Source: a virus. From it: a stretch of DNA of 64,000 bases. The notes beneath the pieces were generated by a model that worked only from the letters and a program-made list of their open reading frames with translations, ran no database searches and was not told where the DNA came from. Within the stretch, counting starts at the first letter, position 1. Every line of letters starts with the position of its first letter. The position numbers and the translations under genes are program-made. The stretch covers positions 32,001 to 96,000 of the IMG/VR virus record IMGVR_UViG_3300043424_000354. One strand, given 5' to 3'. Positions 1-64,000 of the stretch are shown piece by piece.

Positions 1-40
1 TTAAGTTAATATTACCGTGGTAGGAATTGTCGTCACTCAT
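1..40 (-). CDS. gp17: Terminase large subunit, N-terminal fragment (runs off window)
   Basis: Reads MSDDNSYHGNINL, like the YxGNxNLK start of T4-like large terminases; overlaps the gp16 stop. Confidence 0.75.
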   Translation of the reverse strand, partial: MSDDNSYHGNINL

Positions 41-497
41 GGTCTATGATTTTTTCTTTTTCCGCTTTCAATGCTTTAAGAAGATCCTGCGTAGAACCAG
101 CAAACACAATATTATTTTGCGTGTCGATGTTTTGGTTCTTTGGTTTATCTTCTTCCTTCAGTTTCTTTTTTGCTTGTTGTAGTTTCAGAAGATCTTGTGC
201 AGCATCACCCGTTGTTTTGATCAACTGACCGACAACTTCATAAGCACGAGGACTGTCGCTGGCAAGTGCAACGTTTAGCATTCCATCAAGTGCTTGTTGA
301 CTCTTGTCAATAAGAGCATTGAGTTTTTTTCTGGCGGTTTGATAATCATCTTCGATGTCATCGCCTGTTGAAATGATTTCAGGAACTGCAGGTTGATCAA
401 CCACAACAGGAACCTCAGAGACTACTTCGACTGCATTAGGAGTTTCTGTTGTTTCGGTTCCGAATAGTTCGTCAAGATCTCTATAATTATTGTTCAT
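33..497 (-). CDS. gp16: Terminase small subunit
   Basis: DDYQTAR...SDSPRAYEVVGQLIK...NNIVFAGSTQDLLK motifs; lies between gp15 and gp17; likely start ATG 497 (MNNNYRD). Confidence 0.9.
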   Translation of the reverse strand: MNNNYRDLDELFGTETTETPNAVEVVSEVPVVVDQPAVPEIISTGDDIEDDYQTARKKLNALIDKSQQALDGMLNVALASDSPRAYEVVGQLIKTTGDAAQDLLKLQQAKKKLKEEDKPKNQNIDTQNNIVFAGSTQDLLKALKAEKEKIIDHE

Positions 498-1257
498 AGA
501 CTTCATCAAATTGCTCCACGTAATCCCATGTTCCTTCTGGGGTTGCATCATTAGGATCTGTTGTTACTTGGTATTTCTGTGAATAGTTTGGTTGTTCAAT
601 ATCGGTGTAGGTCTGTGCAATAGCAGTTCTAATAATACCTTGTTGCTCAACTGGACCATACAGGTTTAGTCCAAGCGTAAAGTTGATAGTCCAAATAATT
701 GATCGACGTTGTAGATAATCGCCTTCGTAATTATCTTCGTAATTGATCGAGTCAAGGACTATTTGTAAATCTCTCTTGATTCCCATTTCTGGAATATCAG
801 TTATCGTTACGCAAAAATCAGGATTGAAGAATGGAATAATTTGTTCAATTATCTGTAGACCTTCATCTTGATTCTTTGACATAATAAACAACGACACGTT
901 CATGTCATATGGTGTGCTGGTAAATTGTGTTCGCAGCATATTAGGATCATCGCCCTGCCCGACTGCAACATTCTTGGTTAGTAGGTTGATTTTTCTGGAA
1001 GGATTATACTGCAATCCTGTGATTTCAAACCCCATTCTCGGAAGAATGATTGCTGCTGATTGCGTAGTTGTGCTGGGCACCTCAGCAATACGAGCAAGAA
1101 ATTTATTCTTTGGGGAATATGCCAGAGGAACGCGTAGAGATTGCACTGTTTCATTCGCAGCATTAAATCTTTTGACAGTAATCTGATTGAAGATTGTGCC
1201 AAAAGCAATTATTGCTTTACGAATGTGTTGGTGATAGAAGTGTTGACGTAGAAACAT
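487..1257 (-). CDS. gp15: Tail sheath stabilizer / tail terminator
   Basis: FYHQHIRKAIIAFGTIFN, VPLAYSPK, LPRMGFEI and QIIEQIIPFFNP motifs. Confidence 0.93.
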   Translation of the reverse strand: MFLRQHFYHQHIRKAIIAFGTIFNQITVKRFNAANETVQSLRVPLAYSPKNKFLARIAEVPSTTTQSAAIILPRMGFEITGLQYNPSRKINLLTKNVAVGQGDDPNMLRTQFTSTPYDMNVSLFIMSKNQDEGLQIIEQIIPFFNPDFCVTITDIPEMGIKRDLQIVLDSINYEDNYEGDYLQRRSIIWTINFTLGLNLYGPVEQQGIIRTAIAQTYTDIEQPNYSQKYQVTTDPNDATPEGTWDYVEQFDEVYEQ

Positions 1258-2003
1258 TATGCTCTCTTTTGAACCTCACCGAATGGATTGAATGCTGTGA
1301 AATCTATAATACCGTCTGCTTCTAATTCGAATTCATCATTGTCTGCTTGTGGATCTGTATCTGCTGTAGCATATTGTTGTAGAACAATCGAATCGTCCGA
1401 TGTATTCAATACTAAATCACCAGATTCCATTAGCAACTGGAATCTGTAAAGATCTTGACTCGAGTTATCTGTAATAGCATCAATCTCATCAATACCAGTG
1501 TCAATTCTCTCGGAACTAAATTCAAAGACGTCGCACTGGAGTTTATAGGTGTAGATCTTACCGAGTTGGTAGAACGGATTTAAGAAGTCGACATACTTGA
1601 TTACGAAAAACGTTTTTGTTTTCGAGAAGTATAGTAAGTCGCCTTCTGCTGGTCTTCCAGGTAATTGAAGTGTTGCGTTTTGTGCAACTCCCTCTTCCCA
1701 GCGTCTCTTTGCAACTACGAAAGTTGCCGAAGATCTGAACTCGAAACCAAACTTAGTGAACAGTTCGCCTTCGCCTTCGAAACCTTGAACATTCTCAAGA
1801 TACATTTCGAGAGGATATGCCTGATCAAAATACTGAAGCGCATCCTCGCCGAGAATACCGTCGAGATTACCAGTTTGTCTTGGGAGATAGTAAACATCGT
1901 GCCCATAGATCTTCAAACTTTCAATAACAAGATCTTCCACCAAACGCTGTTCGCTGGTGGTTCCTGAAGTATTTCCTGATTGAAAGTAGAAGTTGGTAGG
2001 CAT
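1257..2003 (-). CDS. gp14: Neck protein (head completion)
   Basis: EQRLVEDLVIESLKIYGHDVYYLPR, RPAEGDLLY, FYQLGK and C-terminal NPFGE. Confidence 0.93.
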   Translation of the reverse strand: MPTNFYFQSGNTSGTTSEQRLVEDLVIESLKIYGHDVYYLPRQTGNLDGILGEDALQYFDQAYPLEMYLENVQGFEGEGELFTKFGFEFRSSATFVVAKRRWEEGVAQNATLQLPGRPAEGDLLYFSKTKTFFVIKYVDFLNPFYQLGKIYTYKLQCDVFEFSSERIDTGIDEIDAITDNSSQDLYRFQLLMESGDLVLNTSDDSIVLQQYATADTDPQADNDEFELEADGIIDFTAFNPFGEVQKRA

Positions 2004-2006
2004 GTC

Positions 2007-2975
2007 TTATCCCACCATAAAATCGACAGGGAGTTCCGACTTTAGTTGCATTTCGGTTTCGATTGTAGTAATTTCTTCAACTGCCTCATCGTAAATTTCT
2101 TTACCATTAAGAATGACACCACCAGGAAGTTGGATTCCACCAAACTTCTTCATGTTCTCACCCCACTGACGTTTGATCAGTGCAGTTGCATAACGTTTCA
2201 AGAACATATCATCATACACCTGAGTATATGTTGCTGGATCCAGAATACGGTAGCATTCAATAATTACATAATCACCAGGATCGAAAACTTCTTCCCAGTT
2301 TACGTCGATAAACATCTTGTCCATTTTACGATTGTAGCGGATAGATCTATCTCCAACCAGTAGCATATCAAGCATTGATAAGTGCTGCTGAACTTGGGTG
2401 TAGTAGACCATGTCCGCAGACAGTAGGTTATACATATCGTTGAGGCGGAATTGGTAGATAATATCGAACATATTGTTGCGATTGTTCATACCAGAACTTG
2501 GACCATTTACTGGTAGAACACGAATTACACCAATTACCGAATCTGGGATAGGAATATATCCGTTTTGAATATCACCTGCAGTGTAAAAATCACTCGATGC
2601 CAATGCTCTACTAAATCCAGAAACTGAACCTGTTACAGTTTCACCAGCAACGAATGTTCCTTTAACGCTGGAAACTCTAGAATTTGTTCCGCTGAGCGAG
2701 AAAAGTTTACAAGTCGCGCCCGATGTTGCACCAGTTAAAATTTCATCAATCTCAAAAGATGGTGCAGACAGACCGGAAAATTTAAGTTCTGCGGTTGTAA
2801 CTTGGTGAGTGAGGTAAAGACGCTCAACCCCATCAAAATGATATTCTTGAAAATATTGCAAGGCATCGTCGATGCGGTCAGAAACCTGATCATCATCCAC
2901 GTTAATTTCAATTACTGGAAACCCTAGTCTGCGGAGACAGTAATCGATTAGTCCTTGTCTTGATGAAATTGCCAT
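2007..2975 (-). CDS. gp13: Neck protein
   Basis: LIDYCLRRLGFPVIEINVDDDQ and LKRYATALIKRQWGENMKKFGGIQLPGG. Confidence 0.95.
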   Translation of the reverse strand: MAISSRQGLIDYCLRRLGFPVIEINVDDDQVSDRIDDALQYFQEYHFDGVERLYLTHQVTTAELKFSGLSAPSFEIDEILTGATSGATCKLFSLSGTNSRVSSVKGTFVAGETVTGSVSGFSRALASSDFYTAGDIQNGYIPIPDSVIGVIRVLPVNGPSSGMNNRNNMFDIIYQFRLNDMYNLLSADMVYYTQVQQHLSMLDMLLVGDRSIRYNRKMDKMFIDVNWEEVFDPGDYVIIECYRILDPATYTQVYDDMFLKRYATALIKRQWGENMKKFGGIQLPGGVILNGKEIYDEAVEEITTIETEMQLKSELPVDFMVG

Positions 2976-2997
2976 CTTTTTATCCTCTATTTCGGAC

Positions 2998-3005
2998 TAT
3001 TTATA
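2998..3005 (-). promoter_or_regulatory. T4-type late promoter TATAAATA upstream of gp13
   Basis: Exact TATAAATA on the minus strand about 22 nt before the gp13 ATG, followed by a GAGG Shine-Dalgarno. Confidence 0.85.
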
Positions 3006-3006
3006 A

Positions 3007-3255
3007 TCAGGCAATAGAACCCAAGTCTCTGGAACCTGTTCCGCTACTATCTGTTACAAATCCCAGATCTACTGTTTCCGGAACAGTAAACAAATCGGCA
3101 TCATAACTAATCAATTGAACTACTGTTCCGCTACTATTCTTAGAAAAAATTTTACCGTCTGCTAGGTTTATAGCAAGTTCTCCGACCAATATGGACCCAG
3201 AGGCAGGAGTAGATCCTGATGTTTCAGAACGTTTATGTTGAACTGTAGTTGTCAT
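3007..3255 (-). CDS. Small fibre-associated protein (fibre N-terminal anchor motif)
   Basis: VQHKRS...GELAINLADGKIFSKN resembles fibre N-terminal anchor motifs. Confidence 0.6.
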   Translation of the reverse strand: MTTTVQHKRSETSGSTPASGSILVGELAINLADGKIFSKNSSGTVVQLISYDADLFTVPETVDLGFVTDSSGTGSRDLGSIA

Positions 3256-3464
3256 CAGTTTAATAGGTTCCCTGCAGCATCATATACGTTAATTCTATTT
3301 GCAGTGACAGTCGATTCTTTTGCCAGAGGAATACCACCAGCAGTTGATCCATCATGAACAACAACTGTATCTTTTGTTGTATCGACTGTTACTTCTCCCA
3401 CGGCTCCCGTAAAGGTTGCGTGTTCAGTAGTAGTTCCTCGTCTCAGTTGTAATTCTGTTGCCAT
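3255..3464 (-). CDS. Small Mtd_N-like (tropism-determinant N-terminal-like) virion protein
   Basis: LQLRRGTTTEHATFTGAVGEVTVDTTKDTVVVHDGSTAGG motif. Confidence 0.7.
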   Translation of the reverse strand: MATELQLRRGTTTEHATFTGAVGEVTVDTTKDTVVVHDGSTAGGIPLAKESTVTANRINVYDAAGNLLN

Positions 3465-3473
3465 TGCGCTACC

Positions 3474-3725
3474 TTAGTCTTGCTCCACCGCTGAATAATC
3501 ATCTGCAGTTTCAAATGGCATATTTCCATCAAGACCAACATAATTACCAGAGGGAACAGGTTGCTCTAACTGCTGTTCCAGTGCTTGGATTTTAATTGCT
3601 TGCTCTTTAACGGTTTCATTTGCCATTGTGAGTTGTGTGTTCAGCATTATGTTATCAAGTGTTAATGCCTTCAGTCGTTCTGCTAGATTAGCAATATACG
3701 AATTAATAAACTTTGTTTGATCCAT
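3474..3725 (-). CDS. Hypothetical coiled-coil protein (possible fibre chaperone)
   Basis: GGAG Shine-Dalgarno, heptad-like sequence, directly downstream of the fibre gene. Confidence 0.6.
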   Translation of the reverse strand: MDQTKFINSYIANLAERLKALTLDNIMLNTQLTMANETVKEQAIKIQALEQQLEQPVPSGNYVGLDGNMPFETADDYSAVEQD

Positions 3726-3742
3726 TATCTATCTCCAAATGC

Positions 3743-3764
3743 GGGAGGGGAAGAATCCCCTCCC
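3743..3764. other. GC-rich stem-loop after fibre gene
   Basis: GGGAGGGGA-AGAA-TCCCCTCCC perfect 9-bp stem; only a weak U-tract, so a terminator or an mRNA-stability hairpin. Confidence 0.6.
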
Positions 3765-3773
3765 TATTATATA

Positions 3774-5474
3774 TTAGTATGTTCCACCGTCGATATTACC
3801 AAACGCTGGTGTTCCACCCGAACCGCCAGAAATTAGGACTTGACCTGCAGTACCAGCACTTGTTGCTGCCAGCGCAGAAGTTCCGTTTCCGTATAGAATA
3901 CCCTTAGAAGTAAAGGTTCCTGCACCAGTACCACCATCAGCAACTGCGATATCCGAGGAAAGCGATGAAACCGTTCCACCTTCGATGTTAGCAACAAGAG
4001 TAGCAACAGTATAACCAGTTGCGGCAGTGTTAACAGTTGTGGTCGGAGCAGACTGCGAGTCCTTGAAGAGTTTCCACTTACCGTCCGAAGCATCACGGAA
4101 GAAACCAGAATAGAGGTCTAGTGAACCTGAAGTATCATAAACGCCGAACAGACCAATATCAACCGCATCAGTTGAAGTATTGTCTGTAGCAAGTCCGATC
4201 AGAGGGTCAGAAACAGTAAGAGTTGTTGAGTTAACAGTGGTTGTTGTTCCCGAAACTGTTAGGTTTCCAGCAACAGTAACGTTCGCGCCTGAAAGAGTCA
4301 GAGCAGTTGTCCCACCCGATGACTTAATATCATTTCCTGTAACCGTAAGATCCCCAGCAACAGTAACGTCTGCGCCAGAAAGTGTCAGAGCAGTGGCAGA
4401 AGATGATTTAATGTCGTTTCCTGTAACTGTGAGATCACCTGCGACTGATACATCTGCTCCCGAAAGTGACAGGGCAGTTGTTCCATCAGACGCCTTGAGA
4501 TCATTTCCACCAATCTTCAGATCGCCAGCAACAGCAACGTCGCCTGAACCCGAGAAGGTAAGAGCAGTAGTTCCACCATTCATCTTGATGTCATTGCCGC
4601 CAACTGTTAGGTCGCCGACAAGTGCAACATCGTCAGTAAGAGCAACAGTAACAGCAGCGGTTTCAGAACCTGAACCTGTTACGTTAATTTGGTTTGCAGT
4701 TCCTGCAACAGTAGCAACATAATTGCCAGAAGTGTCAGTTCCAAGAGCAACTGAGTTAGCAGCAATAGAAACAACACCTGCTTCTGTTACTGTAATATCG
4801 CCCGAAAGACCTGCGTAAATATAGTCTGCAACGTCTTCTGCTGTAATCTTTCTGTTTGCAGTTGCCGAAGCATCATAAACAAGAAATTCGTCAGCGTCAG
4901 CAAGTGAGGTAAGAGCAGTAGTTCCGTTCACATCAACAACGATACCAACTGAATTGTCAGAAATTGTTGTTTTGATACCTGCAGTACCAGCAAAAGTCAG
5001 AGTCGATCCAGTTGCGAACGAGTCAGTGTTTGGTGTGCCTTGGTTGTCCGAAATAGTGAACGACGAGGCAGCAGGAGCAGAGAAGGAAAGATTCCCAGAA
5101 CCATCAGAAACAAGAACGTCGCCATTGTTTCCGTCTGTGCTTGGCAGCGTGATAGTAATATCACCCGCAAGACTGTCTGGACCCTTCAGAGTTACTTTGT
5201 TGGAACCATTGCTTGTTCCTTCTGAGAAAGTAACCTTACCTGAAACTGATGATGTTTGTTTTGTTAGAAGAGCATCAACGGTAGAAGTAAACTTCTTACC
5301 GCCAATTGCGTCAATAACTGCAGCGCTACCTGAATCCACTGATTCAATGTAGAGAACAGCATTAGCACCGTTGTTTGCTGCATCTTCTGCATACGCCATT
5401 TCACCTTCTAGAAGATCAGATGTAGTTGGCGCTGTAGAACCTGAACTTCTCTTAATTTGAATTACTGTTGACAT
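3774..5474 (-). CDS. Tail fibre / virion fibre protein with internal repeats
   Basis: N-terminal IQIKRSSG...GEMAY; about five repeats of GDLTVxGNDIKxxxGTTALTLSGxxVxVA; GNLTVSGTTTTVNSTTL; C-terminal IDGGTY. Confidence 0.8.
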   Translation of the reverse strand: MSTVIQIKRSSGSTAPTTSDLLEGEMAYAEDAANNGANAVLYIESVDSGSAAVIDAIGGKKFTSTVDALLTKQTSSVSGKVTFSEGTSNGSNKVTLKGPDSLAGDITITLPSTDGNNGDVLVSDGSGNLSFSAPAASSFTISDNQGTPNTDSFATGSTLTFAGTAGIKTTISDNSVGIVVDVNGTTALTSLADADEFLVYDASATANRKITAEDVADYIYAGLSGDITVTEAGVVSIAANSVALGTDTSGNYVATVAGTANQINVTGSGSETAAVTVALTDDVALVGDLTVGGNDIKMNGGTTALTFSGSGDVAVAGDLKIGGNDLKASDGTTALSLSGADVSVAGDLTVTGNDIKSSSATALTLSGADVTVAGDLTVTGNDIKSSGGTTALTLSGANVTVAGNLTVSGTTTTVNSTTLTVSDPLIGLATDNTSTDAVDIGLFGVYDTSGSLDLYSGFFRDASDGKWKLFKDSQSAPTTTVNTAATGYTVATLVANIEGGTVSSLSSDIAVADGGTGAGTFTSKGILYGNGTSALAATSAGTAGQVLISGGSGGTPAFGNIDGGTY

Positions 5475-5501
5475 TCCGTTTTCCTTTGGTTATAGTTTGT
5501 T

Positions 5502-5750
5502 TTAATATGTTCCGCCATCAATAATACCAAGATTAATATCTTCGGCAGGTGCTGCTTCCCACTTTCTCGTCGCTGAATTAAATACCAGCGTATAACCATC
5601 TTGCACCGTTTCATCGTCAACTGCAACATTACTCAAATTCTCGAGTTTTGCTGAGGCATTCTTACTTAGAATATTTGTATTTATTCCGCTTTGTTGTGTA
5701 ACAGAAGTATTAACTGCTCTATTTAGAGGGACTGTGACTTTTATTGCCAT
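5502..5750 (-). CDS. Small virion protein
   Basis: DGYTLVFNSATRKWEA; ends IDGGTY like the adjacent fibre. Confidence 0.65.
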   Translation of the reverse strand: MAIKVTVPLNRAVNTSVTQQSGINTNILSKNASAKLENLSNVAVDDETVQDGYTLVFNSATRKWEAAPAEDINLGIIDGGTY

Positions 5751-6079
5751 TATCGTGTTACCTCTGGATTGATTACAACAATACCTTCTAGTACTCTTAG
5801 AGTTTCTTCGTCGCTTTCGATTTCTATGTCGTAAACATACCTTCCTGCTTTTAATGCGCTTGTTTGTGTAGCAGTAAGAGAAATAGTAATCTCACCGTCA
5901 GTTGGCGATGATGCGCTTGCGGTAAAACTAGTTGCTGTTGAAGAGTAATAAGATTTTCTCAGTTGGGCAGTTACTGTATAATCTGTTAAATCTTTCACAT
6001 CACCGTTTTGGTCGCTTACCGTAATTGTCAAGGAGTATGTTGTTCCCTGATCAATATACAAATTTTGAATAGTCGCCAT
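5750..6079 (-). CDS. Conserved T4-like virion structural protein
   Basis: NLYIDQGTTY, LTATQTSALKAGRYVYDIEI and RVLEGIVVINPEVT; under a late promoter. Confidence 0.8.
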   Translation of the reverse strand: MATIQNLYIDQGTTYSLTITVSDQNGDVKDLTDYTVTAQLRKSYYSSTATSFTASASSPTDGEITISLTATQTSALKAGRYVYDIEIESDEETLRVLEGIVVINPEVTR

Positions 6080-6106
6080 GAGAAACCCTTATAAATTATT
6101 CTACAC

Positions 6107-6114
6107 TATTTATA
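6107..6114 (-). promoter_or_regulatory. T4-type late promoter TATAAATA
   Basis: Exact motif upstream of the gene starting at 6079; a one-mismatch TATAAATT on the + strand at 6090-6097 faces the GT operon. Confidence 0.75.
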
Positions 6115-6128
6115 AAATTGAGAGTTGT

Positions 6129-6806
6129 ATGAGAACCATTGTGACGATTAAATATGGAACAAAATATTCCGCAGCAGACGTAAATAAAATCGTCGAAGAT
6201 ACTGGCAGGAAGTATACCTACGTTTGTTTCACTGACGATCCTACCGATTTAGATCCAATTGTCCTTGCTTGCCCTCTTCCCAGTGACATCGAAGGTCACT
6301 GGTATAAGGTTTGGTTGTTCAGTCAGAAAGGATTTGGCGATATTTTGTATCTTGATTTAGACGTCAGAATACAAAAAAATATCGATCATCTATGGAATTA
6401 CCTTGACGAACGCCCAACAATAGTTTATACTTACTGGAAAGATAGAGGTTTCCCTGATCATGAAGGTGATACTCACGACATGCGGTATTTGAGTAATTAC
6501 AACTCAAGTGTCATGTTGTGGAAAGAAGGGTCTGGTAAATATATTTGGGATCATTTTAATTCTGACCCTGATTACTTCATGCTGAAATACTTTGGCGACG
6601 ACAGGTTTCTTTGGCATGAAACTTTCGGGTTGAATTGGTTTCCGAAAGGCGAGTTTTATTCTTTTGTTTATGGCGCAGACTATTATGGAATTGATGATCA
6701 CAACGAATCTTTCTGTTATAGACCAGACTACGCCATCGCATTATTGAATGGATTAGATCAGTTCCCTGGGGCAGATAAAGAGTATGATGAACTTCGTATG
6801 CATTAA
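6129..6806 (+). CDS. GT-A fold glycosyltransferase-like protein 1
   Basis: IKYGTKY, YVCFTDD, WYKVWLF, DxD motif YLDLDV, YNSSVMLW, GDDRFL; likely start 6129. Confidence 0.8.
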   Translation: MRTIVTIKYGTKYSAADVNKIVEDTGRKYTYVCFTDDPTDLDPIVLACPLPSDIEGHWYKVWLFSQKGFGDILYLDLDVRIQKNIDHLWNYLDERPTIVYTYWKDRGFPDHEGDTHDMRYLSNYNSSVMLWKEGSGKYIWDHFNSDPDYFMLKYFGDDRFLWHETFGLNWFPKGEFYSFVYGADYYGIDDHNESFCYRPDYAIALLNGLDQFPGADKEYDELRMH

Positions 6807-7542
6807 GTGGGGTGATAAGTATCCTGCTAAATATGTAAACAACCTATACAAGATGGTGCAGAAACACTACGCCAAACCATTTACATTCACATGTTATACT
6901 GATGATGTGGAAGGAATTGAATGTGATACTGCTCCGATTCCTAATGATGGTATTCTACATCCAAAATATTGGTTTGGTAAAGAAACATTTTGTTTTGATC
7001 GCGCCAAGTTCTTAGTTTTCAATTCACATAACTGGTTAGGATACGAGGGTAACTGGTGTTTCTTTGATCTTGACGTAGTAATCCAAGAAGATATAACTGA
7101 CATAGAGGAACTTGCGCAGAAACCTCGGATTATTCAGTGTCGCTGGCAACCAGAATCGCAGAAACATGATAGATTTTTTATAGAGATACGAGGAACATTT
7201 TATAATTCCAGCATGATGGTTTGGCCTGGTAAATCATGCGAACATATTTACAGAGACGTATTAAGTAATTCAGAATCCGTGTTCAAAACTTTCTTCAAGG
7301 GAAGTGACAACTATCATTACTGGAGGCAGCGAGATTTCTGGAAGGATATTCCAGGTGGTTGGGTTTATTCATGGAATCGCGGTAAGCACCACCCGAAAGA
7401 TGTAGAACGTTTTAAATTTCGCTCAGACGCTAAGATCTGTTTATTTAATACGGACAATGTTCCGCATCCATCTGCCAGAGAACAGGAAGAACTGTCTGAC
7501 TGCTTAGACGAAAACATTATTAGATTGTGGAATTGCGAATGA
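6784..7542 (+). CDS. GT-A fold glycosyltransferase-like protein 2
   Basis: CIKWGDKY, FTCYTDD, FFDLDVVI, YNSSMMVW. Confidence 0.8.
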   Translation: MMNFVCIKWGDKYPAKYVNNLYKMVQKHYAKPFTFTCYTDDVEGIECDTAPIPNDGILHPKYWFGKETFCFDRAKFLVFNSHNWLGYEGNWCFFDLDVVIQEDITDIEELAQKPRIIQCRWQPESQKHDRFFIEIRGTFYNSSMMVWPGKSCEHIYRDVLSNSESVFKTFFKGSDNYHYWRQRDFWKDIPGGWVYSWNRGKHHPKDVERFKFRSDAKICLFNTDNVPHPSAREQEELSDCLDENIIRLWNCE

Positions 7543-8357
7543 GAGTTAATTACGTTTGTTGTAAATGGGGAACCAAATATTCAGCAGAGTTTGTCAATCG
7601 TCTCTACCGAATGGCAAAGAAGCACACACCAGATAGATTTGAGTTTCATTTCTATTGCTATACAGACAACAGTGAAGGTTTTGATCATGAAATTAAAGTC
7701 ATCGACTTCCCAGATATCCCAGACATCCACCCAAAATATTGGTTCGGAACAGAAGATTTCAAATATGGTATGGCACGTTGCTGGGATCGACCCAAGACAT
7801 TTATCTTTAACACCCACAACTTCGCCGAAGATAAACCAACTGGAAGATTTGTATTCTTCGATCTGGATGTGATTATCCAGAACGACTTGTCACCAATCAT
7901 CACATACGATTTTGAGAATCCTACTAAGTTACGTTCTTGGTGGCAGGATCCGCGACCAATGAAGACTCGTAACTTCAAGTTATCACATGGAGCATATACG
8001 AATGGTAGTTGCATGGTGTGGTCAGATGATCAGACAGAATGCATTTGGCAGGATGTTCTAGAACATCAAGAGCGTATTTGGTTTACATTCACCGATGGAA
8101 CTGACAACTATCACAGTTGGCGATGGGGTGATTTTAGTAATACGCCTCTTTGGAAGCATTTTCCAAACACCTTTGCCTACTCGTATAACAGAGGCAGAGA
8201 CTGGAAGTCTAGTGACTTAGAAGTAGGAATATATAGAAAGAACTGTATCCTCTGCGTTTTTAATGTGGACTTACTTCCATTTCAGGATAACAGTAGAGGT
8301 AAAGTGAAGCAAGAGTCGCTAGTCGACCCTGATCTTTTAGAACATTGGAATGTATGA
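7539..8357 (+). CDS. GT-A fold glycosyltransferase-like protein 3
   Basis: CCKWGTKY, FYCYTD, FFDLDVII, NGSCMVW; ATGA overlap with the upstream gene. Confidence 0.8.
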   Translation: MRVNYVCCKWGTKYSAEFVNRLYRMAKKHTPDRFEFHFYCYTDNSEGFDHEIKVIDFPDIPDIHPKYWFGTEDFKYGMARCWDRPKTFIFNTHNFAEDKPTGRFVFFDLDVIIQNDLSPIITYDFENPTKLRSWWQDPRPMKTRNFKLSHGAYTNGSCMVWSDDQTECIWQDVLEHQERIWFTFTDGTDNYHSWRWGDFSNTPLWKHFPNTFAYSYNRGRDWKSSDLEVGIYRKNCILCVFNVDLLPFQDNSRGKVKQESLVDPDLLEHWNV

Positions 8358-9040
8358 TGATTAATATTTACACAGTGAAGTGGGGATTTAAGTATGGACC
8401 AGAGCACGTTAATCATATCTTTGAACAGTGCCGACAACATATTACGAGGGAATTTAAATTCTATTGCATTACAGAACATGCGGTAGACTTAAATCCAGAG
8501 ATTACTGTTATTCCGATTCCCGAGAATAATTACTACGAAAAATGGTGGAACAAACTGCATTTGTTTGATCGCAGAGTGATTAGGCAACAGGGAGAGAAAC
8601 TATTCTTAGATCTAGATATCGGCATTCAAAAAAATATTGATTGTATTGTTGATTATGATCCAGAAAATACATTAACGTTTGTTCGTACGCATTGGCACAA
8701 TATGATACAAATGAAAGAAGATACTAAAGAGATCCCACACAAATACACGGATTTAAATTCGAGCGTATTACGTTGGAACGATAGATTAGATACCAATAAA
8801 ATAACTAAATTCGTTCGAGATTATCCTGATCAAATGTTCTACTACTATAGAGGTCTTGATAATCTTTTCGGACATCAGAGAGATCGCCTACTCAATATTA
8901 AATTTTTCCCAGATGGTTGGGTATACAGTTACAACTACGGATATATGTGGCCGTCTGATGTGAGAGAGCGAGTCCATCGAGACGAACCACTTATTTGCTT
9001 ATATGATTCAATGGAAAGACCACAAGATGTTAAACTATAA
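8354..9040 (+). CDS. GT-A fold glycosyltransferase-like protein 4
   Basis: TVKWGFKY, WWNKLHLF, FLDLDI, NSSVLRW; ATGA overlap. Confidence 0.8.
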   Translation: MMINIYTVKWGFKYGPEHVNHIFEQCRQHITREFKFYCITEHAVDLNPEITVIPIPENNYYEKWWNKLHLFDRRVIRQQGEKLFLDLDIGIQKNIDCIVDYDPENTLTFVRTHWHNMIQMKEDTKEIPHKYTDLNSSVLRWNDRLDTNKITKFVRDYPDQMFYYYRGLDNLFGHQRDRLLNIKFFPDGWVYSYNYGYMWPSDVRERVHRDEPLICLYDSMERPQDVKL

Positions 9041-9689
9041 TTACTTGAACAATTATCGAAATTGGGGTGATGGTCTGGAAAAGATCGCACACGAGATGCC
9101 GTGGAAGCACGAAGACTTTCGTAAGTCTCTAAATCCGAATACAATGGATGCTGCTATTTGGTTAGTAGAAGAACTACAGAAACACATAGATGTATCTAAG
9201 AAGTTGGATATCACAATTCTAAATTCTTGGTTAGGGTTTCCCCTTGTTCCGCTTCTATGTGAAAATCTAAACGTTAAAAAAATCAACTTGATTGACATCG
9301 ACAAAGATGCATTAGAACTGTCAAAGGTTTTTAACCGATATTATAATAATGAGCAGGGTGTTGAATTAAACCACATCAACTGGGATATCCCTTTCGCATA
9401 TCACGATATTAATGCGTTGGAAACTGATGTGGTAATTTCCCTTTGTTGCGAAACAATGTATCCTCTGAAGAAAATGACAACTGCGAATCCAGATTGCATC
9501 TTTGCCTGCCAGTCATCAAATGTATTCAAAGAAATGTATGGTATCAATTGTGTTCCGACAATTGAAGACCATATTGAGAATGTTGGTGTTGCCGCTGTTG
9601 GATATCATGGATCCATTCAGCAATCCTACTGGTCGTGGGATGGTAAGGTTGAGTTTGATCGCTTTATGGTAATCGGTAAGAAAACTTAA
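9027..9689 (+). CDS. Class I SAM-dependent methyltransferase-like protein (degenerate motif I)
   Basis: ITILNSWLG, LIDIDKDALELSK, VVISLCCE, RFMVIG; parallels 58387..58971. Confidence 0.6.
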   Translation: MLNYNYLNNYRNWGDGLEKIAHEMPWKHEDFRKSLNPNTMDAAIWLVEELQKHIDVSKKLDITILNSWLGFPLVPLLCENLNVKKINLIDIDKDALELSKVFNRYYNNEQGVELNHINWDIPFAYHDINALETDVVISLCCETMYPLKKMTTANPDCIFACQSSNVFKEMYGINCVPTIEDHIENVGVAAVGYHGSIQQSYWSWDGKVEFDRFMVIGKKT

Positions 9690-10363
9690 CCGAAGTGCGA
9701 GGCATCCTCGCCTGTAATATCTTCGATCATTGACCGCCAGATTTCAAGGTGCGGAACTACGTAACCAAGAGTCAGACGCTTTGCTGTATTTCCGCAACAG
9801 TGATAAACAATCTTGTCTTGTTCCTGCTTGTTACCGAAATACCCAACCTTACACGACCAACCTTTCGGATCGATCATCGTAACAACTTCCTTTGTTACTG
9901 GATCTAGGTATCTGAAAAATCCACCATTTTCTTCTGAGTTATATGTGATCAGAATATTATAACCAGCAGCATTCCAATTAGTATGCCACCCCATAAATCC
10001 ATCTTCGGGATAATATGTGAAGACTGCGTTATTTCTGGCGCCCAGATAACTGATCAATTCTCTATTAGTTTCTTGCTGTCTTCTACCATACTCTGATGGG
10101 AACCACGGTTGCCCATGCGCTTGCGACATATCTGTGCAAAAAGCAACCTCAGGGAATCCCACATGTCGTTCGCCTTTGTTTCTGATATGATTCATATACT
10201 GTTCGTCGGTTGCTGTGATGTGGGTTAATCCCCCTGCACGATCGCTTTGCATTTTTTCTGGTCCGAGAACAAGATGCTGATCGTTTTGTTCAAAAAACCA
10301 TTCAGTAAATGGATCCAGAATATCTTGTAATTCTTGTGAGACAGAACTTGTAAATTTCAGCAT
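9686..10363 (-). CDS. 2OG-Fe(II) oxygenase-like (double-stranded beta-helix) protein
   Basis: YPEDGFMGWHTN (HxN variant), distal YHCC and KRLTLG. Confidence 0.6.
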   Translation of the reverse strand: MLKFTSSVSQELQDILDPFTEWFFEQNDQHLVLGPEKMQSDRAGGLTHITATDEQYMNHIRNKGERHVGFPEVAFCTDMSQAHGQPWFPSEYGRRQQETNRELISYLGARNNAVFTYYPEDGFMGWHTNWNAAGYNILITYNSEENGGFFRYLDPVTKEVVTMIDPKGWSCKVGYFGNKQEQDKIVYHCCGNTAKRLTLGYVVPHLEIWRSMIEDITGEDASHFG

Positions 10364-10939
10364 TCAATAATTCCTAAAATGATCAATAGTTATTTTGTTC
10401 CACACCAACTTGGCACTACATAAATCTTTACCAATGCGCAACATAGTTTCAGCAGTAGGATTAAATCCTCTCTTACTATACTTCACTAATCGTTGGTATG
10501 CCATAAATGGGTGAATATTGTTTTTTCTAAGTCGTAGAGTCTTACTATGTATATCATCCCAAAACTCCTCGGCATAATATATGTTCTTACCGTCAAATGA
10601 AATACAGCAAACAGTAAAGTCATAGTTATGTAATGTGCGAATTGGGTCTACGTATGGATAATCTGTTACTTGTATCTTTTTCCCAAACAAATTAAAGTCG
10701 TAAGAAAACTCGTTTTTATTTGTCTCGGGAGATATTAGTCTAAGATCTTGAATAAACTGTGTTGGATTATCGCTATAGAAATCATAATCGCTTATCGCAG
10801 TATTAGTAAGATGCGAAGTGATTGCGCCTCCTGCCAACCAATAGTTGTAGGATACCTTTCCTATTTTTTGTTTTAAGTTTTCAAATAAATCAAAAAATGG
10901 TTTGAATTTTTCTTGGTCTGCTGGTTTTACGATCATCAA
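10364..10939 (-). CDS. Nucleotidyltransferase (polyA polymerase/CCA head-domain-like)
   Basis: WLAGGAI...SDYDFY, YDFTVCC, RLVKYSKRGF. Confidence 0.75.
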   Translation of the reverse strand: MMIVKPADQEKFKPFFDLFENLKQKIGKVSYNYWLAGGAITSHLTNTAISDYDFYSDNPTQFIQDLRLISPETNKNEFSYDFNLFGKKIQVTDYPYVDPIRTLHNYDFTVCCISFDGKNIYYAEEFWDDIHSKTLRLRKNNIHPFMAYQRLVKYSKRGFNPTAETMLRIGKDLCSAKLVWNKITIDHFRNY

Positions 10940-11631
10940 TCTAGTAGATTATGTGGGATAGTATAATGATAAATCACAATAGGTTGCCCCTGTAATTCTT
11001 CTTCTCTATACCCCACAACAAAGTTCCATCTTGCATCAGGATCTGGGAATCTACCTGTCTTTACGCCGAAATCATAAAGATTTAGGAGACGCCACATTGT
11101 GAATGTATCCCATTCAATTGCTGCAGCAGGATAGTGTTTTCGATCCCAATCAGGTTTGTTCTGCTCCCAATACTCACCATACCATGCACGCATGAGGTTT
11201 AGAGTCTGGGGATTGTTGCGGTAAATAAAGATACCACAGTGTTCAGTCATCTCTTCAGTTTCAGACAACTTAGTCAGTGCTGCATTATACGGACGATTGG
11301 CGGTGAAGAGAACATCTACATCATCTGGGATCTGATCAAAAATCTTTTGAATATCCTCGTGTTCGACTTCGGTGTCGCAGTCCATATAGACAGTCAGGTC
11401 ATACGGAGTTTGATCAAGCGCCCATAGTTTGGCACGCTTATCGCGAGGAACATTTTCAGTTACTACGTTGTCGAAAATCTCATAGTCGTCTGGTTGCACC
11501 CATTCTTCGTGTGTGAAGAATGTGATTTTTGCATCAGGAAAAAAATCTTTTAGGGAAATCGCCGAGTTTCTTGCTGCCCTATAGTATCCTTTACGCCTAG
11601 TGGCAACATACAGGAATCCATTATTCGGCAC
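10936..11631 (-). CDS. GT-A glycosyltransferase-like protein 5 (different family from GT1-4)
   Basis: GFLYVAT, SAISLK, RAKLWALDQTPYDLTVYMDCD (DxD), RWNF, IYHYT. Confidence 0.75.
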   Translation of the reverse strand: MPNNGFLYVATRRKGYYRAARNSAISLKDFFPDAKITFFTHEEWVQPDDYEIFDNVVTENVPRDKRAKLWALDQTPYDLTVYMDCDTEVEHEDIQKIFDQIPDDVDVLFTANRPYNAALTKLSETEEMTEHCGIFIYRNNPQTLNLMRAWYGEYWEQNKPDWDRKHYPAAAIEWDTFTMWRLLNLYDFGVKTGRFPDPDARWNFVVGYREEELQGQPIVIYHYTIPHNLLD

Positions 11632-12076
11632 TAACTGCTTCCTTGACGATTGCAGTATTCGCTTCTTCTTGCTGTAGAAGCATAACTGTATATGCAGTGA
11701 CTTCCATGATGTTCTTTGCCTTACGAATCTTTGACTTCAGTTCGCGATTCTTTGATGCTTTGACGCTATCGATTTCAAACGCATCCAGTTTGGCAGCGAA
11801 CAATTGCTCCTGCTGCATCCGTGTACGGTCAACCTTTTGCCGTTCAATATTGTGCTTGATTTGTTCATTGCGATCATCAAGACGTTTCTTCGTATTTGCA
11901 TCGATCTGTTCGATGCTATACTTCTTCAACAATTCCTCGAAGTCGCGATTAGTGCCATCGTTCATAATTGACGCTGTGACTCGTTTCCCAGTATCAGGGT
12001 AAACAAATTCTGCGATGACGTGCTGTTTTTCCTTATTTGCCCAATAAGGGTTTTCAATTGTGCGATTGGTAGTCAT
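11621..12076 (-). CDS. Hypothetical protein, first gene of the leftward modification operon
   Basis: GGAG Shine-Dalgarno; LFAAKLDAFEIDSVKASKNRELKSKIRKAK; no function recognised. Confidence 0.7.
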   Translation of the reverse strand: MTTNRTIENPYWANKEKQHVIAEFVYPDTGKRVTASIMNDGTNRDFEELLKKYSIEQIDANTKKRLDDRNEQIKHNIERQKVDRTRMQQEQLFAAKLDAFEIDSVKASKNRELKSKIRKAKNIMEVTAYTVMLLQQEEANTAIVKEAVSAE

Positions 12077-12109
12077 TCAAATCTCCAAAAAATACATTAA
12101 TTAATATTA

Positions 12110-12138
12110 TGTATACTACTTTTGCAATAGAAAGTCAA
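12110..12138 (-). promoter_or_regulatory. Sigma70-type promoter TTGACT-N17-TATACA
   Basis: -35 at 12133-12138, 17-nt spacer, -10 at 12110-12115; same pattern as the other phage promoters in this window. Confidence 0.6.
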
Positions 12139-12143
12139 GGGTT

Positions 12144-13727
12144 TTATGCAGTGCGAACCCAAAGTTTTACGGTTGACACTGTCTCTTTAGTTTCAATTAC
12201 TGTTGCGCCTGAATATGTTCCGGAATAAGTTCCCGAGTAGTTGCCTACGTAGTTACCGGAGTAGTTTCTGGAACCTGCGAAGTAACCAGTATAAAATCCT
12301 GTAAAGAATCCTTGGTAATTTCCAGTATATGTTGCAGTTCCAACATAATTTCCGGTAAAGTTATTTGCATATGTTCCGGAATAAGTTCCCGCATAGTTGG
12401 CGGCATAGTTTCTAGAACCAGAGAAGTATCCAGTATATGTTCCTGAATATGTTCCTGCATAGTTAGCAGCATAGTTTCTAGATCCAGCAAAGTATCCAGT
12501 AAAATTACCCAGATAGGTTCCGCTGAACGTACCCGAGAAATAACTTATATAATTTCCCGCAAAAGCAGTACCAGCATAACCACCATAGAAAACAGAATAA
12601 TACCCAACATACCCAGTTGCATATCCTGCGCCAATGTAGTTACCGCTGAAATTGCTAGAATAAGTTCCTGCATAGTTACCAGCATAGTTCCTAGAACCTG
12701 CGTAATACCCTACGTAGTTGCCAGAGAAATTGCCAGCATAGTTGCCTGCGTAATTTCTAGAACCCGCGTATGATCCAGTATAATTTCCTGTGAAATTGCC
12801 TGTATACGTTCCTGAATAGTTTGCCGGACCTACATAACCGCCACTGAAGTTGTTGGCATAATTACCAGAATATGCGCCAGCATAATTACCAGAGTAATTT
12901 CTAGAACCAGCATAGGTTCCTGCGTAGTTACCTGCGTAGTTACCTGCGTAGTTTTGCGGAGTTACTTGTTCACGAGTATCTGCAAACTCATCACCCATTT
13001 GCACCCAAGTGCCGCCAGATGGAGCAGTGGATTGAATCTTATATGTCCCAACGCCGCTATCGATAATTCTATTGCGGAAGTTTGGTAGCATCTGAAGAAT
13101 CTCAGAAGATGACATTTCTTTGACATCTTTCGTATTGATCAGTTTCAGTGGTTTTAGATTGGCATCCGAAAGAGAAGTAGCAGCAGTTTTCTGCCAAAGA
13201 TATGTTGTGGTATTCCCACCATTAGCAACATCGGTTAGCGTGTAACGAGCAACCCACGTCCCGCCTGACGGAGCAGAACCTTGTAGGCGATATTGACCCG
13301 CAGTATACGAAGTCTCCGAAACCATCGCATTAATTGCATAGTCCAGAATTTCGGTATCGATTTGACCATCAGTCATTTCGCGGATACCCGAATCATATTT
13401 CAGCGGACGATTTGTAATACTTTCTGATGCTGCAGCAGAGACCTGCTTTGCGTAGTATGTAACTGTGTCTAATGCACCAGTAGCAGGGTGAGTGCCTGTT
13501 GCTTCTTGGCGATCAGTGTCAGCAAAAGTTCCGATTGCAGTTCCTGCGCCACTATTGTTTGTGGTGATATTTAGTTCGCCAGTGCCAGTACCGTCGGAGT
13601 TAGCACCGAAAGAAACTGTCAATGTTTGGGCGATGTAGTTCTTGACTTCATCAGTAGTCATCTCCTGCAAACCTTGCCAGTTTGCAGAAGAAACAGGTGT
13701 TGCCGAGGATTTGTTTCTCAATACCAT
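12144..13727 (-). CDS. Gly/Tyr-rich repeat virion protein, paralog B
   Basis: About 255-aa N-terminal domain shared with 13731..15722, then a long [YF]-x-G-[NT] tract and C-terminal TVSTVKLWVRTA. Confidence 0.8.
   Translation of the reverse strand: MVLRNKSSATPVSSANWQGLQEMTTDEVKNYIAQTLTVSFGANSDGTGTGELNITTNNSGAGTAIGTFADTDRQEATGTHPATGALDTVTYYAKQVSAAASESITNRPLKYDSGIREMTDGQIDTEILDYAINAMVSETSYTAGQYRLQGSAPSGGTWVARYTLTDVANGGNTTTYLWQKTAATSLSDANLKPLKLINTKDVKEMSSSEILQMLPNFRNRIIDSGVGTYKIQSTAPSGGTWVQMGDEFADTREQVTPQNYAGNYAGNYAGTYAGSRNYSGNYAGAYSGNYANNFSGGYVGPANYSGTYTGNFTGNYTGSYAGSRNYAGNYAGNFSGNYVGYYAGSRNYAGNYAGTYSSNFSGNYIGAGYATGYVGYYSVFYGGYAGTAFAGNYISYFSGTFSGTYLGNFTGYFAGSRNYAANYAGTYSGTYTGYFSGSRNYAANYAGTYSGTYANNFTGNYVGTATYTGNYQGFFTGFYTGYFAGSRNYSGNYVGNYSGTYSGTYSGATVIETKETVSTVKLWVRTA
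12920..12953. repeat. 12-bp coding tandem repeat (CTGCGTAGTTAC, about 3 copies; encodes YAGN)
   Basis: ctgcgtagttac-ctgcgtagttac-ctgcgtagtt seen directly. Confidence 0.8.
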
Positions 13728-13730
13728 AGT

Positions 13731-15722
13731 TTACGCAGTTCTAATCCACAACTTAATTGTTGAAACTGTATCTTTAGTCGCTTGAATCGTCGCACCACTA
13801 TAATTACCAGTAAAGGTATTTATATACGAACCAGAATAGTTTCCGGTGTAAGTTCCGCCGCCTGCATAGTTACCACTGAAGTTGCCCGTGTAATTTGATG
13901 TTGTAGAGAAGGTTCCTTGATAGTTGCCAGAGTAGTTTGCTGGTCCTGTGAAGTACCCCGTATAGAAACCTCCTGGTCCAGAGAAATATCCAGTGTATGG
14001 AGTTGGAGGAACAAATCCGTTATAGTTTCCAGTGTATGATGTACCGTATGCTGGACCTTGGAACGAAACTGTTCCGGAATAATTACCAGCAAAGTTACTT
14101 ACGTATGTTCCGTTATATGTTCTTGAACCTGAATAATATGCTATACCAGTATATCCTGGACCTGTGCCAGCATAGTTGCCAGAATAGGTTCTGGATCCCG
14201 AGTAGGTTGCTGGTCCTACATAATTGCCAGTAAAAGTGCCTCCTGGCGAAGAGAAGGTGTTGGTATAAAATACAGGCAAGTATCCTATACCTGGAATAAA
14301 CTGCGTTTCCTGATATGAACCAGAATATGCTGGACCAGGACCAGTAAAGAATCCAGGACTATAGTAAACTGTCTGCAAACCACTATATGGATCAGGTATC
14401 TGATTTGAGAAATAATCAGTGTAATAATTAGTCCCCGAGTAATACCCTGTATAATAATCTGCCATAAAGGCACCAGTATATCCTGGTCCAGGAGCACCAC
14501 TATAATTACCTGTATATGTGGCAGTTCCTGCGTAACTACCAGCATAGTTTCTCGAACCAGAGTAATATGCTACACCAGAATATGTTGCTCCTGTTCCGGC
14601 ATAATTACCAGCATAGTTTCTTGAACCAGAGTAGTAAGATGCGTAATTACCAGTATATGATGGACCTGGACCACTAAAGAACGGCGAATAGAATGGGGAT
14701 CCAGTATAAGTGCCGGAATAACTGATCAGTGGACCTAGTGGTGCAGTATATGTTGTTCCAGTATAACTTACTGCATTAGTAAAGGTGTTTGAATACCCAG
14801 CAGTTCCAGCATAATTACCAGAAAAGTTACCTGTGTAATTTGAGGTTGTTGAAAAAGTGTTTGAATATGTTCCGCTGTAATTTACTACGCCACCATAGTT
14901 GCCGCTGTAGTTACCAGTGAAATTTCCGCTGTAGTTACCAGCATAATTCTGCGGAGAAACTTGCTCGCGAGTATCGGAAAACTCATTGCCCATCTGAACC
15001 CAAGTTCCACCAGAAGGTGCTGATGATTGTAATTTATAGGTTCCGATTCCGGTATCGATAATTCTATTACGGAAGTTCGGTAGCAGTTGTTCGATTTCAG
15101 ATTCTGTCATCTGCTTGCAGTTGCTGCCGTTGTAACTGCGCAACGGAGTATAATCTGAATTTGGAGAAGATGATGCTACTGTTTTTTGCCAGAGATATGT
15201 AACAGTGTTTCCGCCTTGCGCAGTATCTGTTAGCGTATATCTGGAAACCCAAGTTCCACCCGACGGAGCAGATGCCTGTAGTTTATATTGTCCAGCAGTA
15301 TAACTAGATTCGGCGACCATCGCCTCAATGCAGAGATCCAGCACGCCATCAATATCACCATCACTCATCTCTTCAAGATGAGAATCCCATGCGAGTGGTC
15401 TGTTGGTGATGCTTTCTGATGCCGCAGCAGTTACCTGCTTTGCGTAGTACGTGGTAGTTGTAGTATTTCCAGTCGCGGGATGCGTGCCAATCGATTCAGT
15501 TCTATTGGTATCAACAAAAGATCCGATTGAAGTCCCAGAACCCGAATTGTCTGTTGTGATGTTTATTTCAGCAGTACCTGTACCGTCAGTTACTGCTGCG
15601 AATTTTTCAGTGATAACATTGGCAATATAATTTTTTACCTCTGAATCGGTCATAGTCTGCAAACCGCTGATGTTTGCAGAAGTGATTGGGGACCCTGATG
15701 CTTTGACCTTTAGAGGATTCAT
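13731..15722 (-). CDS. Gly/Tyr-rich repeat virion protein, paralog A
   Basis: Same N-terminal domain (GTHPATG, YYAKQV, SAPSGGTWV twice), longer repeat tract, C-terminal TVSTIKLWIRTA. Confidence 0.8.
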   Translation of the reverse strand: MNPLKVKASGSPITSANISGLQTMTDSEVKNYIANVITEKFAAVTDGTGTAEINITTDNSGSGTSIGSFVDTNRTESIGTHPATGNTTTTTYYAKQVTAAASESITNRPLAWDSHLEEMSDGDIDGVLDLCIEAMVAESSYTAGQYKLQASAPSGGTWVSRYTLTDTAQGGNTVTYLWQKTVASSSPNSDYTPLRSYNGSNCKQMTESEIEQLLPNFRNRIIDTGIGTYKLQSSAPSGGTWVQMGNEFSDTREQVSPQNYAGNYSGNFTGNYSGNYGGVVNYSGTYSNTFSTTSNYTGNFSGNYAGTAGYSNTFTNAVSYTGTTYTAPLGPLISYSGTYTGSPFYSPFFSGPGPSYTGNYASYYSGSRNYAGNYAGTGATYSGVAYYSGSRNYAGSYAGTATYTGNYSGAPGPGYTGAFMADYYTGYYSGTNYYTDYFSNQIPDPYSGLQTVYYSPGFFTGPGPAYSGSYQETQFIPGIGYLPVFYTNTFSSPGGTFTGNYVGPATYSGSRTYSGNYAGTGPGYTGIAYYSGSRTYNGTYVSNFAGNYSGTVSFQGPAYGTSYTGNYNGFVPPTPYTGYFSGPGGFYTGYFTGPANYSGNYQGTFSTTSNYTGNFSGNYAGGGTYTGNYSGSYINTFTGNYSGATIQATKDTVSTIKLWIRTA

Positions 15723-15724
15723 TA

Positions 15725-16207
15725 TTAATTCAGCCTGTTACCGCTTGAGTCATAAACAATGAGATTTGTTACGCGATACCAGTCTTGAGTATCCTGAGCA
15801 ACCAATTCTACCGATGAGTATGGTGCCAAATTCACACCAGCGTTGGTTGTTCCACCATCAATAACGTCTGAAGTATTTGGGTATACAACAATGGTAACTG
15901 CAGTTGTGTTAACAACTTTGATATTAATACCCGCAGCAGCAGTAGGTAACTTAACACCCTGCGCCGCACTGGCAGTTGTTACAATATTGACTGTCTTTGT
16001 TAGCGCAGTGGCATCACCTTGCGTAGATCCTGCTGCGGAAACTGTTCCTGACACCGAAGTGGTAAGAGTGCCTGTTAATGTCAAATCTGCAAAAGAAGGA
16101 CTGTCACCAGATTCATACTTGTCTGTATTCAAATTGCTGAAGTTGTCATCAACCTCAGTATTTGTCAGCGGAGTCCCCTTTACAGATCTAAGGGTAAGAG
16201 TGCTCAT
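15725..16207 (-). CDS. Virion structural protein (fibre adaptor-like)
   Basis: LRSVKGTPLTNTEVDDNFSNL N-terminal motif typical of T4-like fibre/baseplate proteins. Confidence 0.75.
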   Translation of the reverse strand: MSTLTLRSVKGTPLTNTEVDDNFSNLNTDKYESGDSPSFADLTLTGTLTTSVSGTVSAAGSTQGDATALTKTVNIVTTASAAQGVKLPTAAAGINIKVVNTTAVTIVVYPNTSDVIDGGTTNAGVNLAPYSSVELVAQDTQDWYRVTNLIVYDSSGNRLN

Positions 16208-16213
16208 GCTTTT

Positions 16214-16432
16214 TTATCCTTGTTTCTGTAGAATTTGTGTTAGTAAGTTTTTAATCTCAATCATCTCATTCTTAAGATTATTTATATCGTCGCCATACGA
16301 TTCAATCTGCATCATGTGTTTTTTACGCGCCTTATATGCTGCTAAGGCAGGGAGGTCATTCGAAAGTATTGCCTTCGAATGACTGTCCCGTTCGTATTTG
16401 TTTGTGTCTGTTAGTTTGATTTTAGTTGACAT
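16214..16432 (-). CDS. Conserved small coiled-coil protein following the VrlC-like gene
   Basis: RDSHSKAILSND...DDINNLKNEMIEIKNLL. Confidence 0.75.
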   Translation of the reverse strand: MSTKIKLTDTNKYERDSHSKAILSNDLPALAAYKARKKHMMQIESYGDDINNLKNEMIEIKNLLTQILQKQG

Positions 16433-16433
16433 A

Positions 16434-19400
16434 TTATACCTGCAACGCAATCGCTCTTAGTTCTCTTACACGAGGAACAACAGAACTGTTTGACGAAAGA
16501 GGAACAACCTTTACAGCGAACGTCTTATATCCAGTGAAGTTTGCGCTTCCGACAGCATACTCAAAAACGTCGCTTCCGTTTTTATTCGCAGCAGGAATTG
16601 TATATTCATATTCTACAAATCCTGACTTCGAAGCACTATCAAGTGGCGAATTGGTTAGTTCCAATTGAATCCAGTCAAGATCATCAAAGTTTGAGGCATC
16701 AGTTGCATTCTGGAATTTACCGTAAACTGCAACATCACATTCAGACGGAATCTTGTTGCTCAGATATACCTTCAAATCTTCTGCATCTTGACCATCATCA
16801 AGCACAACTCGGCGAGAGATATACTTCGAAGCAGCAGAACCATTGTTACCATCTTCATTCGTAGTAAGATTGTTTACATCATTCGCAACTGCGATAATTG
16901 AACACTTTCTAGTATCAATAACTGGCGAAACAGTAGATGTTTGCGTTACCATACCTGCTCTTACTGTTAGGGATTTATCTCCACCAAGATCTGCTTGCTC
17001 GTTCGAATAGGAATATACCTGTGCTTCGTACGTCAATTCATGTTCTTGACCAAAGTTGAAACCTTCATGGACCGTTCCACCAGCACCAGCACCTGTTGCA
17101 GTTGGTGCAACTGACCAAGAAACTGTCGCAGGAGTATGATCAATAAACCCGATATTGGTTTCTAGAACGTTCAATTGCTTATTCTCGACTTCAGTGATTT
17201 CAGCGTATGTAGTTCCATTACCGACGATGTCTGTAGCAGTAAATGAACCCTTAGTGATCAACAACTTACCGACATTATAGAGAGTATCGTATTGCTTTAC
17301 GAAACCTGTATTGAGAACAACGGTAACTACAGCGCTGGATCCACCGCCACTAGAGATAGTGAGAGTTGGGTTGCTTGTATATCCTGCTCCTGGATCTGTA
17401 ACGACTACATCAGTAACCAGACCGCTCGCGATTGTTACATTAACTGTAGCATTGGTTGTTGCTCCACCCCCCGAGAGGGTATGTGCAATAGTTCCGTCTG
17501 TATAACCACTTCCTGGGTTTGAGATCGTGAACGTGAAACCGTGAACCGTATCACCTGCCGCAAAATTACCATCGGAGAACGAATCAAATTTCAAATAATC
17601 AACGTTCATGTTGCGCATCACAACTGACCCAACAGTATTAATTTCGAAGTCGGCACGACGAAGAGTAAACTTAATATCTTCTTTCTGCCATGCAGTCCAC
17701 GATCTGTTGTTTGCAGAGGTGAATAGAACGCCGACATGCGGTTGTTCTGAAATTCTGTTCTGTGTTCCCAGTTGGTTTTCGCCAAGTTCCGAAACCCAGA
17801 TATTGTAATCTGGATTGTTACCAGCAGGAAGCAGAACAAAGCAATATTCAGTATTGTTTTGCAGATATACTGGTGAAGGGAAGGTGAAGGTTGTTGCTGT
17901 TGCAGCAGTTTCGCTTACCGACACAGCAGAAGGATTCAATGTAACTTCGCCGAACGGAATTACCTTGTTACCAGGATAACCATTTACAACTTCGCGAATC
18001 TGTAGAGTGATTGGCGCTGTCGATGACTTCGTTCTGAAATAGATGTCAAGATTTGTTACATAGCAACCAAAAGGCATACCTTCAACATAGAAAGTTTGAG
18101 CGATTGGATCTCTACCACGCGCAGGTTGCGCACACGGATTGATCGTGTTACACCCTGCAGGAATTGTTATTGGACTGCTGCTGCCGCCGAATGTGACATC
18201 AAAACCACCCAATTCTAAATCAATTGTTGTCGCTTCCCAACATGTTTCAACTGGTGCGCATGGATCTGGTGTTGGTGTATCCACAACCACGACTTCGCGT
18301 GGAGGATCTACTACAGGATCTTCTGTAATAACTGGGGGATCTTGAACGATTTGCGTTACATTAGTATTGTTGATTACAGTGGTGTTAGTTACTGTGTTGT
18401 CAATGTTAGTAACGTTGTTAACAGTTGTGAACGTATTGTTAACTGTTCTTTCGATTACACCAACTTGCCTATCAGCAATTCTATTTTCAGTTCGTTCAGT
18501 TTCGAATATCGATCTAGAATCTGATGTTGATGACAATTCGACATTAGCAACTCTGGTCGAAACAACGGTATCTTGAACGTTTTGCGAAAGACCGTTTGCT
18601 GACCAAGTCTTAGTCGAAGCAGTGGTAATAAACGCATCGCGATTGAATTGGTCGTCGCAGAGACGGAAATTCTTATCGCCTGTTCTGAACGTTGCTGCTG
18701 GAATTCTAAATTGACCGACGCAAACACCCTGTGCATTAGTGATCAGTGGATCTCCATAATCACCATCAGCATATGTTGAATATCTAGCAGGGTCGTTTGG
18801 TTTCTGGTCTGTCGCTGGGTCAAAGTCTAGTGGACGACAATGTTCAGCAACTGCAACACCATCAAAGAATGGATAAACTCTGGTATTTGGTTTTAGTCTC
18901 TGCGCAATAAACGTAACGATTACAGAGCGCATGAACGGAATGATCGAAGTATTCGTTACTCGAGCGCCAGTTCTTTGTGTTTGTGTTTCAGGCGTAACCG
19001 ATAGCGACACACCCTGACGAGTTTGTCTTTGTTGGATTGTTGTTGTAACAACTTGTGTTTGCTGCTGTAATAGCAGGTCGCCGCTAAGAGTAGTGTTACC
19101 TGCAACAGTTTCTGAAGACTGACCAACTGCAGTTCTTCCAGTTACGACATCCTGCCAGTCACCCCATTGAGTTCCCCATGCATCTGATAGATTTTCCCAA
19201 GCATCATAATTGCCGTCGAAGTTTACGCTAACATCTGGTAGTTGTGCGGTATCCGTCCAGTTATCGACTGGTGGATCTAGTTCCATATTTCCGATGTAAT
19301 TGAATAGTAACTCACCGACGCAATTTCTTGGTTTGGAGGCAAATGCGTTCTTAGTCATCTCTACGTTGGTGTACGGTAGAGTGATCAGATCACCTGTCTT

Positions 19401-22400
19401 ATAGACATTGGTTGAACTATCCGAATCGTAACCAATATCAATATTTTCTAGATAGAAGAATGGACGCATCTCTTTCTTTGCAGCATCAATTGAGATATGA
19501 TAAGCAGAATCAAAGACGTTACCAACGTTGTGACCTGTGAAGGCATCAACGAGAATACCATTCTTGAAGCGATCGAGACCAGAACTGTCAGGGATAGAAA
19601 GATCGCTTGCTGCCTTTTCAAGCAGGGATAGCGAAGTATAATACTCAAGGCGATTGATACGTTGTTCCAGAACGCCGATATCGCGCATTGTGTAACGGCG
19701 ATTGTCGATAGCGCGGAATGTTACGCCGTAATCTGGACGATTAACGGTCTTGGCAACATTCGGTGCAAGCGATGGATATGGAGGAATATTAATGATTGCC
19801 AGCGACATCGCATTTTCTGGTTCTGCTGGTGTCAATGGTGTCAGGGAAGGAGTCCCGTAGATAGAACTGAAGATACCTTCAGAGTCAATTATAAGTCTGT
19901 CGGTTCTTCCAAGATAATATTCCAGATCAGTAATAAACTGTTCAGTTGGAACGGGATTCGTAATACCGACGGATGGTGCTGTGATAGTTGTGCTCTCGGT
20001 TGGATTTGTTGTAGCACTACCAACAGTCGTAGAGTTTGCAGCGGAATCCGAGTAACGAACACGGAAGTCTAGAGTGTCGCGAAGATCAAACGACTCACCA
20101 GTGATAGGTGAAGTATAAACAGGAATATCCTGAGTTTTAATTGTTGCAGCAGTAGCACCAGTATCATCAATTGGATACGAGTCAACTGTAAAGAATGTTC
20201 CATCCGCAGAGGAACCATCGTGCGTGAAGTAGTCTAACTTGATTACAAGTTTCTTGTTTGTAAGAGAAGGACCAGACGCTTTCTTGACGATCTTGGCATT
20301 ACGATATTCGTTATCTCGTTGACCCTTATCAAGAGTAAACGAAGAGGCAACATCATTTGCTGCAGCAACTACTGCCGAATCGGAATCAGTATGCGCGCCA
20401 ATGAAGATATTCTTAATTTGATAAACGTCAGAAAGACCAAGCGAATATGTTCCACCACTTGTTGATGGGTGAGTGTTGGTATTAATGATCACATAACGAT
20501 CTTCACGAAGAACCTTTAGAACAGGTTGAGCATTCGCTGATTGGACGTTCACATATAGTTTAACTTGCTTTGGAGCAGAAGTTACGCCACCAGTAAGATC
20601 AATTGTGATTGACTGTGATGAGTTCTTTGTGAATGTAGCGCCAGTAAGATCAAGCACTGAACCAATCGGTCTCGAAACTGAGTTGATTGTCGCCGCTTCT
20701 TTCATCATCATGGTAAAATTATTTTTGATGATTGTTGCAGTAAACGAATCATAAGGGAATGTTTCGTCGCCGCTCAGAGTAATGGTCACTTGACCGTTTG
20801 CGTTAAGTTCCCCATCGAATTCTTTGGTGTAAATAAACGAGTTATCGTAAACAGAACTCGGAGCAATAGTCTTTGTTGCTCTTGCTGGAAGTCTATATAG
20901 AGATCTGTTGAAACTTGTTTCTTGGAGAACAGCATTACCGCCTGTCAAAACTACGTCAGCATGACCATCAGCAGTTGCATCGTTGTAGTAAATACCACGA
21001 ACGTCTTTGAAATCGCCGCTTGACATTTGAATGTCATAGAGATATAATCTATATTCTGCCGCAGCAGCACCCGCAGTCCCAGACTCATAAACAATTTGTC
21101 TTACGCGAGCAGTACCGACTTCGGATCCTGGAGCAGATGTTGCAGAGAACGTTGTTGCAGTTATTGCTCCTGCTGCTGTTCCACGGAGACTTACACGATC
21201 GCCACCATTAAGGTCCCAGAGACCACAGAATTCGTCAACTAGAATATAGTTACCATACGCAGTGCTGATCGAGGATTCCTGAACGGAAACTGTTGTCAGA
21301 CCCTTTGGAACTACAACATATTCTGTTTGGAAAGTTTCATGTTCGAACCCGCGAACATATGCCTTACCTGCCTCGAGACCAATAGCAAGAAGATCTGCGT
21401 CGCCGCCACGTTCTGGGTCGGTAGAATTTAATTCTTTAAGACCGTTGTTTCCGTCTACGTTCAAGTGCTCTTTGATCAGAACAGGGAATTGTCTGACTGC
21501 ATAGTTGCCGGATTCATCATATGTGCGCCTTGCCATGTTCTTGCCAAGTTCGCCGTAGATGTTTGCGGTATATGTTCTTTGAATTTCACCGTTAACAATA
21601 TCAACAAGTTGGTTGAATGTTGCTGGTAGAGTTTCCCCTGTGTCATACTTGACAAGAGTTGTTGTTACTTTGTATCTGTCTGCGCCAGGAGCAGCATAGT
21701 TAAACGATCCCTGTGCTGGATCAAGTAATGTCTGGTCGTCTTCAGAAGAAACAGTAGTTTCTGATAGTTGAAATCCAACCTTTACAGAAGGAAGGTTTGA
21801 ATACTTGGAGAGAATGATTGTTTGCGCTTCGTGGTTTACGAACTTACCATCAATGTAAACAATACCGTCGTCGACAGTAAGAGCAGAAGCAAGACCCCAG
21901 TAACTGTTTGTTGGTTCTGCCTGATCATACGCAGAATCTACTACGAAAGTGTCACCATTTCGTCCGGAGACTGTAGAAGTAACGGTGAGTGTTTCGCCAC
22001 CAGTAAAGTGGACCGCAGTAGTTTCACCATCCCCGCTGGTGTAGCGAAGATAAAGAGTCTTCATATCTGGCGATTCTGCAGCAGTTCCTGTAGCAGTATC
22101 TAAAATGACAGCAGTGATACCAGAAGTGCCACCAGTTACAGTGTCACCAACATAGTCTGCAAGAGTAGTATTACTTACTGCTGCAGATCCTGCATCAGTA
22201 TCAAGGATTTTAACAAACGCTCTGGCAGAGTCGAGTTTAAACTCACAACCCTGTACTACAGAACCGTTCTTGAAGATATGGTCGCCGAATTTACCGATCT
22301 GAGATTGCAACAGAGTCTGCAGTTGCGTAAGTTCGCGTGCCTGAACAGCATATCCAGGTTTAAACAGGACTCGGTTGAAATTCTTTGCATCATCAAAATC

Positions 22401-22436
22401 ATCATAATATGGTGATACATTTAAATTCAGTGCCAT
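16434..22436 (-). CDS. Large virion structural protein (VrlC/DUF4815-like)
   Basis: NLNVSPYYDDFD, VLFKPGYAVQARELTQLQ, NYAAPGADR, RRYTMRDIG, RLEYYTSLSLLE, DRFKNGILVD, DPIAQTF. Confidence 0.9.
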   Translation of the reverse strand: MALNLNVSPYYDDFDDAKNFNRVLFKPGYAVQARELTQLQTLLQSQIGKFGDHIFKNGSVVQGCEFKLDSARAFVKILDTDAGSAAVSNTTLADYVGDTVTGGTSGITAVILDTATGTAAESPDMKTLYLRYTSGDGETTAVHFTGGETLTVTSTVSGRNGDTFVVDSAYDQAEPTNSYWGLASALTVDDGIVYIDGKFVNHEAQTIILSKYSNLPSVKVGFQLSETTVSSEDDQTLLDPAQGSFNYAAPGADRYKVTTTLVKYDTGETLPATFNQLVDIVNGEIQRTYTANIYGELGKNMARRTYDESGNYAVRQFPVLIKEHLNVDGNNGLKELNSTDPERGGDADLLAIGLEAGKAYVRGFEHETFQTEYVVVPKGLTTVSVQESSISTAYGNYILVDEFCGLWDLNGGDRVSLRGTAAGAITATTFSATSAPGSEVGTARVRQIVYESGTAGAAAAEYRLYLYDIQMSSGDFKDVRGIYYNDATADGHADVVLTGGNAVLQETSFNRSLYRLPARATKTIAPSSVYDNSFIYTKEFDGELNANGQVTITLSGDETFPYDSFTATIIKNNFTMMMKEAATINSVSRPIGSVLDLTGATFTKNSSQSITIDLTGGVTSAPKQVKLYVNVQSANAQPVLKVLREDRYVIINTNTHPSTSGGTYSLGLSDVYQIKNIFIGAHTDSDSAVVAAANDVASSFTLDKGQRDNEYRNAKIVKKASGPSLTNKKLVIKLDYFTHDGSSADGTFFTVDSYPIDDTGATAATIKTQDIPVYTSPITGESFDLRDTLDFRVRYSDSAANSTTVGSATTNPTESTTITAPSVGITNPVPTEQFITDLEYYLGRTDRLIIDSEGIFSSIYGTPSLTPLTPAEPENAMSLAIINIPPYPSLAPNVAKTVNRPDYGVTFRAIDNRRYTMRDIGVLEQRINRLEYYTSLSLLEKAASDLSIPDSSGLDRFKNGILVDAFTGHNVGNVFDSAYHISIDAAKKEMRPFFYLENIDIGYDSDSSTNVYKTGDLITLPYTNVEMTKNAFASKPRNCVGELLFNYIGNMELDPPVDNWTDTAQLPDVSVNFDGNYDAWENLSDAWGTQWGDWQDVVTGRTAVGQSSETVAGNTTLSGDLLLQQQTQVVTTTIQQRQTRQGVSLSVTPETQTQRTGARVTNTSIIPFMRSVIVTFIAQRLKPNTRVYPFFDGVAVAEHCRPLDFDPATDQKPNDPARYSTYADGDYGDPLITNAQGVCVGQFRIPAATFRTGDKNFRLCDDQFNRDAFITTASTKTWSANGLSQNVQDTVVSTRVANVELSSTSDSRSIFETERTENRIADRQVGVIERTVNNTFTTVNNVTNIDNTVTNTTVINNTNVTQIVQDPPVITEDPVVDPPREVVVVDTPTPDPCAPVETCWEATTIDLELGGFDVTFGGSSSPITIPAGCNTINPCAQPARGRDPIAQTFYVEGMPFGCYVTNLDIYFRTKSSTAPITLQIREVVNGYPGNKVIPFGEVTLNPSAVSVSETAATATTFTFPSPVYLQNNTEYCFVLLPAGNNPDYNIWVSELGENQLGTQNRISEQPHVGVLFTSANNRSWTAWQKEDIKFTLRRADFEINTVGSVVMRNMNVDYLKFDSFSDGNFAAGDTVHGFTFTISNPGSGYTDGTIAHTLSGGGATTNATVNVTIASGLVTDVVVTDPGAGYTSNPTLTISSGGGSSAVVTVVLNTGFVKQYDTLYNVGKLLITKGSFTATDIVGNGTTYAEITEVENKQLNVLETNIGFIDHTPATVSWSVAPTATGAGAGGTVHEGFNFGQEHELTYEAQVYSYSNEQADLGGDKSLTVRAGMVTQTSTVSPVIDTRKCSIIAVANDVNNLTTNEDGNNGSAASKYISRRVVLDDGQDAEDLKVYLSNKIPSECDVAVYGKFQNATDASNFDDLDWIQLELTNSPLDSASKSGFVEYEYTIPAANKNGSDVFEYAVGSANFTGYKTFAVKVVPLSSNSSVVPRVRELRAIALQV

Positions 22437-22450
22437 ATTTTATTTCTCTC

Positions 22451-24064
22451 TTAAAATTTTAGAATTGCTCTAATTTTCTCTACTTGATCCTGCTGACGAA
22501 CGATAAATTCTCTGTTATCAAGATAGATAATCTCGCCTGTCTTACCATCAACCTCAGGTTCATCAACACTATTTATTGTCAATCCAGTCAATGATTGCGT
22601 AACATTAGTCAATTCGCTTGAAGATGTTATGATTGGAATAATTGGAAGAAGGTAAATACTTTCCACAGTTCCATCTTCATCTAAATCAACTTTCTGAACA
22701 ACAAGAAATCTACCGCCACTATCGGTAGTAATTACGTCGTCCAACTCATAACTCTCAGGATCGTCCACATCGATTACATAACAACAAGTTCCGGTTGAAT
22801 CTTGGAAATTGAGATTACTGTCAAAAATCAAAGGATTTTTAACAACGCCGATTTGCCTAAAATCATTATTTAAAAATAGATCGGCAGAATCGTTTGTTAG
22901 GTTTACAGAGAATCCAAGATTTGTGGCAAATAGTTCTTTTTGTGCGTTCGCGCCATGCCCTGCTTTCGGAGACAACACTGCAAGTAATGAAGCGCCAGTT
23001 CCTTCTACGCCGTCAACAGTAACTTCGGCAAAGGTATAACCTGAACCTTGGTTTGTGATTGTTACTGATAGAATCGCACCGTCATCTGGGTCAATGTCAA
23101 GAATTGCTTCTGCGCCTGAACCATCACCAACGATAGAAACTGATGCATCACCATCAATATAATCGATACCAGAATTGACAATTTCTATGCGGTCAACAGT
23201 TCCTGGAGTTGCTGCATTTTCCACATCTTCTTGCACTGCGCTGGAATCTGGCGCACCAAGATTTACATATGCCTCTGCACCAGAACCGCTTGCGCTGGAG
23301 AACGTGATATATGCAAAACTATATCCTTCCCCAGCAGTTGTTACTGTAACACCAGTAACTTCTCCACCAGAAATAGTAGCGGTAGCAACTGCCCCAGCAC
23401 CATCACCATTAATGATTACTGTTGGTGCTGTTAGATAACCAGATCCGCCTTGTGTGACAATAATGTCGTCGATCTGACCGTTTACATCAAATTCAGGATC
23501 GCCGGAACCTGCGATCTTTCTGACTGGGATATAATCCGTTGTTAGGAACTTGGTTTTATCGGATGCTTCAACCTTGAACATAAACTTCCAGATATATCCA
23601 TCAGCAGTTTCAATTGCTGATGTAGAAGTTCCAGAAGGTTTAGTTGTGCTTTCTGCATCATTGTTGTTAGAGATGCATTTATACACATGATCATCGTCAG
23701 TAAATACGTAGAACAGCGAGTCTTTCAAAGACTGGGCACCACTATATGCAGTATACTGATTTCCATCGGCGTCTAATTCGCCATACTTATCATCGTATTG
23801 ATCATAAACTGTTCCTGACGCCCAATTGATTCTTGGGATCATCAAAACAGCATCACTTGACTGAATTCTTTTTACGAACAGCATGTTTCTGTGGGATGTG
23901 CTGTCATAACGCACGGAATCTACTGGTGTTTCAGGAGATTCCTCGTCATCCCACTCGGTTGTTCTGCCCACGCAGAAATAGAAGAAGTCGTTCTCGTTGT
24001 AAATATCACGATAGAGACTTCTTGCTATTTCTGTGCGACCTGCTGATCGAAGAAGAAGTGCCAT
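22451..24064 (-). CDS. gp8: Baseplate wedge subunit
   Basis: IPRINWASGTVYDQY, VYKCISNN, DGYIWKFMF, GHGANA, FRQIGVVKNP, GEIIYLDNR. Confidence 0.9.
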   Translation of the reverse strand: MALLLRSAGRTEIARSLYRDIYNENDFFYFCVGRTTEWDDEESPETPVDSVRYDSTSHRNMLFVKRIQSSDAVLMIPRINWASGTVYDQYDDKYGELDADGNQYTAYSGAQSLKDSLFYVFTDDDHVYKCISNNNDAESTTKPSGTSTSAIETADGYIWKFMFKVEASDKTKFLTTDYIPVRKIAGSGDPEFDVNGQIDDIIVTQGGSGYLTAPTVIINGDGAGAVATATISGGEVTGVTVTTAGEGYSFAYITFSSASGSGAEAYVNLGAPDSSAVQEDVENAATPGTVDRIEIVNSGIDYIDGDASVSIVGDGSGAEAILDIDPDDGAILSVTITNQGSGYTFAEVTVDGVEGTGASLLAVLSPKAGHGANAQKELFATNLGFSVNLTNDSADLFLNNDFRQIGVVKNPLIFDSNLNFQDSTGTCCYVIDVDDPESYELDDVITTDSGGRFLVVQKVDLDEDGTVESIYLLPIIPIITSSSELTNVTQSLTGLTINSVDEPEVDGKTGEIIYLDNREFIVRQQDQVEKIRAILKF

Positions 24065-24070
24065 GTTATA

Positions 24071-24532
24071 TTACGAGATCGTTACCGTCCAAGTGATTGT
24101 CATGCTGTCTGACGCACCCTTGTTAATGACAGCAAATTCAGTGCGGCAAAGCATTGTGCCAGAAGACGAGGCATTGAAGATACCTGCTTCAGTAACAGCA
24201 CCAGTGCCTGTTCCTGCGCCAAAAGTAGCAACATATTCAATAGCATTGTCTGTTACAGTTGTTGATGTCAGGGAAACACGAGCAAGTTGGTGTTGAAGAG
24301 CAGTATCAGATGCCGCTGGGTTTGCTGCGCCACCTGCTTGGTCGCCATCACCGACTGCCATGTGTGACATAGCAGTTTCGGTTGTATCCTTCATGCGCGA
24401 AGCAATATAAGCAAGACCTGTGTCAACAACCAAGTTAGGAACAGTTACTTCTTGAGTAACATTTCCTGCTTCGTCGCGAAGGACGATATTTAGAACGCCC
24501 TTAGTTCCCTTTACGTTTTCGATTAGTTTCAT
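24071..24532 (-). CDS. Virion structural protein (tail-collar-like)
   Basis: NLVVDTGLAYIASRM, HMAVGDG, GAVTEAGIFN, INKGASD. Confidence 0.7.
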   Translation of the reverse strand: MKLIENVKGTKGVLNIVLRDEAGNVTQEVTVPNLVVDTGLAYIASRMKDTTETAMSHMAVGDGDQAGGAANPAASDTALQHQLARVSLTSTTVTDNAIEYVATFGAGTGTGAVTEAGIFNASSSGTMLCRTEFAVINKGASDSMTITWTVTIS

Positions 24533-24548
24533 TTGATTTACCTTCTTC

Positions 24549-27539
24549 TTAGTTAAAATAAGTTACTTGACCAACATAATCCGAACCAAAATCACCATCA
24601 ACATAGTTTTGAGTATTTACAATACCATCTTCAGTGACTGTTACTGTTTCGAATAGACCTTTAAGTGTATTTATAAGCGATTGTTCAGTCGTAGCGATAG
24701 AATCTATCGTTGCTGCATCATTTGCTATGATCAGTAGTTCCGTTGCCCCTGCATTGTCTGTCTTGACAAGATATGGAATAATCCCAGTTGTATCTGTTGA
24801 AGTAACAGAATCAGTCAAATATTTATACAGGTGACTTGTCGCAGAATCTGCTGCATTCAATTCATCTACATTACCTGCTTCTTCGCCTCCAGGTTTTACC
24901 AATCCAACGGATGTATATTCGTGTGTTATTACGGACTCTGCAAACGTTCTATAATATTCAACTGATCTACCAAAACTTTCGGTCGCAGTAGCAGTATCCG
25001 TTACGCCATTTTTAGCGAATGTCACTGCATTCGTTTCACTTGTATTTGCTACTTCCGCCAGAACTTTAGTGAAGTCATAATTTGCGATATCGGCAGAAAC
25101 ATAATTTTCATCGAAGAAATCATCAGCATATGGGGATTGTAGATAGATTGTTTCTTCTAGAACCTTACCAAAATCAGTAATTGCATTTTCAGCAGTGATT
25201 GTATTTTCGCTGACTTCTCTTACATATTGAACGACTCTCTCAAACACATCAGTTGATATTGTAGTATCATCTTCGTTTTCGTAGATACCAATATCAAAGT
25301 CAAAGGCAGTAGTTTCGCTTGTTGTTACTGAATCCGCCAGAACTTTGTAAACATGACTTCCATGCGCTTCGGAAGCAGTTGCAGTATCCGAAAGAACCTT
25401 GATGAAATCAACAGCATAGTAGAAAGTATCAGCAGAGAGTTCTTCGAGAACAAACTCATAGATATGCAGACGTTCGATTGGTGTTGTAATGTAATCGCTA
25501 ATCTCAACAACTTGCTCAATGACAAGTTCGCCGAAGATCGCAGTACCTGCAGGGTGCGTAGTGTTCTTTACAATGTCAATCCATTTATTGGACGGAACGT
25601 TTGAGCGAACAACATACGAGTAATTTTGATAGTAATAGTTGTCTTGTAGTTTGTTGACGTTTGACAACATACCACGAGAATCTTTAAATCTGCCAGTCTT
25701 GACGTTAATCGCGCCTGTTGTGAATGATATTGTTGCAGTACAACCTAATGTGGATGTGATAGTTGCAGTAAACGATTCGCGTTCGAAATCAAAACCCGTA
25801 TCAAAAATACTAACTGCCGTAGGGCAACCATCCTCGTCTACAGCATCAATTCTAATTGACGCCCTGTTGTCTCTACCAACCAGCGTATATGGGTTTAATC
25901 CTATGTCGCTTTCGTTGTATTTGTTTAAGAAATACCCGAGTAGATTATTATCATATTGAATGGTGTATGAACCGACAGAACCTGTTTCGTCGATCGAGAA
26001 AATATCACCAACATTAAATCCGCATGGTGGTGTTCCATCACAACTTACTACTTCTGCAGTTGAAAGTTGACGAACAACATATCCGTATGTCGTAGTTGTT
26101 CCAGCGTCAGTATCTAAAATTTCAACTGTTGTTCTGACGGCATCAGTTGAGAAAGATACAGCAGGAGCAGAAGTATATCCGGAACCGCCATCTACAATAA
26201 CTACGTGCGAAAGAGTTCCGTCATCAGAAAGGACTGCTCTTGCGGTGGCACCAGTTCCATCAACAGAAGTAAACTCAACAGTAGGAGCAGCATAATAACC
26301 GTTACCTGCATCGGTGAGTGGTTCATACAGACGCTGCGTTCCAGAACCTACGATAGTTAGATCGACTGCAGTTCCTGCTGACGCATTTGTTGCACTGGTT
26401 GCTAATTTTATTGTATTTGAATTTACTACAATCGCGTAATAGACATTATAGTTTGTCAGACCAGTAACAATAGTTCCGCCGTTTTTGTCATAAATGACAA
26501 CGTCACCAGTCGTATAACCATGAGATGAAATGGTTATTGTATTGTTTGTCAGGTTTACTGCAGAAGAACCATTGAATGTTTTATAGTTGTCGCCGACTAT
26601 CGCCACAACTTCCTCGGACGCAGATACTAAAGCATTACCCACTGCACCAGCGCCTGGAACTAGGATTTCTGCAGTCTTTGATAGACTTGTTACCAATTCA
26701 TAAACTGCGGGGAAGATATATGCAAACTTGGTAACATTGGTAACATTGGTTTCTACAATTCTTTGATATAGAACCGAACCAACGTTTTCAAAATATTTTA
26801 TTCTTACAGTTTTACCTTTTAGGTCAAACGGATTAGCAGTAATTCCGCTATCGACTGCAAGTTTTAATGTAACATCTTCAATCCAGATACCATCAGAAGC
26901 GCGAAGGATTTGTTCCGACGGATAGAAAATTTCAGTACTCTCATTGTAAAGAATTCTGAACAGTAATTCTATTGCCTTCTCGGATCCCTTCGCCTCATAA
27001 AATTGCTTGATGAATTTGATCAGACGACGATCGTCGAGTTGTGCTGTTAACGGGAAATTCTGCGCATATTGATTCTTAAACTTGGGAACAAATGTATCCA
27101 AAGTTCTATTGATATCAAAATTCTTCTCATAGTTTAAGAGGAAATTATTTACTTCATTTTCCTGATCAAGGAACTCGTAGTATTTTTCCAAGAACGTAAC
27201 AAAAACTGGATATTCATTACGAACGAAATCAGGAAGTTGGTTTGCAATAAGATGACTTAGTGATTGTTTGAAACCATTATACTCGTCATCAACATATACC
27301 ATATTTGCAGTTGCTGCTGCGCCAGTTCCGCTTCCGCCACTAAAGGTGATTGTTGGTGGTGTAAGATAATCAAAACCAGAAAACGTCACAGTAATCGCAG
27401 TAACTTTACCACCGGAAACTGTTGCAGTAGCAGTTGCATTACCACCAACAGTAACCGTAGGCGCAGAAATATATCCTGAACCACCATCAGTTACTGTTAT
27501 ACTTGCAACCTTTTTATAATATGATGTGGTTTGTGTCAT
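24549..27539 (-). CDS. gp7: Baseplate wedge initiator (gp7-like)
   Basis: [63 protein letters not shown]; lies between gp6 and gp8. Confidence 0.82.
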
Positions 27540-27542
27540 CTC

Positions 27543-29435
27543 TTATTCTTGCGAGTTAGCAACCGCCGTAATGGTCAGTCCTGCTGTTACATTTGATACT
27601 GAATTTGCTGCGCTTGTATCTAACGTCAAAACAGTATTTCTAGCAGCATATGGGAAGACTGCGGAGGTTGAAGATTCTGTGGTTGATGTTAGATCGCTGG
27701 TCAAAATATTTGGAGCATCCCCAAACGGTTTGACGTAAACTCGAAGTTCTGTTTCATCCCCGAGTAGAGAGTCAATAGTTATATTTGAAATTGATACTAC
27801 TCCAGTATCATAATTAACAGAACCAACGTTTGATGAAATAATGGTATCATCTGCTGATTTCTTTAACACAAGAGTTCCAATATCACCAACAGTAGACGGA
27901 TGCCCGTCAGTAATGTATACTTCATACTGCTGTCCAGAAATCGTCGTATTAAAAAGTGTAGTTCTAACTGATTCTGGTTGCAACTTACTGTTAAATCTTA
28001 CGTCGTATTGATCGGACACACCCAAGAAAATCGGAATTCTTTTGTGCATCTCAATTTGAACGCTGGCAGAGAAGATAGACTTCGTAGTGCCTACGATTGC
28101 AGAAAGCAGTTTAGAATAATAGAAGTTCTTCTGTAACTTGTTTAGATTATTTGTAAAGAAGTTTTGAACGACTGTTCTAATTTCCGTTTCAATTCTCGAG
28201 GAAGTGAATGTTGTTTGCGTTTTATTGAAGTTGGCAGTAACGCCCAGACTAATATAGGTTTCGATCGGATCAACAAACTCAGGTTGAATCGATACCATAC
28301 TTCTTGGGCGAATGATGTCTCTAGAAATAATATCTTTATCTGCCTGCGTAATAATAGATCCAGGTTGCGGTTGGATTGCAATGAACACCTTACCGTAAAT
28401 CGGAGGAACATTTTCTTCCCCACCCCAAACGGAGATAGAGTTGATATTACTAAATCTTGAGGTGATCAACGTCTCATAGTCTGTCACAGTAACTGCTCTG
28501 TTCTTAGTAGCATTGAACTTGGGAGCATTATATCTGATGCTGTCAATGCTTTCTTGTTCTGAACCGCCTGTTGCTGCTTCGTTCAGATAGATAATTTTAG
28601 ATTCACCAGAACCAGTGAAAGTGGTTGAGACTGCAAAATTTGGAATAGAATTTGCTGCAGCGCCGCTACTTACAATATAGTCAACAATTACAATATTTCC
28701 CGTTACCAACTTTTTGCCAAGGATGTCATCACCGAATCTAATTTCATAAAGACCAGATGGACCTTCTTCAACAAAGAATCCCTTTGTTGTAGGATCTACG
28801 CTCATAATGTCTTCGTAGTAATTCCATGTTGTAGTGGTAACAACAGTAGAAGATTCTTGGACTCTTACTCTAATTGTTGAAATATCAATATTCTTATTCG
28901 GCAAAACGAATGGACCAGATAGATTTGATAAATCAGCAACAAAAGTATTTGTTACGCGCTTACCTTCGATCAATTCTACGTCAAAACTAAAACCAGTATT
29001 ACTTGTTTCCAATGTAACAAGACCAGAATAATAGTCCTGCTTTGGATAAAAAGTATAAGTGTTCTTTACTGTTTTGGCAGTAAAAGGAGTATCTCGCGTC
29101 AATGTTAAACTTGTTCCAGTATAACCTGATGGTGGATCAATTTGTAGAGTAATGTTTGCTCGAGCAGATCTTCTTGATGCACCTGTGTAACCAAGAGTTT
29201 TAGCGATTGATGCGACCGAGTTTCTCTTTACCGCGCTATCAATAAACATTTCATTTGCTTGAAGATGTGCAAGAGTGGCATTATAGTGAGTGTTGTATGC
29301 CAGAATATCAAGCAACATAGAAAGAGCAGAACCGTCGAAGTTATAATCTTGAAATTCTTCCTGCGATTGCAAGAAAGTTTTTAGATTTTGTTTGATCGCA
29401 TCGAAATCTAGTTCCGCTACATTTAGTTGTGTCAT
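27543..29435 (-). CDS. gp6: Baseplate wedge subunit
   Basis: ELDFDAIKQNLK, LLDILAYNTHY, YEIRFGDD, NRAVTVTDY, VWGGEEN, YGKVFI. Confidence 0.95.
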   Translation of the reverse strand: MTQLNVAELDFDAIKQNLKTFLQSQEEFQDYNFDGSALSMLLDILAYNTHYNATLAHLQANEMFIDSAVKRNSVASIAKTLGYTGASRRSARANITLQIDPPSGYTGTSLTLTRDTPFTAKTVKNTYTFYPKQDYYSGLVTLETSNTGFSFDVELIEGKRVTNTFVADLSNLSGPFVLPNKNIDISTIRVRVQESSTVVTTTTWNYYEDIMSVDPTTKGFFVEEGPSGLYEIRFGDDILGKKLVTGNIVIVDYIVSSGAAANSIPNFAVSTTFTGSGESKIIYLNEAATGGSEQESIDSIRYNAPKFNATKNRAVTVTDYETLITSRFSNINSISVWGGEENVPPIYGKVFIAIQPQPGSIITQADKDIISRDIIRPRSMVSIQPEFVDPIETYISLGVTANFNKTQTTFTSSRIETEIRTVVQNFFTNNLNKLQKNFYYSKLLSAIVGTTKSIFSASVQIEMHKRIPIFLGVSDQYDVRFNSKLQPESVRTTLFNTTISGQQYEVYITDGHPSTVGDIGTLVLKKSADDTIISSNVGSVNYDTGVVSISNITIDSLLGDETELRVYVKPFGDAPNILTSDLTSTTESSTSAVFPYAARNTVLTLDTSAANSVSNVTAGLTITAVANSQE

Positions 29436-29436
29436 C

Positions 29437-29835
29437 TTATCTACTTCTTCTTAGAATTGTTGAAAATGTTACAGGATCATTAACACCTATCACATAAAAA
29501 TAAATTGTTACTTTAAATGCGTTGTCGTCAAATAGCGGAACTACATCAACTTGCTGCGATCTTACTCTTGGTTCATATTTGTTGATCAAAAGTTCTAGGC
29601 GCAATTTTAATGAGTTTGCTGTGATCATGTCAATATTTTCAAACATCATTCCATACACAGGAGAACCGAGTTTCGGTTGGAATGGGCGCTCATAATAATT
29701 AGTTAAAATTAAAGTCTTGAGTGCTTGCTTTACGGCATTAACATCATACTTCCTCGCGACGTCACCCGTAATTGGATGCGCCGCGAAGGACAGATCTAGA
29801 TCTGAGTATATTCTGTTTACTTGCTTCGTGCTCAT
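29437..29835 (-). CDS. gp25: Baseplate wedge / sheath initiator
   Basis: YSDLDLSF, AVKQALKTLILTNYYERPFQP, YEPRV. Confidence 0.93.
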   Translation of the reverse strand: MSTKQVNRIYSDLDLSFAAHPITGDVARKYDVNAVKQALKTLILTNYYERPFQPKLGSPVYGMMFENIDMITANSLKLRLELLINKYEPRVRSQQVDVVPLFDDNAFKVTIYFYVIGVNDPVTFSTILRRSR

Positions 29836-29840
29836 ATGCT

Positions 29841-29848
29841 TATTTATA
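29841..29848 (-). promoter_or_regulatory. T4-type late promoter TATAAATA upstream of gp25
   Basis: Exact motif 5 nt before the ATG, implying a near-leaderless transcript. Confidence 0.8.
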
Positions 29849-29850
29849 TG

Positions 29851-32800
29851 TTACCACGGGATAAACCTACCTTTACTTAAGAATATTGTTTGACTTCCGC
29901 TTTGACGGCAAGTTCCGTTTGCGCTACCGCTTCTCTTTTGCCCGTTCCATAGAACATATCCAATATGCAACCATGCAGTAGATCCGTTCGCAGTCTCTAG
30001 CAGAATTTGGTCGCAGCGTGGTAGAGATGTTGCTACGAAGTTTGCGATCTCAACCATCTTTTGTTTGTTTGAAGCATACTGCGGCCACTGCAAGTCAACT
30101 GCAGCATATCTGTGCGCCGACATGGTGTCGTGCCTAAATCCAGAGTTAATTCTGAACCCAGGATACTTTTCGCGCAGAGGTTCGAGAATGTTAAGAGCAA
30201 GGCATCTATAGTTCTGGATAATTTCCCACTTATTATTTTTGCCCTTTGGATAGGCAATGAACTGCGATAGACTTCTAGTTGGGAAGAAGTCTTTCAATCT
30301 GTAATTATCTGACAGAACAATATCACCGTTAATCTTGTTTCCGCCAAGTGCTGGCAGTGGTTGTTTAGTCTTGTAGTATTTGTCGCACCCAGCAATAGCA
30401 GGAGGGACTGTGCCGAAGTCGCCGACTTGTTCCCCACCAGTGCCCGAACCTGAATCTGGTCCAAGTGGATTGGATGGATCATTTGGACTTACGCAATCCG
30501 CGGAACCACTATCTGGCGAATCTGGAACGTCGTTATCAGTAGTATCCGACGATCCTTGGTTACCACCACCTACACCACCAGCAGACCCACCAACATATTG
30601 CGACTTGCCTGCGACGGACTTACTGACTGGTTTTTCGACAGTCTTGGTATTTGACAACGGAGCAGCAACAGCACAAACTGCCTCTGCTGCTGCAACAGGA
30701 GCAGTAACAGTTGCGGTTGTATTACCCTTGATGTTAGTGGTATCATCAGGCGAGTTATGAGTTCCCTTGAGGTTTGTTGTTCCTGCATTCAGGGTTGTGA
30801 TATTTGCAGTTGTAACATCAATTGTGGCGGTGTCAATCGGCGAAGAAGTAACAAGAGGTGCCTTGAGACTGATATTACCAACACCCTCAACATTTACTCC
30901 TGCGCCCGATTTAATTTCAGTCGCTGCGCCAGACTTAGACTTAATACTTGCATCAGTACAGGTGTTCATATCGCCCGTCGAGTGATTGTAGTATGCACCA
31001 GCAGATTTAATGTGGGTATCTGTCTTCGAAGTGAGGTTAAGTCCTCCATCTGTTGTCAAATTAAATTTACCAGCAGCGTCTGTAGTAAAGTTACCCTTCG
31101 CGTCGATGTCAATGTCACCAACATTCTCGAGTGACATCAATCCGCCATTTCTTGCGTAGATACCTTCACCAACAGACAGCGATAAACGGCCGCCGATATT
31201 GACATCAATGTCATTGTGAATATCCATCGAAACTCGACCATGCATAGTCAAGTTTGTATCGCTCATAATAATAACATTGCAATTACCTGCAACGTGAACG
31301 TTAGCAACACCCTCGATTAAGATATATCCGTCCTTGTCCAGAATGGTGTAACCATCACCAACAATCTTAGTGACCTTAGTTCCGTCTGGTCCAATCTCAT
31401 CAAATGTCCCTGAACGGTGAGCAAAGTTTAATCGTTCTGAACCAGGAGTGTCATCGATTTCAATAGCGTGTCCTGCCTCAGATCCAAACACCTTATTATA
31501 TGGATACTGTGCGTTATAAGGTGATTCTGGTTGCGCCCAAGTTGCACCATTTCTACCAGCAGTTGGAACTTCGCGTTTTCTATTTGCGTTTCTTGCTGCA
31601 GGAGATGCACCTGCGCTAAGAGTTTCTCTGTTACCAGCAGAAGTTTTTGGACTCGCACCAACTTGTGGCGAGTTTACCCCTGTTGCCAGTGGGTTGGTAT
31701 CAGGTTTATTTACAGAAGATCTTAACGGATATACTTTATTAGGATCCTTGAATCCTTTTGAATCATCTTGCATTGATGCTGGAACTACGTCAGCATTTGA
31801 TGGTTGATTATTTGCTCTAAAGGTTTCAGTAGAGTTTTCTTTGTTTACTTCTTCTTCAGATGCAGCATTCTTAACCTGCGTCGATGGGGGATCGGTAACA
31901 TCAGTTTCTGCTGGTTTCGTTTCTAGAACAACCTTTTCTTGAGTCTTTTCTTTAGTTCTCGTAGTTCCATCTGCGCTGACAGTTTCAACTGTTGTGGTTT
32001 TAGTTCCGTCAGGATTCACAGCAACAGTAGTTGTTATGCTGTTACCATCAGTATCATAAATCGTTGTGGCAACGGGATCGACAATATTAAGTTGTTTTTT
32101 AATTGGCGCAATGTCAGTTTCAAATGAAGAAACAATTTGTTGTTTTGCAGACTGCAGTATTTGATATTTTTCTTGCGGTCCAATAATTTTCGCTGCTTGA
32201 ATTGCTTTGTCTAATTGCGCCGATAAACTGTCAATAGAAACTGGCATAGAAACAGCAATTTCTATACCAGCATACAGAATCCTACCAGAAATATTTGTTC
32301 CAACTGCCTTATATTCTATGGTAAGTTTGTCGATTGTATTCTCAACCAACGTAGCACCACCTTCTACTGGTGCTACCTCAGGGACATCTGGTTTTGCTGT
32401 GCTTACCTCTAGAGGTGTTTCTGCAATAGAATTCCAACCAATATCATACCAATACTTGGAAGTAATACCATTGGTATCTTTCTTGATAATTCCCTTAGAA
32501 TATGCTGCTGCAGTATCATAATTTACGCACAGCGATACAGAAAGCAATCCAGTAATTACATTAGGATCAGTGCTGTCAGAAATAATTCTGGCAGTATAAA
32601 GAAGATTGTAAATAAACTTCAAATAACTATAAGCAATTTGATCCTGATAATATCCCGAAAGCAGAATATCTGCGCCAGTAGTAATTTGATTGTTTATTGA
32701 AACTCCTTCGAGTTTATTTGTTATGAAGTAATACTGAGCATTATTTTTCGCTTCAATTTTTGCTTCGGCAAAATCAATCAGAGGATTCTGTTCTTTGGCA

Positions 32801-33114
32801 TACTCGAAATATGATTTTCTGTTTTCGAGTTTTTCCGGACCCTCTGGATGATCAACTAATATCTTGTTGATGTATTCTCGTGCGCTACTTCCCAACCAAC
32901 TAGCGTCGATTAACTGGTTGATGGTGAAACGATAGGCACCATATTCACCTTTGTCGTGAACCTTTGAGAATACGTCCTGTGTGCCAGCAACAGGATATTG
33001 TTTGGTAATTGCATCTTGACATGCCTTCAACAGCGAAGTAATGTTATCTGCTGTTAGTGGACCGATACCTTCTTCAAATGGACCTGAATTTGTTTCATAA
33101 GTTATATTTGCCAT
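29851..33114 (-). CDS. gp5 C-terminal part: central spike beta-helix with C-terminal peptidase M15 and a lysozyme-like N-terminal domain
   Basis: YPYNKV..SEAGHAIEIDDTPGSERL..HRSGTFDEI gp5 motif and beta-helix repeats; LALNILEPLREKY..INSGFR..SAH..AVDLQ..WLHIGY for M15. Confidence 0.82.
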   Translation of the reverse strand: MANITYETNSGPFEEGIGPLTADNITSLLKACQDAITKQYPVAGTQDVFSKVHDKGEYGAYRFTINQLIDASWLGSSAREYINKILVDHPEGPEKLENRKSYFEYAKEQNPLIDFAEAKIEAKNNAQYYFITNKLEGVSINNQITTGADILLSGYYQDQIAYSYLKFIYNLLYTARIISDSTDPNVITGLLSVSLCVNYDTAAAYSKGIIKKDTNGITSKYWYDIGWNSIAETPLEVSTAKPDVPEVAPVEGGATLVENTIDKLTIEYKAVGTNISGRILYAGIEIAVSMPVSIDSLSAQLDKAIQAAKIIGPQEKYQILQSAKQQIVSSFETDIAPIKKQLNIVDPVATTIYDTDGNSITTTVAVNPDGTKTTTVETVSADGTTRTKEKTQEKVVLETKPAETDVTDPPSTQVKNAASEEEVNKENSTETFRANNQPSNADVVPASMQDDSKGFKDPNKVYPLRSSVNKPDTNPLATGVNSPQVGASPKTSAGNRETLSAGASPAARNANRKREVPTAGRNGATWAQPESPYNAQYPYNKVFGSEAGHAIEIDDTPGSERLNFAHRSGTFDEIGPDGTKVTKIVGDGYTILDKDGYILIEGVANVHVAGNCNVIIMSDTNLTMHGRVSMDIHNDIDVNIGGRLSLSVGEGIYARNGGLMSLENVGDIDIDAKGNFTTDAAGKFNLTTDGGLNLTSKTDTHIKSAGAYYNHSTGDMNTCTDASIKSKSGAATEIKSGAGVNVEGVGNISLKAPLVTSSPIDTATIDVTTANITTLNAGTTNLKGTHNSPDDTTNIKGNTTATVTAPVAAAEAVCAVAAPLSNTKTVEKPVSKSVAGKSQYVGGSAGGVGGGNQGSSDTTDNDVPDSPDSGSADCVSPNDPSNPLGPDSGSGTGGEQVGDFGTVPPAIAGCDKYYKTKQPLPALGGNKINGDIVLSDNYRLKDFFPTRSLSQFIAYPKGKNNKWEIIQNYRCLALNILEPLREKYPGFRINSGFRHDTMSAHRYAAVDLQWPQYASNKQKMVEIANFVATSLPRCDQILLETANGSTAWLHIGYVLWNGQKRSGSANGTCRQSGSQTIFLSKGRFIPW

Positions 33115-33125
33115 GTTAGATCCTC

Positions 33126-34064
33126 TTACGCCAGTCCGTATTTCTTTTTATAATGAGCAAATTTGTTTATTCTATCGGAAAGTCCATTCACCCCACCATT
33201 AACTGCTCTGGTAACTTTTTCAATATCACCCCATTGATTTCTTGGTCCAATATTTCTTGCGTTACCTTTAGCAAAAAACCAAACAACCGCAGCAGCGCCT
33301 GCCTCTTTCAATTGTAATAGTTCTGGAGTGCTGATTAGATCTTTACTGATATAATTTCCGCAAGCTCTGTAGTTTGCACGCCCTGTAATTTGAATGTATC
33401 CACGACCCATGTATTTCTTACCATCTCCTGGTTGGGTGTTGCCCAGATCTCTTCTACCTTCGTATCCGCTCTGCGCTTTGGTTGGACCCCAAATTTCTTT
33501 AAAGAATCTAAAGTTTCCGCTTTCATGCGCACATTGCGCCATGATTGCTGCCTTTGCCATTTTACCCCAATTCTTCAAATTCTTTGGACCATTCGCCTCA
33601 AGATATTGCTCAAGATAACTTTCATAATCTTTTGCATTACCAGAAGGTTCAACGAAATCGCCCTTTACTCCACCTGTTCCTGAACCTACTGCATTATCGT
33701 TCGCGCCACCAGATCCGTCTTCAGGAGTACAATCATTTGACGCCAATCCACCAGGAATAGAACCTACTGTTCCAAAGAACATCGGGTGCTGACCATTCTC
33801 GCCATCTGCAAAAAACCCAACAACCCAAGAACCTTCTACTGCGCCAGTCGGCGACCAACCAACGCCAGATGAACCTGCTGAATTTGCTGGCATTACTGGC
33901 ATCGCCCAAGGTAGATTTTCAGTTGGAAGTAATTCTAGGTCTGCCGTATGATACCCAAGGATTCTAACTTTACATCTTCCTAATCTCAATGGATCATTTC
34001 TGTCTTCAACTGCTCCGAACCACCAATAAAAATTTGGGTTATTATTCGAAATAAGATTGTCCAT
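33126..34064 (-). CDS. gp5 N-terminal part: OB-fold hub plus GH19 lysozyme/chitinase
   Basis: WWFGAVEDRNDPLRLGRCKVRILGYH, LPWA, GSWVVGFFADG; GH19 motifs MAQCAHESG, YMGRGYIQITGRANY, VTRAVNGG. Confidence 0.88.
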   Translation of the reverse strand: MDNLISNNNPNFYWWFGAVEDRNDPLRLGRCKVRILGYHTADLELLPTENLPWAMPVMPANSAGSSGVGWSPTGAVEGSWVVGFFADGENGQHPMFFGTVGSIPGGLASNDCTPEDGSGGANDNAVGSGTGGVKGDFVEPSGNAKDYESYLEQYLEANGPKNLKNWGKMAKAAIMAQCAHESGNFRFFKEIWGPTKAQSGYEGRRDLGNTQPGDGKKYMGRGYIQITGRANYRACGNYISKDLISTPELLQLKEAGAAAVVWFFAKGNARNIGPRNQWGDIEKVTRAVNGGVNGLSDRINKFAHYKKKYGLA

Positions 34065-34065
34065 A

Positions 34066-35550
34066 TTATTGCGTCGCTCCTGCATCTTCTGTAACATCAT
34101 ATAACGGGAATGGATATGAGTCTTTTGCGATTTCAACGAACATCTTATGCGATAATGGAGTGATTTGATGGTGAATCGCAGTGATCATATACAATCCAGA
34201 AATCAGCAGATCCCAAATAAATGGTTCCGCAGTGTTTTCTGGTTTTTCCCCTACTGATGGATAATAAAATTTAATAAGTTTACCGATTTCAATATCAGTT
34301 CTTCCTGGAACAGTCAATTGAATTCTCATTGTCGTTAGATCCAGTAAAGAACTAGTTCTTTGCGACACGAATGTTTCAGGATGGAGATCTACGGAATCTT
34401 CGGTAGAATCAAGCACTCCTGGATTTACTGTTGAAACGAACATCTTGCCTTCGCCAGATCTCATAACATTTATTGGGAACAGCATGTTATATTTTTTATC
34501 TTTATCTAAGGAAAACTTGGAATCCTTAGAAATCTTATAATCTTCCATATGATTAATTTCGTTGAAATTAAAACCATGATCATATGTGTACGCCGTGTAT
34601 TCCTTCTTCACCATATCAAAACTAAAGACTGTGCTGGCAAAGTGACCGAGATCTTGACTTTGAAGAATATCTAAGTTAGTTAAGAATTGAATTGCCTCAA
34701 CAGTAGAGTATCCCTTGCTAAGTGCAGAGGTTGTTTGTAGATTATCTAGATTGGGGTGGTAGACGTAATCCGCAAAAATATCATTTGCTTCTAGTTGAGA
34801 AACAATTAAACTTTCAATAGAGGTGAAATAAAACGCTTTAGTTGATTCAAAAAACAAGAATGTTGGCGACTTTAAGTTTGCACCAAGAGATCTTTTTGCC
34901 AACCAATTCATACAATGGATTGGACTCCACATAGGAGGAACAAATGTAATATACGACTGGTGCGGAGTATCCGAAATAAACAGTGGAGTATTTTTTTCGC
35001 TCTTTTCTTGGAAAGAAGCAGGATCTTTTGTCGTAACAATTCTTGGGAGAGAAAGATAATCGGAGAAAATCTTATCTGCAAGTTCGTCTGTAGTTCCAGT
35101 AAACTTCTCACACACTCTTAGAATGTTATCGGCGGACGCTTCAACAGAACAGAAAAACAGTTGATAATATTGTTCTCTATCGTTGTTTAATTTTCTATCT
35201 TTGATTGCATAAACTGCAAATGACTTATGGATTTTATTGAAAAAATCATCTTGCGCTGGAACTTCCTGAAATGGAGTTCTAACATTAATCGTAAGGATTT
35301 CATCTCCAAGGATCGGGGTTCTGCCAATCAAATTGGTGGCATCTCTGATGACTACGCTGCCATGTAGAGTCGGGGAAAAGATATCCTCGTATAAATTCAA
35401 TTCAACAAAGAATGGTTTAAGATCCAGCGCAACTCCAGTAACCGTGTTAATGAATATTTCATCAATGATCACATCTCCTGGTTTTTGCAAACCACCAGAT
35501 GCCAGATCTTTGTTGTTGGATGCTGCTTTATCAGTCGGGGTATCTACCAT
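34066..35550 (-). CDS. Baseplate hub / tail protein (gp27-like)
   Basis: LNLYEDIFSPTLHGSVVIRD, FLFFES, VPGRTDIEIG, ISGLYMITAIHH; lies between gp53 and gp5. Confidence 0.75.
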   Translation of the reverse strand: MVDTPTDKAASNNKDLASGGLQKPGDVIIDEIFINTVTGVALDLKPFFVELNLYEDIFSPTLHGSVVIRDATNLIGRTPILGDEILTINVRTPFQEVPAQDDFFNKIHKSFAVYAIKDRKLNNDREQYYQLFFCSVEASADNILRVCEKFTGTTDELADKIFSDYLSLPRIVTTKDPASFQEKSEKNTPLFISDTPHQSYITFVPPMWSPIHCMNWLAKRSLGANLKSPTFLFFESTKAFYFTSIESLIVSQLEANDIFADYVYHPNLDNLQTTSALSKGYSTVEAIQFLTNLDILQSQDLGHFASTVFSFDMVKKEYTAYTYDHGFNFNEINHMEDYKISKDSKFSLDKDKKYNMLFPINVMRSGEGKMFVSTVNPGVLDSTEDSVDLHPETFVSQRTSSLLDLTTMRIQLTVPGRTDIEIGKLIKFYYPSVGEKPENTAEPFIWDLLISGLYMITAIHHQITPLSHKMFVEIAKDSYPFPLYDVTEDAGATQ

Positions 35551-35552
35551 AA

Positions 35553-36065
35553 TTAACTACCAATTAATGTCATATAATTTGTTACAAATTCCGTTAAATA
35601 TTTTGGTTCGAGAATGTTTATTTCGCGTTTAGCATCATTGAGTTCTTCTTCGTACTGAATATTTGTTACTTCTTCAATATCACCATTTGCTAGATCCGCA
35701 GCATCATAATCAACAATTAATTTGCTGTCATCGGAAGTTCTATAATGGTGTGTTTCATAGATACCTGTTTCGCCATACTTTTTCTTAGCAAAAGAAAGCA
35801 AATCTGAATTGCTCATTGGCCATTCTTTTCTGACATCAACAATATCATTTATCGTGAGAATAACCCAGTGATAATCTGGTCTCTTGTAATACTTATCAGC
35901 AACTTGCTCGACAGTAAATCCGTCTGGTACTGTGATTGTTTGTAAGAATACAAGGTTTTTACCAAATCTATTAAGTGAAATTCTGCGGAAAATATCAGTA
36001 ACAATTGTGCTTGCGCCTGGAGTTATTGTTGTTACTTGCAATTTAGGATACATAGAAAATAGCAT
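35553..36065 (-). CDS. gp53: Baseplate wedge subunit
   Basis: TDIFRR, VADKYY, YHWVILTINDIVD, EWP, KKYG, YEEELNDAKREI. Confidence 0.9.
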   Translation of the reverse strand: MLFSMYPKLQVTTITPGASTIVTDIFRRISLNRFGKNLVFLQTITVPDGFTVEQVADKYYKRPDYHWVILTINDIVDVRKEWPMSNSDLLSFAKKKYGETGIYETHHYRTSDDSKLIVDYDAADLANGDIEEVTNIQYEEELNDAKREINILEPKYLTEFVTNYMTLIGS

Positions 36066-37375
36066 TAGAATCCTCCAACGATTCTGTCGGTTGTAAGTGT
36101 TTCCAATTCAGTAAACTGCATTCTAATAACTGCTTCGGTTGGGCAACCATTTGCGAATGTAGTAAAACCTTCCGATCCATAGTCAACAGTCATGTCCGTC
36201 AACGCACAGTTTGAGATCTTTCGCACGAAATTATTTTCAGCACCTTTGTGATAGTAAATAATGAGAAACTCCGATGGATATGTTAGGAATAATCCTGTTT
36301 GACTTTTGGTTGGATGCATGTGCTTCAAAAATGTTTCGATGATTCCTGGTTGCTCTTTTCTATTATCAGGATTTCCGAAAACTTGGATCGCTTCATTTTC
36401 GGTTCTTGGAGCAAATCTATAATCAAATCCAAACTTTCTGAATCCCATTGAACGAAATAACTGTTCTTTGTATGGATTTTCAACCTTCTTCGAGGTTGCT
36501 TGAATTACATTATCAAGTGAATCGAACCCTGCAACACCAGCAATCTTGCCAAGTTTTCTTAGGGCGTAATCGCCCAATTCACCACCACCTGTTGCCAGTT
36601 TTTCAAAATCAATGCCACCACCACTATTCATGAAACTGTCAGCAGACATCTTACCTGACGCAACAGCGCCAACTAATCCACCAAGATCTGCAGTTTCCCA
36701 GTTTGCACTGTAACCATGCGTCACACGATCAGTGACGTGAAGAACAATTTCAGCATCACCAAATACCAGTCTTTGCTCACCAGCGACTGCCGACATTCCT
36801 ATTCCAGTTGCTCCGCCAATGGCACCACCTACTACGCCTCCAGCAACACCTCCGAGAGCTGCTGCGCCCTTCTCAACAAAGATCTTAGACAGCATCGCTT
36901 TAACCCCGAGCGATCCACCAGTTGGTGTTTTTGATGACCCTGTTTGCTGCCCACCATTCTTCAATAGATTTGCGCCGATATTGGCACCTGCTGCTGCACC
37001 AATTGTGGCACCAATTATTGCGCCCGCAGTTCCAGCGGCTGCATCACCATTTTCTGGGTCTGCGCGATTCTGATCGGATTGATCAAAAACAACACCTTTC
37101 CCTGAAGATAGAAGATTCTTTCCAAGGTCTGTCCCTTCTCTAACTAGAGGATAGAAGACAACATAATGCGGTAATTCTTGCGATCCAACATCAGTAGGAT
37201 ACCGCAAACTAATAGTGGTATTATCCGTCTGTAGCGGATCCGCGTTTTGAGAAATAAATTTATCTCTATTAAATCTGCTCTCTTTTTTTGGATCTGGTGC
37301 TTTTGTTGGAGCCGCAGGTGCGGTTGTTCCAGGAGCAGGAGTTTGAGTTGGTGGCGCAGGTGCTTGGGTTGCCAT
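36065..37375 (-). CDS. gp48: Baseplate tail-tube cap
   Basis: LRYP, NPYKEQLFRSMGFRKFGFDYRFAPR, CALTDMTVDY, FTELE. Confidence 0.88.
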   Translation of the reverse strand: MATQAPAPPTQTPAPGTTAPAAPTKAPDPKKESRFNRDKFISQNADPLQTDNTTISLRYPTDVGSQELPHYVVFYPLVREGTDLGKNLLSSGKGVVFDQSDQNRADPENGDAAAGTAGAIIGATIGAAAGANIGANLLKNGGQQTGSSKTPTGGSLGVKAMLSKIFVEKGAAALGGVAGGVVGGAIGGATGIGMSAVAGEQRLVFGDAEIVLHVTDRVTHGYSANWETADLGGLVGAVASGKMSADSFMNSGGGIDFEKLATGGGELGDYALRKLGKIAGVAGFDSLDNVIQATSKKVENPYKEQLFRSMGFRKFGFDYRFAPRTENEAIQVFGNPDNRKEQPGIIETFLKHMHPTKSQTGLFLTYPSEFLIIYYHKGAENNFVRKISNCALTDMTVDYGSEGFTTFANGCPTEAVIRMQFTELETLTTDRIVGGF

Positions 37376-37380
37376 CTTCG

Positions 37381-37421
37381 AATAAATATCCTATTAAACA
37401 GAGATTATTGGAATATTTATA
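37381..37421. promoter_or_regulatory. Pair of oppositely oriented late promoters between gp48 and gp4
   Basis: AATAAATA on + at 37381-37388 (towards gp4) and TATAAATA on - at 37414-37421 (towards gp48). Confidence 0.75.
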
Positions 37422-37879
37422 TGGGTTACGGTAAGGATACATTGAAAGGTGTGTATAAAATACAGAACCCCAAAAAATATATAGGTAATCCGAACAATAT
37501 TATTTATCGCTCCAGTTGGGAACTGAAGTTTATGAAGTGGTGCGATAATAATCCAAATATATTGGAGTGGGGGTCTGAAGAGTTACCCATTCCTTATGTT
37601 TCTCCTTTAGATAATCGTGTGCACAGATATTTCGTGGATTTTTATATCAAGGTTCAAGAAAAAAGTGGTGTTGTAAAGAAGTATCTAGTGGAGGTGAAAC
37701 CGCAGAAGTTTACACAAGAACCCAAGATTCCTACTAGGAAAACAAAGAAGTTCCTTCAGGAAGTTATGCAATGGGGTGTAAACCAAGCAAAGTGGAAATT
37801 TGCTACTGAATTTTGTGAAGATAGAGGATGGAAATTCATTATCCTGACTGAGAAAGAGTTGGGTATCACTAATAAATAA
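37421..37879 (+). CDS. gp4: Head completion nuclease (TnsA-like)
   Basis: NPKKYIGNPNNIIYRSSWELKFMKWCD, WGSEE, HRYFVDF, EVKP, NQAKW; likely start 37421. Confidence 0.93.
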   Translation: MGYGKDTLKGVYKIQNPKKYIGNPNNIIYRSSWELKFMKWCDNNPNILEWGSEELPIPYVSPLDNRVHRYFVDFYIKVQEKSGVVKKYLVEVKPQKFTQEPKIPTRKTKKFLQEVMQWGVNQAKWKFATEFCEDRGWKFIILTEKELGITNK

Positions 37880-37893
37880 CAAGGAGAATTTCT

Positions 37894-38064
37894 ATGGCAA
37901 AGGCAAAATCGGGCGGTGGTTCGAACAAGGGACAAAAGGTTTCCTTTACGAGTCAGAAAAAGGGTAAGACCACAATTGGTAATAACCCTGCATCAATTAA
38001 GTTTTCCACAATGAACAAGCGCAAACGTGCGAACTATAAAGCATACAGAGGACAAGGTAGATAA
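37894..38064 (+). CDS. Small basic protein (56 aa) ending KAYRGQGR, not in ORF track
   Basis: AATAAATA at 37871, AAGGAG Shine-Dalgarno, then MAKAKSGGGSNKGQK...KRANYKAYRGQGR. Confidence 0.8.
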   Translation: MAKAKSGGGSNKGQKVSFTSQKKGKTTIGNNPASIKFSTMNKRKRANYKAYRGQGR

Positions 38065-38637
38065 TTGGCAAATCCGTTTCAGAGACTTCGCGCCAAGGCA
38101 GGTGATGGACAAAAGTCCATGGATTGGTATATGAACAACGTGAAAAACCTCGTTGGCGCGAGGTTGTCTCAGAGTAGCGTAATGAAATCAGATATTGGAG
38201 AATTAAAAACCAATATCGAAATCGGTTCAATGTATCTCTATTTCTACGATCCTAAGTTGAAGGACGAGTTACCGTTTTACGATACATTCCCGTTGGTTTT
38301 GCCATTCGGTCCTGCGCCAGGAGGATTTTATGGAATTAACCTTCACTATCTACCGTACATGATCAGAGCGCAAGTTCTCGGAGAATTGCTTGATTATAAA
38401 ACAACAAAGACGTATTCAGAAACAACTAAACTGAGAATGTCGTATAACCTATTGAACAATCTGAAGAATGCTAATGAAGTCAAACCTTGCATCAAGCATT
38501 ATTTGTCTAATCATGTAAATTCACAATTCATGAAAATTAATCCTGAAGACTGGCAAGCAGCAATCTTTCTGCCGATCGAAAGTTTCGTTGGTGCCACGAA
38601 GGAGCAAGTATTCAGAGATTCTAGGAGCAAATTCTAA
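38065..38637 (+). CDS. gp2: DNA end protector protein
   Basis: GSMYLYFYDPKLKDELPFYDTFPLV, GINLHYLP, KPCIKHYL, AIFLP. Confidence 0.92.
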   Translation: MANPFQRLRAKAGDGQKSMDWYMNNVKNLVGARLSQSSVMKSDIGELKTNIEIGSMYLYFYDPKLKDELPFYDTFPLVLPFGPAPGGFYGINLHYLPYMIRAQVLGELLDYKTTKTYSETTKLRMSYNLLNNLKNANEVKPCIKHYLSNHVNSQFMKINPEDWQAAIFLPIESFVGATKEQVFRDSRSKF

Positions 38638-39371
38638 TGGCGATTAAAGCAGCGCACGGTTTCCAAGATTTCCTTTCTCAAGTAAAAGGTATCTCTGGTA
38701 AAAATGGAGACTTTGCAAGATCAAATAGATTCGAAGCAGTGTTTTCACTACCTAGTTGTATGTCTTCCCACAGAGTTTCAGGAGGCGAAACATCAAGACT
38801 GATTTCTTTATTCGTCGAAGATGCAATCATTCCAGGGACTTTAGTTGGAACGAGACCATTTAGAATCAATAATTTGAACGAACAAAGAGCAAATGTTATT
38901 GATTTTGGCGGCGACTCAATTAGTTTTACATTTCTAATCGATACTACATGGTCTGCTAAAGATTTCTTCGGTGATTGGATGCGTAACATGATTGACCCTG
39001 TATCGAGATATGTTATCTATCCAGCAGAATATTATTCTACCATTGACCTGTATGCGTTAAATAGCAGAGACGAAAGAATTGTTCACTGGAAAATAATCGA
39101 CGCATTCCCAAGATCGGTCGCCCCCGTATCAGTATCAAGCACCAATGCACAGGTTCTTCGTTTGCCTGTGACATTTGCATACAAGAAATGGCAGGTAATC
39201 AGCGCGTATACTCCTGCTGGAACAGAATACAGCACAACAAGTCAAGATCCAACGACAATCGATCCAGAATTTGGTTACGACGAATCCGCAAACTTCGGCG
39301 AAGATTTTGACGGACAAGATCTATACTTTGACGACACAACAGGCGACTTGACTGAATTTGAAGATACTTAA
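38637..39371 (+). CDS. Tail tube-like / baseplate-tube initiator (gp54/gp19 family)
   Basis: ARSNRFEA, FFGDWM, DAFPRSV, LPVTFAYKKW. Confidence 0.78.
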   Translation: MAIKAAHGFQDFLSQVKGISGKNGDFARSNRFEAVFSLPSCMSSHRVSGGETSRLISLFVEDAIIPGTLVGTRPFRINNLNEQRANVIDFGGDSISFTFLIDTTWSAKDFFGDWMRNMIDPVSRYVIYPAEYYSTIDLYALNSRDERIVHWKIIDAFPRSVAPVSVSSTNAQVLRLPVTFAYKKWQVISAYTPAGTEYSTTSQDPTTIDPEFGYDESANFGEDFDGQDLYFDDTTGDLTEFEDT

Positions 39372-39388
39372 AATTAATGGAGTAAATT

Positions 39389-40075
39389 ATGGCATTACCT
39401 ACAATAGCAGTACCAACATTTGACGTTGAAATTTATTCAACAAAACAAACTGTTGAAATGAGACCTTTCTTAGTGAAGGAAGAAAAACTACTCATCATGG
39501 CATCTGAATCTGGTGAGAAAGAGAATATGATTCGCGCAATGCAGCAAGTAATCAATTCTTGTTCAGAAGGTAAGATTGAGGCGGAAAGACTACCATTCTT
39601 CGATCTACAGAACATTTTTATTAAATTGAGATCACAATCTATCGGTAACGAATCTGAATTTAATCTTATTTGTGGAGAATGCGGACATAAGACTCCAACT
39701 TCTTTAAGTCTGGATGAAATAACATTGACCATTTCTCCGGAACATACCAATAAGATCATGATTACTGACGATATTGGAGTTATCATGAAATATCCAACGT
39801 CTGATGTTTTGGCAAACGAAGATATGCCAATCTTTGATTTAGTGGTATCGTGCGTGGATAAAATCTTCACACAGGATGAAATCCATGATTCTTCCGATTA
39901 CACAAAGGAAGAACTGGAAGATTATATTGACAAACTGACTAGCGAGCAGTTCGAAAAGATCGTTGAATTTTTCGTCACAGCACCAAAGGTGTTCCACAAT
40001 ATTGAATATACTTGCCCGAAATGTCAAACAGAAAACACGGTGGTTATTGATGGAGTAGAAAATTTTTTCGGTTAA
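39389..40075 (+). CDS. gp26: Baseplate hub assembly protein
   Basis: MALP, RPFLVKEEKLL, FIKLRSQSIG, CxxC twice, MKYP, C-terminal GVENFF. Confidence 0.9.
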   Translation: MALPTIAVPTFDVEIYSTKQTVEMRPFLVKEEKLLIMASESGEKENMIRAMQQVINSCSEGKIEAERLPFFDLQNIFIKLRSQSIGNESEFNLICGECGHKTPTSLSLDEITLTISPEHTNKIMITDDIGVIMKYPTSDVLANEDMPIFDLVVSCVDKIFTQDEIHDSSDYTKEELEDYIDKLTSEQFEKIVEFFVTAPKVFHNIEYTCPKCQTENTVVIDGVENFFG

Positions 40076-40095
40076 CCCTTTCTCATGACAACCTA

Positions 40096-40242
40096 ATGAA
40101 TTTTTACAAAGTAAATTTCATTTTGATGCACGAGCATAAATATAGTCTAACCGAATTAGAAAATATGATACCGTGGGAAAGGGAAGTATACATCGGGATG
40201 TTAATTACACATCTCAAAAAGAAAGCAGAGAACCAGGATTAA
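40096..40242 (+). CDS. gp51: Baseplate hub assembly catalyst (48 aa from ATG), not in ORF track
   Basis: NFYKVNFILMHEHKYSLTELENMIPWEREVYIGML signature. Confidence 0.88.
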   Translation: MNFYKVNFILMHEHKYSLTELENMIPWEREVYIGMLITHLKKKAENQD

Positions 40243-42416
40243 TGGAAAAACAACAATCTAATAAGGGTATTGGTAAAGAAAGTCAACTTTCTAGGATTGC
40301 TGCTGCAGTAAATCCCAGTTCCAATACTGCTGCAAATCCTGACTCCACTAAATCGATGATTCAAACATTCGTCAAACATTTTGACAGTGTTGCTTTAACA
40401 ATGGTCAACGAAATAGATGATGATCAAAGAGATCTAGTTAAAAACATGGTTGCAGAAATTACTAAACTGCAAACAAAGAATATTCAAGAATTTGAAAAAG
40501 CAATTGCTAAAATTGTTAGCATGTCAGAAAAAATGCTTGAAAGCAACAATCCCAACCTACAACAAATCGGGCAGGGGATGCAAGATCAAGCAAAACAAGA
40601 ACTGTTTAAGGCAAAGGGTATAACTCTATCGGGCGAACACGACACGTTCAGAAATCGCCTTAAACGAGAAATGTCTGGTGGAAATTTTGATCCAACCAAA
40701 CCAAAAGAAAAAACTTCCGGTCTCGGTAAGATCAAAGGTTACTGGGCAGATACTAAAAATGAATTCAAAAAGGGTGCGAGAGCTGCTGTTCAAGAGGGCA
40801 GTTTTGCAGATAGAGTATTCACAAGCGATGAAGACAAACGTAACCGCGAATTACAAAAACTAGAAAATTCTACAGGGGAAGATAAATCCGAATCCCTCGC
40901 AGATATGTTCAAAAAAACAATTGAACAACTGCTTGATAAATCTAAAGAAAATAAGGGTGGAACAGAATCCGCAAGTGATCAACAAGAAGATGCTGCTGGT
41001 ATTTCTAAAGATGCCATGATAGAAGCAGCACAAAAGACTGCTGAAACAAGCGGGATGATAGAAAAAAATACCAAGGATACTGCAGATACTCTACAGAAAA
41101 TCCTAGGTGAAGTAAAGCAAATCTCAGAAAAACTGAACACCATGGGATCTATTGGTGGCGATGGTGGAGGTGGTGGATTCGATCCAACGGATTTACTGGA
41201 TTTTGGCGGAGGCGGATCTAAGAAACCAAGAAGAGGTATGAGACTTCGCGGCCGAGGTAGACTCCTAAGAATGCGAGCAGGCAGAGCACTGCGAGGCGCA
41301 AGGTCGTTTGGTGGTCGTGTATTGGGTGGAGCAAGATCTCTTGGTGGTAGAGCATTGGGAGCAGCAAGAACTGCTGGTTCTACTCTCTTTAATGTTGGTA
41401 GAGCAGCAGTTGGCGGAATCAGTGGAACTGCAGTGCTGGCAGCAGGTGCAGCGGCAGCAGCAACAGGCGCTATTGTTTATGGCGCAGATAAATTTATTAA
41501 ATCTACGAACATGGGAGCAAGAAAGAAGCAGGAAGAGGGAACTGCAAAGTTCGGACTTACTGGCAATAATCTTGATGGATTTTCAATTAACGGAAAACCT
41601 GCTGGCAAATATAAAGATCTTCCCGAGTATTATAAAAACGTTGCGGATGGTTATGGTGCCAACAGTAGAGGCGGCGCTGCTGAACGAGCAAGACAATACG
41701 TCGAAACCCACAATCCAGATGGCAGTAAAAAGGTTGAGAAAAAACCTGCTGCTGTTGAAAAGGAAAAGAAAAAAACTGATGCCAAGGTAACTCCAAAGAC
41801 GCCAGCAAAACAAGTAACAACTCCACCACCAGTTGAGGCGGATGAAATCGTAGTTACTGCTTCAAAGAAAAAGAAAGCAGAAGTCGAGAAACCAAAGCAA
41901 GAAAAATCTGCCGCGACTTCTACGGTCAAAGAAGCAACAAAAGCAAGCGACAAAACTGCTGATTTAACTGCAGTTGACAAAAGCATCAAGGGTAAGGTTG
42001 CTGAAATTGATCCGAAAGGAAAATGGGCAAAACTCAAAGATGGTAAAATCGTAGATCCTGATTTCCCTAATGATGCCGATTCAAACTATACTGCTCAACA
42101 AGCATATAAGTTGAGTCAAAAGTCTGCCAAAGTTGCACCAAACCAAAATAATTCTGGCGAAACATTAAACGAAACCAGTAAGAAAGCAACAGCAAAAACT
42201 GAGACTGGTAGAAACGCAGATGGTGCGCTGATTGAAGCAGGAACTGCTGCCACGAAGGACAAAGTTAATGTAAATGTTCCTCCGCCAACAGTGATCAATC
42301 AGGGCGGCGGACAAGGAAATTCTGGTCCAAACATCACTGCTCCAGGTGGAGTAAGAAATGTCAGAGCAGACGAACCAAGTTGGTTGCGGTTCCAGCAAAA
42401 AAGAGCAGGGGGATAA
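40242..42416 (+). CDS. Probable tape-measure / baseplate hub protein (gp29-like)
   Basis: Follows gp26/51; helical, Gly/Ala-rich hydrophobic centre; C-terminal VNVPPPTVIN...VRN; likely start 40242. Confidence 0.65.
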   Translation: MEKQQSNKGIGKESQLSRIAAAVNPSSNTAANPDSTKSMIQTFVKHFDSVALTMVNEIDDDQRDLVKNMVAEITKLQTKNIQEFEKAIAKIVSMSEKMLESNNPNLQQIGQGMQDQAKQELFKAKGITLSGEHDTFRNRLKREMSGGNFDPTKPKEKTSGLGKIKGYWADTKNEFKKGARAAVQEGSFADRVFTSDEDKRNRELQKLENSTGEDKSESLADMFKKTIEQLLDKSKENKGGTESASDQQEDAAGISKDAMIEAAQKTAETSGMIEKNTKDTADTLQKILGEVKQISEKLNTMGSIGGDGGGGGFDPTDLLDFGGGGSKKPRRGMRLRGRGRLLRMRAGRALRGARSFGGRVLGGARSLGGRALGAARTAGSTLFNVGRAAVGGISGTAVLAAGAAAAATGAIVYGADKFIKSTNMGARKKQEEGTAKFGLTGNNLDGFSINGKPAGKYKDLPEYYKNVADGYGANSRGGAAERARQYVETHNPDGSKKVEKKPAAVEKEKKKTDAKVTPKTPAKQVTTPPPVEADEIVVTASKKKKAEVEKPKQEKSAATSTVKEATKASDKTADLTAVDKSIKGKVAEIDPKGKWAKLKDGKIVDPDFPNDADSNYTAQQAYKLSQKSAKVAPNQNNSGETLNETSKKATAKTETGRNADGALIEAGTAATKDKVNVNVPPPTVINQGGGQGNSGPNITAPGGVRNVRADEPSWLRFQQKRAGG

Positions 42417-42448
42417 AAAAGGGGAGCGTTTCGCTCCCCTTTTCTTTT
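42415..42448. terminator. Bidirectional intrinsic terminator
   Basis: AAAAAA-GGGGAGCG-TTT-CGCTCCCC-TTTTCTTTT between convergent genes. Confidence 0.92.
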
Positions 42449-43370
42449 AGTCGTCAGCGAGACTTGAGAAATAACTCATAGTATCATCGTCGCTGTCATC
42501 ATTCCAAGGTGGAGTATCCTCGGTCTTACGAGCAGCAGGTGCCGACATCATCTTGGTTTCAACGAACAGTTCGTCCTCAGCGTCCAGCGGATTAACCTTC
42601 TCAGCAGTTGCTACGCGAGCACCACCTGAAAGAACTGCATTCAACTTTGCCTTCAGTTCGTCATACGACTTGAAGTTAGCAGGGTCGAGGAACGCTGCAA
42701 GAGAGTGAGTGCTTTTCCAAACACGCTCGAGTTCTGCTTCGTCCTGCGAGAGAGGCGATGGCCCATCAAATTCCGACTTATCGTAGTTACGATAACCTTC
42801 AACCTGACGAATGCGCAACTTAAAGTTAGCACCTTCCCAGAGATCGAACGGATTGACAGGTTGCTCATCTTCGAACGTAGGTTGCATCACATCCTTGACC
42901 TTGTCAAAGATCTTCTTACCATACTTGTAGAGGAACACCTTACCTTCATTCTCAGGATTAGCAGGGTCACGAACAACCAGTACGTTTGAAACATACGAAA
43001 GGCGACGCTTCTGCTTACGAGCGATTTCCTTGTTCGCTTCGATACCAGAGTTCCACAGTTCGGAGTTAAGTTCTCCGACGGGATCGGGCTTGTTCAGAGT
43101 GGTCAGCGAGTTCTCGATATACCACTTACCAGTTGGACCCTGGAAACCATGGTCCCAGATACGAACCCAAGGAAGTTCTTCGCCAGCAGGAGCAGGAAGA
43201 AAACGAAGCACTGCTTGACCGTTACCTGCCTTATCGACAGTCGGTTTCCAGAAGCGATCATCATCGCCACGCTTTTCGTTTGATGGGTTTGCGATTGACT
43301 CAACTGCCTTCATGAGTGAGTCGAAATTTCCGCGATTCTTGCGGAGATCAGAAAGTGAATTAAAAGACAT
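42447..43370 (-). CDS. gp32: Single-stranded DNA-binding protein
   Basis: DDRFWKP..DKAGNG.AVLRFLP, HGFQGPTGKWYIENSLTT, YRNYDKSEF, acidic tail. Confidence 0.97.
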   Translation of the reverse strand: MSFNSLSDLRKNRGNFDSLMKAVESIANPSNEKRGDDDRFWKPTVDKAGNGQAVLRFLPAPAGEELPWVRIWDHGFQGPTGKWYIENSLTTLNKPDPVGELNSELWNSGIEANKEIARKQKRRLSYVSNVLVVRDPANPENEGKVFLYKYGKKIFDKVKDVMQPTFEDEQPVNPFDLWEGANFKLRIRQVEGYRNYDKSEFDGPSPLSQDEAELERVWKSTHSLAAFLDPANFKSYDELKAKLNAVLSGGARVATAEKVNPLDAEDELFVETKMMSAPAARKTEDTPPWNDDSDDDTMSYFSSLADD

Positions 43371-43399
43371 ATCTTTTTCCTTTATATATGCGTTGTATG

Positions 43400-43561
43400 T
43401 TAATATTTGCGATTTGTATCATAATCATCATAGTCATCATCATCGTGACTACTAGAGTATTTATACAAGTTTTTGCGGTGCTTGTTGGATTTGTCAACAC
43501 CTTTTCGAACTTCTTTGACTCGAGGTTCGTAATCATAATCTCTGCGTCTAGAGTGACTCAT
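43400..43561 (-). CDS. Small hypothetical protein (53 aa; basic N-terminus, acidic C-terminus), not in ORF track
   Basis: MSHSRRRDYDYEPRVKEVRKG...DDDDYDDYDTNRKY; starts directly after the gp59 stop. Confidence 0.6.
   Translation of the reverse strand: MSHSRRRDYDYEPRVKEVRKGVDKSNKHRKNLYKYSSSHDDDDYDDYDTNRKY
43458..43465 (-). promoter_or_regulatory. Late promoter TATAAATA upstream of gp32
   Basis: Exact motif about 90 nt upstream of the gp32 ATG. Confidence 0.6.
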
Positions 43562-44161
43562 TTAATAAACCACTTCACCCTTCTCCTTGTTCCATAGGTG
43601 TAAGTATTTTTCTTTGTCGATCTTGACAAAGATCCTATACTTTTTAATAAGCAGCGAAATATCCTTCCAGATAAAATCGTATTGAAGAATATTATCATTA
43701 CTATACTTGAAATCAAACAATTTGTCAAGTATAATTACCGTCTCGAGTGAAATTTTTCCCCCGAGATACAGTCGAACAATCAATGGATGTTTACCGTTAT
43801 TAGCAGTAAACGGATCCTCTAGAGTTTTCTCTGCTTCGAGTAAGATGTTATTAATATCTTGTTTGAATACATATGAAAGTTTCTGTTGACGTATCTTCCA
43901 GTTTTCATATGCTTCTTCTGATTCAGAATCAAAAACTCCACCATACTTGTCGCCTCGTGTAAAATTGGCAACAAGAAAATCTATGATTTCTTTCTTGGAG
44001 TATTTCTCGCCGAGTTTTCTGAAGGCAATAATATCTTTACGTTTAAGAAAGGAATTTTTGCAATCCTTGACCATCCCCTTTGTTTTGGAGATGTCATATG
44101 ATTCTGTAGTGAAGTGCAATTTTATTGCCATGTATAGACGATAAACGTCATATGCATCCAT
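43562..44161 (-). CDS. gp59: Helicase loader
   Basis: YRLYMAIKLHFTTESYD, FLKRKD, FLVANF, GKISLETVIILD. Confidence 0.92.
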   Translation of the reverse strand: MDAYDVYRLYMAIKLHFTTESYDISKTKGMVKDCKNSFLKRKDIIAFRKLGEKYSKKEIIDFLVANFTRGDKYGGVFDSESEEAYENWKIRQQKLSYVFKQDINNILLEAEKTLEDPFTANNGKHPLIVRLYLGGKISLETVIILDKLFDFKYSNDNILQYDFIWKDISLLIKKYRIFVKIDKEKYLHLWNKEKGEVVY

Positions 44162-44430
44162 TAGATTGGCAGTTTGCCAGACTTTCTCTTCAAGAGGTTA
44201 AGTTCTTCTGCTTCCGCTCTAATCTTCTCTTTCAACGAAGAGGTGAGCAAGACAGCGACAGATTCCATTTCAATTTCTTTCTTGACACAATAGTCAACAA
44301 GAATATCCATACATGGAACATTATTTGTAAATGACTTTTTCTCGATGTACTGAGAAAATTCTGTCGCTGTCTTAAACTCTTTAGTAATCAAAAACTCGTT
44401 CGTAATTTGAGTCTCGTCCATAATTAACAT
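44161..44430 (-). CDS. gp33: Late promoter transcription co-activator
   Basis: FSQYIEK, YCVKKEIE, LKEKIRAEAEELNLL, C-terminal KLPI; start uncertain (44421-44436). Confidence 0.9.
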   Translation of the reverse strand: MLIMDETQITNEFLITKEFKTATEFSQYIEKKSFTNNVPCMDILVDYCVKKEIEMESVAVLLTSSLKEKIRAEAEELNLLKRKSGKLPI

Positions 44431-44441
44431 TTCCAAAGTTG

Positions 44442-45041
44442 TTATCCTGCATAAAAAATATGATCACCGATCTTTGCGACACGTCTTAGATTCCAACGAG
44501 GATTAACATAATCCGCATGGTAAAATAAAACGTTACGACCTAATATACCGTGATTTGCGCCAGAAAGCAATACTTTTTCTGCTACTTTCTTTGATTCCGC
44601 ATATTGTTGTGCACTGCGCACACGCTTTTTGCCTTCGCAAACCCAGGAGAATTGACAAGTCCGTCCCGTTTTCTGATACACCACAGAACAAACTGATTTT
44701 GGGAACTTCGGACTTTTTACGCGATTGATAGTTACGGCAGCAACTGCCAGTTTGCCATTAGTGGACTGATTCCCTGCTTCATAATAGATGTTATCAGCAA
44801 GGCATTTTAATTCGCGATTATTTGCTAGGTGTATATTTTGTGTTTTAATTTTACGAATTGCGGTCTTTTCTTTTTCCGCATCTTCTCGTATTTCTTGAAT
44901 TACTTCTCCGACGCCGAGGGAATATTCCCTTGCATCTCTTTCGATAGCATTTTCAGCATATGAATTGATTCCATATAAACTATAAACTAATACTGTAAAA
45001 ATCGAAAGAAACTTGAAAAACTTCTTATTTAAGGAAGTCAT
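44442..45041 (-). CDS. Cell wall hydrolase SleB (Hydrolase_2) with N-terminal membrane/signal anchor
   Basis: CLADNIYYEA, AVAAVTINRV, FPKSVCSVVYQ, CQFSW, FYHADYVNP, IGDHIFY. Confidence 0.92.
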   Translation of the reverse strand: MTSLNKKFFKFLSIFTVLVYSLYGINSYAENAIERDAREYSLGVGEVIQEIREDAEKEKTAIRKIKTQNIHLANNRELKCLADNIYYEAGNQSTNGKLAVAAVTINRVKSPKFPKSVCSVVYQKTGRTCQFSWVCEGKKRVRSAQQYAESKKVAEKVLLSGANHGILGRNVLFYHADYVNPRWNLRRVAKIGDHIFYAG

Positions 45042-45199
45042 CTTATTTCCTAAAGGTTGTTAAACTTGAGAGGGTATTTACCAGTGACTCCCCACACTGG
45101 GTCGTAAACGACAAAATCCCCCGATGCTTTGCTGTCACCAGATCGGCACCGAGGGATTCATATAATTATTTATTGATTTGAAACCCTATGTTAACTCGT

Positions 45200-45565
45200 T
45201 CCACCGCTGTAATAGAACGGATGGTAGTTTTTTCTGTTTCGAGGAAAAACTACCAAAACCCAAGGAGATCACGCTGCTAGGCGCATCTCAAAGGCAACAT
45301 TATCGTTTGCTGCATTTACGTTTTGCGGGCACTTTACCCAAGCAATCAGTCTACTCTCGCCTTCAACTCGCAGTCGAATCCTAAGTACGCCCCCATCATA
45401 GATACTGCCCGTTACTGACGCATCACGCAATCTCGTCTTGGGTTTTTATTTCGCTACGCTGGAAGATACCCTATCTCCCTTGTGCCACTTGACAGTATCT
45501 ATGGTGGAGGCGAGGGGAGTTGCACCCCTGTCCTACGAAGCATTCAGTTTGTATCAACAACTGAT
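45200..45565 (-). ncRNA. ssrA: Circularly permuted (two-piece) tmRNA
   Basis: Acceptor piece ends ...AGGGGTGCAACTCCCCTCGCCTCCACCA (CCA end at 45502) and precedes the coding piece starting GGGGGCG at 45394; G3:U70 pair; tag frame 45313-45269 reads (A)ANDNVAFEMRLAA-stop; outer ends approximate. Confidence 0.92.
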
Positions 45566-45569
45566 AATC

Positions 45570-45600
45570 TATTTATACTATACTGATCTTTAAAAGTCAA
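45570..45600 (-). promoter_or_regulatory. Overlapping sigma70 and late promoter for the tmRNA
   Basis: TTGACT (45595-45600), 17-nt spacer, TATAAA that extends to an exact TATAAATA (45570-45577). Confidence 0.8.
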
Positions 45601-45605
45601 GTATT

Positions 45606-45779
45606 TTATGCTTCCCAGGGAAGTTTTTTTCCTACTGAACCCCATTTTCCTATTGGGCAGGATGCTCGATTCAGTTTAGTTTTTGCTGGCATGAGGCAAC
45701 CGCACTTCATACACAACCGTGCTTTGTAAAACTCGCATCCCTTGCAAATTGCCAACCTTTGCTCGGAAAGTTCGCTCAT
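45606..45779 (-). CDS. Small Cys-rich protein (57 aa, DUF6171-like), not in ORF track
   Basis: RLAICKGC...CMKCGCLMPAKTKL...SCPIGKW; ATG overlaps the end of the exonuclease gene. Confidence 0.8.
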   Translation of the reverse strand: MSELSEQRLAICKGCEFYKARLCMKCGCLMPAKTKLNRASCPIGKWGSVGKKLPWEA

Positions 45780-46456
45780 GCTGACCAGTAACCGTTTTCG
45801 AAGTAATCGCGAGTACGGATTAGTTCTTTTGTCCAGTCATCACGACGTTCGATGAAGACTTGAGGTTCGTCATCTTCGACAGCAACCAGAATAACCAACC
45901 AAGGAATAGGAATCCCAGTCCGTTCCTCATACATGATAGCATACGCTGCTGCCTGCATGAAGTAGGAGTGGATCTGCGATTTATATTTTGCCTTATTGGC
46001 AGTCTTGAAGTCGATAACTGCACGCTTGCCATTGTATTCAGCAATACAGTCTACACGACCTGCCATGCGAAGGTGATCGCTGTAGAGCGCAAGCTCCTGG
46101 CAGTGAATATCACCGATGGAATCCAGAACAGGTTTAAACTTCTTGAACATCTCAACGTCAAGTAGAGATGCCTTCGTAGTTGTATACGCTTCTTCTAGAT
46201 CTTCGTTTTTGAGATATGCTTCAGTTAGCGAGTGAATCTTAGTTCCGCGAGTGGTCGCTTTCTTAGAAACCTTGTTCGCTTCTTCTTCGCCAACTCGTTT
46301 GCGCCAAGCAGTGATAGCATCACGAGAGAGAACAGACAGAACGGTGGTGGCAGAAGGATACGCAGCGCCAGAGGCATTTACGTAAACTCTACCACCATCT
46401 TCGTTCGTTACTGATTGGGCGAAATCTTCATATTCATAGATCGTTTTAAACATCAT
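45776..46456 (-). CDS. PD-(D/E)xK exonuclease (Cas4-like phage exonuclease)
   Basis: YPSATTVL, RGTKIH, AGRVDCIAEY, VIDFKT, YFMQAAAYA. Confidence 0.9.
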   Translation of the reverse strand: MMFKTIYEYEDFAQSVTNEDGGRVYVNASGAAYPSATTVLSVLSRDAITAWRKRVGEEEANKVSKKATTRGTKIHSLTEAYLKNEDLEEAYTTTKASLLDVEMFKKFKPVLDSIGDIHCQELALYSDHLRMAGRVDCIAEYNGKRAVIDFKTANKAKYKSQIHSYFMQAAAYAIMYEERTGIPIPWLVILVAVEDDEPQVFIERRDDWTKELIRTRDYFENGYWSA

Positions 46457-46461
46457 AATCC

Positions 46462-46490
46462 AATATACTATAAAATTACAGAAAAGTCAA
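46462..46490 (-). promoter_or_regulatory. Sigma70-type promoter TTGACT-N17-TATATT
   Basis: -35 at 46485-46490, -10 at 46462-46467; the exonuclease ATG follows 5 nt later (leaderless-like). Confidence 0.7.
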
Positions 46491-46494
46491 GCCC

Positions 46495-47250
46495 CTAATT
46501 AAATTTTTCTTCGTATTCCATACGAGCAAGGATATATTCCTTAACAAGTTTAGAACGGACGATATCGTTAGCAGAAAACTCCACTGTCTTAAAAGAGGGC
46601 ATCATGTCAGCAATCGCAATGAATTTTTGCAACCCAGACATATCGTTCTTTTTATATAGGTCAGTTTGACGGAAGTCTCCGCAGAAAATAATCTTGGAGT
46701 TTTTACCGATTCTCGTCATGATAGAGTTTAGTTCCATGTCAGTCATATTCTGACATTCGTCGACAATGATAATAGAATTATCAAGAGTTATACCACGCAC
46801 GAACGAGGTGATTAGGAAATGAACGGTCTTTTGTTCCTGCAGGCGCTGGAATGGTTGAATATGGTTGATTAAATCTTCGCATATCTCAACGTAAGGTAAA
46901 GTATAGACCTCTGTTTTTTCCTTCTCGTCACCTGGAAGGTGTCCGATATCTCTTGATGGTACTGCCGAGCGAACCACAACTAAACGCTCGAAAACTGATT
47001 CTGGATCTAGAACTTCTTCTAGTGCTTTATACATTGAAATGAAAGTTTTACCTGTGCCTGCTACACCATGTAGAAGCATCGCAGTGGACTGTTGATCATA
47101 AAGGTCGAAAAATACTCTTTGGTTTTGTGTTTTTGGTTGAATACCTGTTAGATCTTCGTATTTGACTTTGCATAGTTTACTTTTTTCGATTGTTACCTTT
47201 GGTTCAGAATTCGAGACAATTTGTAAATTATTTTGTTTTCTTCTCGACAT
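46495..47250 (-). CDS. phoH: PhoH family ATPase
   Basis: GVAGTGKT, VVRSAVP..IGHLPG, SFVRGITLDN, VDECQN, GDFRQTDL, DIVRS. Confidence 0.95.
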   Translation of the reverse strand: MSRRKQNNLQIVSNSEPKVTIEKSKLCKVKYEDLTGIQPKTQNQRVFFDLYDQQSTAMLLHGVAGTGKTFISMYKALEEVLDPESVFERLVVVRSAVPSRDIGHLPGDEKEKTEVYTLPYVEICEDLINHIQPFQRLQEQKTVHFLITSFVRGITLDNSIIIVDECQNMTDMELNSIMTRIGKNSKIIFCGDFRQTDLYKKNDMSGLQKFIAIADMMPSFKTVEFSANDIVRSKLVKEYILARMEYEEKFN

Positions 47251-47281
47251 AACAGTCCTTATTTTATCTAGAGTTGATACG

Positions 47282-47314
47282 AAAAAGGCGACACCACACA
47301 AGGTGGAGTCGCCC
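47282..47314 (-). terminator. Intrinsic terminator upstream of phoH
   Basis: GGCGACTCCAC-CTTGT-GTGGTGTCGCC (one internal mismatch) followed by TTTTT. Confidence 0.75.
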
Positions 47315-47385
47315 TTATTTACCGAGGATATCGGTATCTGGAATTGGAATTGGAATCGTTCTTTTTTGTCTCATGCAAGTATTTA

Positions 47386-47925
47386 TTAAATTGCGACGCT
47401 CCACCACTCTGGAACAGGACGATTTTTCCACTTTGCCATACTTTTTTTCGCACCGATATAATAGTTTCGGTAGGACTGAACCGAGTCGGGAACTTTGTAT
47501 TCGTCGGGCATAGCAGGAGTCGGTTGAGTTTTATGACCAACAGGAATATTGACTGGTGGTTTGCGCAACCAGTAAACAAGACGTTCAGTGGAATGATGCT
47601 TGCCGTAACGGTGCGTGTATTCTAGTAGAAGTTCCTGAAACAAACACATCAACCAAGTATAGTTATTGTTGGATTGACGAACCCAAACAGCACTGGGATG
47701 ATTGACATGCGATGCTTTGTAAAGATGCTGTTCGAGGTCAGGGTCGGGCAATCGCCAACGCTTAATTTTGCGACCAGAGGAAGCATCAATATATTCCTCG
47801 CCGTCTAGCATACGATGCGCAGTTGAAAGCAATTGCGCATACTCGAGAATCATCTTGACGACATGTTTGTCAACATGCATTTCGGCGCAGATCTTAGGAT
47901 CTGGGTGTAGATAAAAGATATTCAT
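47386..47925 (-). CDS. Pyrimidine-dimer DNA glycosylase-like protein
   Basis: MNIFYL, HVDKHVVKMILEYAQLLSTAH, HVNHPSAVW, EYTHRYGKHH, PAMPDEYK, YRNYY. Confidence 0.85.
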   Translation of the reverse strand: MNIFYLHPDPKICAEMHVDKHVVKMILEYAQLLSTAHRMLDGEEYIDASSGRKIKRWRLPDPDLEQHLYKASHVNHPSAVWVRQSNNNYTWLMCLFQELLLEYTHRYGKHHSTERLVYWLRKPPVNIPVGHKTQPTPAMPDEYKVPDSVQSYRNYYIGAKKSMAKWKNRPVPEWWSVAI

Positions 47926-47931
47926 AATATA

Positions 47932-48216
47932 TTAGTTCTCAATTTTAAATGGGATCTCTTCAATAGACTTTCGGATGCACTTGATATGTTCTTTAGTCAT
48001 ATTCGAAATATACTCGGATTCTAGAGCAAAGTCAATACATTTTATCACATCAACTGGATCCATTTTCACCAAATCGTCGATTATTGCTCGTTGTTCAGTT
48101 TCGCCGAAAGCATTTACGCAAAAAAGAACAATATCAATATCCATATCTGAATACAACGGTATTCGGTATAACCGCTTCCCGAAGAACTTATCAGGGAATT
48201 TGAGTATCTCTGCCAT
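47932..48216 (-). CDS. Hypothetical protein
   Basis: MAEILKFP start, preceded by AATAAATA. Confidence 0.7.
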   Translation of the reverse strand: MAEILKFPDKFFGKRLYRIPLYSDMDIDIVLFCVNAFGETEQRAIIDDLVKMDPVDVIKCIDFALESEYISNMTKEHIKCIRKSIEEIPFKIEN

Positions 48217-48227
48217 GATATTATTTA

Positions 48228-49661
48228 TTAAAAGACCTTCACATTATACATGCCTTGAAACATCTTAGCGTCTTTCTCGTCATTAACCATCGGAAATCCT
48301 TTAATGTTCAGACTAGTATTGAGTAGCATCGGACAACCCGACCACAGATACCATTCGTTCAAGAGATTCCAAAGATCAGGATGCTGTTCTTTTGTTACAG
48401 TCTGGACGCGAGAAGTCCCGTCTGCATGAACAATAGCAGGAAACTGATCAGGATATTTACATCTTGAAGTATATTGCATATACGGGGATGATTCAACTGG
48501 CATGTCAAAATATTCGCTTGCATGCTCTGCCATGATGACAGGCGCGAATGGTCTAAATTTTTGCCTTCGTTTGATTGCATTTACTCTATCCTTAATATCA
48601 GATCTTGTGGGATCTGCGAGCAAACTCCGATTACCCAACGCTCTGGGACCAAACTCCGCAGGTCCATTAGCAACACCAACTATACCTGATTTTCGCAGTT
48701 CTGTCAATAGATTTCCAATAGGATATGGTCCAGGAATATTTTCGCCGAGATATGGACCCTTCCAGTTTAGTTTCCTGCGATTATTAGCAGCGATTGCACC
48801 AAGACTGCTTCCTGCGTCTCCTGGGTTTGGCATAATCCACAAATTTGGGAAGTATTCTATGGCAATAGAATTTGCGCTGCAGTTTAATGCACATCCACCC
48901 ATGATAACAAGGTTGCGCTGTTTCCAGTTTGTCAGGTTGCCTGTTCTTACAATCAAATCTCTGAAGAGAACTTCGTAAACCCACTGCGCAGATGCAGCAA
49001 TATCATAATGATCTTGCTCAGTATTAAGTTCTGGTTTCCACCACTGACAACCGCGATGTAGATTTTCTTCATTGTAAAGATTCAATAATTCAAGACCGTA
49101 TTTGTTTTTACCGTATGCCGCCATACCCATGAGGATATATTCGTCCTCGTTCGGTTTTAACCCAACACGCTGTGTCATTGCTGAATAAAAAAGACCGATG
49201 GACTTGGGATATTCCATCGACCAAACCTTCTTCATCTTCTCACCAGATGCATTCCATATAGTGGCAGTATCAAACTCACCAATCGCATCGATTACTAACA
49301 CAGCAGCATCATCGAACGGTGAAGTATAGAATCCTGCCGCAGCGTGAGATTCATGGTGATATGCAAACTCTACGGGGATACCTTCCAGACCGAAGTGCTT
49401 CAGATACTGGCGAACGCTGAAACGAACTAGACCTTGACCTGCTAGAAATCTGCGCATTCCTCGAAGTTTAGGTTTCTCATACCAGTGTATTACTTCTGGT
49501 TTACCAAACTCTAATGCTGCGTTGATCAGGTCAGCATTTAGATGCTTGTCGTTTTTGATTCCGCTGTAACGCTCTGCATGAGAGGCGAATAAAATTTCGT
49601 CACCCTCCACTACGGTAAGAGCAGCATCATGCGCTGCGGCAGAGATTCCCCATTCAATCAC
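48228..49661 (-). CDS. Carbamoyltransferase (NodU/CmcH family)
   Basis: GISAAAHDAA, HHESHAA, VIDAIGE, LMGMAAYG, GGCALN, PGDAG, EFGPRALGNRSLLADP, FRPFAP, LLNTSLN. Confidence 0.95.
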   Translation of the reverse strand: MIEWGISAAAHDAALTVVEGDEILFASHAERYSGIKNDKHLNADLINAALEFGKPEVIHWYEKPKLRGMRRFLAGQGLVRFSVRQYLKHFGLEGIPVEFAYHHESHAAAGFYTSPFDDAAVLVIDAIGEFDTATIWNASGEKMKKVWSMEYPKSIGLFYSAMTQRVGLKPNEDEYILMGMAAYGKNKYGLELLNLYNEENLHRGCQWWKPELNTEQDHYDIAASAQWVYEVLFRDLIVRTGNLTNWKQRNLVIMGGCALNCSANSIAIEYFPNLWIMPNPGDAGSSLGAIAANNRRKLNWKGPYLGENIPGPYPIGNLLTELRKSGIVGVANGPAEFGPRALGNRSLLADPTRSDIKDRVNAIKRRQKFRPFAPVIMAEHASEYFDMPVESSPYMQYTSRCKYPDQFPAIVHADGTSRVQTVTKEQHPDLWNLLNEWYLWSGCPMLLNTSLNIKGFPMVNDEKDAKMFQGMYNVKVF

Positions 49662-50986
49662 TTATATAACCATTCAAGTTCTGGAAAGGTTTTCATGAAA
49701 TCTGTATTTCGAACATTATCAAGTTTGGAATATTCTTCCATATGTTTTAAGTAATCTTCGCCGTCATAATCAAAGAAATCCATGTCTTTTTGATCAATTT
49801 TTCGCATTTCTTTGATTTTTTCTATTGAATTAATAATACTTTGTTTTTTATATGGATTAGAAGCATTCGGTATGACAGTATCCAAATACCATGTTTCAAA
49901 CTCCTCTAACGACCGAATAACATATTCCCAGTGTTGCTGTGGAATATTCATTACATTCAAATGCTTTGGTGTTCGTATTAGATTGGTAAACAAGAAATAT
50001 TCAAAGGTTGGATGATATTTGTTACTTTCCTGATATATACCTATAGAAAGAAATTCTTGAACCATTTCCTTTAATCTGTGCATATTTAAGGCACTCAATA
50101 CAGGTGCAATACACAATTTATGCGTAGGATTATGTTCAGTGTTTATTTCCTCGAAGCAATCATGAATTTTTTTGAGATTCTGTGAAACACTATCCCATTT
50201 TGCGGGCCACCGTATATAATTAAATCTATCCCCGACTTCATCGATACTCGCCATTATTAACACTGATTTAAACTGTTTCCAGTACTCTAGAACATCTTTA
50301 TCCTTATTCTTCAGCGTGCTACAATTTGTAGAATATACAAGATCAATTTCTTTTGCTCGATCTGCCTCTATAAGTTTATCAAGAGTATACCAGTGATATT
50401 TTGACAACATCGGTTCGCCTCCAGCAAAATAAATGTTATCAACGCTGTCCAAATTATCATCAATTAATTGATATGCTATCGTATCGTCAGTTGGTTCGAT
50501 AAATTTCGGAGAAGTTGGAGGTATATTTAATTTTTGCATGAGATCATACCAACTAGAACTCAACGCATGACCGCAAGTAATGCATGCTTGGTTACAATGA
50601 TTGGAGAATCTAAAATCAATATACTTCAATTTGTTCGTAGTCATTGATCCATCTTCAAGTAACTGACTCATGTAATAATCATAATTTGATTCGTATTGGG
50701 TGTTGCGCCACTTTCTTGAACTGGTATCGGAAAACTTTTCAGTGTCATAACAGAAAGAACATATTGGATTCTTTTCACCTGCTATCATTCTACGTCGAAA
50801 TTCTTTATACTCTTCGCCATTCCAAATTTCTTCCCACGAAGAAACCATGTTTATATTTCCAAGTGGCGGTTTTGTCATGTCCCCCACGCAACAAGGCATA
50901 ACATTTCCGTTAGGTGCCACGTATGTATGGAGCAATCCCAACATACAAAAAGAAGGATTTTCTTTGAGATTATAATCTTTAGTCAT
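49658..50986 (-). CDS. Radical SAM protein with N-terminal twitch/SPASM-like Cys domain (rSAM6)
   Basis: CNQACITC, FAGGEP, N-terminal FC..PCC..CSFC. Confidence 0.92.
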   Translation of the reverse strand: MTKDYNLKENPSFCMLGLLHTYVAPNGNVMPCCVGDMTKPPLGNINMVSSWEEIWNGEEYKEFRRRMIAGEKNPICSFCYDTEKFSDTSSRKWRNTQYESNYDYYMSQLLEDGSMTTNKLKYIDFRFSNHCNQACITCGHALSSSWYDLMQKLNIPPTSPKFIEPTDDTIAYQLIDDNLDSVDNIYFAGGEPMLSKYHWYTLDKLIEADRAKEIDLVYSTNCSTLKNKDKDVLEYWKQFKSVLIMASIDEVGDRFNYIRWPAKWDSVSQNLKKIHDCFEEINTEHNPTHKLCIAPVLSALNMHRLKEMVQEFLSIGIYQESNKYHPTFEYFLFTNLIRTPKHLNVMNIPQQHWEYVIRSLEEFETWYLDTVIPNASNPYKKQSIINSIEKIKEMRKIDQKDMDFFDYDGEDYLKHMEEYSKLDNVRNTDFMKTFPELEWLYK

Positions 50987-51083
50987 AGATAAATGGATCC
51001 AATTTTTTCAATTTCTCTAATCTCTTCTTTAATTTTCTTTTGCGAATTAATGCACGAAATAATTCTACTATCTTGTTAACCAT
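50979..51083 (-). CDS. Small basic peptide (34 aa) ending DPFIYD, not in ORF track
   Basis: MVNKIVELFRALIRKRKLKKRLEKLKKLDPFIYD; GGGAG Shine-Dalgarno; overlaps both neighbours. Confidence 0.75.
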   Translation of the reverse strand: MVNKIVELFRALIRKRKLKKRLEKLKKLDPFIYD

Positions 51084-51879
51084 CTATAACTCCCGTCGTG
51101 ATTAATTCATCAAACATATGATTGGCGAATTTCTTGTGAACATCGACAACTGGATGCCCCCATCCATGCGTATATTTCTCTATCTCCTCCACGACCACGA
51201 AATTAGAAAGAGAAACTTCCGGAGACAACAAATTATCAAACTTTACATTGTCCAACCAAGGTAATTTACTTTTATACCCGCTCAATACTAATCGAATTGA
51301 TTGTAACGATTGAACTGTCATGACAATTTTCAACCTATTACCCAAAGATTTTGACAGGTAGTCTAGATATTTTGCATGCTTGATGTATTCCCACATCAAA
51401 TTACAATCTGTTGCCCACGTGTCTAGTAATGCATCGTTCAACTTGGCACTGTGCGTCCATCGAGAATCTCCCACGAATTTGGTAATCATTATTCCGGAAT
51501 CGGAAACCCAAGAAAATCTTACTGGACAAGTTAAACCAACAAAAATAAGATCAGTTTCTACGATTTCATTGGAAACAATATCGCGTTCAATGTTGTAGAT
51601 AAACTCGTTTATACTAGTTCCCATTTTAGCGCGATTTGAACACGAGACCCCCAACCGCTCTGCGATATAATTAGGCCAAGCAAGTTGTGATGACAATAAT
51701 GTGCAACGAATTCGCGTTTCCTCATTCCCATAAACACCCTCGACGCAATGTATACCATGCTTGCGTTTGTAAGCATCAATTTCTTCATGCGGTTTGTTCA
51801 AGATAATAGCATCTGCCAGTTCTTGCCCAGCAGTGTAACTGCAACCATATGCAACTACTCTATTAATATTGAGTGCCAT
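51076..51879 (-). CDS. SGNH/GDSL-hydrolase-like protein
   Basis: AYGCSYTAG (block I), AWP, NRAKMGTS, C-terminal GHP...H. Confidence 0.7.
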   Translation of the reverse strand: MALNINRVVAYGCSYTAGQELADAIILNKPHEEIDAYKRKHGIHCVEGVYGNEETRIRCTLLSSQLAWPNYIAERLGVSCSNRAKMGTSINEFIYNIERDIVSNEIVETDLIFVGLTCPVRFSWVSDSGIMITKFVGDSRWTHSAKLNDALLDTWATDCNLMWEYIKHAKYLDYLSKSLGNRLKIVMTVQSLQSIRLVLSGYKSKLPWLDNVKFDNLLSPEVSLSNFVVVEEIEKYTHGWGHPVVDVHKKFANHMFDELITTGVIDG

Positions 51880-53009
51880 TCTGGAAAACTTTCGTTAAAA
51901 TGGTTGTTTCTATACTTATCATGCGAAGAAGTTACTCGCAGAAATTGATTAAATTCTTCTGAATCGGATATATTACTTCCTAACATATTAGTTATAACAT
52001 CAAGTTTATCCGAGTATGCAAGCAGACGATCGCGTACGAGTTCTTTTTTATTTTCTGGTATGTTAGTTATACTGAGATGCGTAGGAGTAAATAACATATT
52101 GTAGTATATACCAATATGCGGAAAATTTTCTCGCATAAATTGATCAAAATTAACTGTATCCCAAATATTATATAGACTTACGGTATAGCAAAAATCAACT
52201 GTTATATTATTGTTTTCCTGCATAAGATCTGAATACTTACGAATAACATCCAGTACAGTATCCCATTTTGCTGGATATCTCATATATTCGAATGCAGAAG
52301 CAATACCATCAATGGAAAGAGAAATATTCACTTTCTTAAATTGTTTTAGTATTGTTATTTGATCATCAGACGGATATATTGTTGAGTTGGTGTTAAAATG
52401 GAGTTCTTGCGTCTGCGCATTACCCTCGTTTACGGATTTGCCGAGTATTTCCCACGATCGTTTAATTAATAGAGGTTCTCCACCGTAAAAGTCTATGGTG
52501 CTCGCCTTAGGTATCCAATCAACAAGAGTATTCCACACATTAGTGTTGCTGTCATCATATATGTGCTGTATCTTTTTATATCTACTAAGAAAATCAGTTT
52601 TATTTTGCCAAGAAGCATTAATATCAAACCATTCGTTTACCCAAGAACTGCTGCTATCTGGATTACAAGTTCTACAACGCAAGTTACATGCATTGCCAAG
52701 TTTTAAATCCAATAATTGCGGAGTTTCCGCTGCCAACAGATCTCTATTATTTTCTCTCTGTCGTTTGCTTTCTCTACCATTTCTTTCTTCAATCCAGCAT
52801 ATATCACAAGTTGGATTTTCAATTCCTGCTTCTAAATCCCATAGAAGTTTCTTTCTAGAATCAGATTGCCAAATATCTTGTAAAGAATCTTTACTTAGAT
52901 TGTATTCCTCGCCTGCTTTATCGGCAAATGGTTTTGCTAAGCAACATGGTCTTACTCTACCGACAGTATCGATTTCTATACCACATAATGCCTGCAAACA
53001 GGTTTTCAT
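51855..53009 (-). CDS. Radical SAM protein with twitch-like domain (rSAM5)
   Basis: CNLRCRTC, FYGGEP, RPCC, CDICW, SIDG..FEYMRYP. Confidence 0.92.
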   Translation of the reverse strand: MKTCLQALCGIEIDTVGRVRPCCLAKPFADKAGEEYNLSKDSLQDIWQSDSRKKLLWDLEAGIENPTCDICWIEERNGRESKRQRENNRDLLAAETPQLLDLKLGNACNLRCRTCNPDSSSSWVNEWFDINASWQNKTDFLSRYKKIQHIYDDSNTNVWNTLVDWIPKASTIDFYGGEPLLIKRSWEILGKSVNEGNAQTQELHFNTNSTIYPSDDQITILKQFKKVNISLSIDGIASAFEYMRYPAKWDTVLDVIRKYSDLMQENNNITVDFCYTVSLYNIWDTVNFDQFMRENFPHIGIYYNMLFTPTHLSITNIPENKKELVRDRLLAYSDKLDVITNMLGSNISDSEEFNQFLRVTSSHDKYRNNHFNESFPEWHSILIE

Positions 53010-54208
53010 AATTGTTCGGCCCAAGGATGCGTCTCAAAAAGATTTTGTCCGCGAATACCGTCCAAAAGTTTCTGTTTTTCCACAAACTTTTTCTGCAACA
53101 CACTGTTAGTCAAATTAGATGTATTACTTTCAAGGTAATTGATTGTGTTTCTAATTTCATGACGATTGATTGTAATTTTTTCTTTAATGTTTTTTAGTTC
53201 TTGTAGATAGGAATAATAATAGGACTCCGGCATTACATCTGCTTGTAAGAAATCCGGACGGTTAACAGGAATAACACCCATAGAAAGACCAAGTTCTTCG
53301 CACCACAAGAATAAATCACGAAGCGAGTTATTAGACAAAGTGAGATTTTGCAAAGTCGGCGTCACACCGCATTCAATATTTTTGAATTCGGAAATTTCCG
53401 ACATCAGCAATTTCATATTTCCTTCGATGGTTGTCCATTTAGCAGGATTGCGGATATACTCATATTGTTTACCCATTCCGTCGATACTCACGTTCAACTG
53501 AACAAACTTAAACTTCTTCCACATATCAATGAATTTCTTACCCAAGAAAATACCATTTGTATTGTATACGAGTTTAATTTTTGAAGAACTACCCGTCTCA
53601 ATCAAGTAAGTCAGAAGTTCTTCATGCGCATCAATAATAAGAGGTTCCCCTCCGATCATATAGATTTCCTGCAGAGTATCTAGATGTGGAGTAACAACAT
53701 CACGCATATTGACGTTATCAACCCACTCAGAGGAATCATATCCCATCTCATAATATTCTCTAGACTCAGCATGAGTTTGAACTTCCTTGCCAATCAGAGA
53801 ACTACTAAACGGTGCGCACATTCTGCACCTGAGATTGCATTTTTTACCCAGATCAAATTCTATTCTGAAAATTCCCAGTGGTTGCTCATCTTTTATTTGC
53901 TCGTAGATATCTGAATATCTCTGATTAATTGACTGACGAAAACTCTGCATACCAGAATCTTCCATCTTCCAGCAGCGTCCACACAAAGGATGCCTTTTTC
54001 CTTCTAACATATATTCGCGCAATTCTTTGTGCGTGTGTGTATTCAGAAATCTGTCGACAGAATAATCTTCAAGTTGATTTATATTTGCCTTAACACCCTT
54101 CTCGCTTTCGATCTCAGCATAGATTGCATTACAGCAAGGTCGCAATCCTCCATTAGATCCGATACTCAACAACATCCAAGGATAGGCGCATACTGTGTTA
54201 TTTTCCAT
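53006..54208 (-). CDS. Radical SAM protein with twitch-like domain (rSAM4)
   Basis: CNLRCRMC, IGGEP, CAYPW..RPCC..CGRCW. Confidence 0.92.
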   Translation of the reverse strand: MENNTVCAYPWMLLSIGSNGGLRPCCNAIYAEIESEKGVKANINQLEDYSVDRFLNTHTHKELREYMLEGKRHPLCGRCWKMEDSGMQSFRQSINQRYSDIYEQIKDEQPLGIFRIEFDLGKKCNLRCRMCAPFSSSLIGKEVQTHAESREYYEMGYDSSEWVDNVNMRDVVTPHLDTLQEIYMIGGEPLIIDAHEELLTYLIETGSSSKIKLVYNTNGIFLGKKFIDMWKKFKFVQLNVSIDGMGKQYEYIRNPAKWTTIEGNMKLLMSEISEFKNIECGVTPTLQNLTLSNNSLRDLFLWCEELGLSMGVIPVNRPDFLQADVMPESYYYSYLQELKNIKEKITINRHEIRNTINYLESNTSNLTNSVLQKKFVEKQKLLDGIRGQNLFETHPWAEQL

Positions 54209-55478
54209 CGGATTGTTCTCGTTCTTTTTGTTTGATTATCCCACGACTTGTTGTTCCTAGTTCGCCCTGATCCAGATTGTTATATTCTTCACCACAACAA
54301 GCACTGCACTGATAACTTCTCATTTCATGTTCGCGGTTAAAACTCAACGGAAGATACCGTTGATACAAAGGCGAAGCAATGATTTCTTCGATTGAATTTT
54401 TATGAAGAGAAATAGATTCCATACCACCATTCAAATCGATCATTCTTACCGATGAATCGTTTGTATTCCAAGTATCTGAATTTGATCTCCACTGTTCCCC
54501 GCCAAGGAAACAGCACGGATACACATTACCTGCACCATCGACAAAGATTTCATTCAAATTTTGATACTTGGATTTTCTTGCTCTACAAACAATCCCTAAT
54601 GAGTTATGTTTGATTGAAGTATATTCCTTGCTCTCTGGATCGAAAACGTATATTTCCTTTTTAGATTTTGGATCCGGTGATAGTCTGTTAAACTCATCAT
54701 TTGTAATATACTGCGGAATTAATCCCTTTGCTGCACGTTTGAACTCTACCGAGTTTTCATTTTGATAGATAGGATTAGTTGGTTGCTGCAGAGTATGGGT
54801 GTGCTGATCATTATCATAAACATCGAAGTATCCCATACCGTCTTTGTATGAATGCCACCTTGTTGTCTTCTTGATATTAAAGAATGTAAATCCCAATTCC
54901 TCTGCAATCTTTCTTGCTTCTTCTACCTGATGTTCATTGTGCTTGAATACAATATAATCCCATCGCGCCTTACCGCCAGCAGAGGTAAATGCTTTCATGT
55001 TTTCGTAAATCTTATCGAAATTAGTATTTCTTCTATAGAGATGGTTTGTATCCCACAATCCGTCTACTGAAAAGATGACATAATCCTGTCGTGTTCCATC
55101 CGGACCGCCATTCATAACGGTTGCCAATTCTTCCCACCAAGACTTAGATCTGGCGCTCCCATTAGTATGAATAACCAACCCAACGCGATCATTACACGAT
55201 CTAATATATTTGTAAATTTCTAACGTGTCTTTTGCAGCGACTGGATCGCCGTAGTTACCGCATGCATAAATTCTTCGCATTTGCGAAAGGAATTCCGGAG
55301 AGAACCAAGTTTTGAACTGTTCTAGAGTGATTTCCGTCATTGGTAAAATAGGATTCAGCATATTTCCGTGACTTATATAACGCGGACACATTGGGCATGC
55401 AGCATTACATCTAGTCGTCAGTTCTAAATGCATACCAGTAAGTTCGCGATGAGATGCGTATAACGGTTCAACCATCAT
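54198..55478 (-). CDS. Radical SAM protein with C-terminal SPASM/twitch domain (rSAM3)
   Basis: CNAACPMC, CGNYGDP, FSVDG, FKHNEHQ, C-terminal VYPCC..CSACC. Confidence 0.92.
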   Translation of the reverse strand: MMVEPLYASHRELTGMHLELTTRCNAACPMCPRYISHGNMLNPILPMTEITLEQFKTWFSPEFLSQMRRIYACGNYGDPVAAKDTLEIYKYIRSCNDRVGLVIHTNGSARSKSWWEELATVMNGGPDGTRQDYVIFSVDGLWDTNHLYRRNTNFDKIYENMKAFTSAGGKARWDYIVFKHNEHQVEEARKIAEELGFTFFNIKKTTRWHSYKDGMGYFDVYDNDQHTHTLQQPTNPIYQNENSVEFKRAAKGLIPQYITNDEFNRLSPDPKSKKEIYVFDPESKEYTSIKHNSLGIVCRARKSKYQNLNEIFVDGAGNVYPCCFLGGEQWRSNSDTWNTNDSSVRMIDLNGGMESISLHKNSIEEIIASPLYQRYLPLSFNREHEMRSYQCSACCGEEYNNLDQGELGTTSRGIIKQKEREQSDGK

Positions 55479-56877
55479 TTAATTCCTTGCACATGTAATA
55501 AAAATTCTCGTATGCTGGGAACAATTCCAACAGACCAAGACCAACAGTTCTCTTATCGTATTCAGTAAAGAATTTATAAAAATCCTTTCTACCGTTTTCA
55601 ATCAATTTTTCATCAATGCGAGGACCGCCTTGGTAAAAGTAATTCCGAACACGCTTCATCTTTTCGAACTCTTGTTCCTGAAATCCATGCACTAATCCTG
55701 GTGCAGAGATATTATCCTGAATGAACAGAAGATCCGAATCAATATACTTTCCGAACTCTTCCTTTGGTAGAAGATTGATCATCCAGTGAGGAGGTTCTTT
55801 CAGATATGGAGTGTCAAACATAATACGATTTTCATAAGGGTTGACATTCCACTTCTTACGAAGTTCTAGAATCTTTTCTAAGAATGGGCGGAAAGAAGCA
55901 ACACACAGAATATTATAAGTGCACATAATACTAATTGAAACATTAGGAACAGTTTCTAGAAATGTTTCAACATTCTTCAACCAAAGATCCTGATTCAATC
56001 CTCGACGCATATACTCTGCTTGCGGACCCCACGCTTCAAGAGAAGTATAGAGTTTAAAGTCCTTGATCTTTTTCTTTTCTAAAAGATTTTTGGCAGAATC
56101 CGATAGACGTTGAACTCGATTATTACTAACACCAAGATTACTGTTGATATTCAATTCTAAATGTTTCGTATCATCACCTTCTTCCAACATCTTCATGAGT
56201 TTCATGGTGTTGGGATTGATCATCGCTTCACCACCCGTAAGACGAAGAACGCGAAGATCTTTCTTTAGATCAGGCCACCACTTCCAGAATGCATCGACGT
56301 ATGGATTTTCTTCGTCGTCGCGGTAAACCTTTGTATTCTTCAGGTAATCAATTCCGTATTGATTGTAACTGATGTCATAGTTACCATGTTCGCGAATTTC
56401 CTGTTCCCATAGAGATGATGCTTGCGGGCAACAATAACCGCATTTGAAGTTGCAACCATTACCGAAACTTACTTCTAAGAAATATGGATTATAATCCTGA
56501 TCCCAAGGAAGGTTTTTTACCCTTTCGGTTTCTTCCTTTGCATCAATCCAAGTACTCGCATTATGAAACATTCTATCGCTGAAGTGTTCTCCGGGAAGAT
56601 TTTCCACGTTCCAGCAGTAATAACATTCTTCTGGTCGACCGCCCTCGAGCATGATCTTGCGTTGCTGCTTTTTCCACTTTGTATTGTGAAGAGCAGAAGG
56701 GTTCTCTGCAATTTCTTCAAGAGGAATGCGTTGTGGTCGAGGGTGGTAACAACTATGATTGTCACCCATATGCAAATATAGAGTTTCGTGCCTCCATTTC
56801 TGCAGACAGAAACCGTTTCCGACTGTATTAAGAGTATCGCGTACTTCGCGAACTCTGTCTAGATAACTATTGCTCAT
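55468..56877 (-). CDS. Radical SAM protein (rSAM2)
   Basis: FCLQKW, HSCYHP, ECYYCW, CNFKCGYC, TGGEA. Confidence 0.92.
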   Translation of the reverse strand: MSNSYLDRVREVRDTLNTVGNGFCLQKWRHETLYLHMGDNHSCYHPRPQRIPLEEIAENPSALHNTKWKKQQRKIMLEGGRPEECYYCWNVENLPGEHFSDRMFHNASTWIDAKEETERVKNLPWDQDYNPYFLEVSFGNGCNFKCGYCCPQASSLWEQEIREHGNYDISYNQYGIDYLKNTKVYRDDEENPYVDAFWKWWPDLKKDLRVLRLTGGEAMINPNTMKLMKMLEEGDDTKHLELNINSNLGVSNNRVQRLSDSAKNLLEKKKIKDFKLYTSLEAWGPQAEYMRRGLNQDLWLKNVETFLETVPNVSISIMCTYNILCVASFRPFLEKILELRKKWNVNPYENRIMFDTPYLKEPPHWMINLLPKEEFGKYIDSDLLFIQDNISAPGLVHGFQEQEFEKMKRVRNYFYQGGPRIDEKLIENGRKDFYKFFTEYDKRTVGLGLLELFPAYENFYYMCKELNDG

Positions 56878-58390
56878 TTTTGCATCTCTCATAAAAATTA
56901 ATTAATTCAGGAAACGTTTGTTTAAAATTCGTGTCTCTGCGTCTATCTAACTCGTCAACGTATTGAGAAAAGCGAATCATATCCACATACAATTCTTCTG
57001 GTTTTTGCCCTGCTCGCATTATATCTAGGTCGCGCTGAACCTTGTCAATTTCATACTGCCTGAAACCAGTAAAGCACAGAGCAGCAGGATAAACATTGTC
57101 AGAGGTATCGAGATTATCTCTCATAAACTGCAGGCAATCCTCCATAACATCAATCATCTCAGTTCCAGCAAGCATCTTGATATTCAACCATGTTGGTGTG
57201 TGTAAAATGGGAATATCAAACCAAATTCGTTGACGCTTCTTACGAACTATAGAGGGATGCCCTTCTATCCCCATCATCTTTTCTGGTTGCGCGTCAGAAC
57301 CGAACTCTTGGCGCAATTTTAAAATCCACTGTAAAAATTGTTTTAGGTTCGGGACGCTCAAGATATTAAAGGTGTTAATAAATGTAACATTGGTACCGTC
57401 GGTGGATCTCAAGAATTCTCTGACATTTGCATCCAAACGTTGAAAATTCATACCTGTTCGAATGTATTCTGCTTGTTCTCCATAAGAATCGCAAGATACG
57501 AACAATGAGAAATGTTTGATCGCGGGAGCAACATACGAATGATTGCCGCTGTCGTAGTTGAATTTGTCAGGATCTTCCCAGATTCTAACCTGTTCTAATT
57601 TCTGAACTGAAGAAACAAACTTGTCAAACAATTCTTGCTTTGGTGGGCACAGATTACTAGTAATACTCAACTCAAGATCAGCATTGGGATGCTTGTCTAC
57701 ATAATCAAGAACCTTGAACGTGTTATTATCCATTAAAGGTTCTCCGCCAGTCATGCGGAAAATTTTAAGGTTCTTATAGAGTTCGGGCCACCATTTCCAG
57801 AATGCTTCGACGTAGGGATTTTCTTTTTGAGAAACTTTCTTTGGCATCAATCCATATGAAGTCAATGCACCAAGATCATTGTGCGCTGCTTGCTTTAAAA
57901 TATATGGACCAAACTTCTCTGCTTCTTCGTGCCAAGCAGTACTAAGATGAGGACTGCAGTAGATGCATTTAAAGTTACACGCCTGATTGAAGTTTACTTC
58001 CACGTATGCGGGAGTAATTTGATCATCGATGTCTTTGTTAAATGCAATCTTCTCAAAATCAATAGAGTTCCACCATTCGCTGCTGCGATAGTGTCGATCA
58101 CTAGTATGCCCTGCGTCCTCGATACGCCAACAATACGAACATCCCTTTGGTCGTTCGCCCCTGCGCATCATAGCACGTTCTTCGATTTTTTGTGGAGTGT
58201 TGTGAAGTAATCCAGGATTTTCTGCTAACCCATCAACAGGAATGTCATGCGCGGGCGGGTGATAGCAACTATGCGTCTTACCATTAGTAAGGTGCATACT
58301 TACCATATTCCATTTTGCTAGGCAGAAAGTTGGACTTATGTCATCAAGTTTTCTTTTTGTCTCTTGCGCAGAATCACTATAATCCGTCAT
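56867..58390 (-). CDS. Radical SAM protein (rSAM1), paralog of rSAM2
   Basis: FCLAKW, HSCYHP, GCSYCW, CNFKCIYC, TGGEP, NPYVEAFWKWWP. Confidence 0.92.
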   Translation of the reverse strand: MTDYSDSAQETKRKLDDISPTFCLAKWNMVSMHLTNGKTHSCYHPPAHDIPVDGLAENPGLLHNTPQKIEERAMMRRGERPKGCSYCWRIEDAGHTSDRHYRSSEWWNSIDFEKIAFNKDIDDQITPAYVEVNFNQACNFKCIYCSPHLSTAWHEEAEKFGPYILKQAAHNDLGALTSYGLMPKKVSQKENPYVEAFWKWWPELYKNLKIFRMTGGEPLMDNNTFKVLDYVDKHPNADLELSITSNLCPPKQELFDKFVSSVQKLEQVRIWEDPDKFNYDSGNHSYVAPAIKHFSLFVSCDSYGEQAEYIRTGMNFQRLDANVREFLRSTDGTNVTFINTFNILSVPNLKQFLQWILKLRQEFGSDAQPEKMMGIEGHPSIVRKKRQRIWFDIPILHTPTWLNIKMLAGTEMIDVMEDCLQFMRDNLDTSDNVYPAALCFTGFRQYEIDKVQRDLDIMRAGQKPEELYVDMIRFSQYVDELDRRRDTNFKQTFPELINFYERCKNEQ

Positions 58391-58971
58391 TTATATCCGA
58401 CTGCCATATATCTATAGAAATGCCCGCACTTCAACATACCTGCATACTGCGGTTCTTTAATATTGTTGATTTCTAAGAATTGCTCCAGATTATCGGCAAG
58501 ACGAACATGCTCAGGATTTTCTAGATTATTTCCTTGGACGATATATTTAGTTCCTGTTGGAATAGAGTTCCACCAAGCATCATAAACTTCTTGGGTCACA
58601 TGCTCGCTGCTGGTGTTGATCACCAAATCGGGATATGAATAATTGAGTGGCATACCATTTTTCATGTCGTGCTGACGAAATGTGATTTCATGATAGCACT
58701 CATCGATAGCAGCAAATACCTTTTTACATTCGGGGTCTAAGTCGGTGGTCAGAATTCTAGCATCGGGGAACTTATGCGCAATAAACTGCGCAAGAACTCC
58801 ATACCATCCACCGAAAATTATGATAGATCTATCCATGTGAGTTACATGTTCGAGTAACCACTTCTTGCTCTCGATCTGACTCGGCCAAAAGTTCTCCGAG
58901 AATCGATATGCATTCTCTGGATTATTACGGATATATTGCATCCAAAGCATTACTACATCAAAATTAACCAC
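58387..58971 (-). CDS. Class I SAM-dependent methyltransferase
   Basis: SQIESKKWL, IIFGGWYG (motif I), TDLDP, VINTSSEH, RYMAVG. Confidence 0.78.
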   Translation of the reverse strand: MVNFDVVMLWMQYIRNNPENAYRFSENFWPSQIESKKWLLEHVTHMDRSIIIFGGWYGVLAQFIAHKFPDARILTTDLDPECKKVFAAIDECYHEITFRQHDMKNGMPLNYSYPDLVINTSSEHVTQEVYDAWWNSIPTGTKYIVQGNNLENPEHVRLADNLEQFLEINNIKEPQYAGMLKCGHFYRYMAVGYK

Positions 58972-59374
58972 GGCGCATCCTCGCTACTTCATGTGCTTGT
59001 TCTTCGTTGATAATAGGAACAGCATTCGACTTGTGCATCGTTGCGATACCTTTGATCAGAGTTCCCGTATATACGTTTTCCTTACGACCAACCATAACAC
59101 CAATGCCGACTCCACCCTCATACTTAGGTGTTTCGCGGCGATAGGTCGTAGCATCCATTGGACCTTTGACTCCACCTTTTAGTTTAGTGTTAGATTTACC
59201 TTGACGATACGCGACATACTCGTCGAACGTCTTAGTTTTAGCACCAAGACGCTTCATCTGCTTGTTGTAATCGACCCAATCCTGAGCATACCTGGAGGTC
59301 ACACCCTTGTTCGCAGTCTTGCGCTTCCTGGTGTTCGTGGTGGTATACGCATGGGACATAAGATGCATAGTCAT
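58964..59374 (-). CDS. Conserved T4-like phage hypothetical protein
   Basis: VYTGTLIKGIATMHKSNAVP...VARMRRG; AAAGGA Shine-Dalgarno before ATG 59374. Confidence 0.8.
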   Translation of the reverse strand: MTMHLMSHAYTTTNTRKRKTANKGVTSRYAQDWVDYNKQMKRLGAKTKTFDEYVAYRQGKSNTKLKGGVKGPMDATTYRRETPKYEGGVGIGVMVGRKENVYTGTLIKGIATMHKSNAVPIINEEQAHEVARMRRG

Positions 59375-59404
59375 AACACAATTTCCTTTCAAATCCAACA
59401 TACT

Positions 59405-59478
59405 CTTATACCCTACTGGAGTAAAAATGTCAAGCCATAATTTAGCGGCTTGACAATTTGATTAAAATGGAGTAGAAT
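59405..59478. promoter_or_regulatory. Divergent sigma70-type promoters
   Basis: Minus: TTGACA (59428-33)-N17-TATAAG (59405-10). Plus: TTGACA (59450-55)-N17-TAGAAT (59473-78). Confidence 0.85.
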
Positions 59479-59504
59479 GAACATTCACAATTGGAGGAAA
59501 AATA

Positions 59505-59783
59505 ATGTCTATTTTTTATGAAACGTCTGGTAATGCTAAGAACAAAAAAGATTTTGATCCGTTCCTGATTCGTAAAATGAACCCTAATAGTGCTTGGGCG
59601 AATCATTCCTATAACCATTTTGTTCTACGTCACATTTTCGGGAATTCGCCTGATCCTCTTGAGAAAATTCAAGCTGGAAAAGAAATTGAAATCGCTGAAC
59701 GGAAAATGTCTTTCTGGGAACGCCACAACGAATTTCACCTTGAGTCTGCGTTATATTATCGGCAAAAATATTACCGAATGTAA
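59505..59783 (+). CDS. Hypothetical early protein
   Basis: GGAGG Shine-Dalgarno, own promoter; EIEIAERKMSFWERH. Confidence 0.8.
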   Translation: MSIFYETSGNAKNKKDFDPFLIRKMNPNSAWANHSYNHFVLRHIFGNSPDPLEKIQAGKEIEIAERKMSFWERHNEFHLESALYYRQKYYRM

Positions 59784-59792
59784 TTTAGGGGC

Positions 59793-59821
59793 TTGACTTT
59801 TTCGATGAGATAAGGCATAAT
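59793..59821 (+). promoter_or_regulatory. Sigma70-type promoter TTGACT-N17-CATAAT
   Basis: Consensus spacing; directly precedes a small ORF with AAGGAG. Confidence 0.75.
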
Positions 59822-59841
59822 TGTATAATAAGGAGACTGAT

Positions 59842-59988
59842 ATGAAAAACTTAGTTATTAATCAGATTTTAGAACTTAAAACCGACGCGATCAATAAAGG
59901 GTACGATTTTCCGACCGAAAACCCCGAAAACGCGACGCTAGAAGAATTAGAATTATTTTTAGCGGAAATTAAAGAATTTTTAAAATAA
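59842..59988 (+). CDS. Small acidic hypothetical early protein (48 aa), not in ORF track
   Basis: MKNLVINQILELKTD...LEELELFLAEIKEFLK; AAGGAG Shine-Dalgarno. Confidence 0.7.
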   Translation: MKNLVINQILELKTDAINKGYDFPTENPENATLEELELFLAEIKEFLK

Positions 59989-59992
59989 GGGA

Positions 59993-60021
59993 TTGACTTT
60001 TTCTACAAAATAGGGTATAGT
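59993..60021 (+). promoter_or_regulatory. Sigma70-type promoter TTGACT-N17-TATAGT
   Basis: Consensus spacing. Confidence 0.8.
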
Positions 60022-60033
60022 GGATATATTGTT

Positions 60034-60240
60034 ATGGAGATTGATATGGTTATTGATATTACCCAGCGCGAAGAAGAACTGCTAAAACTTCTCGGCGTCT
60101 CGTGGAATGGTTGGCAGTATGAACACCAAGATTTCCTTGAGATTAATTTTGAACTCTCGGCGAACGGTGTTCCCACTTATAAATCTTTCGAGGAATACCT
60201 TGAAGGTCGTCTTGCATATAAACAAAGGATTGCAGCATAA
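60034..60240 (+). CDS. Hypothetical early protein
   Basis: Downstream of promoter; GGAG suggests a start at the second Met; ends IAA. Confidence 0.7.
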   Translation: MEIDMVIDITQREEELLKLLGVSWNGWQYEHQDFLEINFELSANGVPTYKSFEEYLEGRLAYKQRIAA

Positions 60241-60455
60241 TGGTTAGTATTACAACTGAAGTCGAAGTTTACATGGACGACTTTGAGGATGAAGATTTGA
60301 TCGAAGAACTCACAGAACGAGGTTACTACGTTAGCAAGTCAAGCGGCGACATTCCTGTCGTGCAGAGTCTGTATGATGCATGGGTCTACAAGACTGGTAA
60401 TTTCGAGGATCTATTTCGGCAATTTTGCCAACAATCAATTGGGAGAAGTTTTTAA
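60240..60455 (+). CDS. Hypothetical acidic protein
   Basis: VEVYMDDFEDEDLIEELTERGY; TAATG coupling. Confidence 0.75.
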   Translation: MVSITTEVEVYMDDFEDEDLIEELTERGYYVSKSSGDIPVVQSLYDAWVYKTGNFEDLFRQFCQQSIGRSF

Positions 60456-60625
60456 TGTCTACATCAATCCACGACCAGGAACTCGATACGCACTTCGGTC
60501 GAGTCGAGAGCGAACTCTACTCACTAAAGGAAGAACCATCCGAAGATATTGTGTATTTTGATTTCAAGAATCCAAATACATTCCTACTTACTTGGACGTT
60601 GCACGATATATTCCGTCGAAGTTAG
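60455..60625 (+). CDS. Hypothetical protein
   Basis: TAATG coupling, GGGAG Shine-Dalgarno; 3' end overlaps the cyclase gene. Confidence 0.45.
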   Translation: MSTSIHDQELDTHFGRVESELYSLKEEPSEDIVYFDFKNPNTFLLTWTLHDIFRRS

Positions 60626-62639
60626 CAGGAGGTTCTCCCTCCATGCGCTCAAGCATCATATCGTAATAATTAACTAACTCACCTTGCCAGCACTTCTTTA
60701 AGTCGCTGGCAAATTGTTTAGCAACTTCCCATTTACCTGCACGATATAAAGTCAAGAACTTCTCGTGTTGAGTTTGTCCTAGATGATCAAAGTTTTCTAG
60801 AACAGTATAGATTCTAGCAGGTTCAGTCTTACCCTTGACTGCGATAAGATCAAGTTCGACTACTTGGTATGTATCCAGAACCTGCTCAGCAGTCTCGGGT
60901 CCAATGACGATTTTAACGCCGTAAGGTTTGCTTTGACCTTCGAGACGAGAGGCAAGATTAACCCCATCACCAAGGCAAGTATAATCAAAACGCTGATCGC
61001 TGCCCATATTGCCAACAACCACAGTGGCAGTGTTAATGCCAAGACCCATTCCAAAGGGTGGGGTTCCTTCTGCCACGACTTCTGCATTAAACTTCTCCAA
61101 ATCTTTAAGCATCTGGAAAGCAGTTCTTACTGAATCCAAAGCATGTTGTGGGTTATCAACGGGAGCATTCCAGAATGCCATCTGAGCATCCCCGATATAC
61201 TTATCTAGCGTTCCCTTGTTCTCTAGAATCGCTCGAGTCATTACTGTCATATAACGATTCATGATTGAAGTAAGACCTTCTACATCTTCACCGTAGTGTT
61301 CCGAAATAGCAGTAAATCCACGAACGTCGGTGAACATAATTGACAGTTGTTGTTTTGTTCCACCCAACTTGAGCAACTCTGGTTGTTTCTGTAGTTGAGC
61401 GACAAGATCTGGTGACAGATAAGTTCCGAACTGCTTCTTAATTTGCTGCTTCTGTAGATATTCACTTATGAATTTGGCAGTGTAGATATGGATATAGATT
61501 AGCGCGATCGCGAAAACGTTAAACGTCACATCGAGAAGAATACCCTTACTCGCGAATAGATATACTGGTAGATAGAAATATCCACCGAGTAAAACAGCAA
61601 TATAAATTATAGAGAAACGAAATCTCGAGAGAATGATCAATGCAAGAGCAAGACCCAGAAAAGCAGCAAGATCTGCAAGTTGACCCCACACAGGAATCGA
61701 AACAGAGTCTCCATTTATCAGAGTTTCAAGAATACTCGCCTGAAGGAAGTGGGGATGTTGCGCACCTGATGGAGTCGCTACAGGATTCGAAATACCAGCA
61801 GCAGTTACGCCAACAATCACAATTTTACCATTCAGGTCAGGTAAAGGATCCTCTCCAATTTCGACTGACGAAAATTGGTAATTCGGATTAACAAACACGC
61901 GACCGTATTCATCGGTCTTTATAGTATCAAATTGAGGAACACGTAATGCTTCAACACCAGTCTGATTTATCTTCGCTTGATACGAAGAGTCTCCTGCAGC
62001 TACACGCAGCATCTCTATCGCAAATGCAGGATAGTATTCGCCATTTGATTGAGATAGAAGAGGAACTCGCCTCACAACCCCATCAGTCTCGGGTAGAGTC
62101 GACGTTATTCCTACACCGACAGCTGCTTCTTGCAGAACTGGAATATTACTTAGAACGCATGGGTATTGAGGAAGAAATTCGTTCGGTTGTCCGTCGCCGA
62201 CGACAGCAACGCCAGTCCGAGCAATATTCTGGACTCCCTTACATGAATCAGTTGTTGTCTGACTCAGGACTACTGGATACTGCGTCAGAGTAGTCGCAAG
62301 AACTCCGTCAGTCCCCATCCGATCAGACTCAGGCATAAGTATAGTGCTACCAACAAGAGAAGCCCCTCTACCATAAATGTCACCAATAATTTTAGCATGG
62401 ACCTCGCGTGGAAACGGCCACTGACCATATTTCTCAATTGCTTTCTCCCCGATATTGACAGTAACGATTTGTTCCGAATGCTGTGGCGAACCAAGCATTA
62501 AATAATCATAAAACTTCAGTCTGGTTGATTCAACCAGATAAGGATCAGCAAGTTTTACCGTAAGCAAAATACTAAAAGTAAATAACGCCAACCATGGCGA
62601 GAGTAGAACTTTTTTAGTTTTTTGTATAAGAGTATCCAT
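60588..62639 (-). CDS. CHASE2-domain class III adenylate cyclase
   Basis: YGQWPFPR and DGVVRRVPL (CHASE2), transmembrane helices, FTDVRGFT, DKYIGDAQMAFW, RFDYTCLGDGVNLASRLEG. Confidence 0.93.
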   Translation of the reverse strand: MDTLIQKTKKVLLSPWLALFTFSILLTVKLADPYLVESTRLKFYDYLMLGSPQHSEQIVTVNIGEKAIEKYGQWPFPREVHAKIIGDIYGRGASLVGSTILMPESDRMGTDGVLATTLTQYPVVLSQTTTDSCKGVQNIARTGVAVVGDGQPNEFLPQYPCVLSNIPVLQEAAVGVGITSTLPETDGVVRRVPLLSQSNGEYYPAFAIEMLRVAAGDSSYQAKINQTGVEALRVPQFDTIKTDEYGRVFVNPNYQFSSVEIGEDPLPDLNGKIVIVGVTAAGISNPVATPSGAQHPHFLQASILETLINGDSVSIPVWGQLADLAAFLGLALALIILSRFRFSIIYIAVLLGGYFYLPVYLFASKGILLDVTFNVFAIALIYIHIYTAKFISEYLQKQQIKKQFGTYLSPDLVAQLQKQPELLKLGGTKQQLSIMFTDVRGFTAISEHYGEDVEGLTSIMNRYMTVMTRAILENKGTLDKYIGDAQMAFWNAPVDNPQHALDSVRTAFQMLKDLEKFNAEVVAEGTPPFGMGLGINTATVVVGNMGSDQRFDYTCLGDGVNLASRLEGQSKPYGVKIVIGPETAEQVLDTYQVVELDLIAVKGKTEPARIYTVLENFDHLGQTQHEKFLTLYRAGKWEVAKQFASDLKKCWQGELVNYYDMMLERMEGEPPANFDGIYRATSK

Positions 62640-64000
62640 TACATGGTCCAGTCGTGCATGTTATTTCCATTTTCGCAGAGTCAGCGGCAGTCAAATTATT
62701 TTGCGAGACAGTCACACCAATTCCTGGATTATTTAGTAAAAGTTGAAATTGCTTAGTAGAAGAACCAAGTTGAGTTACAGACGCAGTAACTCCACCGAAT
62801 GGGGCATTGATTTCTAAGAAGTGATTTCCTATACCTTCTTGTAAAGCACTGATATTATTAGAGTTTCCTAAAGCATTGATAAACAACGATTTTCCGTTTG
62901 CATCTTTTTGTTGTGCAGAGATTTGATTACCAATACCATTAGTAATAATTTCAGCATATTTACTTCCGTGATGTTGCGTCAGCGATACTACATTGTTATC
63001 ACCAGATACAGAAACTTCAGCCAAGTTTTTACCAATCGCTGTTGCCGCTGTTCCTTGATTAATAGTAATGCTGTTACCGCTACCATTGATAGTCATTGCT
63101 TGTGCGCCATTCACTCCGCGAACTTGATTCTGCTTAGAGAACTGTTCGATGTAAACCGAATTGTTAGAACCTGTTGCTGTAATGTAGATAGAGTTTTGCG
63201 TGACTGCGTTGGTTTGATTAATCTTCAATGATTGTGCATTAGATATCGCAGCGGCAGGATATGTCGGAGCAGAAGGTTCTGGCGCAGGCGCTGGTGGAGC
63301 AGAAGATCCAGCATTCGGAGCAACTGGTGTGAACGTTGTTCCGTTCAATGATGTAGTTCCCTGCATCTGATCAATGAATAGAATTGGTGACAATGCAGTA
63401 TCACCGAGGTTGAACGAGGCAAATCCAAGAAGATAATTGCCATCTGTTGGAACAGTAAACACTGCGACCTGCCAACCAGTGGCACCATAAGATCCTACTG
63501 AATAGTTACCTGTGCCTTGGTTTGTGAACCCTAGAAGCGCATAGTCTTGCGTCTGCCCATTGATAGTTGCAGTTCCAGGTCCACCAGTAACAGTGATCAG
63601 AGAACCATCGTTATATGGAACATAGTCAGTTGAAAGATATTGCCAAGCATAGGTGTATGTAACACCTGCCTGTAGAAAGACTGTTCTACTAATCGAAGTC
63701 GCATTAGTTGGATACATGTTACCATTAGAATAAATTGTATTTCTAATTGCCGTGATGGCAGAACTTTGTAGACCGAGTGTTGTCATCGCAGCATTAAACT
63801 GGGGAGAACTACCACCTGCTTGTAGAGAAACCATGTATGAACCGTAAGGTGTGATAGTCCAACACTTACCGCCACCAGGACAATAGTTTTGCACACCAGT
63901 AGTTACTTGAACACCAGAACCATCGGAACTCCAGTTTGTTTTTAGCGCAGTAGAACCATTACTTGCTGTCCACCCAGCATAGTCGCCGTTCTCAAACCCG
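62614..64000 (-). CDS. Extracellular-type protein with N-terminal beta-sandwich, Pro linker and curlin-like Q-x-G/N repeats (5' end beyond window)
   Basis: Frame is open to the window end (GFENGDYAGW...); repeats such as GSNNSVYIEQ, GSGNSITINQ, GDNNVVSLTQ, GIGNQISAQQ; C-terminal CTTGPC. Confidence 0.7.
   Translation of the reverse strand, partial: GFENGDYAGWTASNGSTALKTNWSSDGSGVQVTTGVQNYCPGGGKCWTITPYGSYMVSLQAGGSSPQFNAAMTTLGLQSSAITAIRNTIYSNGNMYPTNATSISRTVFLQAGVTYTYAWQYLSTDYVPYNDGSLITVTGGPGTATINGQTQDYALLGFTNQGTGNYSVGSYGATGWQVAVFTVPTDGNYLLGFASFNLGDTALSPILFIDQMQGTTSLNGTTFTPVAPNAGSSAPPAPAPEPSAPTYPAAAISNAQSLKINQTNAVTQNSIYITATGSNNSVYIEQFSKQNQVRGVNGAQAMTINGSGNSITINQGTAATAIGKNLAEVSVSGDNNVVSLTQHHGSKYAEIITNGIGNQISAQQKDANGKSLFINALGNSNNISALQEGIGNHFLEINAPFGGVTASVTQLGSSTKQFQLLLNNPGIGVTVSQNNLTAADSAKMEITCTTGPCNGYSYTKN

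Follow-up and report, generated by a model that had tools for sequence, protein, structure and literature searches.

Two adjacent minus-strand genes in the window, the 64,000-nucleotide stretch of viral DNA analysed here (positions 32,001 to 96,000 of IMG/VR record IMGVR_UViG_3300043424_000354), encode paralogs, P0001 and P0002, that each contain a long tract of x-Tyr/Phe-x-Gly units. They raise the question of what structure such a tract could adopt and what it would do for the virus. As summarized in Table 1, gene order runs from gp5/6/7/8-like baseplate genes and the DUF4815 giant protein through P0002 and P0001 to the neck genes. In pelagimyophages and cyanomyophages, the host-recognition cluster is a hypervariable block that extends from a large VrlC-type structural gene to the neck gene gp14 and contains fibre genes and glycosyltransferases (PMC7029224). 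The layout around P0001 and P0002 fits this cluster, with the DUF4815 gene on one side, PF11649 on the other and phrog_1962 between them. As the best explanation of this context, and a reasonably likely one, P0001 and P0002 would be structural proteins expressed late by a T4-like myovirus from freshwater. Several genes without assignment, along with the glycosyltransferase gene, adjoin the pair.

Table 1. Features of the P0001/P0002 locus, with positions in the window
Feature	Position	Strand	Residues	Remarks
T4 neck protein, PF11649	1257-2003			profile match
Glycosyltransferase, phrog_1962	6078-6806			E=1.8e-13; near P0001/P0002
P0001 gene (short paralog)	12144..13727	-	527 aa	ORF and translation
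P0001 C-terminal return strand	12147..12200	-	510-527	AF2 strand E493-525, pLDDT 85-98 from residue 501
P0001 Tyr/Gly tract	12201..12965	-	255-509	255 aa
P0001 central turn	12576..12590	-	380-384	FYGGY
P0001 base, N-terminal part	12966..13727	-	1-254	AF2 pLDDT 92-98
P0002 gene (long paralog)	13731..15722	-	663 aa	ORF and translation
P0002 C-terminal return strand	13734..13787	-	646-663	IQATKDTVSTIKLWIRTA; kept in all complete homologs examined
P0002 Tyr/Gly tract	13788..14960	-	255-645	391 aa
P0002 block A'	13860..13913	-	604-621	TFSTTSNYTGNFSGNYAG; returning arm
P0002 block B'	14115..14204	-	507-536	returning arm
P0002 block B	14544..14633	-	364-393	two GSR kinks 23 aa apart; outgoing arm
P0002 block A	14805..14858	-	289-306	TFSTTSNYTGNFSGNYAG; outgoing arm
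P0002 base, N-terminal part	14961..15722	-	1-254	module alignment
160-aa gene	15725..16207	-	160 aa	directly upstream of P0002, same operon; without family match
DUF4815 structural protein gene	16434..22436	-	2000 aa	after baseplate genes; would mark start of host-recognition cluster

The two proteins belong to a family without a Pfam, PHROG, PDB or BFVD relative. A Pfam-A profile search returned nothing at E ≤ 1 except a chance 12-bit match to NCBP3, the PHROGs v4 profiles gave no match at E ≤ 0.01, a PDB sequence search found no relative, and Foldseek retrieved nothing for the base domain from PDB and BFVD. Tail-fibre, collagen, choline/cell-wall-binding 'YG' repeat and baseplate families were rejected for want of a significant Pfam-A or PHROGs v4 match, and tblastn against 50,697 phage records yielded zero matches; no homolog was found in cultured phages. 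Using the base domain of P0002 as the query, we retrieved 501 homologs; the family, drawn from viromes of freshwater and other aquatic habitats, falls into at least 382 clusters at 50% identity and ~500 clusters at 90% identity. The long and short genes are kept as a tandem pair in related phages (IMG/VR relatives), in keeping with the proposal that the paralogs provide two lengths.

The base of both proteins consists of three tandem modules of ~85 aa in the module alignment, and the AF2 model of the P0001 base, in which confidence dipped only briefly (block 41-50, mean pLDDT 73), repeated the same strand/helix pattern three times over. These data bore out the threefold repeat that the initial annotation had read in the N-terminal domain. 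In P0002, residues 1-254 comprise the first two modules and the opening half of the third, up to the outgoing strand ..FSDTREQ, and the C-terminal IQATKDTVSTIKLWIRTA completes module 3. The repeat motifs lie at residues 71-76 (DTNRTE), 90-96 (TTYYAKQ), 165-180 (TDTAQGGNTVTYLWQK), 249-255 (SDTREQV) and 652-661 (TVSTIKLWIR). The best structural matches of the base were the beta-prism (MABP) domains of MACPF proteins, namely 2qp2 (Plu-MACPF C-terminal domain), 8b6v (Mp2Ba1), 3tow (MVB12B MABP) and 6sb1 (perforin-2 P2), with VIA Z scores of 7.4, 7.3, 6.0 and 5.6, respectively, over 114-122 aligned residues, a Z range that is common for unrelated models. Such a domain is defined by three beta-sheets around a pseudo-threefold axis, formed from three internal repeats; the base would share the pseudo-threefold beta architecture and has an extra helix per module. 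The knob, a single chain with a helix and a beta-hairpin in each module, is probably a beta-prism-like pseudo-trimer.

In both P0001 and P0002, the beta-hairpin of module 3 accommodates the (x-Tyr/Phe-x-Gly)n tract, and the chain must therefore return to the base, as had been proposed. This topology agrees with the C-terminal strand (..TVSTxKLWxRTA), which is kept in every complete relative examined, with homologs that have merely 13-40 aa in the hairpin loop, and with AF2, which joined the two tract flanks in a single long hairpin at pLDDT >85 (strands E248-272/E493-525 in P0001 and E243-272/E360-391 in P0121). AlphaFold modelling had been suggested as a check, and it succeeded for the base and for ~20 residues at the start of each arm, but not for the distal tract, where pLDDT was <50 (residues 275-494 of P0001 and 270-360 of P0121, ~85% of the tract in both models). 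Insert lengths measured among the homologs spanned 13 to 829 aa, and the insert of P0229 reached ~1100 aa.

Along the tract, aromatic residues most often recur at a spacing of 4 and most of their spacings are even, which agrees with the four-residue periodicity noted earlier, and the composition is one of G, Y, N, S and T, with Gly at 19-21%. Eleven and 14 N-x-S/T sites occur in the two tracts, and stretches of 92 aa (P0048) and 113 aa (P0002) are free of kinks. When P0001 was folded in the register that places Arg opposite Arg, 44 aromatic:Gly pairs and 0 aromatic:aromatic pairs were formed, and in one 570-aa tract a single register set Gly opposite 117 of the 146 aromatic residues; no single global register fits P0002. 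This complementarity mostly follows from the periodicity (parallel pairing of the halves gave a median of 0.33 versus 0.39 family-wide), and mirror covariation of small residues was not detected at the residue level. Collagen-like fibres of the (G-X-Y)n type were rejected, Gly being found at every fourth rather than every third residue, and the period, spacings and Gly content likewise do not match the polyglycine-II or PPII-bundle adhesin tips (gp38-type, period 3).

The P0002 tract, with Arg spacings of 113,23,120,23,111, is organized symmetrically about a centre rich in Pro and aromatic residues. The nested order A-B-tip-B'-A' described for this paralog was recovered with all quoted motifs in place: the 30-aa blocks B and B' (YSGSRxY...YYSGSRxY) have their midpoint at residue 450.0, the exact centre of the tract. 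Blocks A and A' are identical at 18/18 residues, while the surrounding 21 codons match at 46/63 nt, with many synonymous differences, and no inverted DNA repeats were found in the tract region. The symmetry is thus not a DNA artefact, since inverted repeats are absent and the A/A' codons have diverged, and identical protein blocks with diverged codons indicate purifying selection rather than recent duplication. The nearest relative, P0004, lacks two stretches of P0002, 288-297 and 600-609, of exactly 10 aa each; these decamers overlap blocks A and A', respectively.

In P0001, the FYGGY turn is exactly central, flanked on either side by 125 aa of tract, and the Arg spacing is palindromic (21,48,22,71,22,48,22; permutation p=0.03, a value limited by the small number of possible permutations). 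GSRN occurs at 274, 322 and 344 and again at 415, 437 and 485; GPAN at 300 lies 45 aa from the tract start and GTAT at 463 lies 43 aa from the tract end. The four kinks reported on either side of the centre, each set spanning 70 residues, were confirmed. The tip of P0001 is a mere YGG beta-turn, which would be poor as a receptor site.

Arm lengths were compared across the family using the 66 unique tracts (72-414 aa) that have a single [FY]YGG[FYW] turn. Left and right arms correlated at r=0.985 with a mean difference of 0.7 aa, and the arms differed by 7-22 aa in 8/42 length classes. Paired indels in the two arms of homologs had been set beforehand as a check, and the outcome was positive: among 52 independent close pairs differing in length, 29 showed mirror-placed, near-equal indels, 13 central insertions and 4 indels paired around the turn. 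The mirror-paired sizes included 4+4, 8+8, 13+13, 20+20, 22+22, 30+30, 102+102 and 128+128, the smallest of which lies at the very base (P0044/P0041). Length changes in one arm only, named in advance as evidence against the fold, did occur in a few otherwise ~100% identical relatives (8, 13 and 22 aa). Given these few one-arm changes and the unequal classes, the equal-arm rule is a strong tendency and not absolute. The symmetry exceeds what chance would produce: Arg-rich relatives were palindromic at p<0.0005, as in P0012 (31,20,20,22,22,22,26,109,25,22,22,22,20,20,32), and Arg palindromes recur in several sub-families; many distant homologs are without Arg symmetry. Conservation peaked at both bases and reached its minimum in the tract centre, consistent with the variable centre that had been suggested.

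Thus, tract ends lie in adjacent strands of one hairpin, arms are equal and indels are mirror-paired, with a minority of exceptions; the equal arms and paired indels support an out-and-back structure with paired arms. We propose that the hairpin of the third module has been drawn out to very long antiparallel arms of x-Tyr/Phe-x-Gly units, closed by a tight YGG turn in P0001 and by a ~120-aa Pro/aromatic-rich centre in P0002. The arms would be paired over their whole length, so that irregularities (GSR, GPA and GTA kinks, 10-aa inserts and Pro-rich sub-tracts) are matched at the same height on the opposite arm, and length would change in evolution when repeat units are gained or lost in pairs or when the tip grows. 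The atomic form would most likely be a two-stranded beta-ribbon, one face of which may carry alternating Tyr and Gly, with each Tyr opposite a cross-ribbon Gly, and the other small polar residues; if fully extended, it would measure ~40 nm in P0001 and up to ~65 nm in P0002. Gene context and the pattern of variability suggest that the conserved knob is attached to the baseplate or to a different fibre, and that the outward-pointing ribbon, with its variable centre, is the part that first touches the host surface. Two reaches would be available through the conserved long and short pair. Judged from the sequences, these are probably hairpin-shaped fibres of an undescribed type that touch the host, and a fold-back ribbon on a knob, with a variable centre contacting the host, is on balance the best explanation of the observations as a whole. 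The stronger reading is possible but falls short of an even chance: a new fibrous fold class, in which a single-chain, two-stranded antiparallel beta-ribbon of 100 to >400 residues per arm, with a Tyr/Gly checkerboard, grows from the hairpin of a pseudo-trimeric knob, is tuned in length in matched steps and serves as the host-contact fibre of a phage.

Paired arms could also be assembled differently. Two or three ribbons, from a homo-oligomer or from the long and short paralogs, might pack face to face with Tyr knobs in Gly holes, or arms might be swapped between subunits. Alternation of Tyr and Gly along and across strands would give a self-complementary checkerboard face, no precedent is known to us for a two-stranded ribbon standing alone with arms of 125-400 residues, and the long and short pair is conserved, with tract lengths that correlate at 0.89 in 16/18 loci (two loci excluded post hoc) but at a Spearman value of only 0.38 (p=0.12) over all 18. 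The base, however, is probably already a pseudo-trimer within one chain, contrary to a classical homotrimer, and we regard a multi-chain fibre as a serious but minority possibility. A stubby domain, in which the ribbon refolds at its mirrored kinks (every ~20-48 residues) to a beta-sandwich or solenoid, seems quite unlikely. Although kinks at matched heights on both arms look as if the strands bend together, and the 20-26 aa spacings resemble beta-solenoid coil lengths, the long kink-free stretches speak against it, the 4+4 aa indels at the very base suit a simple zipper better than a coil-by-coil solenoid, and, as a weak point, AF2 finds no solenoid here although it is usually able to recognise them.

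We consider least probable a sticky low-complexity loop of Tyr and Gly that is intrinsically disordered and whose symmetry is a by-product of repeat expansion. Low AF2 confidence through the tract, a composition like that of low-complexity domains and the one-arm indels, which testify to repeat slippage, are all compatible with such a loop, but slippage makes one-sided tandem changes: it can neither hold a unique turn central over a six-fold range of lengths nor yield equal indels on either side of it, and the diverged codons of identical blocks reflect purifying selection. The ribbon might instead be real without serving host recognition: it could brace or decorate the tail, the fibres or the capsid, or act mainly as a scaffold modified by neighbouring enzymes. 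The simple P0001-type tip, the adjacent glycosyltransferase and unassigned genes and the N-x-S/T sites in the tracts could be read in this way, yet extreme variability of length and sequence among close relatives typifies host-range determinants rather than braces that fit a conserved structure, and the genes appear to sit in a cluster described as one of host recognition; such a role appears unlikely to us.

If the host-contacting fold-back ribbon is correct, it would work on a principle opposite to that of the parallel homotrimers of all described phage fibres; to our knowledge, every phage fibre or spike whose structure has been described is a parallel trimer. T4 gp12 and gp34-37, triple beta-spirals (adenovirus-type) and collagen-like fibres share with P0001/P0002 a comparable genomic place behind the baseplate genes, high variability and repeat-based length changes. 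Classical fibres are parallel homotrimers with the anchor at the N-terminus and the receptor-binding tip at the C-terminus, whereas P0001 and P0002 would each run out and back as a single chain with both termini in the conserved knob. A widespread family would then embody a new architectural solution for host contact, and a new, very simple fibrous fold in which a four-residue code builds the fibre, repeat number sets its length and two-residue kinks mark its register, of interest to protein design and materials. The family appears to belong to the host-recognition cluster of T4-like phages related to those of abundant streamlined aquatic bacteria and cyanobacteria, for which we know of almost no receptor-binding proteins, and a structural model of it would make host-range questions testable. 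The equal-arm rule would also be a rare case in which covariation of indels, not of residues, reveals a fold beyond the reach of structure predictors.

The topology itself has parallels. The stalk of streptococcal antigen I/II (SpaP/AgI/II) and the helical hairpins of colicin Ia and flagellin run out and back with both termini at the base and the variable part at the far end, as in P0001/P0002, but they are alpha-helix/PPII or coiled-coil hairpins in contrast to the beta-compatible x-Tyr-x-Gly arms. No sequence or fold relation links these stalks and hairpins to P0001/P0002, whose context is a phage rather than a cell surface, and the likeness is in topology only; an actual AgI/II-type stalk was rejected, as both its Ala-rich heptad alpha-helix and its Pro-rich PPII repeats are absent. 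Flat beta structures without a conventional core also occur in the single-layer beta-sheets of OspA and SasG, in 'aromatic rescue' Tyr-Gly cross-strand pairs and in silk fibroin, and the proposed ribbon would share with them, by analogy, a face of alternating Gly and an aromatic ring over a cross-strand Gly; no homology links them, and none of OspA, SasG and silk fibroin forms a hairpin of two strands with arms of 100-400 residues. In the MABP domains, the hairpin insert has ~20 residues per arm versus tens to hundreds in the P0001/P0002 family, and the perforin-2 P2 domain has one elongated beta-hairpin.

Alignment of modules showed that the base of P0001 (the short paralog) and that of P0002 (the long paralog) are each built of three tandem modules, and each module comprises a helix starting with M-[TS]-[DE]-x-[ED]-[IV], a GxYKLQxSAPSGGTWV-type strand and a hairpin of the form D-T...T-x-Y-L-W. 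All motifs quoted in the initial annotation were present where it had placed them, and the N-terminal threefold repeat that it described was recovered together with the position of the insert, as the Tyr/Gly tract splits the hairpin of module 3 into an outgoing strand (..FSDTREQ) and a return strand (..TVSTIKLWIRTA). Every complete homolog examined keeps the latter strand despite the variable insert length, the tract ranging from 13 to 829 aa in the measured set, with only about 15-40 residues in the loop of the natural relatives P0158, P0130 and P0146 and about 1100 residues in P0229.

In AlphaFold2 models of P0001 and the relative P0121, the base and the return strand had a pLDDT of >90, and the two flanks formed one long hairpin that enters the tract by some 20 residues at either end; confidence was poor for the distal tract, and hence no atomic model of this part results. 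Foldseek searches against PDB and BFVD gave 0 matches at E ≤ 0.001, and the ESM Atlas returned only unnamed viral clusters. The sole structural matches of the base were the beta-prism (MABP) domains of MACPF proteins, with Z of 5.6-7.4, a value within the background range of the tool, and the modelled base may be beta-prism-like. Two other candidates were discarded: the Gp10_C family, an ESM Atlas lead at 0.81, was too weak for use, and T4 gp11 (Foldseek E = 1.3; VIA Z = 2.1) was noise.

We examined the tracts for mirror symmetry. The sole FYGGY motif of P0001, at 380-384, leaves 125 residues per side of the tract (255-509). The Arg residues of its GSRN kinks are separated by gaps of 21,48,22,71,22,48,22, and of the two odd kinks, GPAN stands 45 residues in from the start of the tract and GTAT 43 residues before its end. 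For P0002 (tract 255-645), the Arg gaps are 113,23,120,23,111; the tract centre, residue 450.0, is also the midpoint between the two 30-aa double-kink blocks (364-393 and 507-536), and an 18-aa block at 289-306 is repeated at 604-621 (midpoint 455). The balanced kink sets of P0001 and the nested A-B-tip-B'-A' order of P0002, both read initially from the sequence, are present about the respective tract centres. Mirror symmetry was absent from the Pro positions of P0002 at the centre register.

The two 18-aa blocks are the same protein with many synonymous differences (46/63 nt matching across the 21-codon stretch that contains the block), among them a Ser encoded by TCN in one copy and by AGY in the other. 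No inverted DNA repeats or palindromes were present in the region, which rules out a DNA palindrome as the origin of the symmetry, and direct DNA repeats were only 60-75% identical. Since protein-identical blocks have diverged synonymously and the DNA repeats are of this kind, the symmetry is a protein-level property under selection and not the trace of a recent DNA event. Throughout positions 12144-15722 of the window, the protein is extremely repetitive, yet few 15-mers recur and codon choice differs between repeats. Such diverged codons would limit slippage and recombination.

To compare the arms across relatives, we used 66 unique tracts in which the [FY]YGG[FYW] turn occurs once, with total lengths of 72 to 414 aa. 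Left and right arm lengths were correlated with r = 0.985 and a mean difference of 0.7 aa, and the arms were equal within 4 residues in 34 of 42 length classes; in the eight exceptional classes they differed by 7-22 residues, mostly by about one repeat unit beside the tip. Paired indels in the two arms, which the initial annotation had proposed looking for in homologs, were found. P0002 differs from P0004, its nearest relative of another length (base 97% identical), by exactly two 10-residue gaps, at 288-297 and 600-609, which overlap the two 18-aa blocks. Of 52 close pairs, chosen so that no protein appears twice and with tracts at least 80% identical that differ in length by at least 6 aa, 29 carried near-equal, mirror-placed indels, including 4+4 (9 residues in from either end), 12+12, 16+16, 20+21, 23+23, 44+44, 102+102 and 128+128; 13 had one insertion at the centre, and a further four had indels paired around the turn, though binned otherwise. 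Palindromes of Arg spacing occurred in several sub-families with differing patterns (31,20,20,22,22,22,26,109,25,22,22,22,20,20,32; 13,26,18,26,22,26,18,26,14; 13,10,14,10,22,10,14,10,14; and 21,92,38,92,22), and Arg symmetry was absent in many distant relatives.

A central turn kept over a six-fold range of length, with matched changes at its sides, is what pairing of the arms along their whole length would predict. Repeat slippage does appear to operate in the family, as a single repeat unit (8, 13 or 22 aa) was gained or lost in one arm only in three near-identical pairs, and these changes have the look of recent slippage. By itself, however, slippage does not account for the symmetry, because it cannot yield a unique turn that stays central together with matched changes on either side. 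The one-arm changes demonstrate that arms do become unequal and that this is tolerated at least for a time, and the equal-arm rule is a statistical one; the initial expectation of paired change holds in this statistical sense and not for every pair. Among the long paralogs of relatives (IMG/VR loci of the L037/L046 type), one copy-number change of a 13-aa unit affected the left arm alone, the relatives compared being ~100% identical.

The repeat spacing is mostly even, with 4-residue units and 2-residue SR, PA or TA inserts. We infer from this spacing that the main-phase Tyr/Phe residues lie on one face of a beta-strand, alternating with Gly, and N/S/T/A on the other. With the kinks aligned, every Tyr stands opposite a Gly of the other arm: the Arg-facing-Arg register of P0001 gave 44 aromatic:Gly pairs and 0 aromatic:aromatic pairs, and in one 570-aa tract 117 of 146 aromatic residues were opposite Gly in a single register, so the phase does not drift across hundreds of residues. 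Antiparallel sheets favour such cross-strand Tyr-Gly pairs ('aromatic rescue'). Because Tyr faces Gly in this way, a two-stranded antiparallel ribbon emerging from the third hairpin of the knob is the best reading. Tyr:Gly complementarity was rejected as independent proof of antiparallel contact, since a parallel-pairing control scored nearly as well family-wide. Mirror covariation of small residues gave 25.1% identical pairs at the true register versus 20-25% at slid registers, and the true register was ahead in 21/34 tracts, which was not significant.

The ribbon would grow out of the third knob hairpin with its arms antiparallel and, at full extension, would measure about 40 nm for P0001 and at most some 65 nm for P0002, whose ~120-residue centre, rich in Pro and aromatics, may form a small tip domain. 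The ribbons may stack into dimers or trimers, or may bend at the kinks into a more compact form; an ESMFold2 homodimer of the short relative P0186 (341 aa, two copies) scored 0.05 against a mark of 0.42, which lends a dimer no support and does not count against it.

The base domain had 501 relatives at E ≤ 1e-3 in a 90%-clustered collection, and 382 representative clusters at 50% identity. Almost all relatives in named sources are labelled 'hypothetical protein', and no matches to the family were found in Pfam, PHROGs, PDB sequences or 50,697 phage records. Most IMG/VR relative loci hold a long and a short paralog in tandem (e.g., 663+510, 795+555, 1102+843 and 1045+432 aa). Across loci L003-L054, the short paralog mostly follows the long one directly (e.g., L021:531-6373 and L046:9001-13439), with sizes from 621+493 to 1102+843 aa, 1045+432 in one group, and a few single-copy loci of 465, 493 or 688 aa. 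Over all 18 loci, the tract lengths of the two paralogs were not significantly correlated (Spearman 0.38, p = 0.12); the correlation was 0.89 in 16 of the 18, with two loci left out post hoc. Some long paralogs (L037:7589-9610 and L046:9001-12138) carry Pro-rich sub-tracts, (NPAGPSYS..)n, in both arms at a similar distance from the base, so that block type is mirrored beyond the kinks alone.

The window belongs to a 108.6-kb IMG/VR virus contig, and freshwater metagenomes from several studies contain the same DNA; no RNA dataset is among the sources listed, and the contigs of four sequencing runs contributed nothing beyond short pieces, identical or nearly so, that lacked informative indels. 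The strand of the pair also carries, upstream of it, gp5-, gp6-, gp7- and gp8-like baseplate genes, the DUF4815 gene and a 160-aa gene; downstream lies a block of unassigned genes including at least one glycosyltransferase, followed by neck genes. The gp6-like protein shares 33-36% identity with those of Pelagibacter phage HTVC008M, Melnitz phages and cyanomyoviruses. The variable cluster is bounded by the DUF4815, neck and head-tail adaptor-like genes, and this location, with a giant structural gene on one side and neck genes on the other, is consistent with the hypervariable 'host recognition cluster' known from pelagi- and cyanomyophages (PMC7029224).

Features of the variable cluster and its borders
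Feature	Position	Strand	Evidence
T4 neck protein	1257-2003	-	PF11649, E=2e-27
Head-tail adaptor-like gene	2007-2975	-	phrog_211
566-aa protein	3774-5474	-	weak match to large phage structural-protein family, phrog_697, E=4e-9
Glycosyltransferase-family match	6078-6806	+	phrog_1962, E=1.8e-13
Gene matching PHROGs of unknown function	10364-10939	-	PHROG match
P0001 gene, 527 aa	12144-13727	-	ORF, adjoins P0002 gene
P0002 gene, 663 aa	13731-15722	-	ORF, adjoins P0001 gene
160-aa gene directly upstream of pair	15725-16207	-	Pfam/PHROG matches absent
DUF4815 protein, 2000 aa	16434-22436	-	PF16075, E=5e-57; phrog_358/877

Conservation was 0.72-0.83 identity at the bases and dropped steeply to 0.30-0.41 at the centre, in keeping with the variable tip initially suggested, and close relatives showed large length differences. 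Together with the conserved knob and the position in the host-recognition cluster, these features fit a putative host-contact fibre with its knob docked on the virion. Since the P0001-type tip is predicted to be a bare turn, the adhesive surface, if any, may be the Tyr-rich ribbon itself. A phage host-contact fibre as such is a known kind of thing, and P0001/P0002 are probably one. The architecture, in which one chain would run out and back, with a Tyr/Gly code of four residues and arms that obey the equal-length rule, found no precedent in the curated libraries or literature searched, the latter describing no Tyr/Gly ribbon or fold-back phage fibre; the AgI/II stalk, the colicin Ia hairpin and flagellin are the nearest analogies, alike in topology only.

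Nine genes on both strands (6078-12076) separate the fibre pair from the next structural gene, and those not listed in the table lack Pfam and PHROG matches. The tracts contain 11 (P0001) and 14 (P0002) N-x-S/T sites, and the fibre could therefore be glycosylated. The start of the 160-aa gene (..KGTPLTNTEVDDNFSNL) bears a loose likeness to the module-opening helix of the fibre proteins (..MTDSEVKNYIANV). Its product could be a candidate adaptor or small fibre, and the 566-aa protein probably adds one more fibre-like component to this cluster.

Follow-up and report, generated by a model that had tools for sequence, protein, structure and literature searches.

Phage-Encoded and Two-Piece tmRNAs

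Genes for circularly permuted, two-piece tmRNAs have already been published for phage Melnitz and for the pelagimyophages, the closest relatives of the phage considered here (Buchholz et al., 2022; PMC9004378), and the locus described below is an ordinary member of this class. Fifty-three phage two-piece tmRNAs, 50 of them from aquatic samples, have been reported in 18,146 phage genomes, 17 of 47 Melnitz-like contigs were found to carry one (PMC9004378), and 79 phage tmRNA sequences have been catalogued (PMC11915505). Melnitz, an OM43/Methylophilales phage, is likewise a T4-like marine myophage of Kyanoviridae-like type (Buchholz et al., 2022; PMC9004378). The sequence analyzed here, referred to as the window, is a stretch of 64,000 nucleotides that corresponds to bases 32001-96000 of a linear IMG/VR viral contig of 108,631 bp, estimated to be 66% complete. 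In both Melnitz and the window, ssrA lies in the same neighborhood, which consists of PhoH, a PD-(D/E)XK nuclease, a small ORF, ssrA, gp33, gp59, and gp32, and both genes have the permuted order, a 14-residue ANDN...LAA tag, an early-type promoter, and a spacer closed by a stem; no SmpB gene was found with either. In the phage collection, only the four isolates of Methylophilales phage Melnitz gave DNA matches to the locus, in each case in the annotated SsrA gene.

The two genes nevertheless differ in several respects. Their DNA is 72.5% similar, over 108 nt only; the Melnitz gene scores 113 bits with the Rfam model RF04321 and 107 bits with alpha_tmRNA, compared with 75 and 42 bits for the window; the tag is ANDNYVPVDYALAA in Melnitz and AANDNVAFEMRLAA in the window; and Melnitz encodes tRNAs, whereas no tRNA gene was found on the window's contig (~66% complete). 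A glutamine riboswitch in the 3′ domain is common, but not defining, for ssrA genes of the Melnitz/pelagimyophage type (PMC9004378). In Melnitz MZ577097, this element (RF01739, 52.8 bits) was located immediately 3′ of ssrA (L001:6423-6471); no match to it was obtained in the window at E-values up to 10, nor in the two nearest relatives of the window, the viral contigs L055 and L058, at E-values up to 0.01. The particulars of the present locus are its tag variant, the lack of a detected riboswitch, a strictly conserved promoter, and a covarying stem that closes the spacer.

Among cellular genes, the nearest type is the alphaproteobacterial two-piece tmRNA, for which Caulobacter crescentus provides the prototype and which is represented by RF01849 and RF04321. 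The window shares with this type the permuted order, the encoded CCA, a tRNA-like domain formed by two RNAs, the G3:U70 pair, the inter-piece helix P2, and tag forms of the ANDNVA.../...RLAA kind; it departs from it in an RF04321 score of about half the norm, in failing the RF01849 cut-off, in a spacer of 107 nt against a cellular median of 31 nt, in being phage-borne, and in possessing a T4-type late box. Two-piece tmRNAs of cyanomyophages and marine picocyanobacteria (RF01851) are also permuted, and their carriers include related T4-like marine phages, but the tag of the window is of the ANDN type rather than the cyanobacterial one, and the cyanobacterial model gives only 20.9 bits. The one-piece tmRNAs of the mycobacteriophage Bxz1 group and of Bacillus phage G, and the DS6A tmRNA that consists of the tRNA-like domain only (PMC4131195), are further cases of phage ssrA without phage SmpB, and are presumed to act with host factors, as here; these genes are standard one-piece or truncated ones, not permuted, and belong to unrelated phages of Gram-positive hosts.

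Gene Call and Anatomy of the Two Pieces

On comparative evidence, the locus is a real split ("two-piece") tmRNA gene that is well conserved and carried by an uncultured T4-like marine phage. ARAGORN, run with default settings, called a permuted tmRNA at 45178-45594 on the minus strand with the tag AANDNVAFEMRLAA, and the Rfam model tmRNA_permuted (RF04321) matched over its full length (model positions 1-213) at 45565-45269 and scored 75.3 bits, well over its gathering score (47; E = 1.3e-12). The proposal of an earlier note on this DNA, made from the letters alone, that the phage encodes a circularly permuted two-piece tmRNA with a tag ending in ...LAA is supported by these results. The same note had expected that standard scans may miss the gene, which did not prove to be the case, as the default scans of both ARAGORN and Rfam found it. 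Read along the minus strand, the order is TTGACT, 17 nt, the box TATAAATA, 4 bases, an acceptor piece of ~64 nt, the spacer, and the coding piece. The positions and pairings that the note had read on this strand, namely the CCA end at 45502, the 107-nt spacer, G1 at 45394, the G3:U70 pair, and the hairpin, were all reproduced, and its two inter-piece pairings, CTGCGAG/TTCGTAG and GACTGAT/ATCAGTT, are complementary.

The acceptor piece (45502-45565) was delimited from the Rfam alignment, the 3′ tRNA domain of ARAGORN, and covariation counts, and its 5′ end was provisionally placed from the position of the promoter. It comprises the 5′ strand of P2c (45565-45560), the 5′ strands of P2a (45540-45538 and 45535-45533), the T arm (45529-45513), the acceptor 3′ strand CGCCUCC (45512-45506), and the discriminator A with the encoded CCA (45505-45502). 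The coding piece (45190-45394, minus strand), of ~205 nt with an approximate 3′ end, was defined from the Rfam alignment, ARAGORN, covariation, and comparison with relatives. It begins with the acceptor 5′ strand GGGGGCG (45394-45388) and continues with a D-loop analogue that contains an invariant TCGAC, the 3′ strands of P2a (45373-45371 and 45369-45367), and the 3′ strand of P2c (45350-45345), followed by the tag, the post-tag hairpin, and a conserved 3′ tail that closes the piece; homology with L055 and L058 extends to ~45193. A terminator scan called no terminator-like site on the tmRNA strand.

The tRNA-Ala-like domain formed by the two pieces is complete, with a 7-bp acceptor stem containing G3:U70, A73, a 3′ CCA end, and a T arm of a 5-bp stem and a 7-nt loop. 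The T loop, UGCAACU, has G where U55 is usual, a feature common to most of the phage relatives. In the Rfam alignment, the P2b helix of the RF04321 family is mostly unpaired in the window. When the two pieces were co-folded by minimum free energy (MFE), the acceptor stem appeared and P2 did not; the alternative pairing with the 3′ tail that this fold offered was rejected, as it finds no comparative support.

Conservation and Covariation

A pattern search of IMG/VR for the T arm and acceptor end retrieved more than 119 loci, among which ARAGORN recognized 67 permuted and 19 standard tmRNAs. For the covariation counts, the window was aligned with 24 phage homologues that have long ANDN-type tags, and base pairs were taken from the structure of the Rfam alignment. 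All 25 sequences have fully paired acceptor and T stems and show no variation at G3:U70, in the TCGAC motif, or at the CCA end. Acceptor pair 6:67 connects the two pieces over the spacer; 14 sequences have G-C here and 11 have A-U. The proximal P2a pairs and two T-stem pairs covary freely, as exemplified by a proximal P2a pair that is UA in 11, AU in nine, and CG in five sequences and is never unpaired, and changes on both sides were counted at all six pairs of P2c. Overall, 83.6% of the cells were paired, compared with 43-50% when the partners were slid, and the covariation score was 0.399, compared with at most 0.085 in the slid controls. The covariation of these predicted helices in the 25 homologues is far beyond chance, and the gene is, judging from its stems, the in-frame indels of its tag, and its conserved promoter, maintained by selection.

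A lineage-specific 22-mer, drawn from the P2 portion of the coding piece, was present in 16 viral contigs; bacterial genomes, one for each of 185,579 species, gave no genuine match to it. The sole bacterial match (L277) lies in a GC-rich coding region that has neither a tmRNA nor phage genes and was rejected as a chance occurrence. A T-arm/acceptor pattern with the UGCRA T loop was also tried on bacterial genomes as a probe for a donor lineage; it returned one-piece tmRNAs from many unrelated phyla and was discarded as uninformative.

Tag Sequence and Post-Tag Hairpin

The tag frame called by ARAGORN (45269-45313, minus strand) reads GCA GCA AAC GAT AAT GTT GCC TTT GAG ATG CGC CTA GCA GCG TGA and translates as AANDNVAFEMRLAA followed by a stop, with an Ala resume codon at its start and a hydrophobic ...LAA end. 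In the ARAGORN call, as in the family alignment, the first of the two GCA codons is the resume codon, a small departure from the earlier note, and the window has one GCA more than its nearest relatives. Among the 16 contigs that carry the 22-mer, three tags occur: ANDNVAFAGYALAA in eight, ANDNVAFALAA in six, and AANDNVAFEMRLAA in the window and in L281, an independent contig with an identical tag. All differences among these close relatives are in-frame indels that keep ANDNVAF...LAA and the stop. Tags starting with ANDN were found in 29 of 31 sampled cellular alphaproteobacterial genes, among them ANDNVAQARLAA and ANDNNYAEARLAA, and the ANDNVA...RLAA pattern of the window fits such tags, for example ANDNVAQARLAA.

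An 11-bp hairpin in the P5/PK2 region follows the tag (45222-45255, minus strand; TGGTAGTTTTT/AAAAACTACCA), and the MFE fold of 45186-45268 has -21.7 kcal/mol with z = -2.2. One compensatory change, from GGTAG/CTACC to GATAG/CTATC, distinguishes this hairpin from that of L055 and L058. The hairpin loop CUCG could form a pseudoknot with a downstream CGAG; both elements are invariant in the window, L055, and L058, and hence give no covariation signal. The MFE fold also contains a second hairpin at about 45219-45197, which is not claimed here, since L055 and L058 have an A-to-C change by which its pairing would be disrupted.

The Intervening Segment

Between the encoded CCA and G1 lies a segment of 107 nt (45395-45501, minus strand), which is presumably removed. 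A closing stem of 9 bp is formed between its ends, where 45501-45493 (TAGATACTG) pairs with 45407-45399 (CAGTATCTA), as indicated by both covariation and the MFE fold of the precursor. All nine pairs covary, with 86.6% of cells paired compared with 34-61% when the partner is slid, and in the precursor MFE fold, in which ACCA lies opposite UGAU, the acceptor stem is lengthened to a helix of ~20 bp. Among near-identical relatives, spacer length runs from 53 to 151 nt; the closing stem is intact, but the interiors are unrelated to one another. The median spacer length is 65 nt (range 4-159) for 67 viral genes and 31 nt (range 5-55) for 31 cellular genes, a set biased to the best scorers. The conserved closing stem is consistent with a processing substrate, and the precursor would be cleaved into two stable RNAs. 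The spacer of the window holds no gene, its longest complete ORF being five codons. In another viral contig (L060:1818-2171; IMGVR_UViG_3300031802_000177), the permuted-tmRNA spacer of 159 nt is filled by a 48-codon ORF that starts with ATG and has a hydrophobic C-terminal half.

Promoter and Late Boxes

Upstream of the acceptor piece on the minus strand, a σ70-type (early) -35-like box, TTGACT (45595-45600), and a T4-type late motif, TATAAATA (45570-45577), are each unchanged in all 15 related viral contigs, and the latter is at a fixed distance of 4 nt from the first helix. The first six bases of TATAAATA, TATAAA, also serve as a -10 hexamer 17 nt past TTGACT. In each of the 15 contigs, the upstream region consists of CTTGACTT and TATAGTATAAATA, separated by a stretch whose length is constant and whose middle varies, and then of four bases and ATCAGTTG. 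The dual promoter described in the earlier note is thus conserved throughout this set. A σ70 scan made no call at the ssrA promoter, because TATAAA lacks the conserved final T.

On the contig, the minus strand has 17 copies of TATAAATA and the plus strand has none, with 5.4 copies expected per strand. Within the window, its first base lies at minus-strand positions 3005, 6114, 13824, 16286, 24675, 24827, 29848, 37421, 43465, and 45577, and most copies are just upstream of minus-strand genes. This strand bias and placement fit a T4-type late promoter motif, and the putative early and late elements may, as the earlier note suggested, allow expression throughout infection.

Downstream of the tmRNA, the leader of a hydrolase-like gene (window 45042-45174, minus strand) contains a long hairpin and a block, CCAGTGTGGGGAGTCACTGG, that is conserved in L055 and L058; at the head of this leader, L055 and L058 have a perfect TATAAATA, whereas the window has AATAAATA. 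No terminator-like site was found between the tmRNA and this leader, and read-through is therefore possible.

Subtype and Host

For subtyping, the curators of the tmRNA database recommend three older clade models (PMC11915505). Scanned against the contig, alpha_tmRNA (RF01849) gave 42.4 bits (cut-off 50), beta_tmRNA 37.4 bits (cut-off 84), and the cyanobacterial model 20.9 bits (cut-off 70), the last confined to the tRNA-like part, so that all subtype scores fall below their thresholds and alpha exceeds beta by 5 bits. The nearest relatives are split, with L055 matching alpha best (49.2 bits) and L058 matching beta best (52.1 bits). RF04321 matched in 148 of 151 sampled alphaproteobacterial genomes, mostly with 120-170 bits, and only three of these cellular matches span more than 297 nt, the span in the window; the sample includes one unpublished genome (G045), on which no claim rests. 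Of the two computational checks named in the earlier note, ARAGORN returned a permuted call and alpha_tmRNA remained below its cut-off. Its description of the gene as of alphaproteobacterial type therefore stands for the tag, with its ANDNVA...RLAA pattern, and does not stand for the subtype models, given the alpha score and the preference of L058 for beta. The tag looks alphaproteobacterial, and the RNA body appears to be a divergent phage form. Clade-specific Rfam models under-score these phage copies, and the newer merged model finds them.

The earlier note had also named an alphaproteobacterium as the host. Such a conclusion from the tmRNA subtype is unsafe, because Melnitz, with a clear alpha-type ssrA (alpha_tmRNA, 106.7 bits), infects a Methylophilales bacterium (Methylophilales sp. 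H5P1), a mismatch between subtype and host that was stressed by its authors (PMC9004378). Given this counter-example, and given that the present sub-lineage was found in 16 viral contigs but not in any bacterial genome, a host cannot be identified from its tmRNA subtype, and the host claim was not sustained.

Proposed Function and Alternative Readings

The locus is probably a functional ssrA gene in circularly permuted order, belonging to a marine myophage that is T4-like and lytic. A single precursor would be transcribed from the conserved promoter that combines σ70-type -35/-10 elements with a T4-type late box, starting at or beside the first helix, and would fold so that the acceptor stem runs into the 9-bp stem closing the 107-nt spacer. 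As is generally understood for the two-piece tmRNA of Caulobacter, processing would remove the spacer, here by host tRNA-processing enzymes, with RNase P acting at G1 (45394) and a 3′ nuclease at the encoded CCA. The products would be the acceptor piece of ~64 nt and the coding piece of ~205 nt, joined through the acceptor stem and helix P2. Host AlaRS would charge this RNA through G3:U70 and A73, and host SmpB would bring it to stalled ribosomes, where the nascent chain would gain (A)AANDNVAFEMRLAA; the resulting peptides would end in ...NDNVAFEMRLAA, and the LAA end would direct them to ClpXP-type proteases. The steps of excision, charging by AlaRS, delivery by SmpB, and degradation through ...LAA follow general tmRNA biology (PMC3985003). 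No SmpB gene was found on the contig (~66% complete) or in the complete Melnitz genome, and the RNA would therefore have to use host SmpB. The likely benefit would be that ribosomes are kept free during infection, when the decay of host mRNA yields many non-stop messages and the host's genes, its ssrA among them, are no longer transcribed. A role against defenses that cleave tmRNA or tRNA, put forward in the earlier note, is a further conceivable benefit. For Melnitz, the freeing of ribosomes was offered as an explanation, alternatively to the tagging of host proteins for recycling (PMC9004378).

The dependence on host SmpB also admits a reading in which the phage tmRNA out-competes the host tmRNA for a limited supply of this protein and re-tags stalled products with a phage-specific variant, which would alter the targets of degradation, such that, for example, host protein is recycled to amino acids or phage products are spared. 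We regard this as unlikely. As no phage SmpB was found, both tmRNAs would have to share the host protein; the conserved promoter, with its early and late elements, looks strong; and otherwise near-identical genes have three tag variants (...AGYALAA, ...ALAA, and ...EMRLAA). A tmRNA consisting of only the tRNA-like domain was reported to inhibit tmRNA, perhaps through titration of SmpB (PMC4131195), and selective tagging was proposed for Melnitz (PMC9004378). All of the variants, however, keep the ANDN start and the LAA end of cellular tags, and nothing therefore points to a different protease fate. In its fullest form, in which an early-plus-late promoter, host SmpB, and a phage-chosen tag together make a takeover device and the hypervariable, stem-closed spacer, far longer than those of cellular genes, marks a phage-specific maturation route, the idea is similarly doubtful; if true, the ~20-bp helix might, for instance, be cut by a double-strand-specific RNase, and three tag variants would be swapping inside one phage lineage.

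It is very improbable that the gene is a non-functional passenger, that is, a decaying ssrA copy taken from a host by illegitimate recombination. Such decay could account for an Rfam score that is low beside those of cellular genes, for subtype scores that are all under threshold, and for the poor pairing of P2b, but it is contradicted by the compensatory changes in the acceptor, T, P2, and closing stems, by the invariance of G3:U70, TCGAC, and CCA, by tag indels that stay in frame, by the conserved promoter, and by a syntenic position across the phage group, isolates included.

The preferred reading, a functional phage ssrA, makes the locus one more well-supported example of a published class, in which abundant marine T4-like phages have their own ribosome-rescue RNA. 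Its promoter, spacer closing stem, and tag variants provide concrete handles on the use of trans-translation by phages.

Phage Genomic Context

A PHROG search identified genes on both sides of ssrA as phage genes. On one side are PhoH (46495-47301) and a PD-(D/E)XK exonuclease (45776-46456), followed by a small, conserved ORF between the nuclease and ssrA; on the other are the hydrolase-like gene of 199 aa (44442-45041, minus strand), gp33 (44161-44436), the gp59 helicase loader (43562-44161), and the gp32 single-strand DNA-binding protein (42447-43370). Elsewhere in the window, PHROG found baseplate and structural genes of T4 type. The gp32 protein shares 65% identity with its Melnitz counterpart and 56-63% with its counterparts in cyanomyophages. 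No integrase was found on the contig, and from this together with the T4-like context it follows that the gene belongs to a lytic T4-like phage rather than to a host with a neighboring prophage. The alternatives, a chromosomal ssrA of the host flanking an integrated prophage or an ssrA fragment at a phage attachment site, can accordingly be dismissed as almost certainly wrong, even though prophages and genomic islands often integrate at ssrA (PMC11915505, PMC9004378), since the gene is complete, lies on a viral contig inside a T4-like replication/late-transcription module, and has the same place in the lytic isolate Melnitz.

Three other regions of the window were recorded. A 747-aa ORF on the opposite strand (40173-42416, plus strand) has no PHROG match and is situated in a region with an extreme purine skew (GC skew 0.14, AT skew 0.27). 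A run of minus-strand genes (48228-58971) that includes a Nol-like carbamoyltransferase and several proteins with radical-SAM domains resembles a phage-borne biosynthetic or modification cluster. Finally, a 2000-aa ORF (16434-22436, minus strand) matches phrog_358, a family of unknown function, with 1377 bits and represents a giant conserved protein that is likely structural.

Follow-up and report, generated by a model that had tools for sequence, protein, structure and literature searches.

The window analysed here, a 64,000-nucleotide stretch from an uncultured, marine, T4-like phage, contains on its minus strand an operon of eleven genes (48228–59401), each of which overlaps or abuts its neighbour. 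The operon is real and uncharacterised; as the first-pass annotation had held, it is a set of tailoring enzymes without a scaffold-building enzyme, and its product is not named by sequence. The preferred reading, to which a probability of roughly 45% is given, is that of a composite auxiliary operon of two modules that would rewrite a host envelope glycan during infection. Module A would comprise a methyltransferase (MT), five non-redundant radical SAM enzymes with an N-terminal twitch domain, a radical SAM/SPASM enzyme and an SGNH-fold esterase/acyltransferase; module B would comprise a shortened O-carbamoyltransferase (CT) of the TobZ/NodU type and a 34-residue micro-protein. The modules are also found apart, and they may act on different substrates. 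In the literature, operons of this kind appear merely as the "radical SAM cassettes" mentioned for pelagimyophages.

The ten overlapping or coupled genes originally described between 48228 and 58971 were all recovered in the ORF check, on the minus strand and at the same coordinates. An eleventh, orf145 (58964–59401; phrog_27048, E 9e-20, matched from residue 11 onward), precedes them as the first gene of the unit; it overlaps the start of the MT gene by 8 nt, so the unit reaches past the end given previously, 58971. The real start of orf145 is likely the ATG at 59374, preceded by AAGGA, and the gene is kept in the related loci L007 and L008 (62–70%). Upstream of orf145 lies the σ70-type promoter that had been claimed, TTGACA-N17-TATAAG (59405–59433, minus strand; TTGACA at 59433–59428 and TATAAG at 59410–59405), recognised as a consensus match. 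It sits within a palindrome that also produces a divergent plus-strand TTGACA-N17-TAGAAT and includes a hairpin at 59428–59455. No TATAAATA late box is present near the operon or the promoter, and transcription is probably early, from a host-type promoter. All genes of the operon overlap and are apparently translationally coupled. Comparison with the syntenic contig L008, in which the layout at this site is identical, gives dN/dS values of 0.03–0.26 for every gene with estimable dS, values that are rough because dS is saturated; the genes are under purifying selection. The surrounding genes belong to replication and nucleotide metabolism (gp32-like SSB, helicase loader, exonuclease, PhoH and a DNA-binding protein), and large fibre-like genes lie ~15 kb away within the window. 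The operon encodes neither a glycosyltransferase nor a nucleotide-sugar enzyme, a flippase or a transporter, and the sole glycosyltransferase-like ORF in 108 kb of contig is weak and ~37 kb distant.

Each of the six radical SAM enzymes carries one CxxxCxxC motif, a GGE or GDP motif and additional cysteines, four N-terminal in rSAM1, 2, 4, 5 and 6 and about six C-terminal in rSAM3, in agreement with the motif and auxiliary Cys clusters noted at first pass. A Pfam Radical_SAM or SPASM match is found in all six; PF04055 matches every one, five above the cut-off and rSAM1 below it (23.9 versus 29.5 bits). Membership in the NF033640 family (N_Twi_rSAM), defined as a full-length HMM score above the curated 170 bits, holds for rSAM1, 2, 4, 5 and 6, which match end to end at 283–331 bits, as confirmed on the genome. 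rSAM1 (56867–58390; 310.8 bits) and rSAM2 (55468–56892; 282.8 bits) belong to the HSCYHP clade and contain CNFKCIYC at residue 138 with Cys 23/42/84/87, and CNFKCGYC at residue 147 with Cys 29/48/90/93, respectively; rSAM2 shares 92% identity with the orthologue in L008 (dN/dS 0.03). rSAM4 (53006–54208; 308.8 bits) contains Cys 7/25/26/76/79 and CNLRCRMC at residue 124, and is accompanied in the family by rSAM5 (51855–53024; 289.3 bits) and rSAM6 (49658–50986; 331.1 bits), the AF2 model of which has a pLDDT of 91.4. rSAM3 (54198–55478) was rejected as a member (45.9 bits versus the cut-off of 170); it is a classical radical SAM enzyme (Pfam Radical_SAM 33.6 bits, SPASM 25.9 bits) with CNAACPMC at residue 24 and a C-terminal SPASM-like cluster of Cys 298/322/323/391/394/395, and in L011 and L129 a homologue of it adjoins an MT-like gene. 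Thus the three subtypes proposed earlier reduce to one family plus a radical SAM/SPASM enzyme: rSAM3 does stand apart, and rSAM1/2, at 311 and 283 bits, do not.

In members of NF033640, a Cys-rich auxiliary domain lies N-terminal to the CxxxCxxC core, and the predicted auxiliary-cluster residues C14, C32/C33, C76 and C79 vary little or not at all among 57 sequences. The N-terminal 70–80 residues of the family profile, and with them the N-terminal domain of rSAM6, match the twitch domain of BtrN (PDB 4m7t; E 1.8e-10), the radical SAM dehydrogenase of butirosin biosynthesis. Like BtrN, the operon enzymes are radical SAM proteins and are predicted to hold one auxiliary cluster; BtrN has its twitch domain at the C terminus, the operon enzymes at the N terminus. 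Clustering with housekeeping families, which the first-pass annotation had named as an outcome that would speak against its reading, was not observed: models for MoaA (32 of 284 bits required), NrdG2 (21 of 131), anSME (25 of 349) and the antiviral viperin (28.5 of 180) score only 20–40 bits against cut-offs of 131–349, and QueE-type models have no match among the operon radical SAM enzymes. Likeness of the whole models to solved radical SAM enzymes is low (Foldseek TM 0.3–0.5, VIA Z at most 12.7). The peptide-acting CteB (Z 12.7) and SkfB (12.1) tie with the sugar- or nucleoside-acting BlsE (12.3) and DesII (11.2), so structure gives sugars no preference; viperin and anSME are also among the fold matches.

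NF033640 comprises 8,242 representatives at 50% identity (E ≤ 1e-30); it is merely catalogued, and no published functional test of any member was found. In the tree, the twitch enzymes fall into two deep clades, and arrays are assembled from distinct, old subfamilies that are met again and again at phage and bacterial loci, which argues that the copies within an array are non-redundant. The rSAM1 clade is common to L009, L088, L028, L041, L052 and L067, and the rSAM5 clade (support 99) to L009, L088, L041, L052, L067 and L020. Two to eight tandem twitch copies occur in 37 of 77 bacterial or MAG loci, and the same subfamily sets accompany CT, the peptide and the SGNH-like protein in a Legionellales MAG, a Haliscomenobacter MAG and a Ralstonia jumbo phage. 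Among 150 immediate bacterial neighbours, GT2 is commonest, tied with other radical SAM enzymes (eight each); the GT2 enrichment is modest (8/150), and most single-copy loci lie in unrelated contexts. In Paenibacillus, the family lies beside ketosynthases, an SDR and an acyl-AMP ligase, suggestive of a lipid-like context.

CT (48228–49661; 477 residues) is a short-type O-carbamoyltransferase of the NodU/CmcH/TobZ family (phrog_1601, E 9e-99), as first proposed, whose Kae1-like N and YrdC-like C domains both lie far above the Pfam cut-offs (PF16861, Carbam_trans_C, 172 versus 27 bits; PF02543, Carbam_trans_N, 139 versus 24). Its PDB matches are 7xb6, NovN, GdmN and TobZ, and it is 49–53% identical to the twitch-adjacent CTs of RsoM2USA, L028, L041 and L075. 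Similar to TobZ, NovN, GdmN and NodU, it has both Pfam domains and the HxxxH, D125 and D282 residues that are invariant in the short-type alignment. It differs from these enzymes in being ~100 residues shorter, with several segments missing, including the C-terminal strand, and in being accompanied by a micro-protein that the long CTs lack. Assignment as NodU proper was rejected (NF041651 equivalog, 141.9 bits versus a cut-off of 1000).

The micro-protein, a basic peptide of 34 residues ending in DPFIYD (50979–51083), overlaps the stop of the SGNH gene and the start of rSAM6. A set of 76 loci yielded 68 distinct homologues, with a mean net charge of +6.8; Pfam offers no credible match, only chance-level PriX hits in two of seven sequences (best E 0.012). 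It is present in the window, L007, L008, L028, L041, L067, L075 and RsoM2USA, and in at least 61 of 71 viral short-CT loci, directly adjacent to CT in 34, and is absent next to six long-type CTs and from the CT-less twitch arrays L009 and L088. In 35 of the 71 loci no radical SAM gene lies within 8 kb, and CT and the peptide sometimes stand alone between primase and DnaB-like helicase genes; they constitute a unit separate from the twitch enzymes, and the operon is modular. Models of the CT–peptide complex give ipSAE values of 0.75, 0.73 and 0.75 (best control, 0.00), with 100% contact agreement between runs and a partner pLDDT of at least 78. Of 80 solved complexes, 58 attain the mark applied to such models, as do 2 of 110 mismatched pairs; these counts hold only roughly here because self-made alignments were used. 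In the model, residues 29–34 of the peptide contact CT right next to its invariant D125, H11 and H202, and Tyr33 packs against residues 126–127, next to D125 of the predicted metal site. The modelling supports binding of the peptide to CT. The segments missing from peptide-bearing short CTs include ~35–45 residues beside the predicted docking site, which fits the peptide as a subunit.

The remaining two proteins were assigned at different strengths. MT (58387–58971; 194 residues, with an alternative start at residue 8) is a probable class I SAM-dependent methyltransferase, a weak assignment that takes its lead from a sub-threshold PF13649 (Methyltransf_25) match of 19.4 bits against a cut-off of 27 and from Atlas viral clusters, one of which is named methyltransferase; the nearest Pfam-labelled cluster has Methyltransf_31 in 21% of its members, and no sequence match exists in the PDB. 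The SGNH-like protein (51076–51879) gave no Pfam or NCBIfam match, its relatives matching DUF6071, and the earlier assignment stands on the predicted structure. The AF2 model (pLDDT 92.3) adopts an SGNH/GDSL hydrolase fold. It has 37 matches in the PDB at E ≤ 1e-3, and every one listed is an SGNH or GDSL enzyme; CE2 esterase 2w9x, TesA, ChoE, PatB and Axe2 are matched at a Foldseek probability of 1.0. G12-C13-S14, N82, G87 and H242-P243 are conserved, S14 (in G-C-S) and H242-P243 being invariant, and neither a block III Asn nor a triad Asp can be recognised. Among 80 viral CT loci, which are related and not phylogenetically independent, MT is present in 22 of the 37 with twitch arrays versus 2 of the 43 without any twitch enzyme, and the SGNH-like protein in 25 of 37 versus 9 of 43.

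The first-pass annotation had left the substrate as a glycan, a nucleotide or a host-surface molecule; of these, a sugar-bearing molecule is the one that context favours. The closest CTs of solved structure are NovN and TobZ, which add carbamoyl groups to hydroxyls of sugars; the twitch domain most resembles that of an aminocyclitol dehydrogenase, BtrN; and carbohydrate esterases and the peptidoglycan O-acetyltransferase PatB are among the nearest SGNH folds. GT2 genes neighbour bacterial members of the twitch family. L011 carries a UDP-glucose dehydrogenase-like gene, and the CT operon of HTVC008M is annotated with a glycosyltransferase, a methyltransferase and a UDP-glucose dehydrogenase. 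In cyanophages S-CAM3 and P-SSM2, CTs lie among annotated ADP-heptose pathway genes, adjoining tail fibres. In the preferred reading, the substrate would be cytoplasmic and host-supplied, for example a nucleotide sugar or a lipid-linked glycan intermediate, and each radical enzyme would abstract hydrogen at a different position of it. Twitch chemistry could then lead to oxidation, epimerisation, dehydration or C–C bond formation, and methylation and (de)acylation would finish the edits. The invariant DPFIY tail of the peptide is predicted to dock on the transferase (Kae1-like) domain of CT beside the predicted metal site, leaving its basic, amphipathic N-terminal half free, which may serve as a tether or targeting helix. 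Against this reading stand the lack of sugar-handling genes in the operon, the modest GT2 enrichment, the lipid-like setting in Paenibacillus, the fusion of some family members to TPR or Sel1 repeats, the tie between peptide- and sugar-acting enzymes in the fold searches, and a position among replication rather than tail-fibre genes.

Several other explanations compete with the reading as a glycan-rewriting operon. The site may be a hypervariable one that collects independent morons (CT with its peptide, twitch enzymes, MT and SGNH-like protein) acting redundantly or on unrelated substrates. Gene content between orf145/MT and CT-orf94-PhoH does vary among close relatives: the window and L008 share one layout, L007 has three twitch genes and others, and L009 has ~9 twitch genes and no CT. 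CT and peptide are also autonomous elsewhere. The independent assortment that the first-pass annotation regarded as evidence against a shared pathway is thus seen in part, at the level of modules, with 43 of 80 CT loci devoid of twitch enzymes and two arrays (~9 copies in L009, eight in L088) devoid of CT and peptide. Such an assembly is nonetheless unlikely, given that all the genes overlap and seem translationally coupled, that distant phages and bacteria repeatedly combine CT, SGNH-like and twitch genes, in matching subfamily sets, and that twitch enzymes co-occur strongly with MT and the SGNH-like protein, though in related loci. Little probability is likewise given to the peptide as a RiPP-like precursor or scaffold, with CT carbamoylating Tyr33 or the C terminus and the radical SAM enzymes, MT and SGNH-like protein tailoring DPFIY. 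SPASM and twitch enzymes are often peptide maturases, the top folds include CteB and SkfB, and in many phages CT and the peptide make up a closed unit of two genes. The precursor peptides of PQQ and mycofactocin bear tyrosine, and the operon likewise places a small peptide with a conserved C-terminal Tyr motif, set by the model next to D125, among radical SAM/SPASM-type enzymes. However, the peptide follows CT rather than the radical SAM enzymes, being absent from the arrays of eight and nine enzymes and present at CT loci with no radical SAM gene within 8 kb; no RRE/PqqD-type domain appeared in Pfam and NCBIfam scans of the six enzymes, and no peptidase or flavoenzyme partner was found, in contrast to the PQQ and mycofactocin systems. 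The operon was therefore not assigned to the RiPP maturation systems, and the shortened docking region of CT suits a subunit.

Hypermodification of phage DNA or of the nucleotide pool, for example by carbamoylation and radical editing of a hydroxymethyl-pyrimidine or deazapurine base, is similarly improbable. It would account for the replication and nucleotide genes around the operon, the early-type promoter, the placement of CT and peptide between primase and helicase genes in other phages, the nucleoside and nucleotide enzymes BlsE and viperin among the folds, and the very basic peptide, which could bind nucleic acid. Yet a search of 108 kb turned up neither a ThyA-like hydroxymethylase nor ThyX, weak evidence because the contig is only 66% complete, and the Pfam and NCBIfam scans of the ten operon proteins gave no kinase, glycosylase or transglycosylase of known hypermodification clusters. 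QueE-type models are unmatched, and the bacterial relatives lie beside GT2, ABC exporters and B12-dependent radical SAM enzymes, not DNA enzymes. Post-translational modification of virion, fibre or host proteins in place of free glycans is very doubtful. Fusions to the protein-interaction repeats TPR and Sel1 hint at protein substrates but are few among the best 150 family representatives; arrays in L052 and L011 adjoin tail-fibre-like genes with an intramolecular-chaperone domain, whereas the operon lies far from the fibre-like genes of the window and has an early-type, not late, promoter. The fold searches also match a SPASM enzyme that modifies proteins, anSME, and pelagimyophages carry their radical SAM cassettes, in variable number, in the host-recognition cluster (Zaragoza-Solas et al. 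2020, PMC7029224). The gain of such cassettes between near-identical pelagimyophages (PMC7029224) fits the moron explanation.

That study notes the cassettes without family, partner genes or function. The source phage resembles pelagimyophages in being T4-like, in having curli-related genes and a tmRNA nearby, and in the variable number of radical SAM genes between relatives. The differences are the location of the operon, which is beside replication genes rather than tail fibres, and the G+C content, ~40% here versus the 30–35% filter applied in PMC7029224. The pairing of CT with a small gene may also have an analogue, likened by arrangement, in saxitoxin clusters, where the O-carbamoyltransferase gene sxtI is flanked by the short ORFs sxtJ and sxtK (PMC2885083).

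The window belongs to a 108,631-bp IMG/VR viral contig with an estimated completeness of 66%, and it contains T4-like replication genes, including a gp32-type SSB, a helicase loader, an exonuclease, and PhoH, as well as very large structural ORFs. Among the replication genes, behind an early-type promoter, lies an operon of eleven minus-strand ORFs (48228-59401), each overlapping or abutting its neighbor. In order, these encode orf145, a putative methyltransferase (MT), rSAM1, rSAM2, rSAM3, rSAM4, rSAM5, an SGNH-like protein, a 34-residue peptide, rSAM6, and a short-type O-carbamoyltransferase (CT). Directly upstream, a minus-strand promoter-like sequence match comprises TTGACA (59433-59428) and TATAAG (59410-59405) separated by 17 nt. 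A palindrome with a 10-bp stem, TGTCAAGCC...GGCTTGACA (window 59428-59455), supplies the TTGACA box both for this site and for a divergent plus-strand promoter-like site; the same palindrome is also scored as a terminator-like hairpin. The T4-type late box TATAAATA occurs 10 times in the window and not once near the operon, which, together with the sigma70-type promoter match, leads us to infer from consensus matches that the operon is expressed early or middle. A megablast of the operon against 50,697 phage records returned zero matches. Compared with the syntenic viral contig L008, all genes with an estimable dS give dN/dS values of 0.03-0.26, which are rough given that dS is saturated. ARAGORN identifies a permuted tmRNA gene on the minus strand (window 45178-45594), and its tag peptide, AANDNVAFEMRLAA, is of a type that suggests an alphaproteobacterial host.

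The first-pass annotation held that all six radical SAM proteins retain CxxxCxxC and auxiliary cysteine clusters, and a motif count in each protein bears this out: each contains CxxxCxxC once, together with a GGE/GDP motif and additional Cys clusters. The division into three subtypes that it proposed stands in part. The separate position of rSAM3 is upheld, this protein being a conventional radical SAM enzyme with a SPASM-like cluster at the C terminus, whereas the HSCYHP type of rSAM1 and rSAM2 is, by scores and tree, a deep clade of the NCBIfam family NF033640 (N_Twi_rSAM). rSAM1, 2, 4, 5, and 6 all belong to this family, scoring 283-331 bits where the cut-off is 170, and are referred to here as twitch enzymes. 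The operon combines five such enzymes with one classical rSAM/SPASM protein and a small putative methyltransferase. Housekeeping families, named by the annotation as the outcome that would overturn its proposal, are excluded by score, as are antiviral radical SAM families. In a 57-sequence alignment of the twitch family, C14, C32/33, C76, and C79 are conserved along with the core motif, and a profile of the family hits BtrN in its auxiliary-cluster (twitch) domain with an E value of 1.8e-10. Although alike by profile, this domain is N-terminal in the NF033640 proteins of the operon. AlphaFold models rSAM6 with high confidence (pLDDT 91.4), and the model shares only the common core with solved radical SAM enzymes (Foldseek TM 0.3-0.5). 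Its VIA Z scores against CteB (12.7), BlsE (12.3), SkfB (12.1), DesII (11.2), and anSME (11.1) are effectively tied at a low level, and the fold therefore does not discriminate between peptide, sugar, and nucleoside substrates. A sequence search with rSAM3 against the PDB gave no match.

Beyond this operon, an exhaustive profile search places 8,242 representatives at 50% identity in the NF033640-type family (E<=1e-30), and 329 twitch loci were confirmed on contigs, with one genome per species. Many of these come from Bdellovibrionota, Bacteroidota, and Verrucomicrobiota MAGs, and some from isolates (Reichenbachiella, Paenibacillus). Many of the "bacterial" loci lie on MAG contigs of possible phage origin, as illustrated by L011 and L052, which carry a tail-fibre chaperone domain. 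Tandem arrays of 2-8 twitch copies are present in 37 of 77 loci. In a tree of 76 members, the arrays resolve into distinct, old subfamilies found again at locus after locus, with the rSAM1 and rSAM5 clades drawing one member each from L028, L041, L052, L067, L088, or L009. Such recurring sets look like a multi-step pathway and not like redundancy. The most frequent families among 150 immediate neighbors of twitch genes are GT2 and other radical SAM proteins, with eight each, followed by ABC exporters and B12-radical SAM proteins, with three each; carbamoyltransferases are present at six loci. The gene setting varies: in a Paenibacillus sp. (L063:9959-17745), a single twitch gene is first in an operon with an SDR, two ketosynthase-like proteins, an acyl-AMP ligase, and a GT2, an arrangement that looks like a glycolipid-type cluster. 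Twitch members with TPR or Sel1 repeats were recovered by the representative search, and a search for longer forms yielded tandem radical SAM fusions only. A 735-residue member in L011 (6906-9113) has ~330 extra residues between its twitch domain (7-72) and its core (440-603). We found no publication on the twitch family or on N-terminal twitch enzymes; a study of pelagimyophages mentions variable "radical SAM cassettes" without analyzing them (PMC7029224).

The CT carries both domains of the NodU/CmcH/TobZ enzymes, and the solved proteins closest to it are 7xb6, NovN, GdmN, and TobZ. At 477 residues it is a short form, whereas long CTs have several additional segments, including a C-terminal strand and ~35-45 residues beside residues 201-207. 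The SGNH-like protein has no match in Pfam or NCBIfam, and its relatives match DUF6071. Its model, built from 15 homologues (pLDDT 92.3), has only SGNH/GDSL enzymes among the matches listed: a CE2 carbohydrate esterase, TesA, ChoE, PatB, which is a peptidoglycan O-acetyltransferase, and acetylxylan esterases. S14 and H242 are invariant in the homologues. The MT sequence has no match in a search of the PDB, and it points only weakly to a methyltransferase.

The 34-codon ORF (50979-51083, minus strand) overlaps both flanking genes, and its very basic product ends in DPFIYD. The same kind of peptide is present in the relative loci L007, L008, L028, L041, L067, and L075 and in the cultured Ralstonia jumbo phage RsoM2USA (MG752970; L090:13892), where an unannotated ORF between genes 201 and 200, ending in DPFIYK, lies upstream of the CT (gene 199) in a cluster whose genes are all recorded as hypothetical. 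Wherever the CT is present in these relatives, the peptide is zero to one gene upstream of the short CT; the L067 contig terminates before any CT. In our operon, it is the twitch gene rSAM6 that is inserted between the two. An alignment scan of IMG/VR detected at least 574 stretches with short CTs, from which 80 viral loci were fetched, 71 of them with upstream DNA. The peptide is within 3.5 kb upstream of the CT in 50 of the 71 and directly adjacent in 34, and a wider scan located it elsewhere in 11 more CT loci. No twitch enzyme is within 8 kb in 35 of the 71, and in a group of these, among them the viral contigs L140, L143, L150, and L165 from other T4-like phages, the short CT and the peptide are alone between DNA primase and DnaB-like helicase genes. 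The peptide is missing beside the long-type CTs of three bacterial loci and of the cultured marine T4-like phages HTVC008M, S-CAM3, and P-SSM2. The 68 distinct peptides (mean net charge +6.8) have a hydrophobic aromatic amphipathic N terminus, a middle rich in Lys and Arg, and a DPFIY end followed by one variable residue; DPFIY formed part of the search pattern, and looser patterns gave almost only DPFIY, rarely DPFLY or DPYIY. The Pfam family PriX, matched by two of seven members (best E 0.012), was treated as chance, and Pfam held no other credible match.

Predictions of the CT-peptide complex scored 0.75, 0.73, and 0.75 against 0.00 for the best control, with 100% contact agreement and a partner pLDDT of at least 78; of the solved complexes, 58 of 80 reach the mark for such scores, as do 2 of 110 mismatched pairs, counts that are only rough here because custom alignments were used. 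In the models, peptide residues 22, 25-27, and 29-34 would contact CT residues 10-11, 39, 71-76, 126-127, 157-171, and 201-207. Among short CTs, many of the contacted positions are invariant, and they flank D125, which together with H102, H106, and D282 corresponds to the metal site in the transferase domain of TobZ. The modeling supports binding and is equally compatible with a subunit and a substrate. A subunit or tether of the CT is modestly favored over a substrate, because the peptide is tied to the shortened CT and its N-terminal half is free in the model. A stand-in role of DPFIY for an internal D-Y-F-L-F-like strand of long CTs was rejected, as that motif is unconserved in NovN and GdmN; the weaker statement retained is that short CTs are without a segment that adjoins the docking site.

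Comparisons of related loci show that the operon joins two modules, one of twitch, MT, and SGNH-like genes and one of CT and peptide, as follows from co-occurrence counts and from variation at the site among close relatives. Among the 80 CT-anchored viral loci, whose mutual relatedness makes Fisher p-values overstate their independence, MT is near the CT in 22 of 37 loci with twitch genes versus 2 of 43 without, and the SGNH-like gene in 25 of 37 versus 9 of 43. At the same genomic site, L008 has an identical layout, L007 has three twitch genes along with others, and the viral contig L009 (1427-15652) has MT and approximately nine tandem twitch genes without CT or peptide; ahead of this array are GMP reductase/IMPDH-family and sulfotransferase-like genes, and after it comes an ATP-dependent DNA ligase. 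In the otherwise syntenic L008, an extra Asp/Asn beta-hydroxylase-like (PF05118) gene (12701-13261) lies between the CT and orf94, the gene before PhoH.

The operon encodes no scaffold-building enzyme, transporter, or signal peptide, so the substrate has to be a molecule in the cytoplasm of the infected cell. On contextual evidence, a sugar-bearing substrate is favored by the GT2 neighbors in bacteria, by a UDP-glucose dehydrogenase-like gene adjoining the L011 array, and by the sugar operons annotated around phage CTs: that of HTVC008M includes a glycosyltransferase, a methyltransferase, and a UDP-glucose dehydrogenase, and those of S-CAM3 and P-SSM2 contain genes annotated as ADP-heptose pathway next to tail fibres. 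The CT, the SGNH fold, and the twitch domain also have relatives that act on sugars. The reading we prefer, at a probability of approximately 45%, is that the twitch enzymes would carry out several radical edits in series on a host glycan precursor, accompanied by methylation, (de)acylation, and O-carbamoylation. The operon itself has no glycosyltransferase. Several rivals compete with this glycan reading. The basic peptide could meet a RiPP-like fate; it accompanies the CT in loci with no twitch gene nearby, and it is missing from twitch arrays that have no CT, namely L009 and L088 (eight twitch genes). Modification of nucleic acid or nucleotides would suit the replication-gene setting; neither ThyA nor ThyX was found in the 108 kb examined of a contig that is ~66% complete.

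The operon could also modify proteins. Unrelated morons gathered at a hot spot would account for the changing gene content of the site; the recurrence of the same twitch subfamilies in array after array fits a pathway. Returning to glycan editing, a more specific version, which we regard as somewhat unlikely, is that marine and jumbo phages carry a hitherto unrecognized two-part kit, in which a non-redundant twitch assembly line makes several different radical edits to one glycan and a two-component CT has the 34-residue micro-protein as its obligatory partner. Early in infection, the twitch line would possibly rewrite the host envelope, which might for instance shut out competing phages. The DPFIY tail may dock at the CT acceptor site, and the micro-protein may be a membrane tether, by way of its aromatic, basic amphipathic helix, or itself the carbamoyl acceptor.

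A radical SAM tailoring cluster is an already-known kind of system; the present system is undescribed in the literature searched, in which we found no papers on phage radical SAM enzymes with a carbamoyltransferase. If the CT-peptide pair is confirmed, a phage auxiliary gene that is widespread will need a new annotation, and if the two-part kit exists, hundreds of "Nol-like carbamoyltransferase" auxiliary genes would have an overlooked partner. Thousands of diverged twitch proteins exist in phages and many bacterial phyla, and none is known to catalyze a particular reaction; working out a single array would give access to a whole area of unexplored radical chemistry. Operons of this type are common among the uncultured T4-like and jumbo phages of the ocean, a setting in which the chemistry of the envelope determines which phage infects which host. 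Genetics is feasible in the cultured carriers, which are Ralstonia phage RsoM2USA (cluster genes 199-204) and Vibrio phages K566 and K567 (genes 0303-0306) and VS1.

Other parts of the window hold further paralogous genes. Four tandem plus-strand paralogues of ~230-280 residues (window 6078-9040) have 24-38% mutual identity and no credible Pfam match, and they are followed by a fifth gene (window 9003-9689) with a weak likeness to the MT-like protein of L011. A 231-residue minus-strand ORF (window 10936-11631) matches the profile of c3, a GT-A-like family of neighbor genes, with an E value of 3e-7, and PF00535 with 16 bits, under the cut-off. Adjoining it on the same strand (window 12144-15722) are paralogous proteins of 527 and 663 residues that are 51% identical and probably fibre-related.
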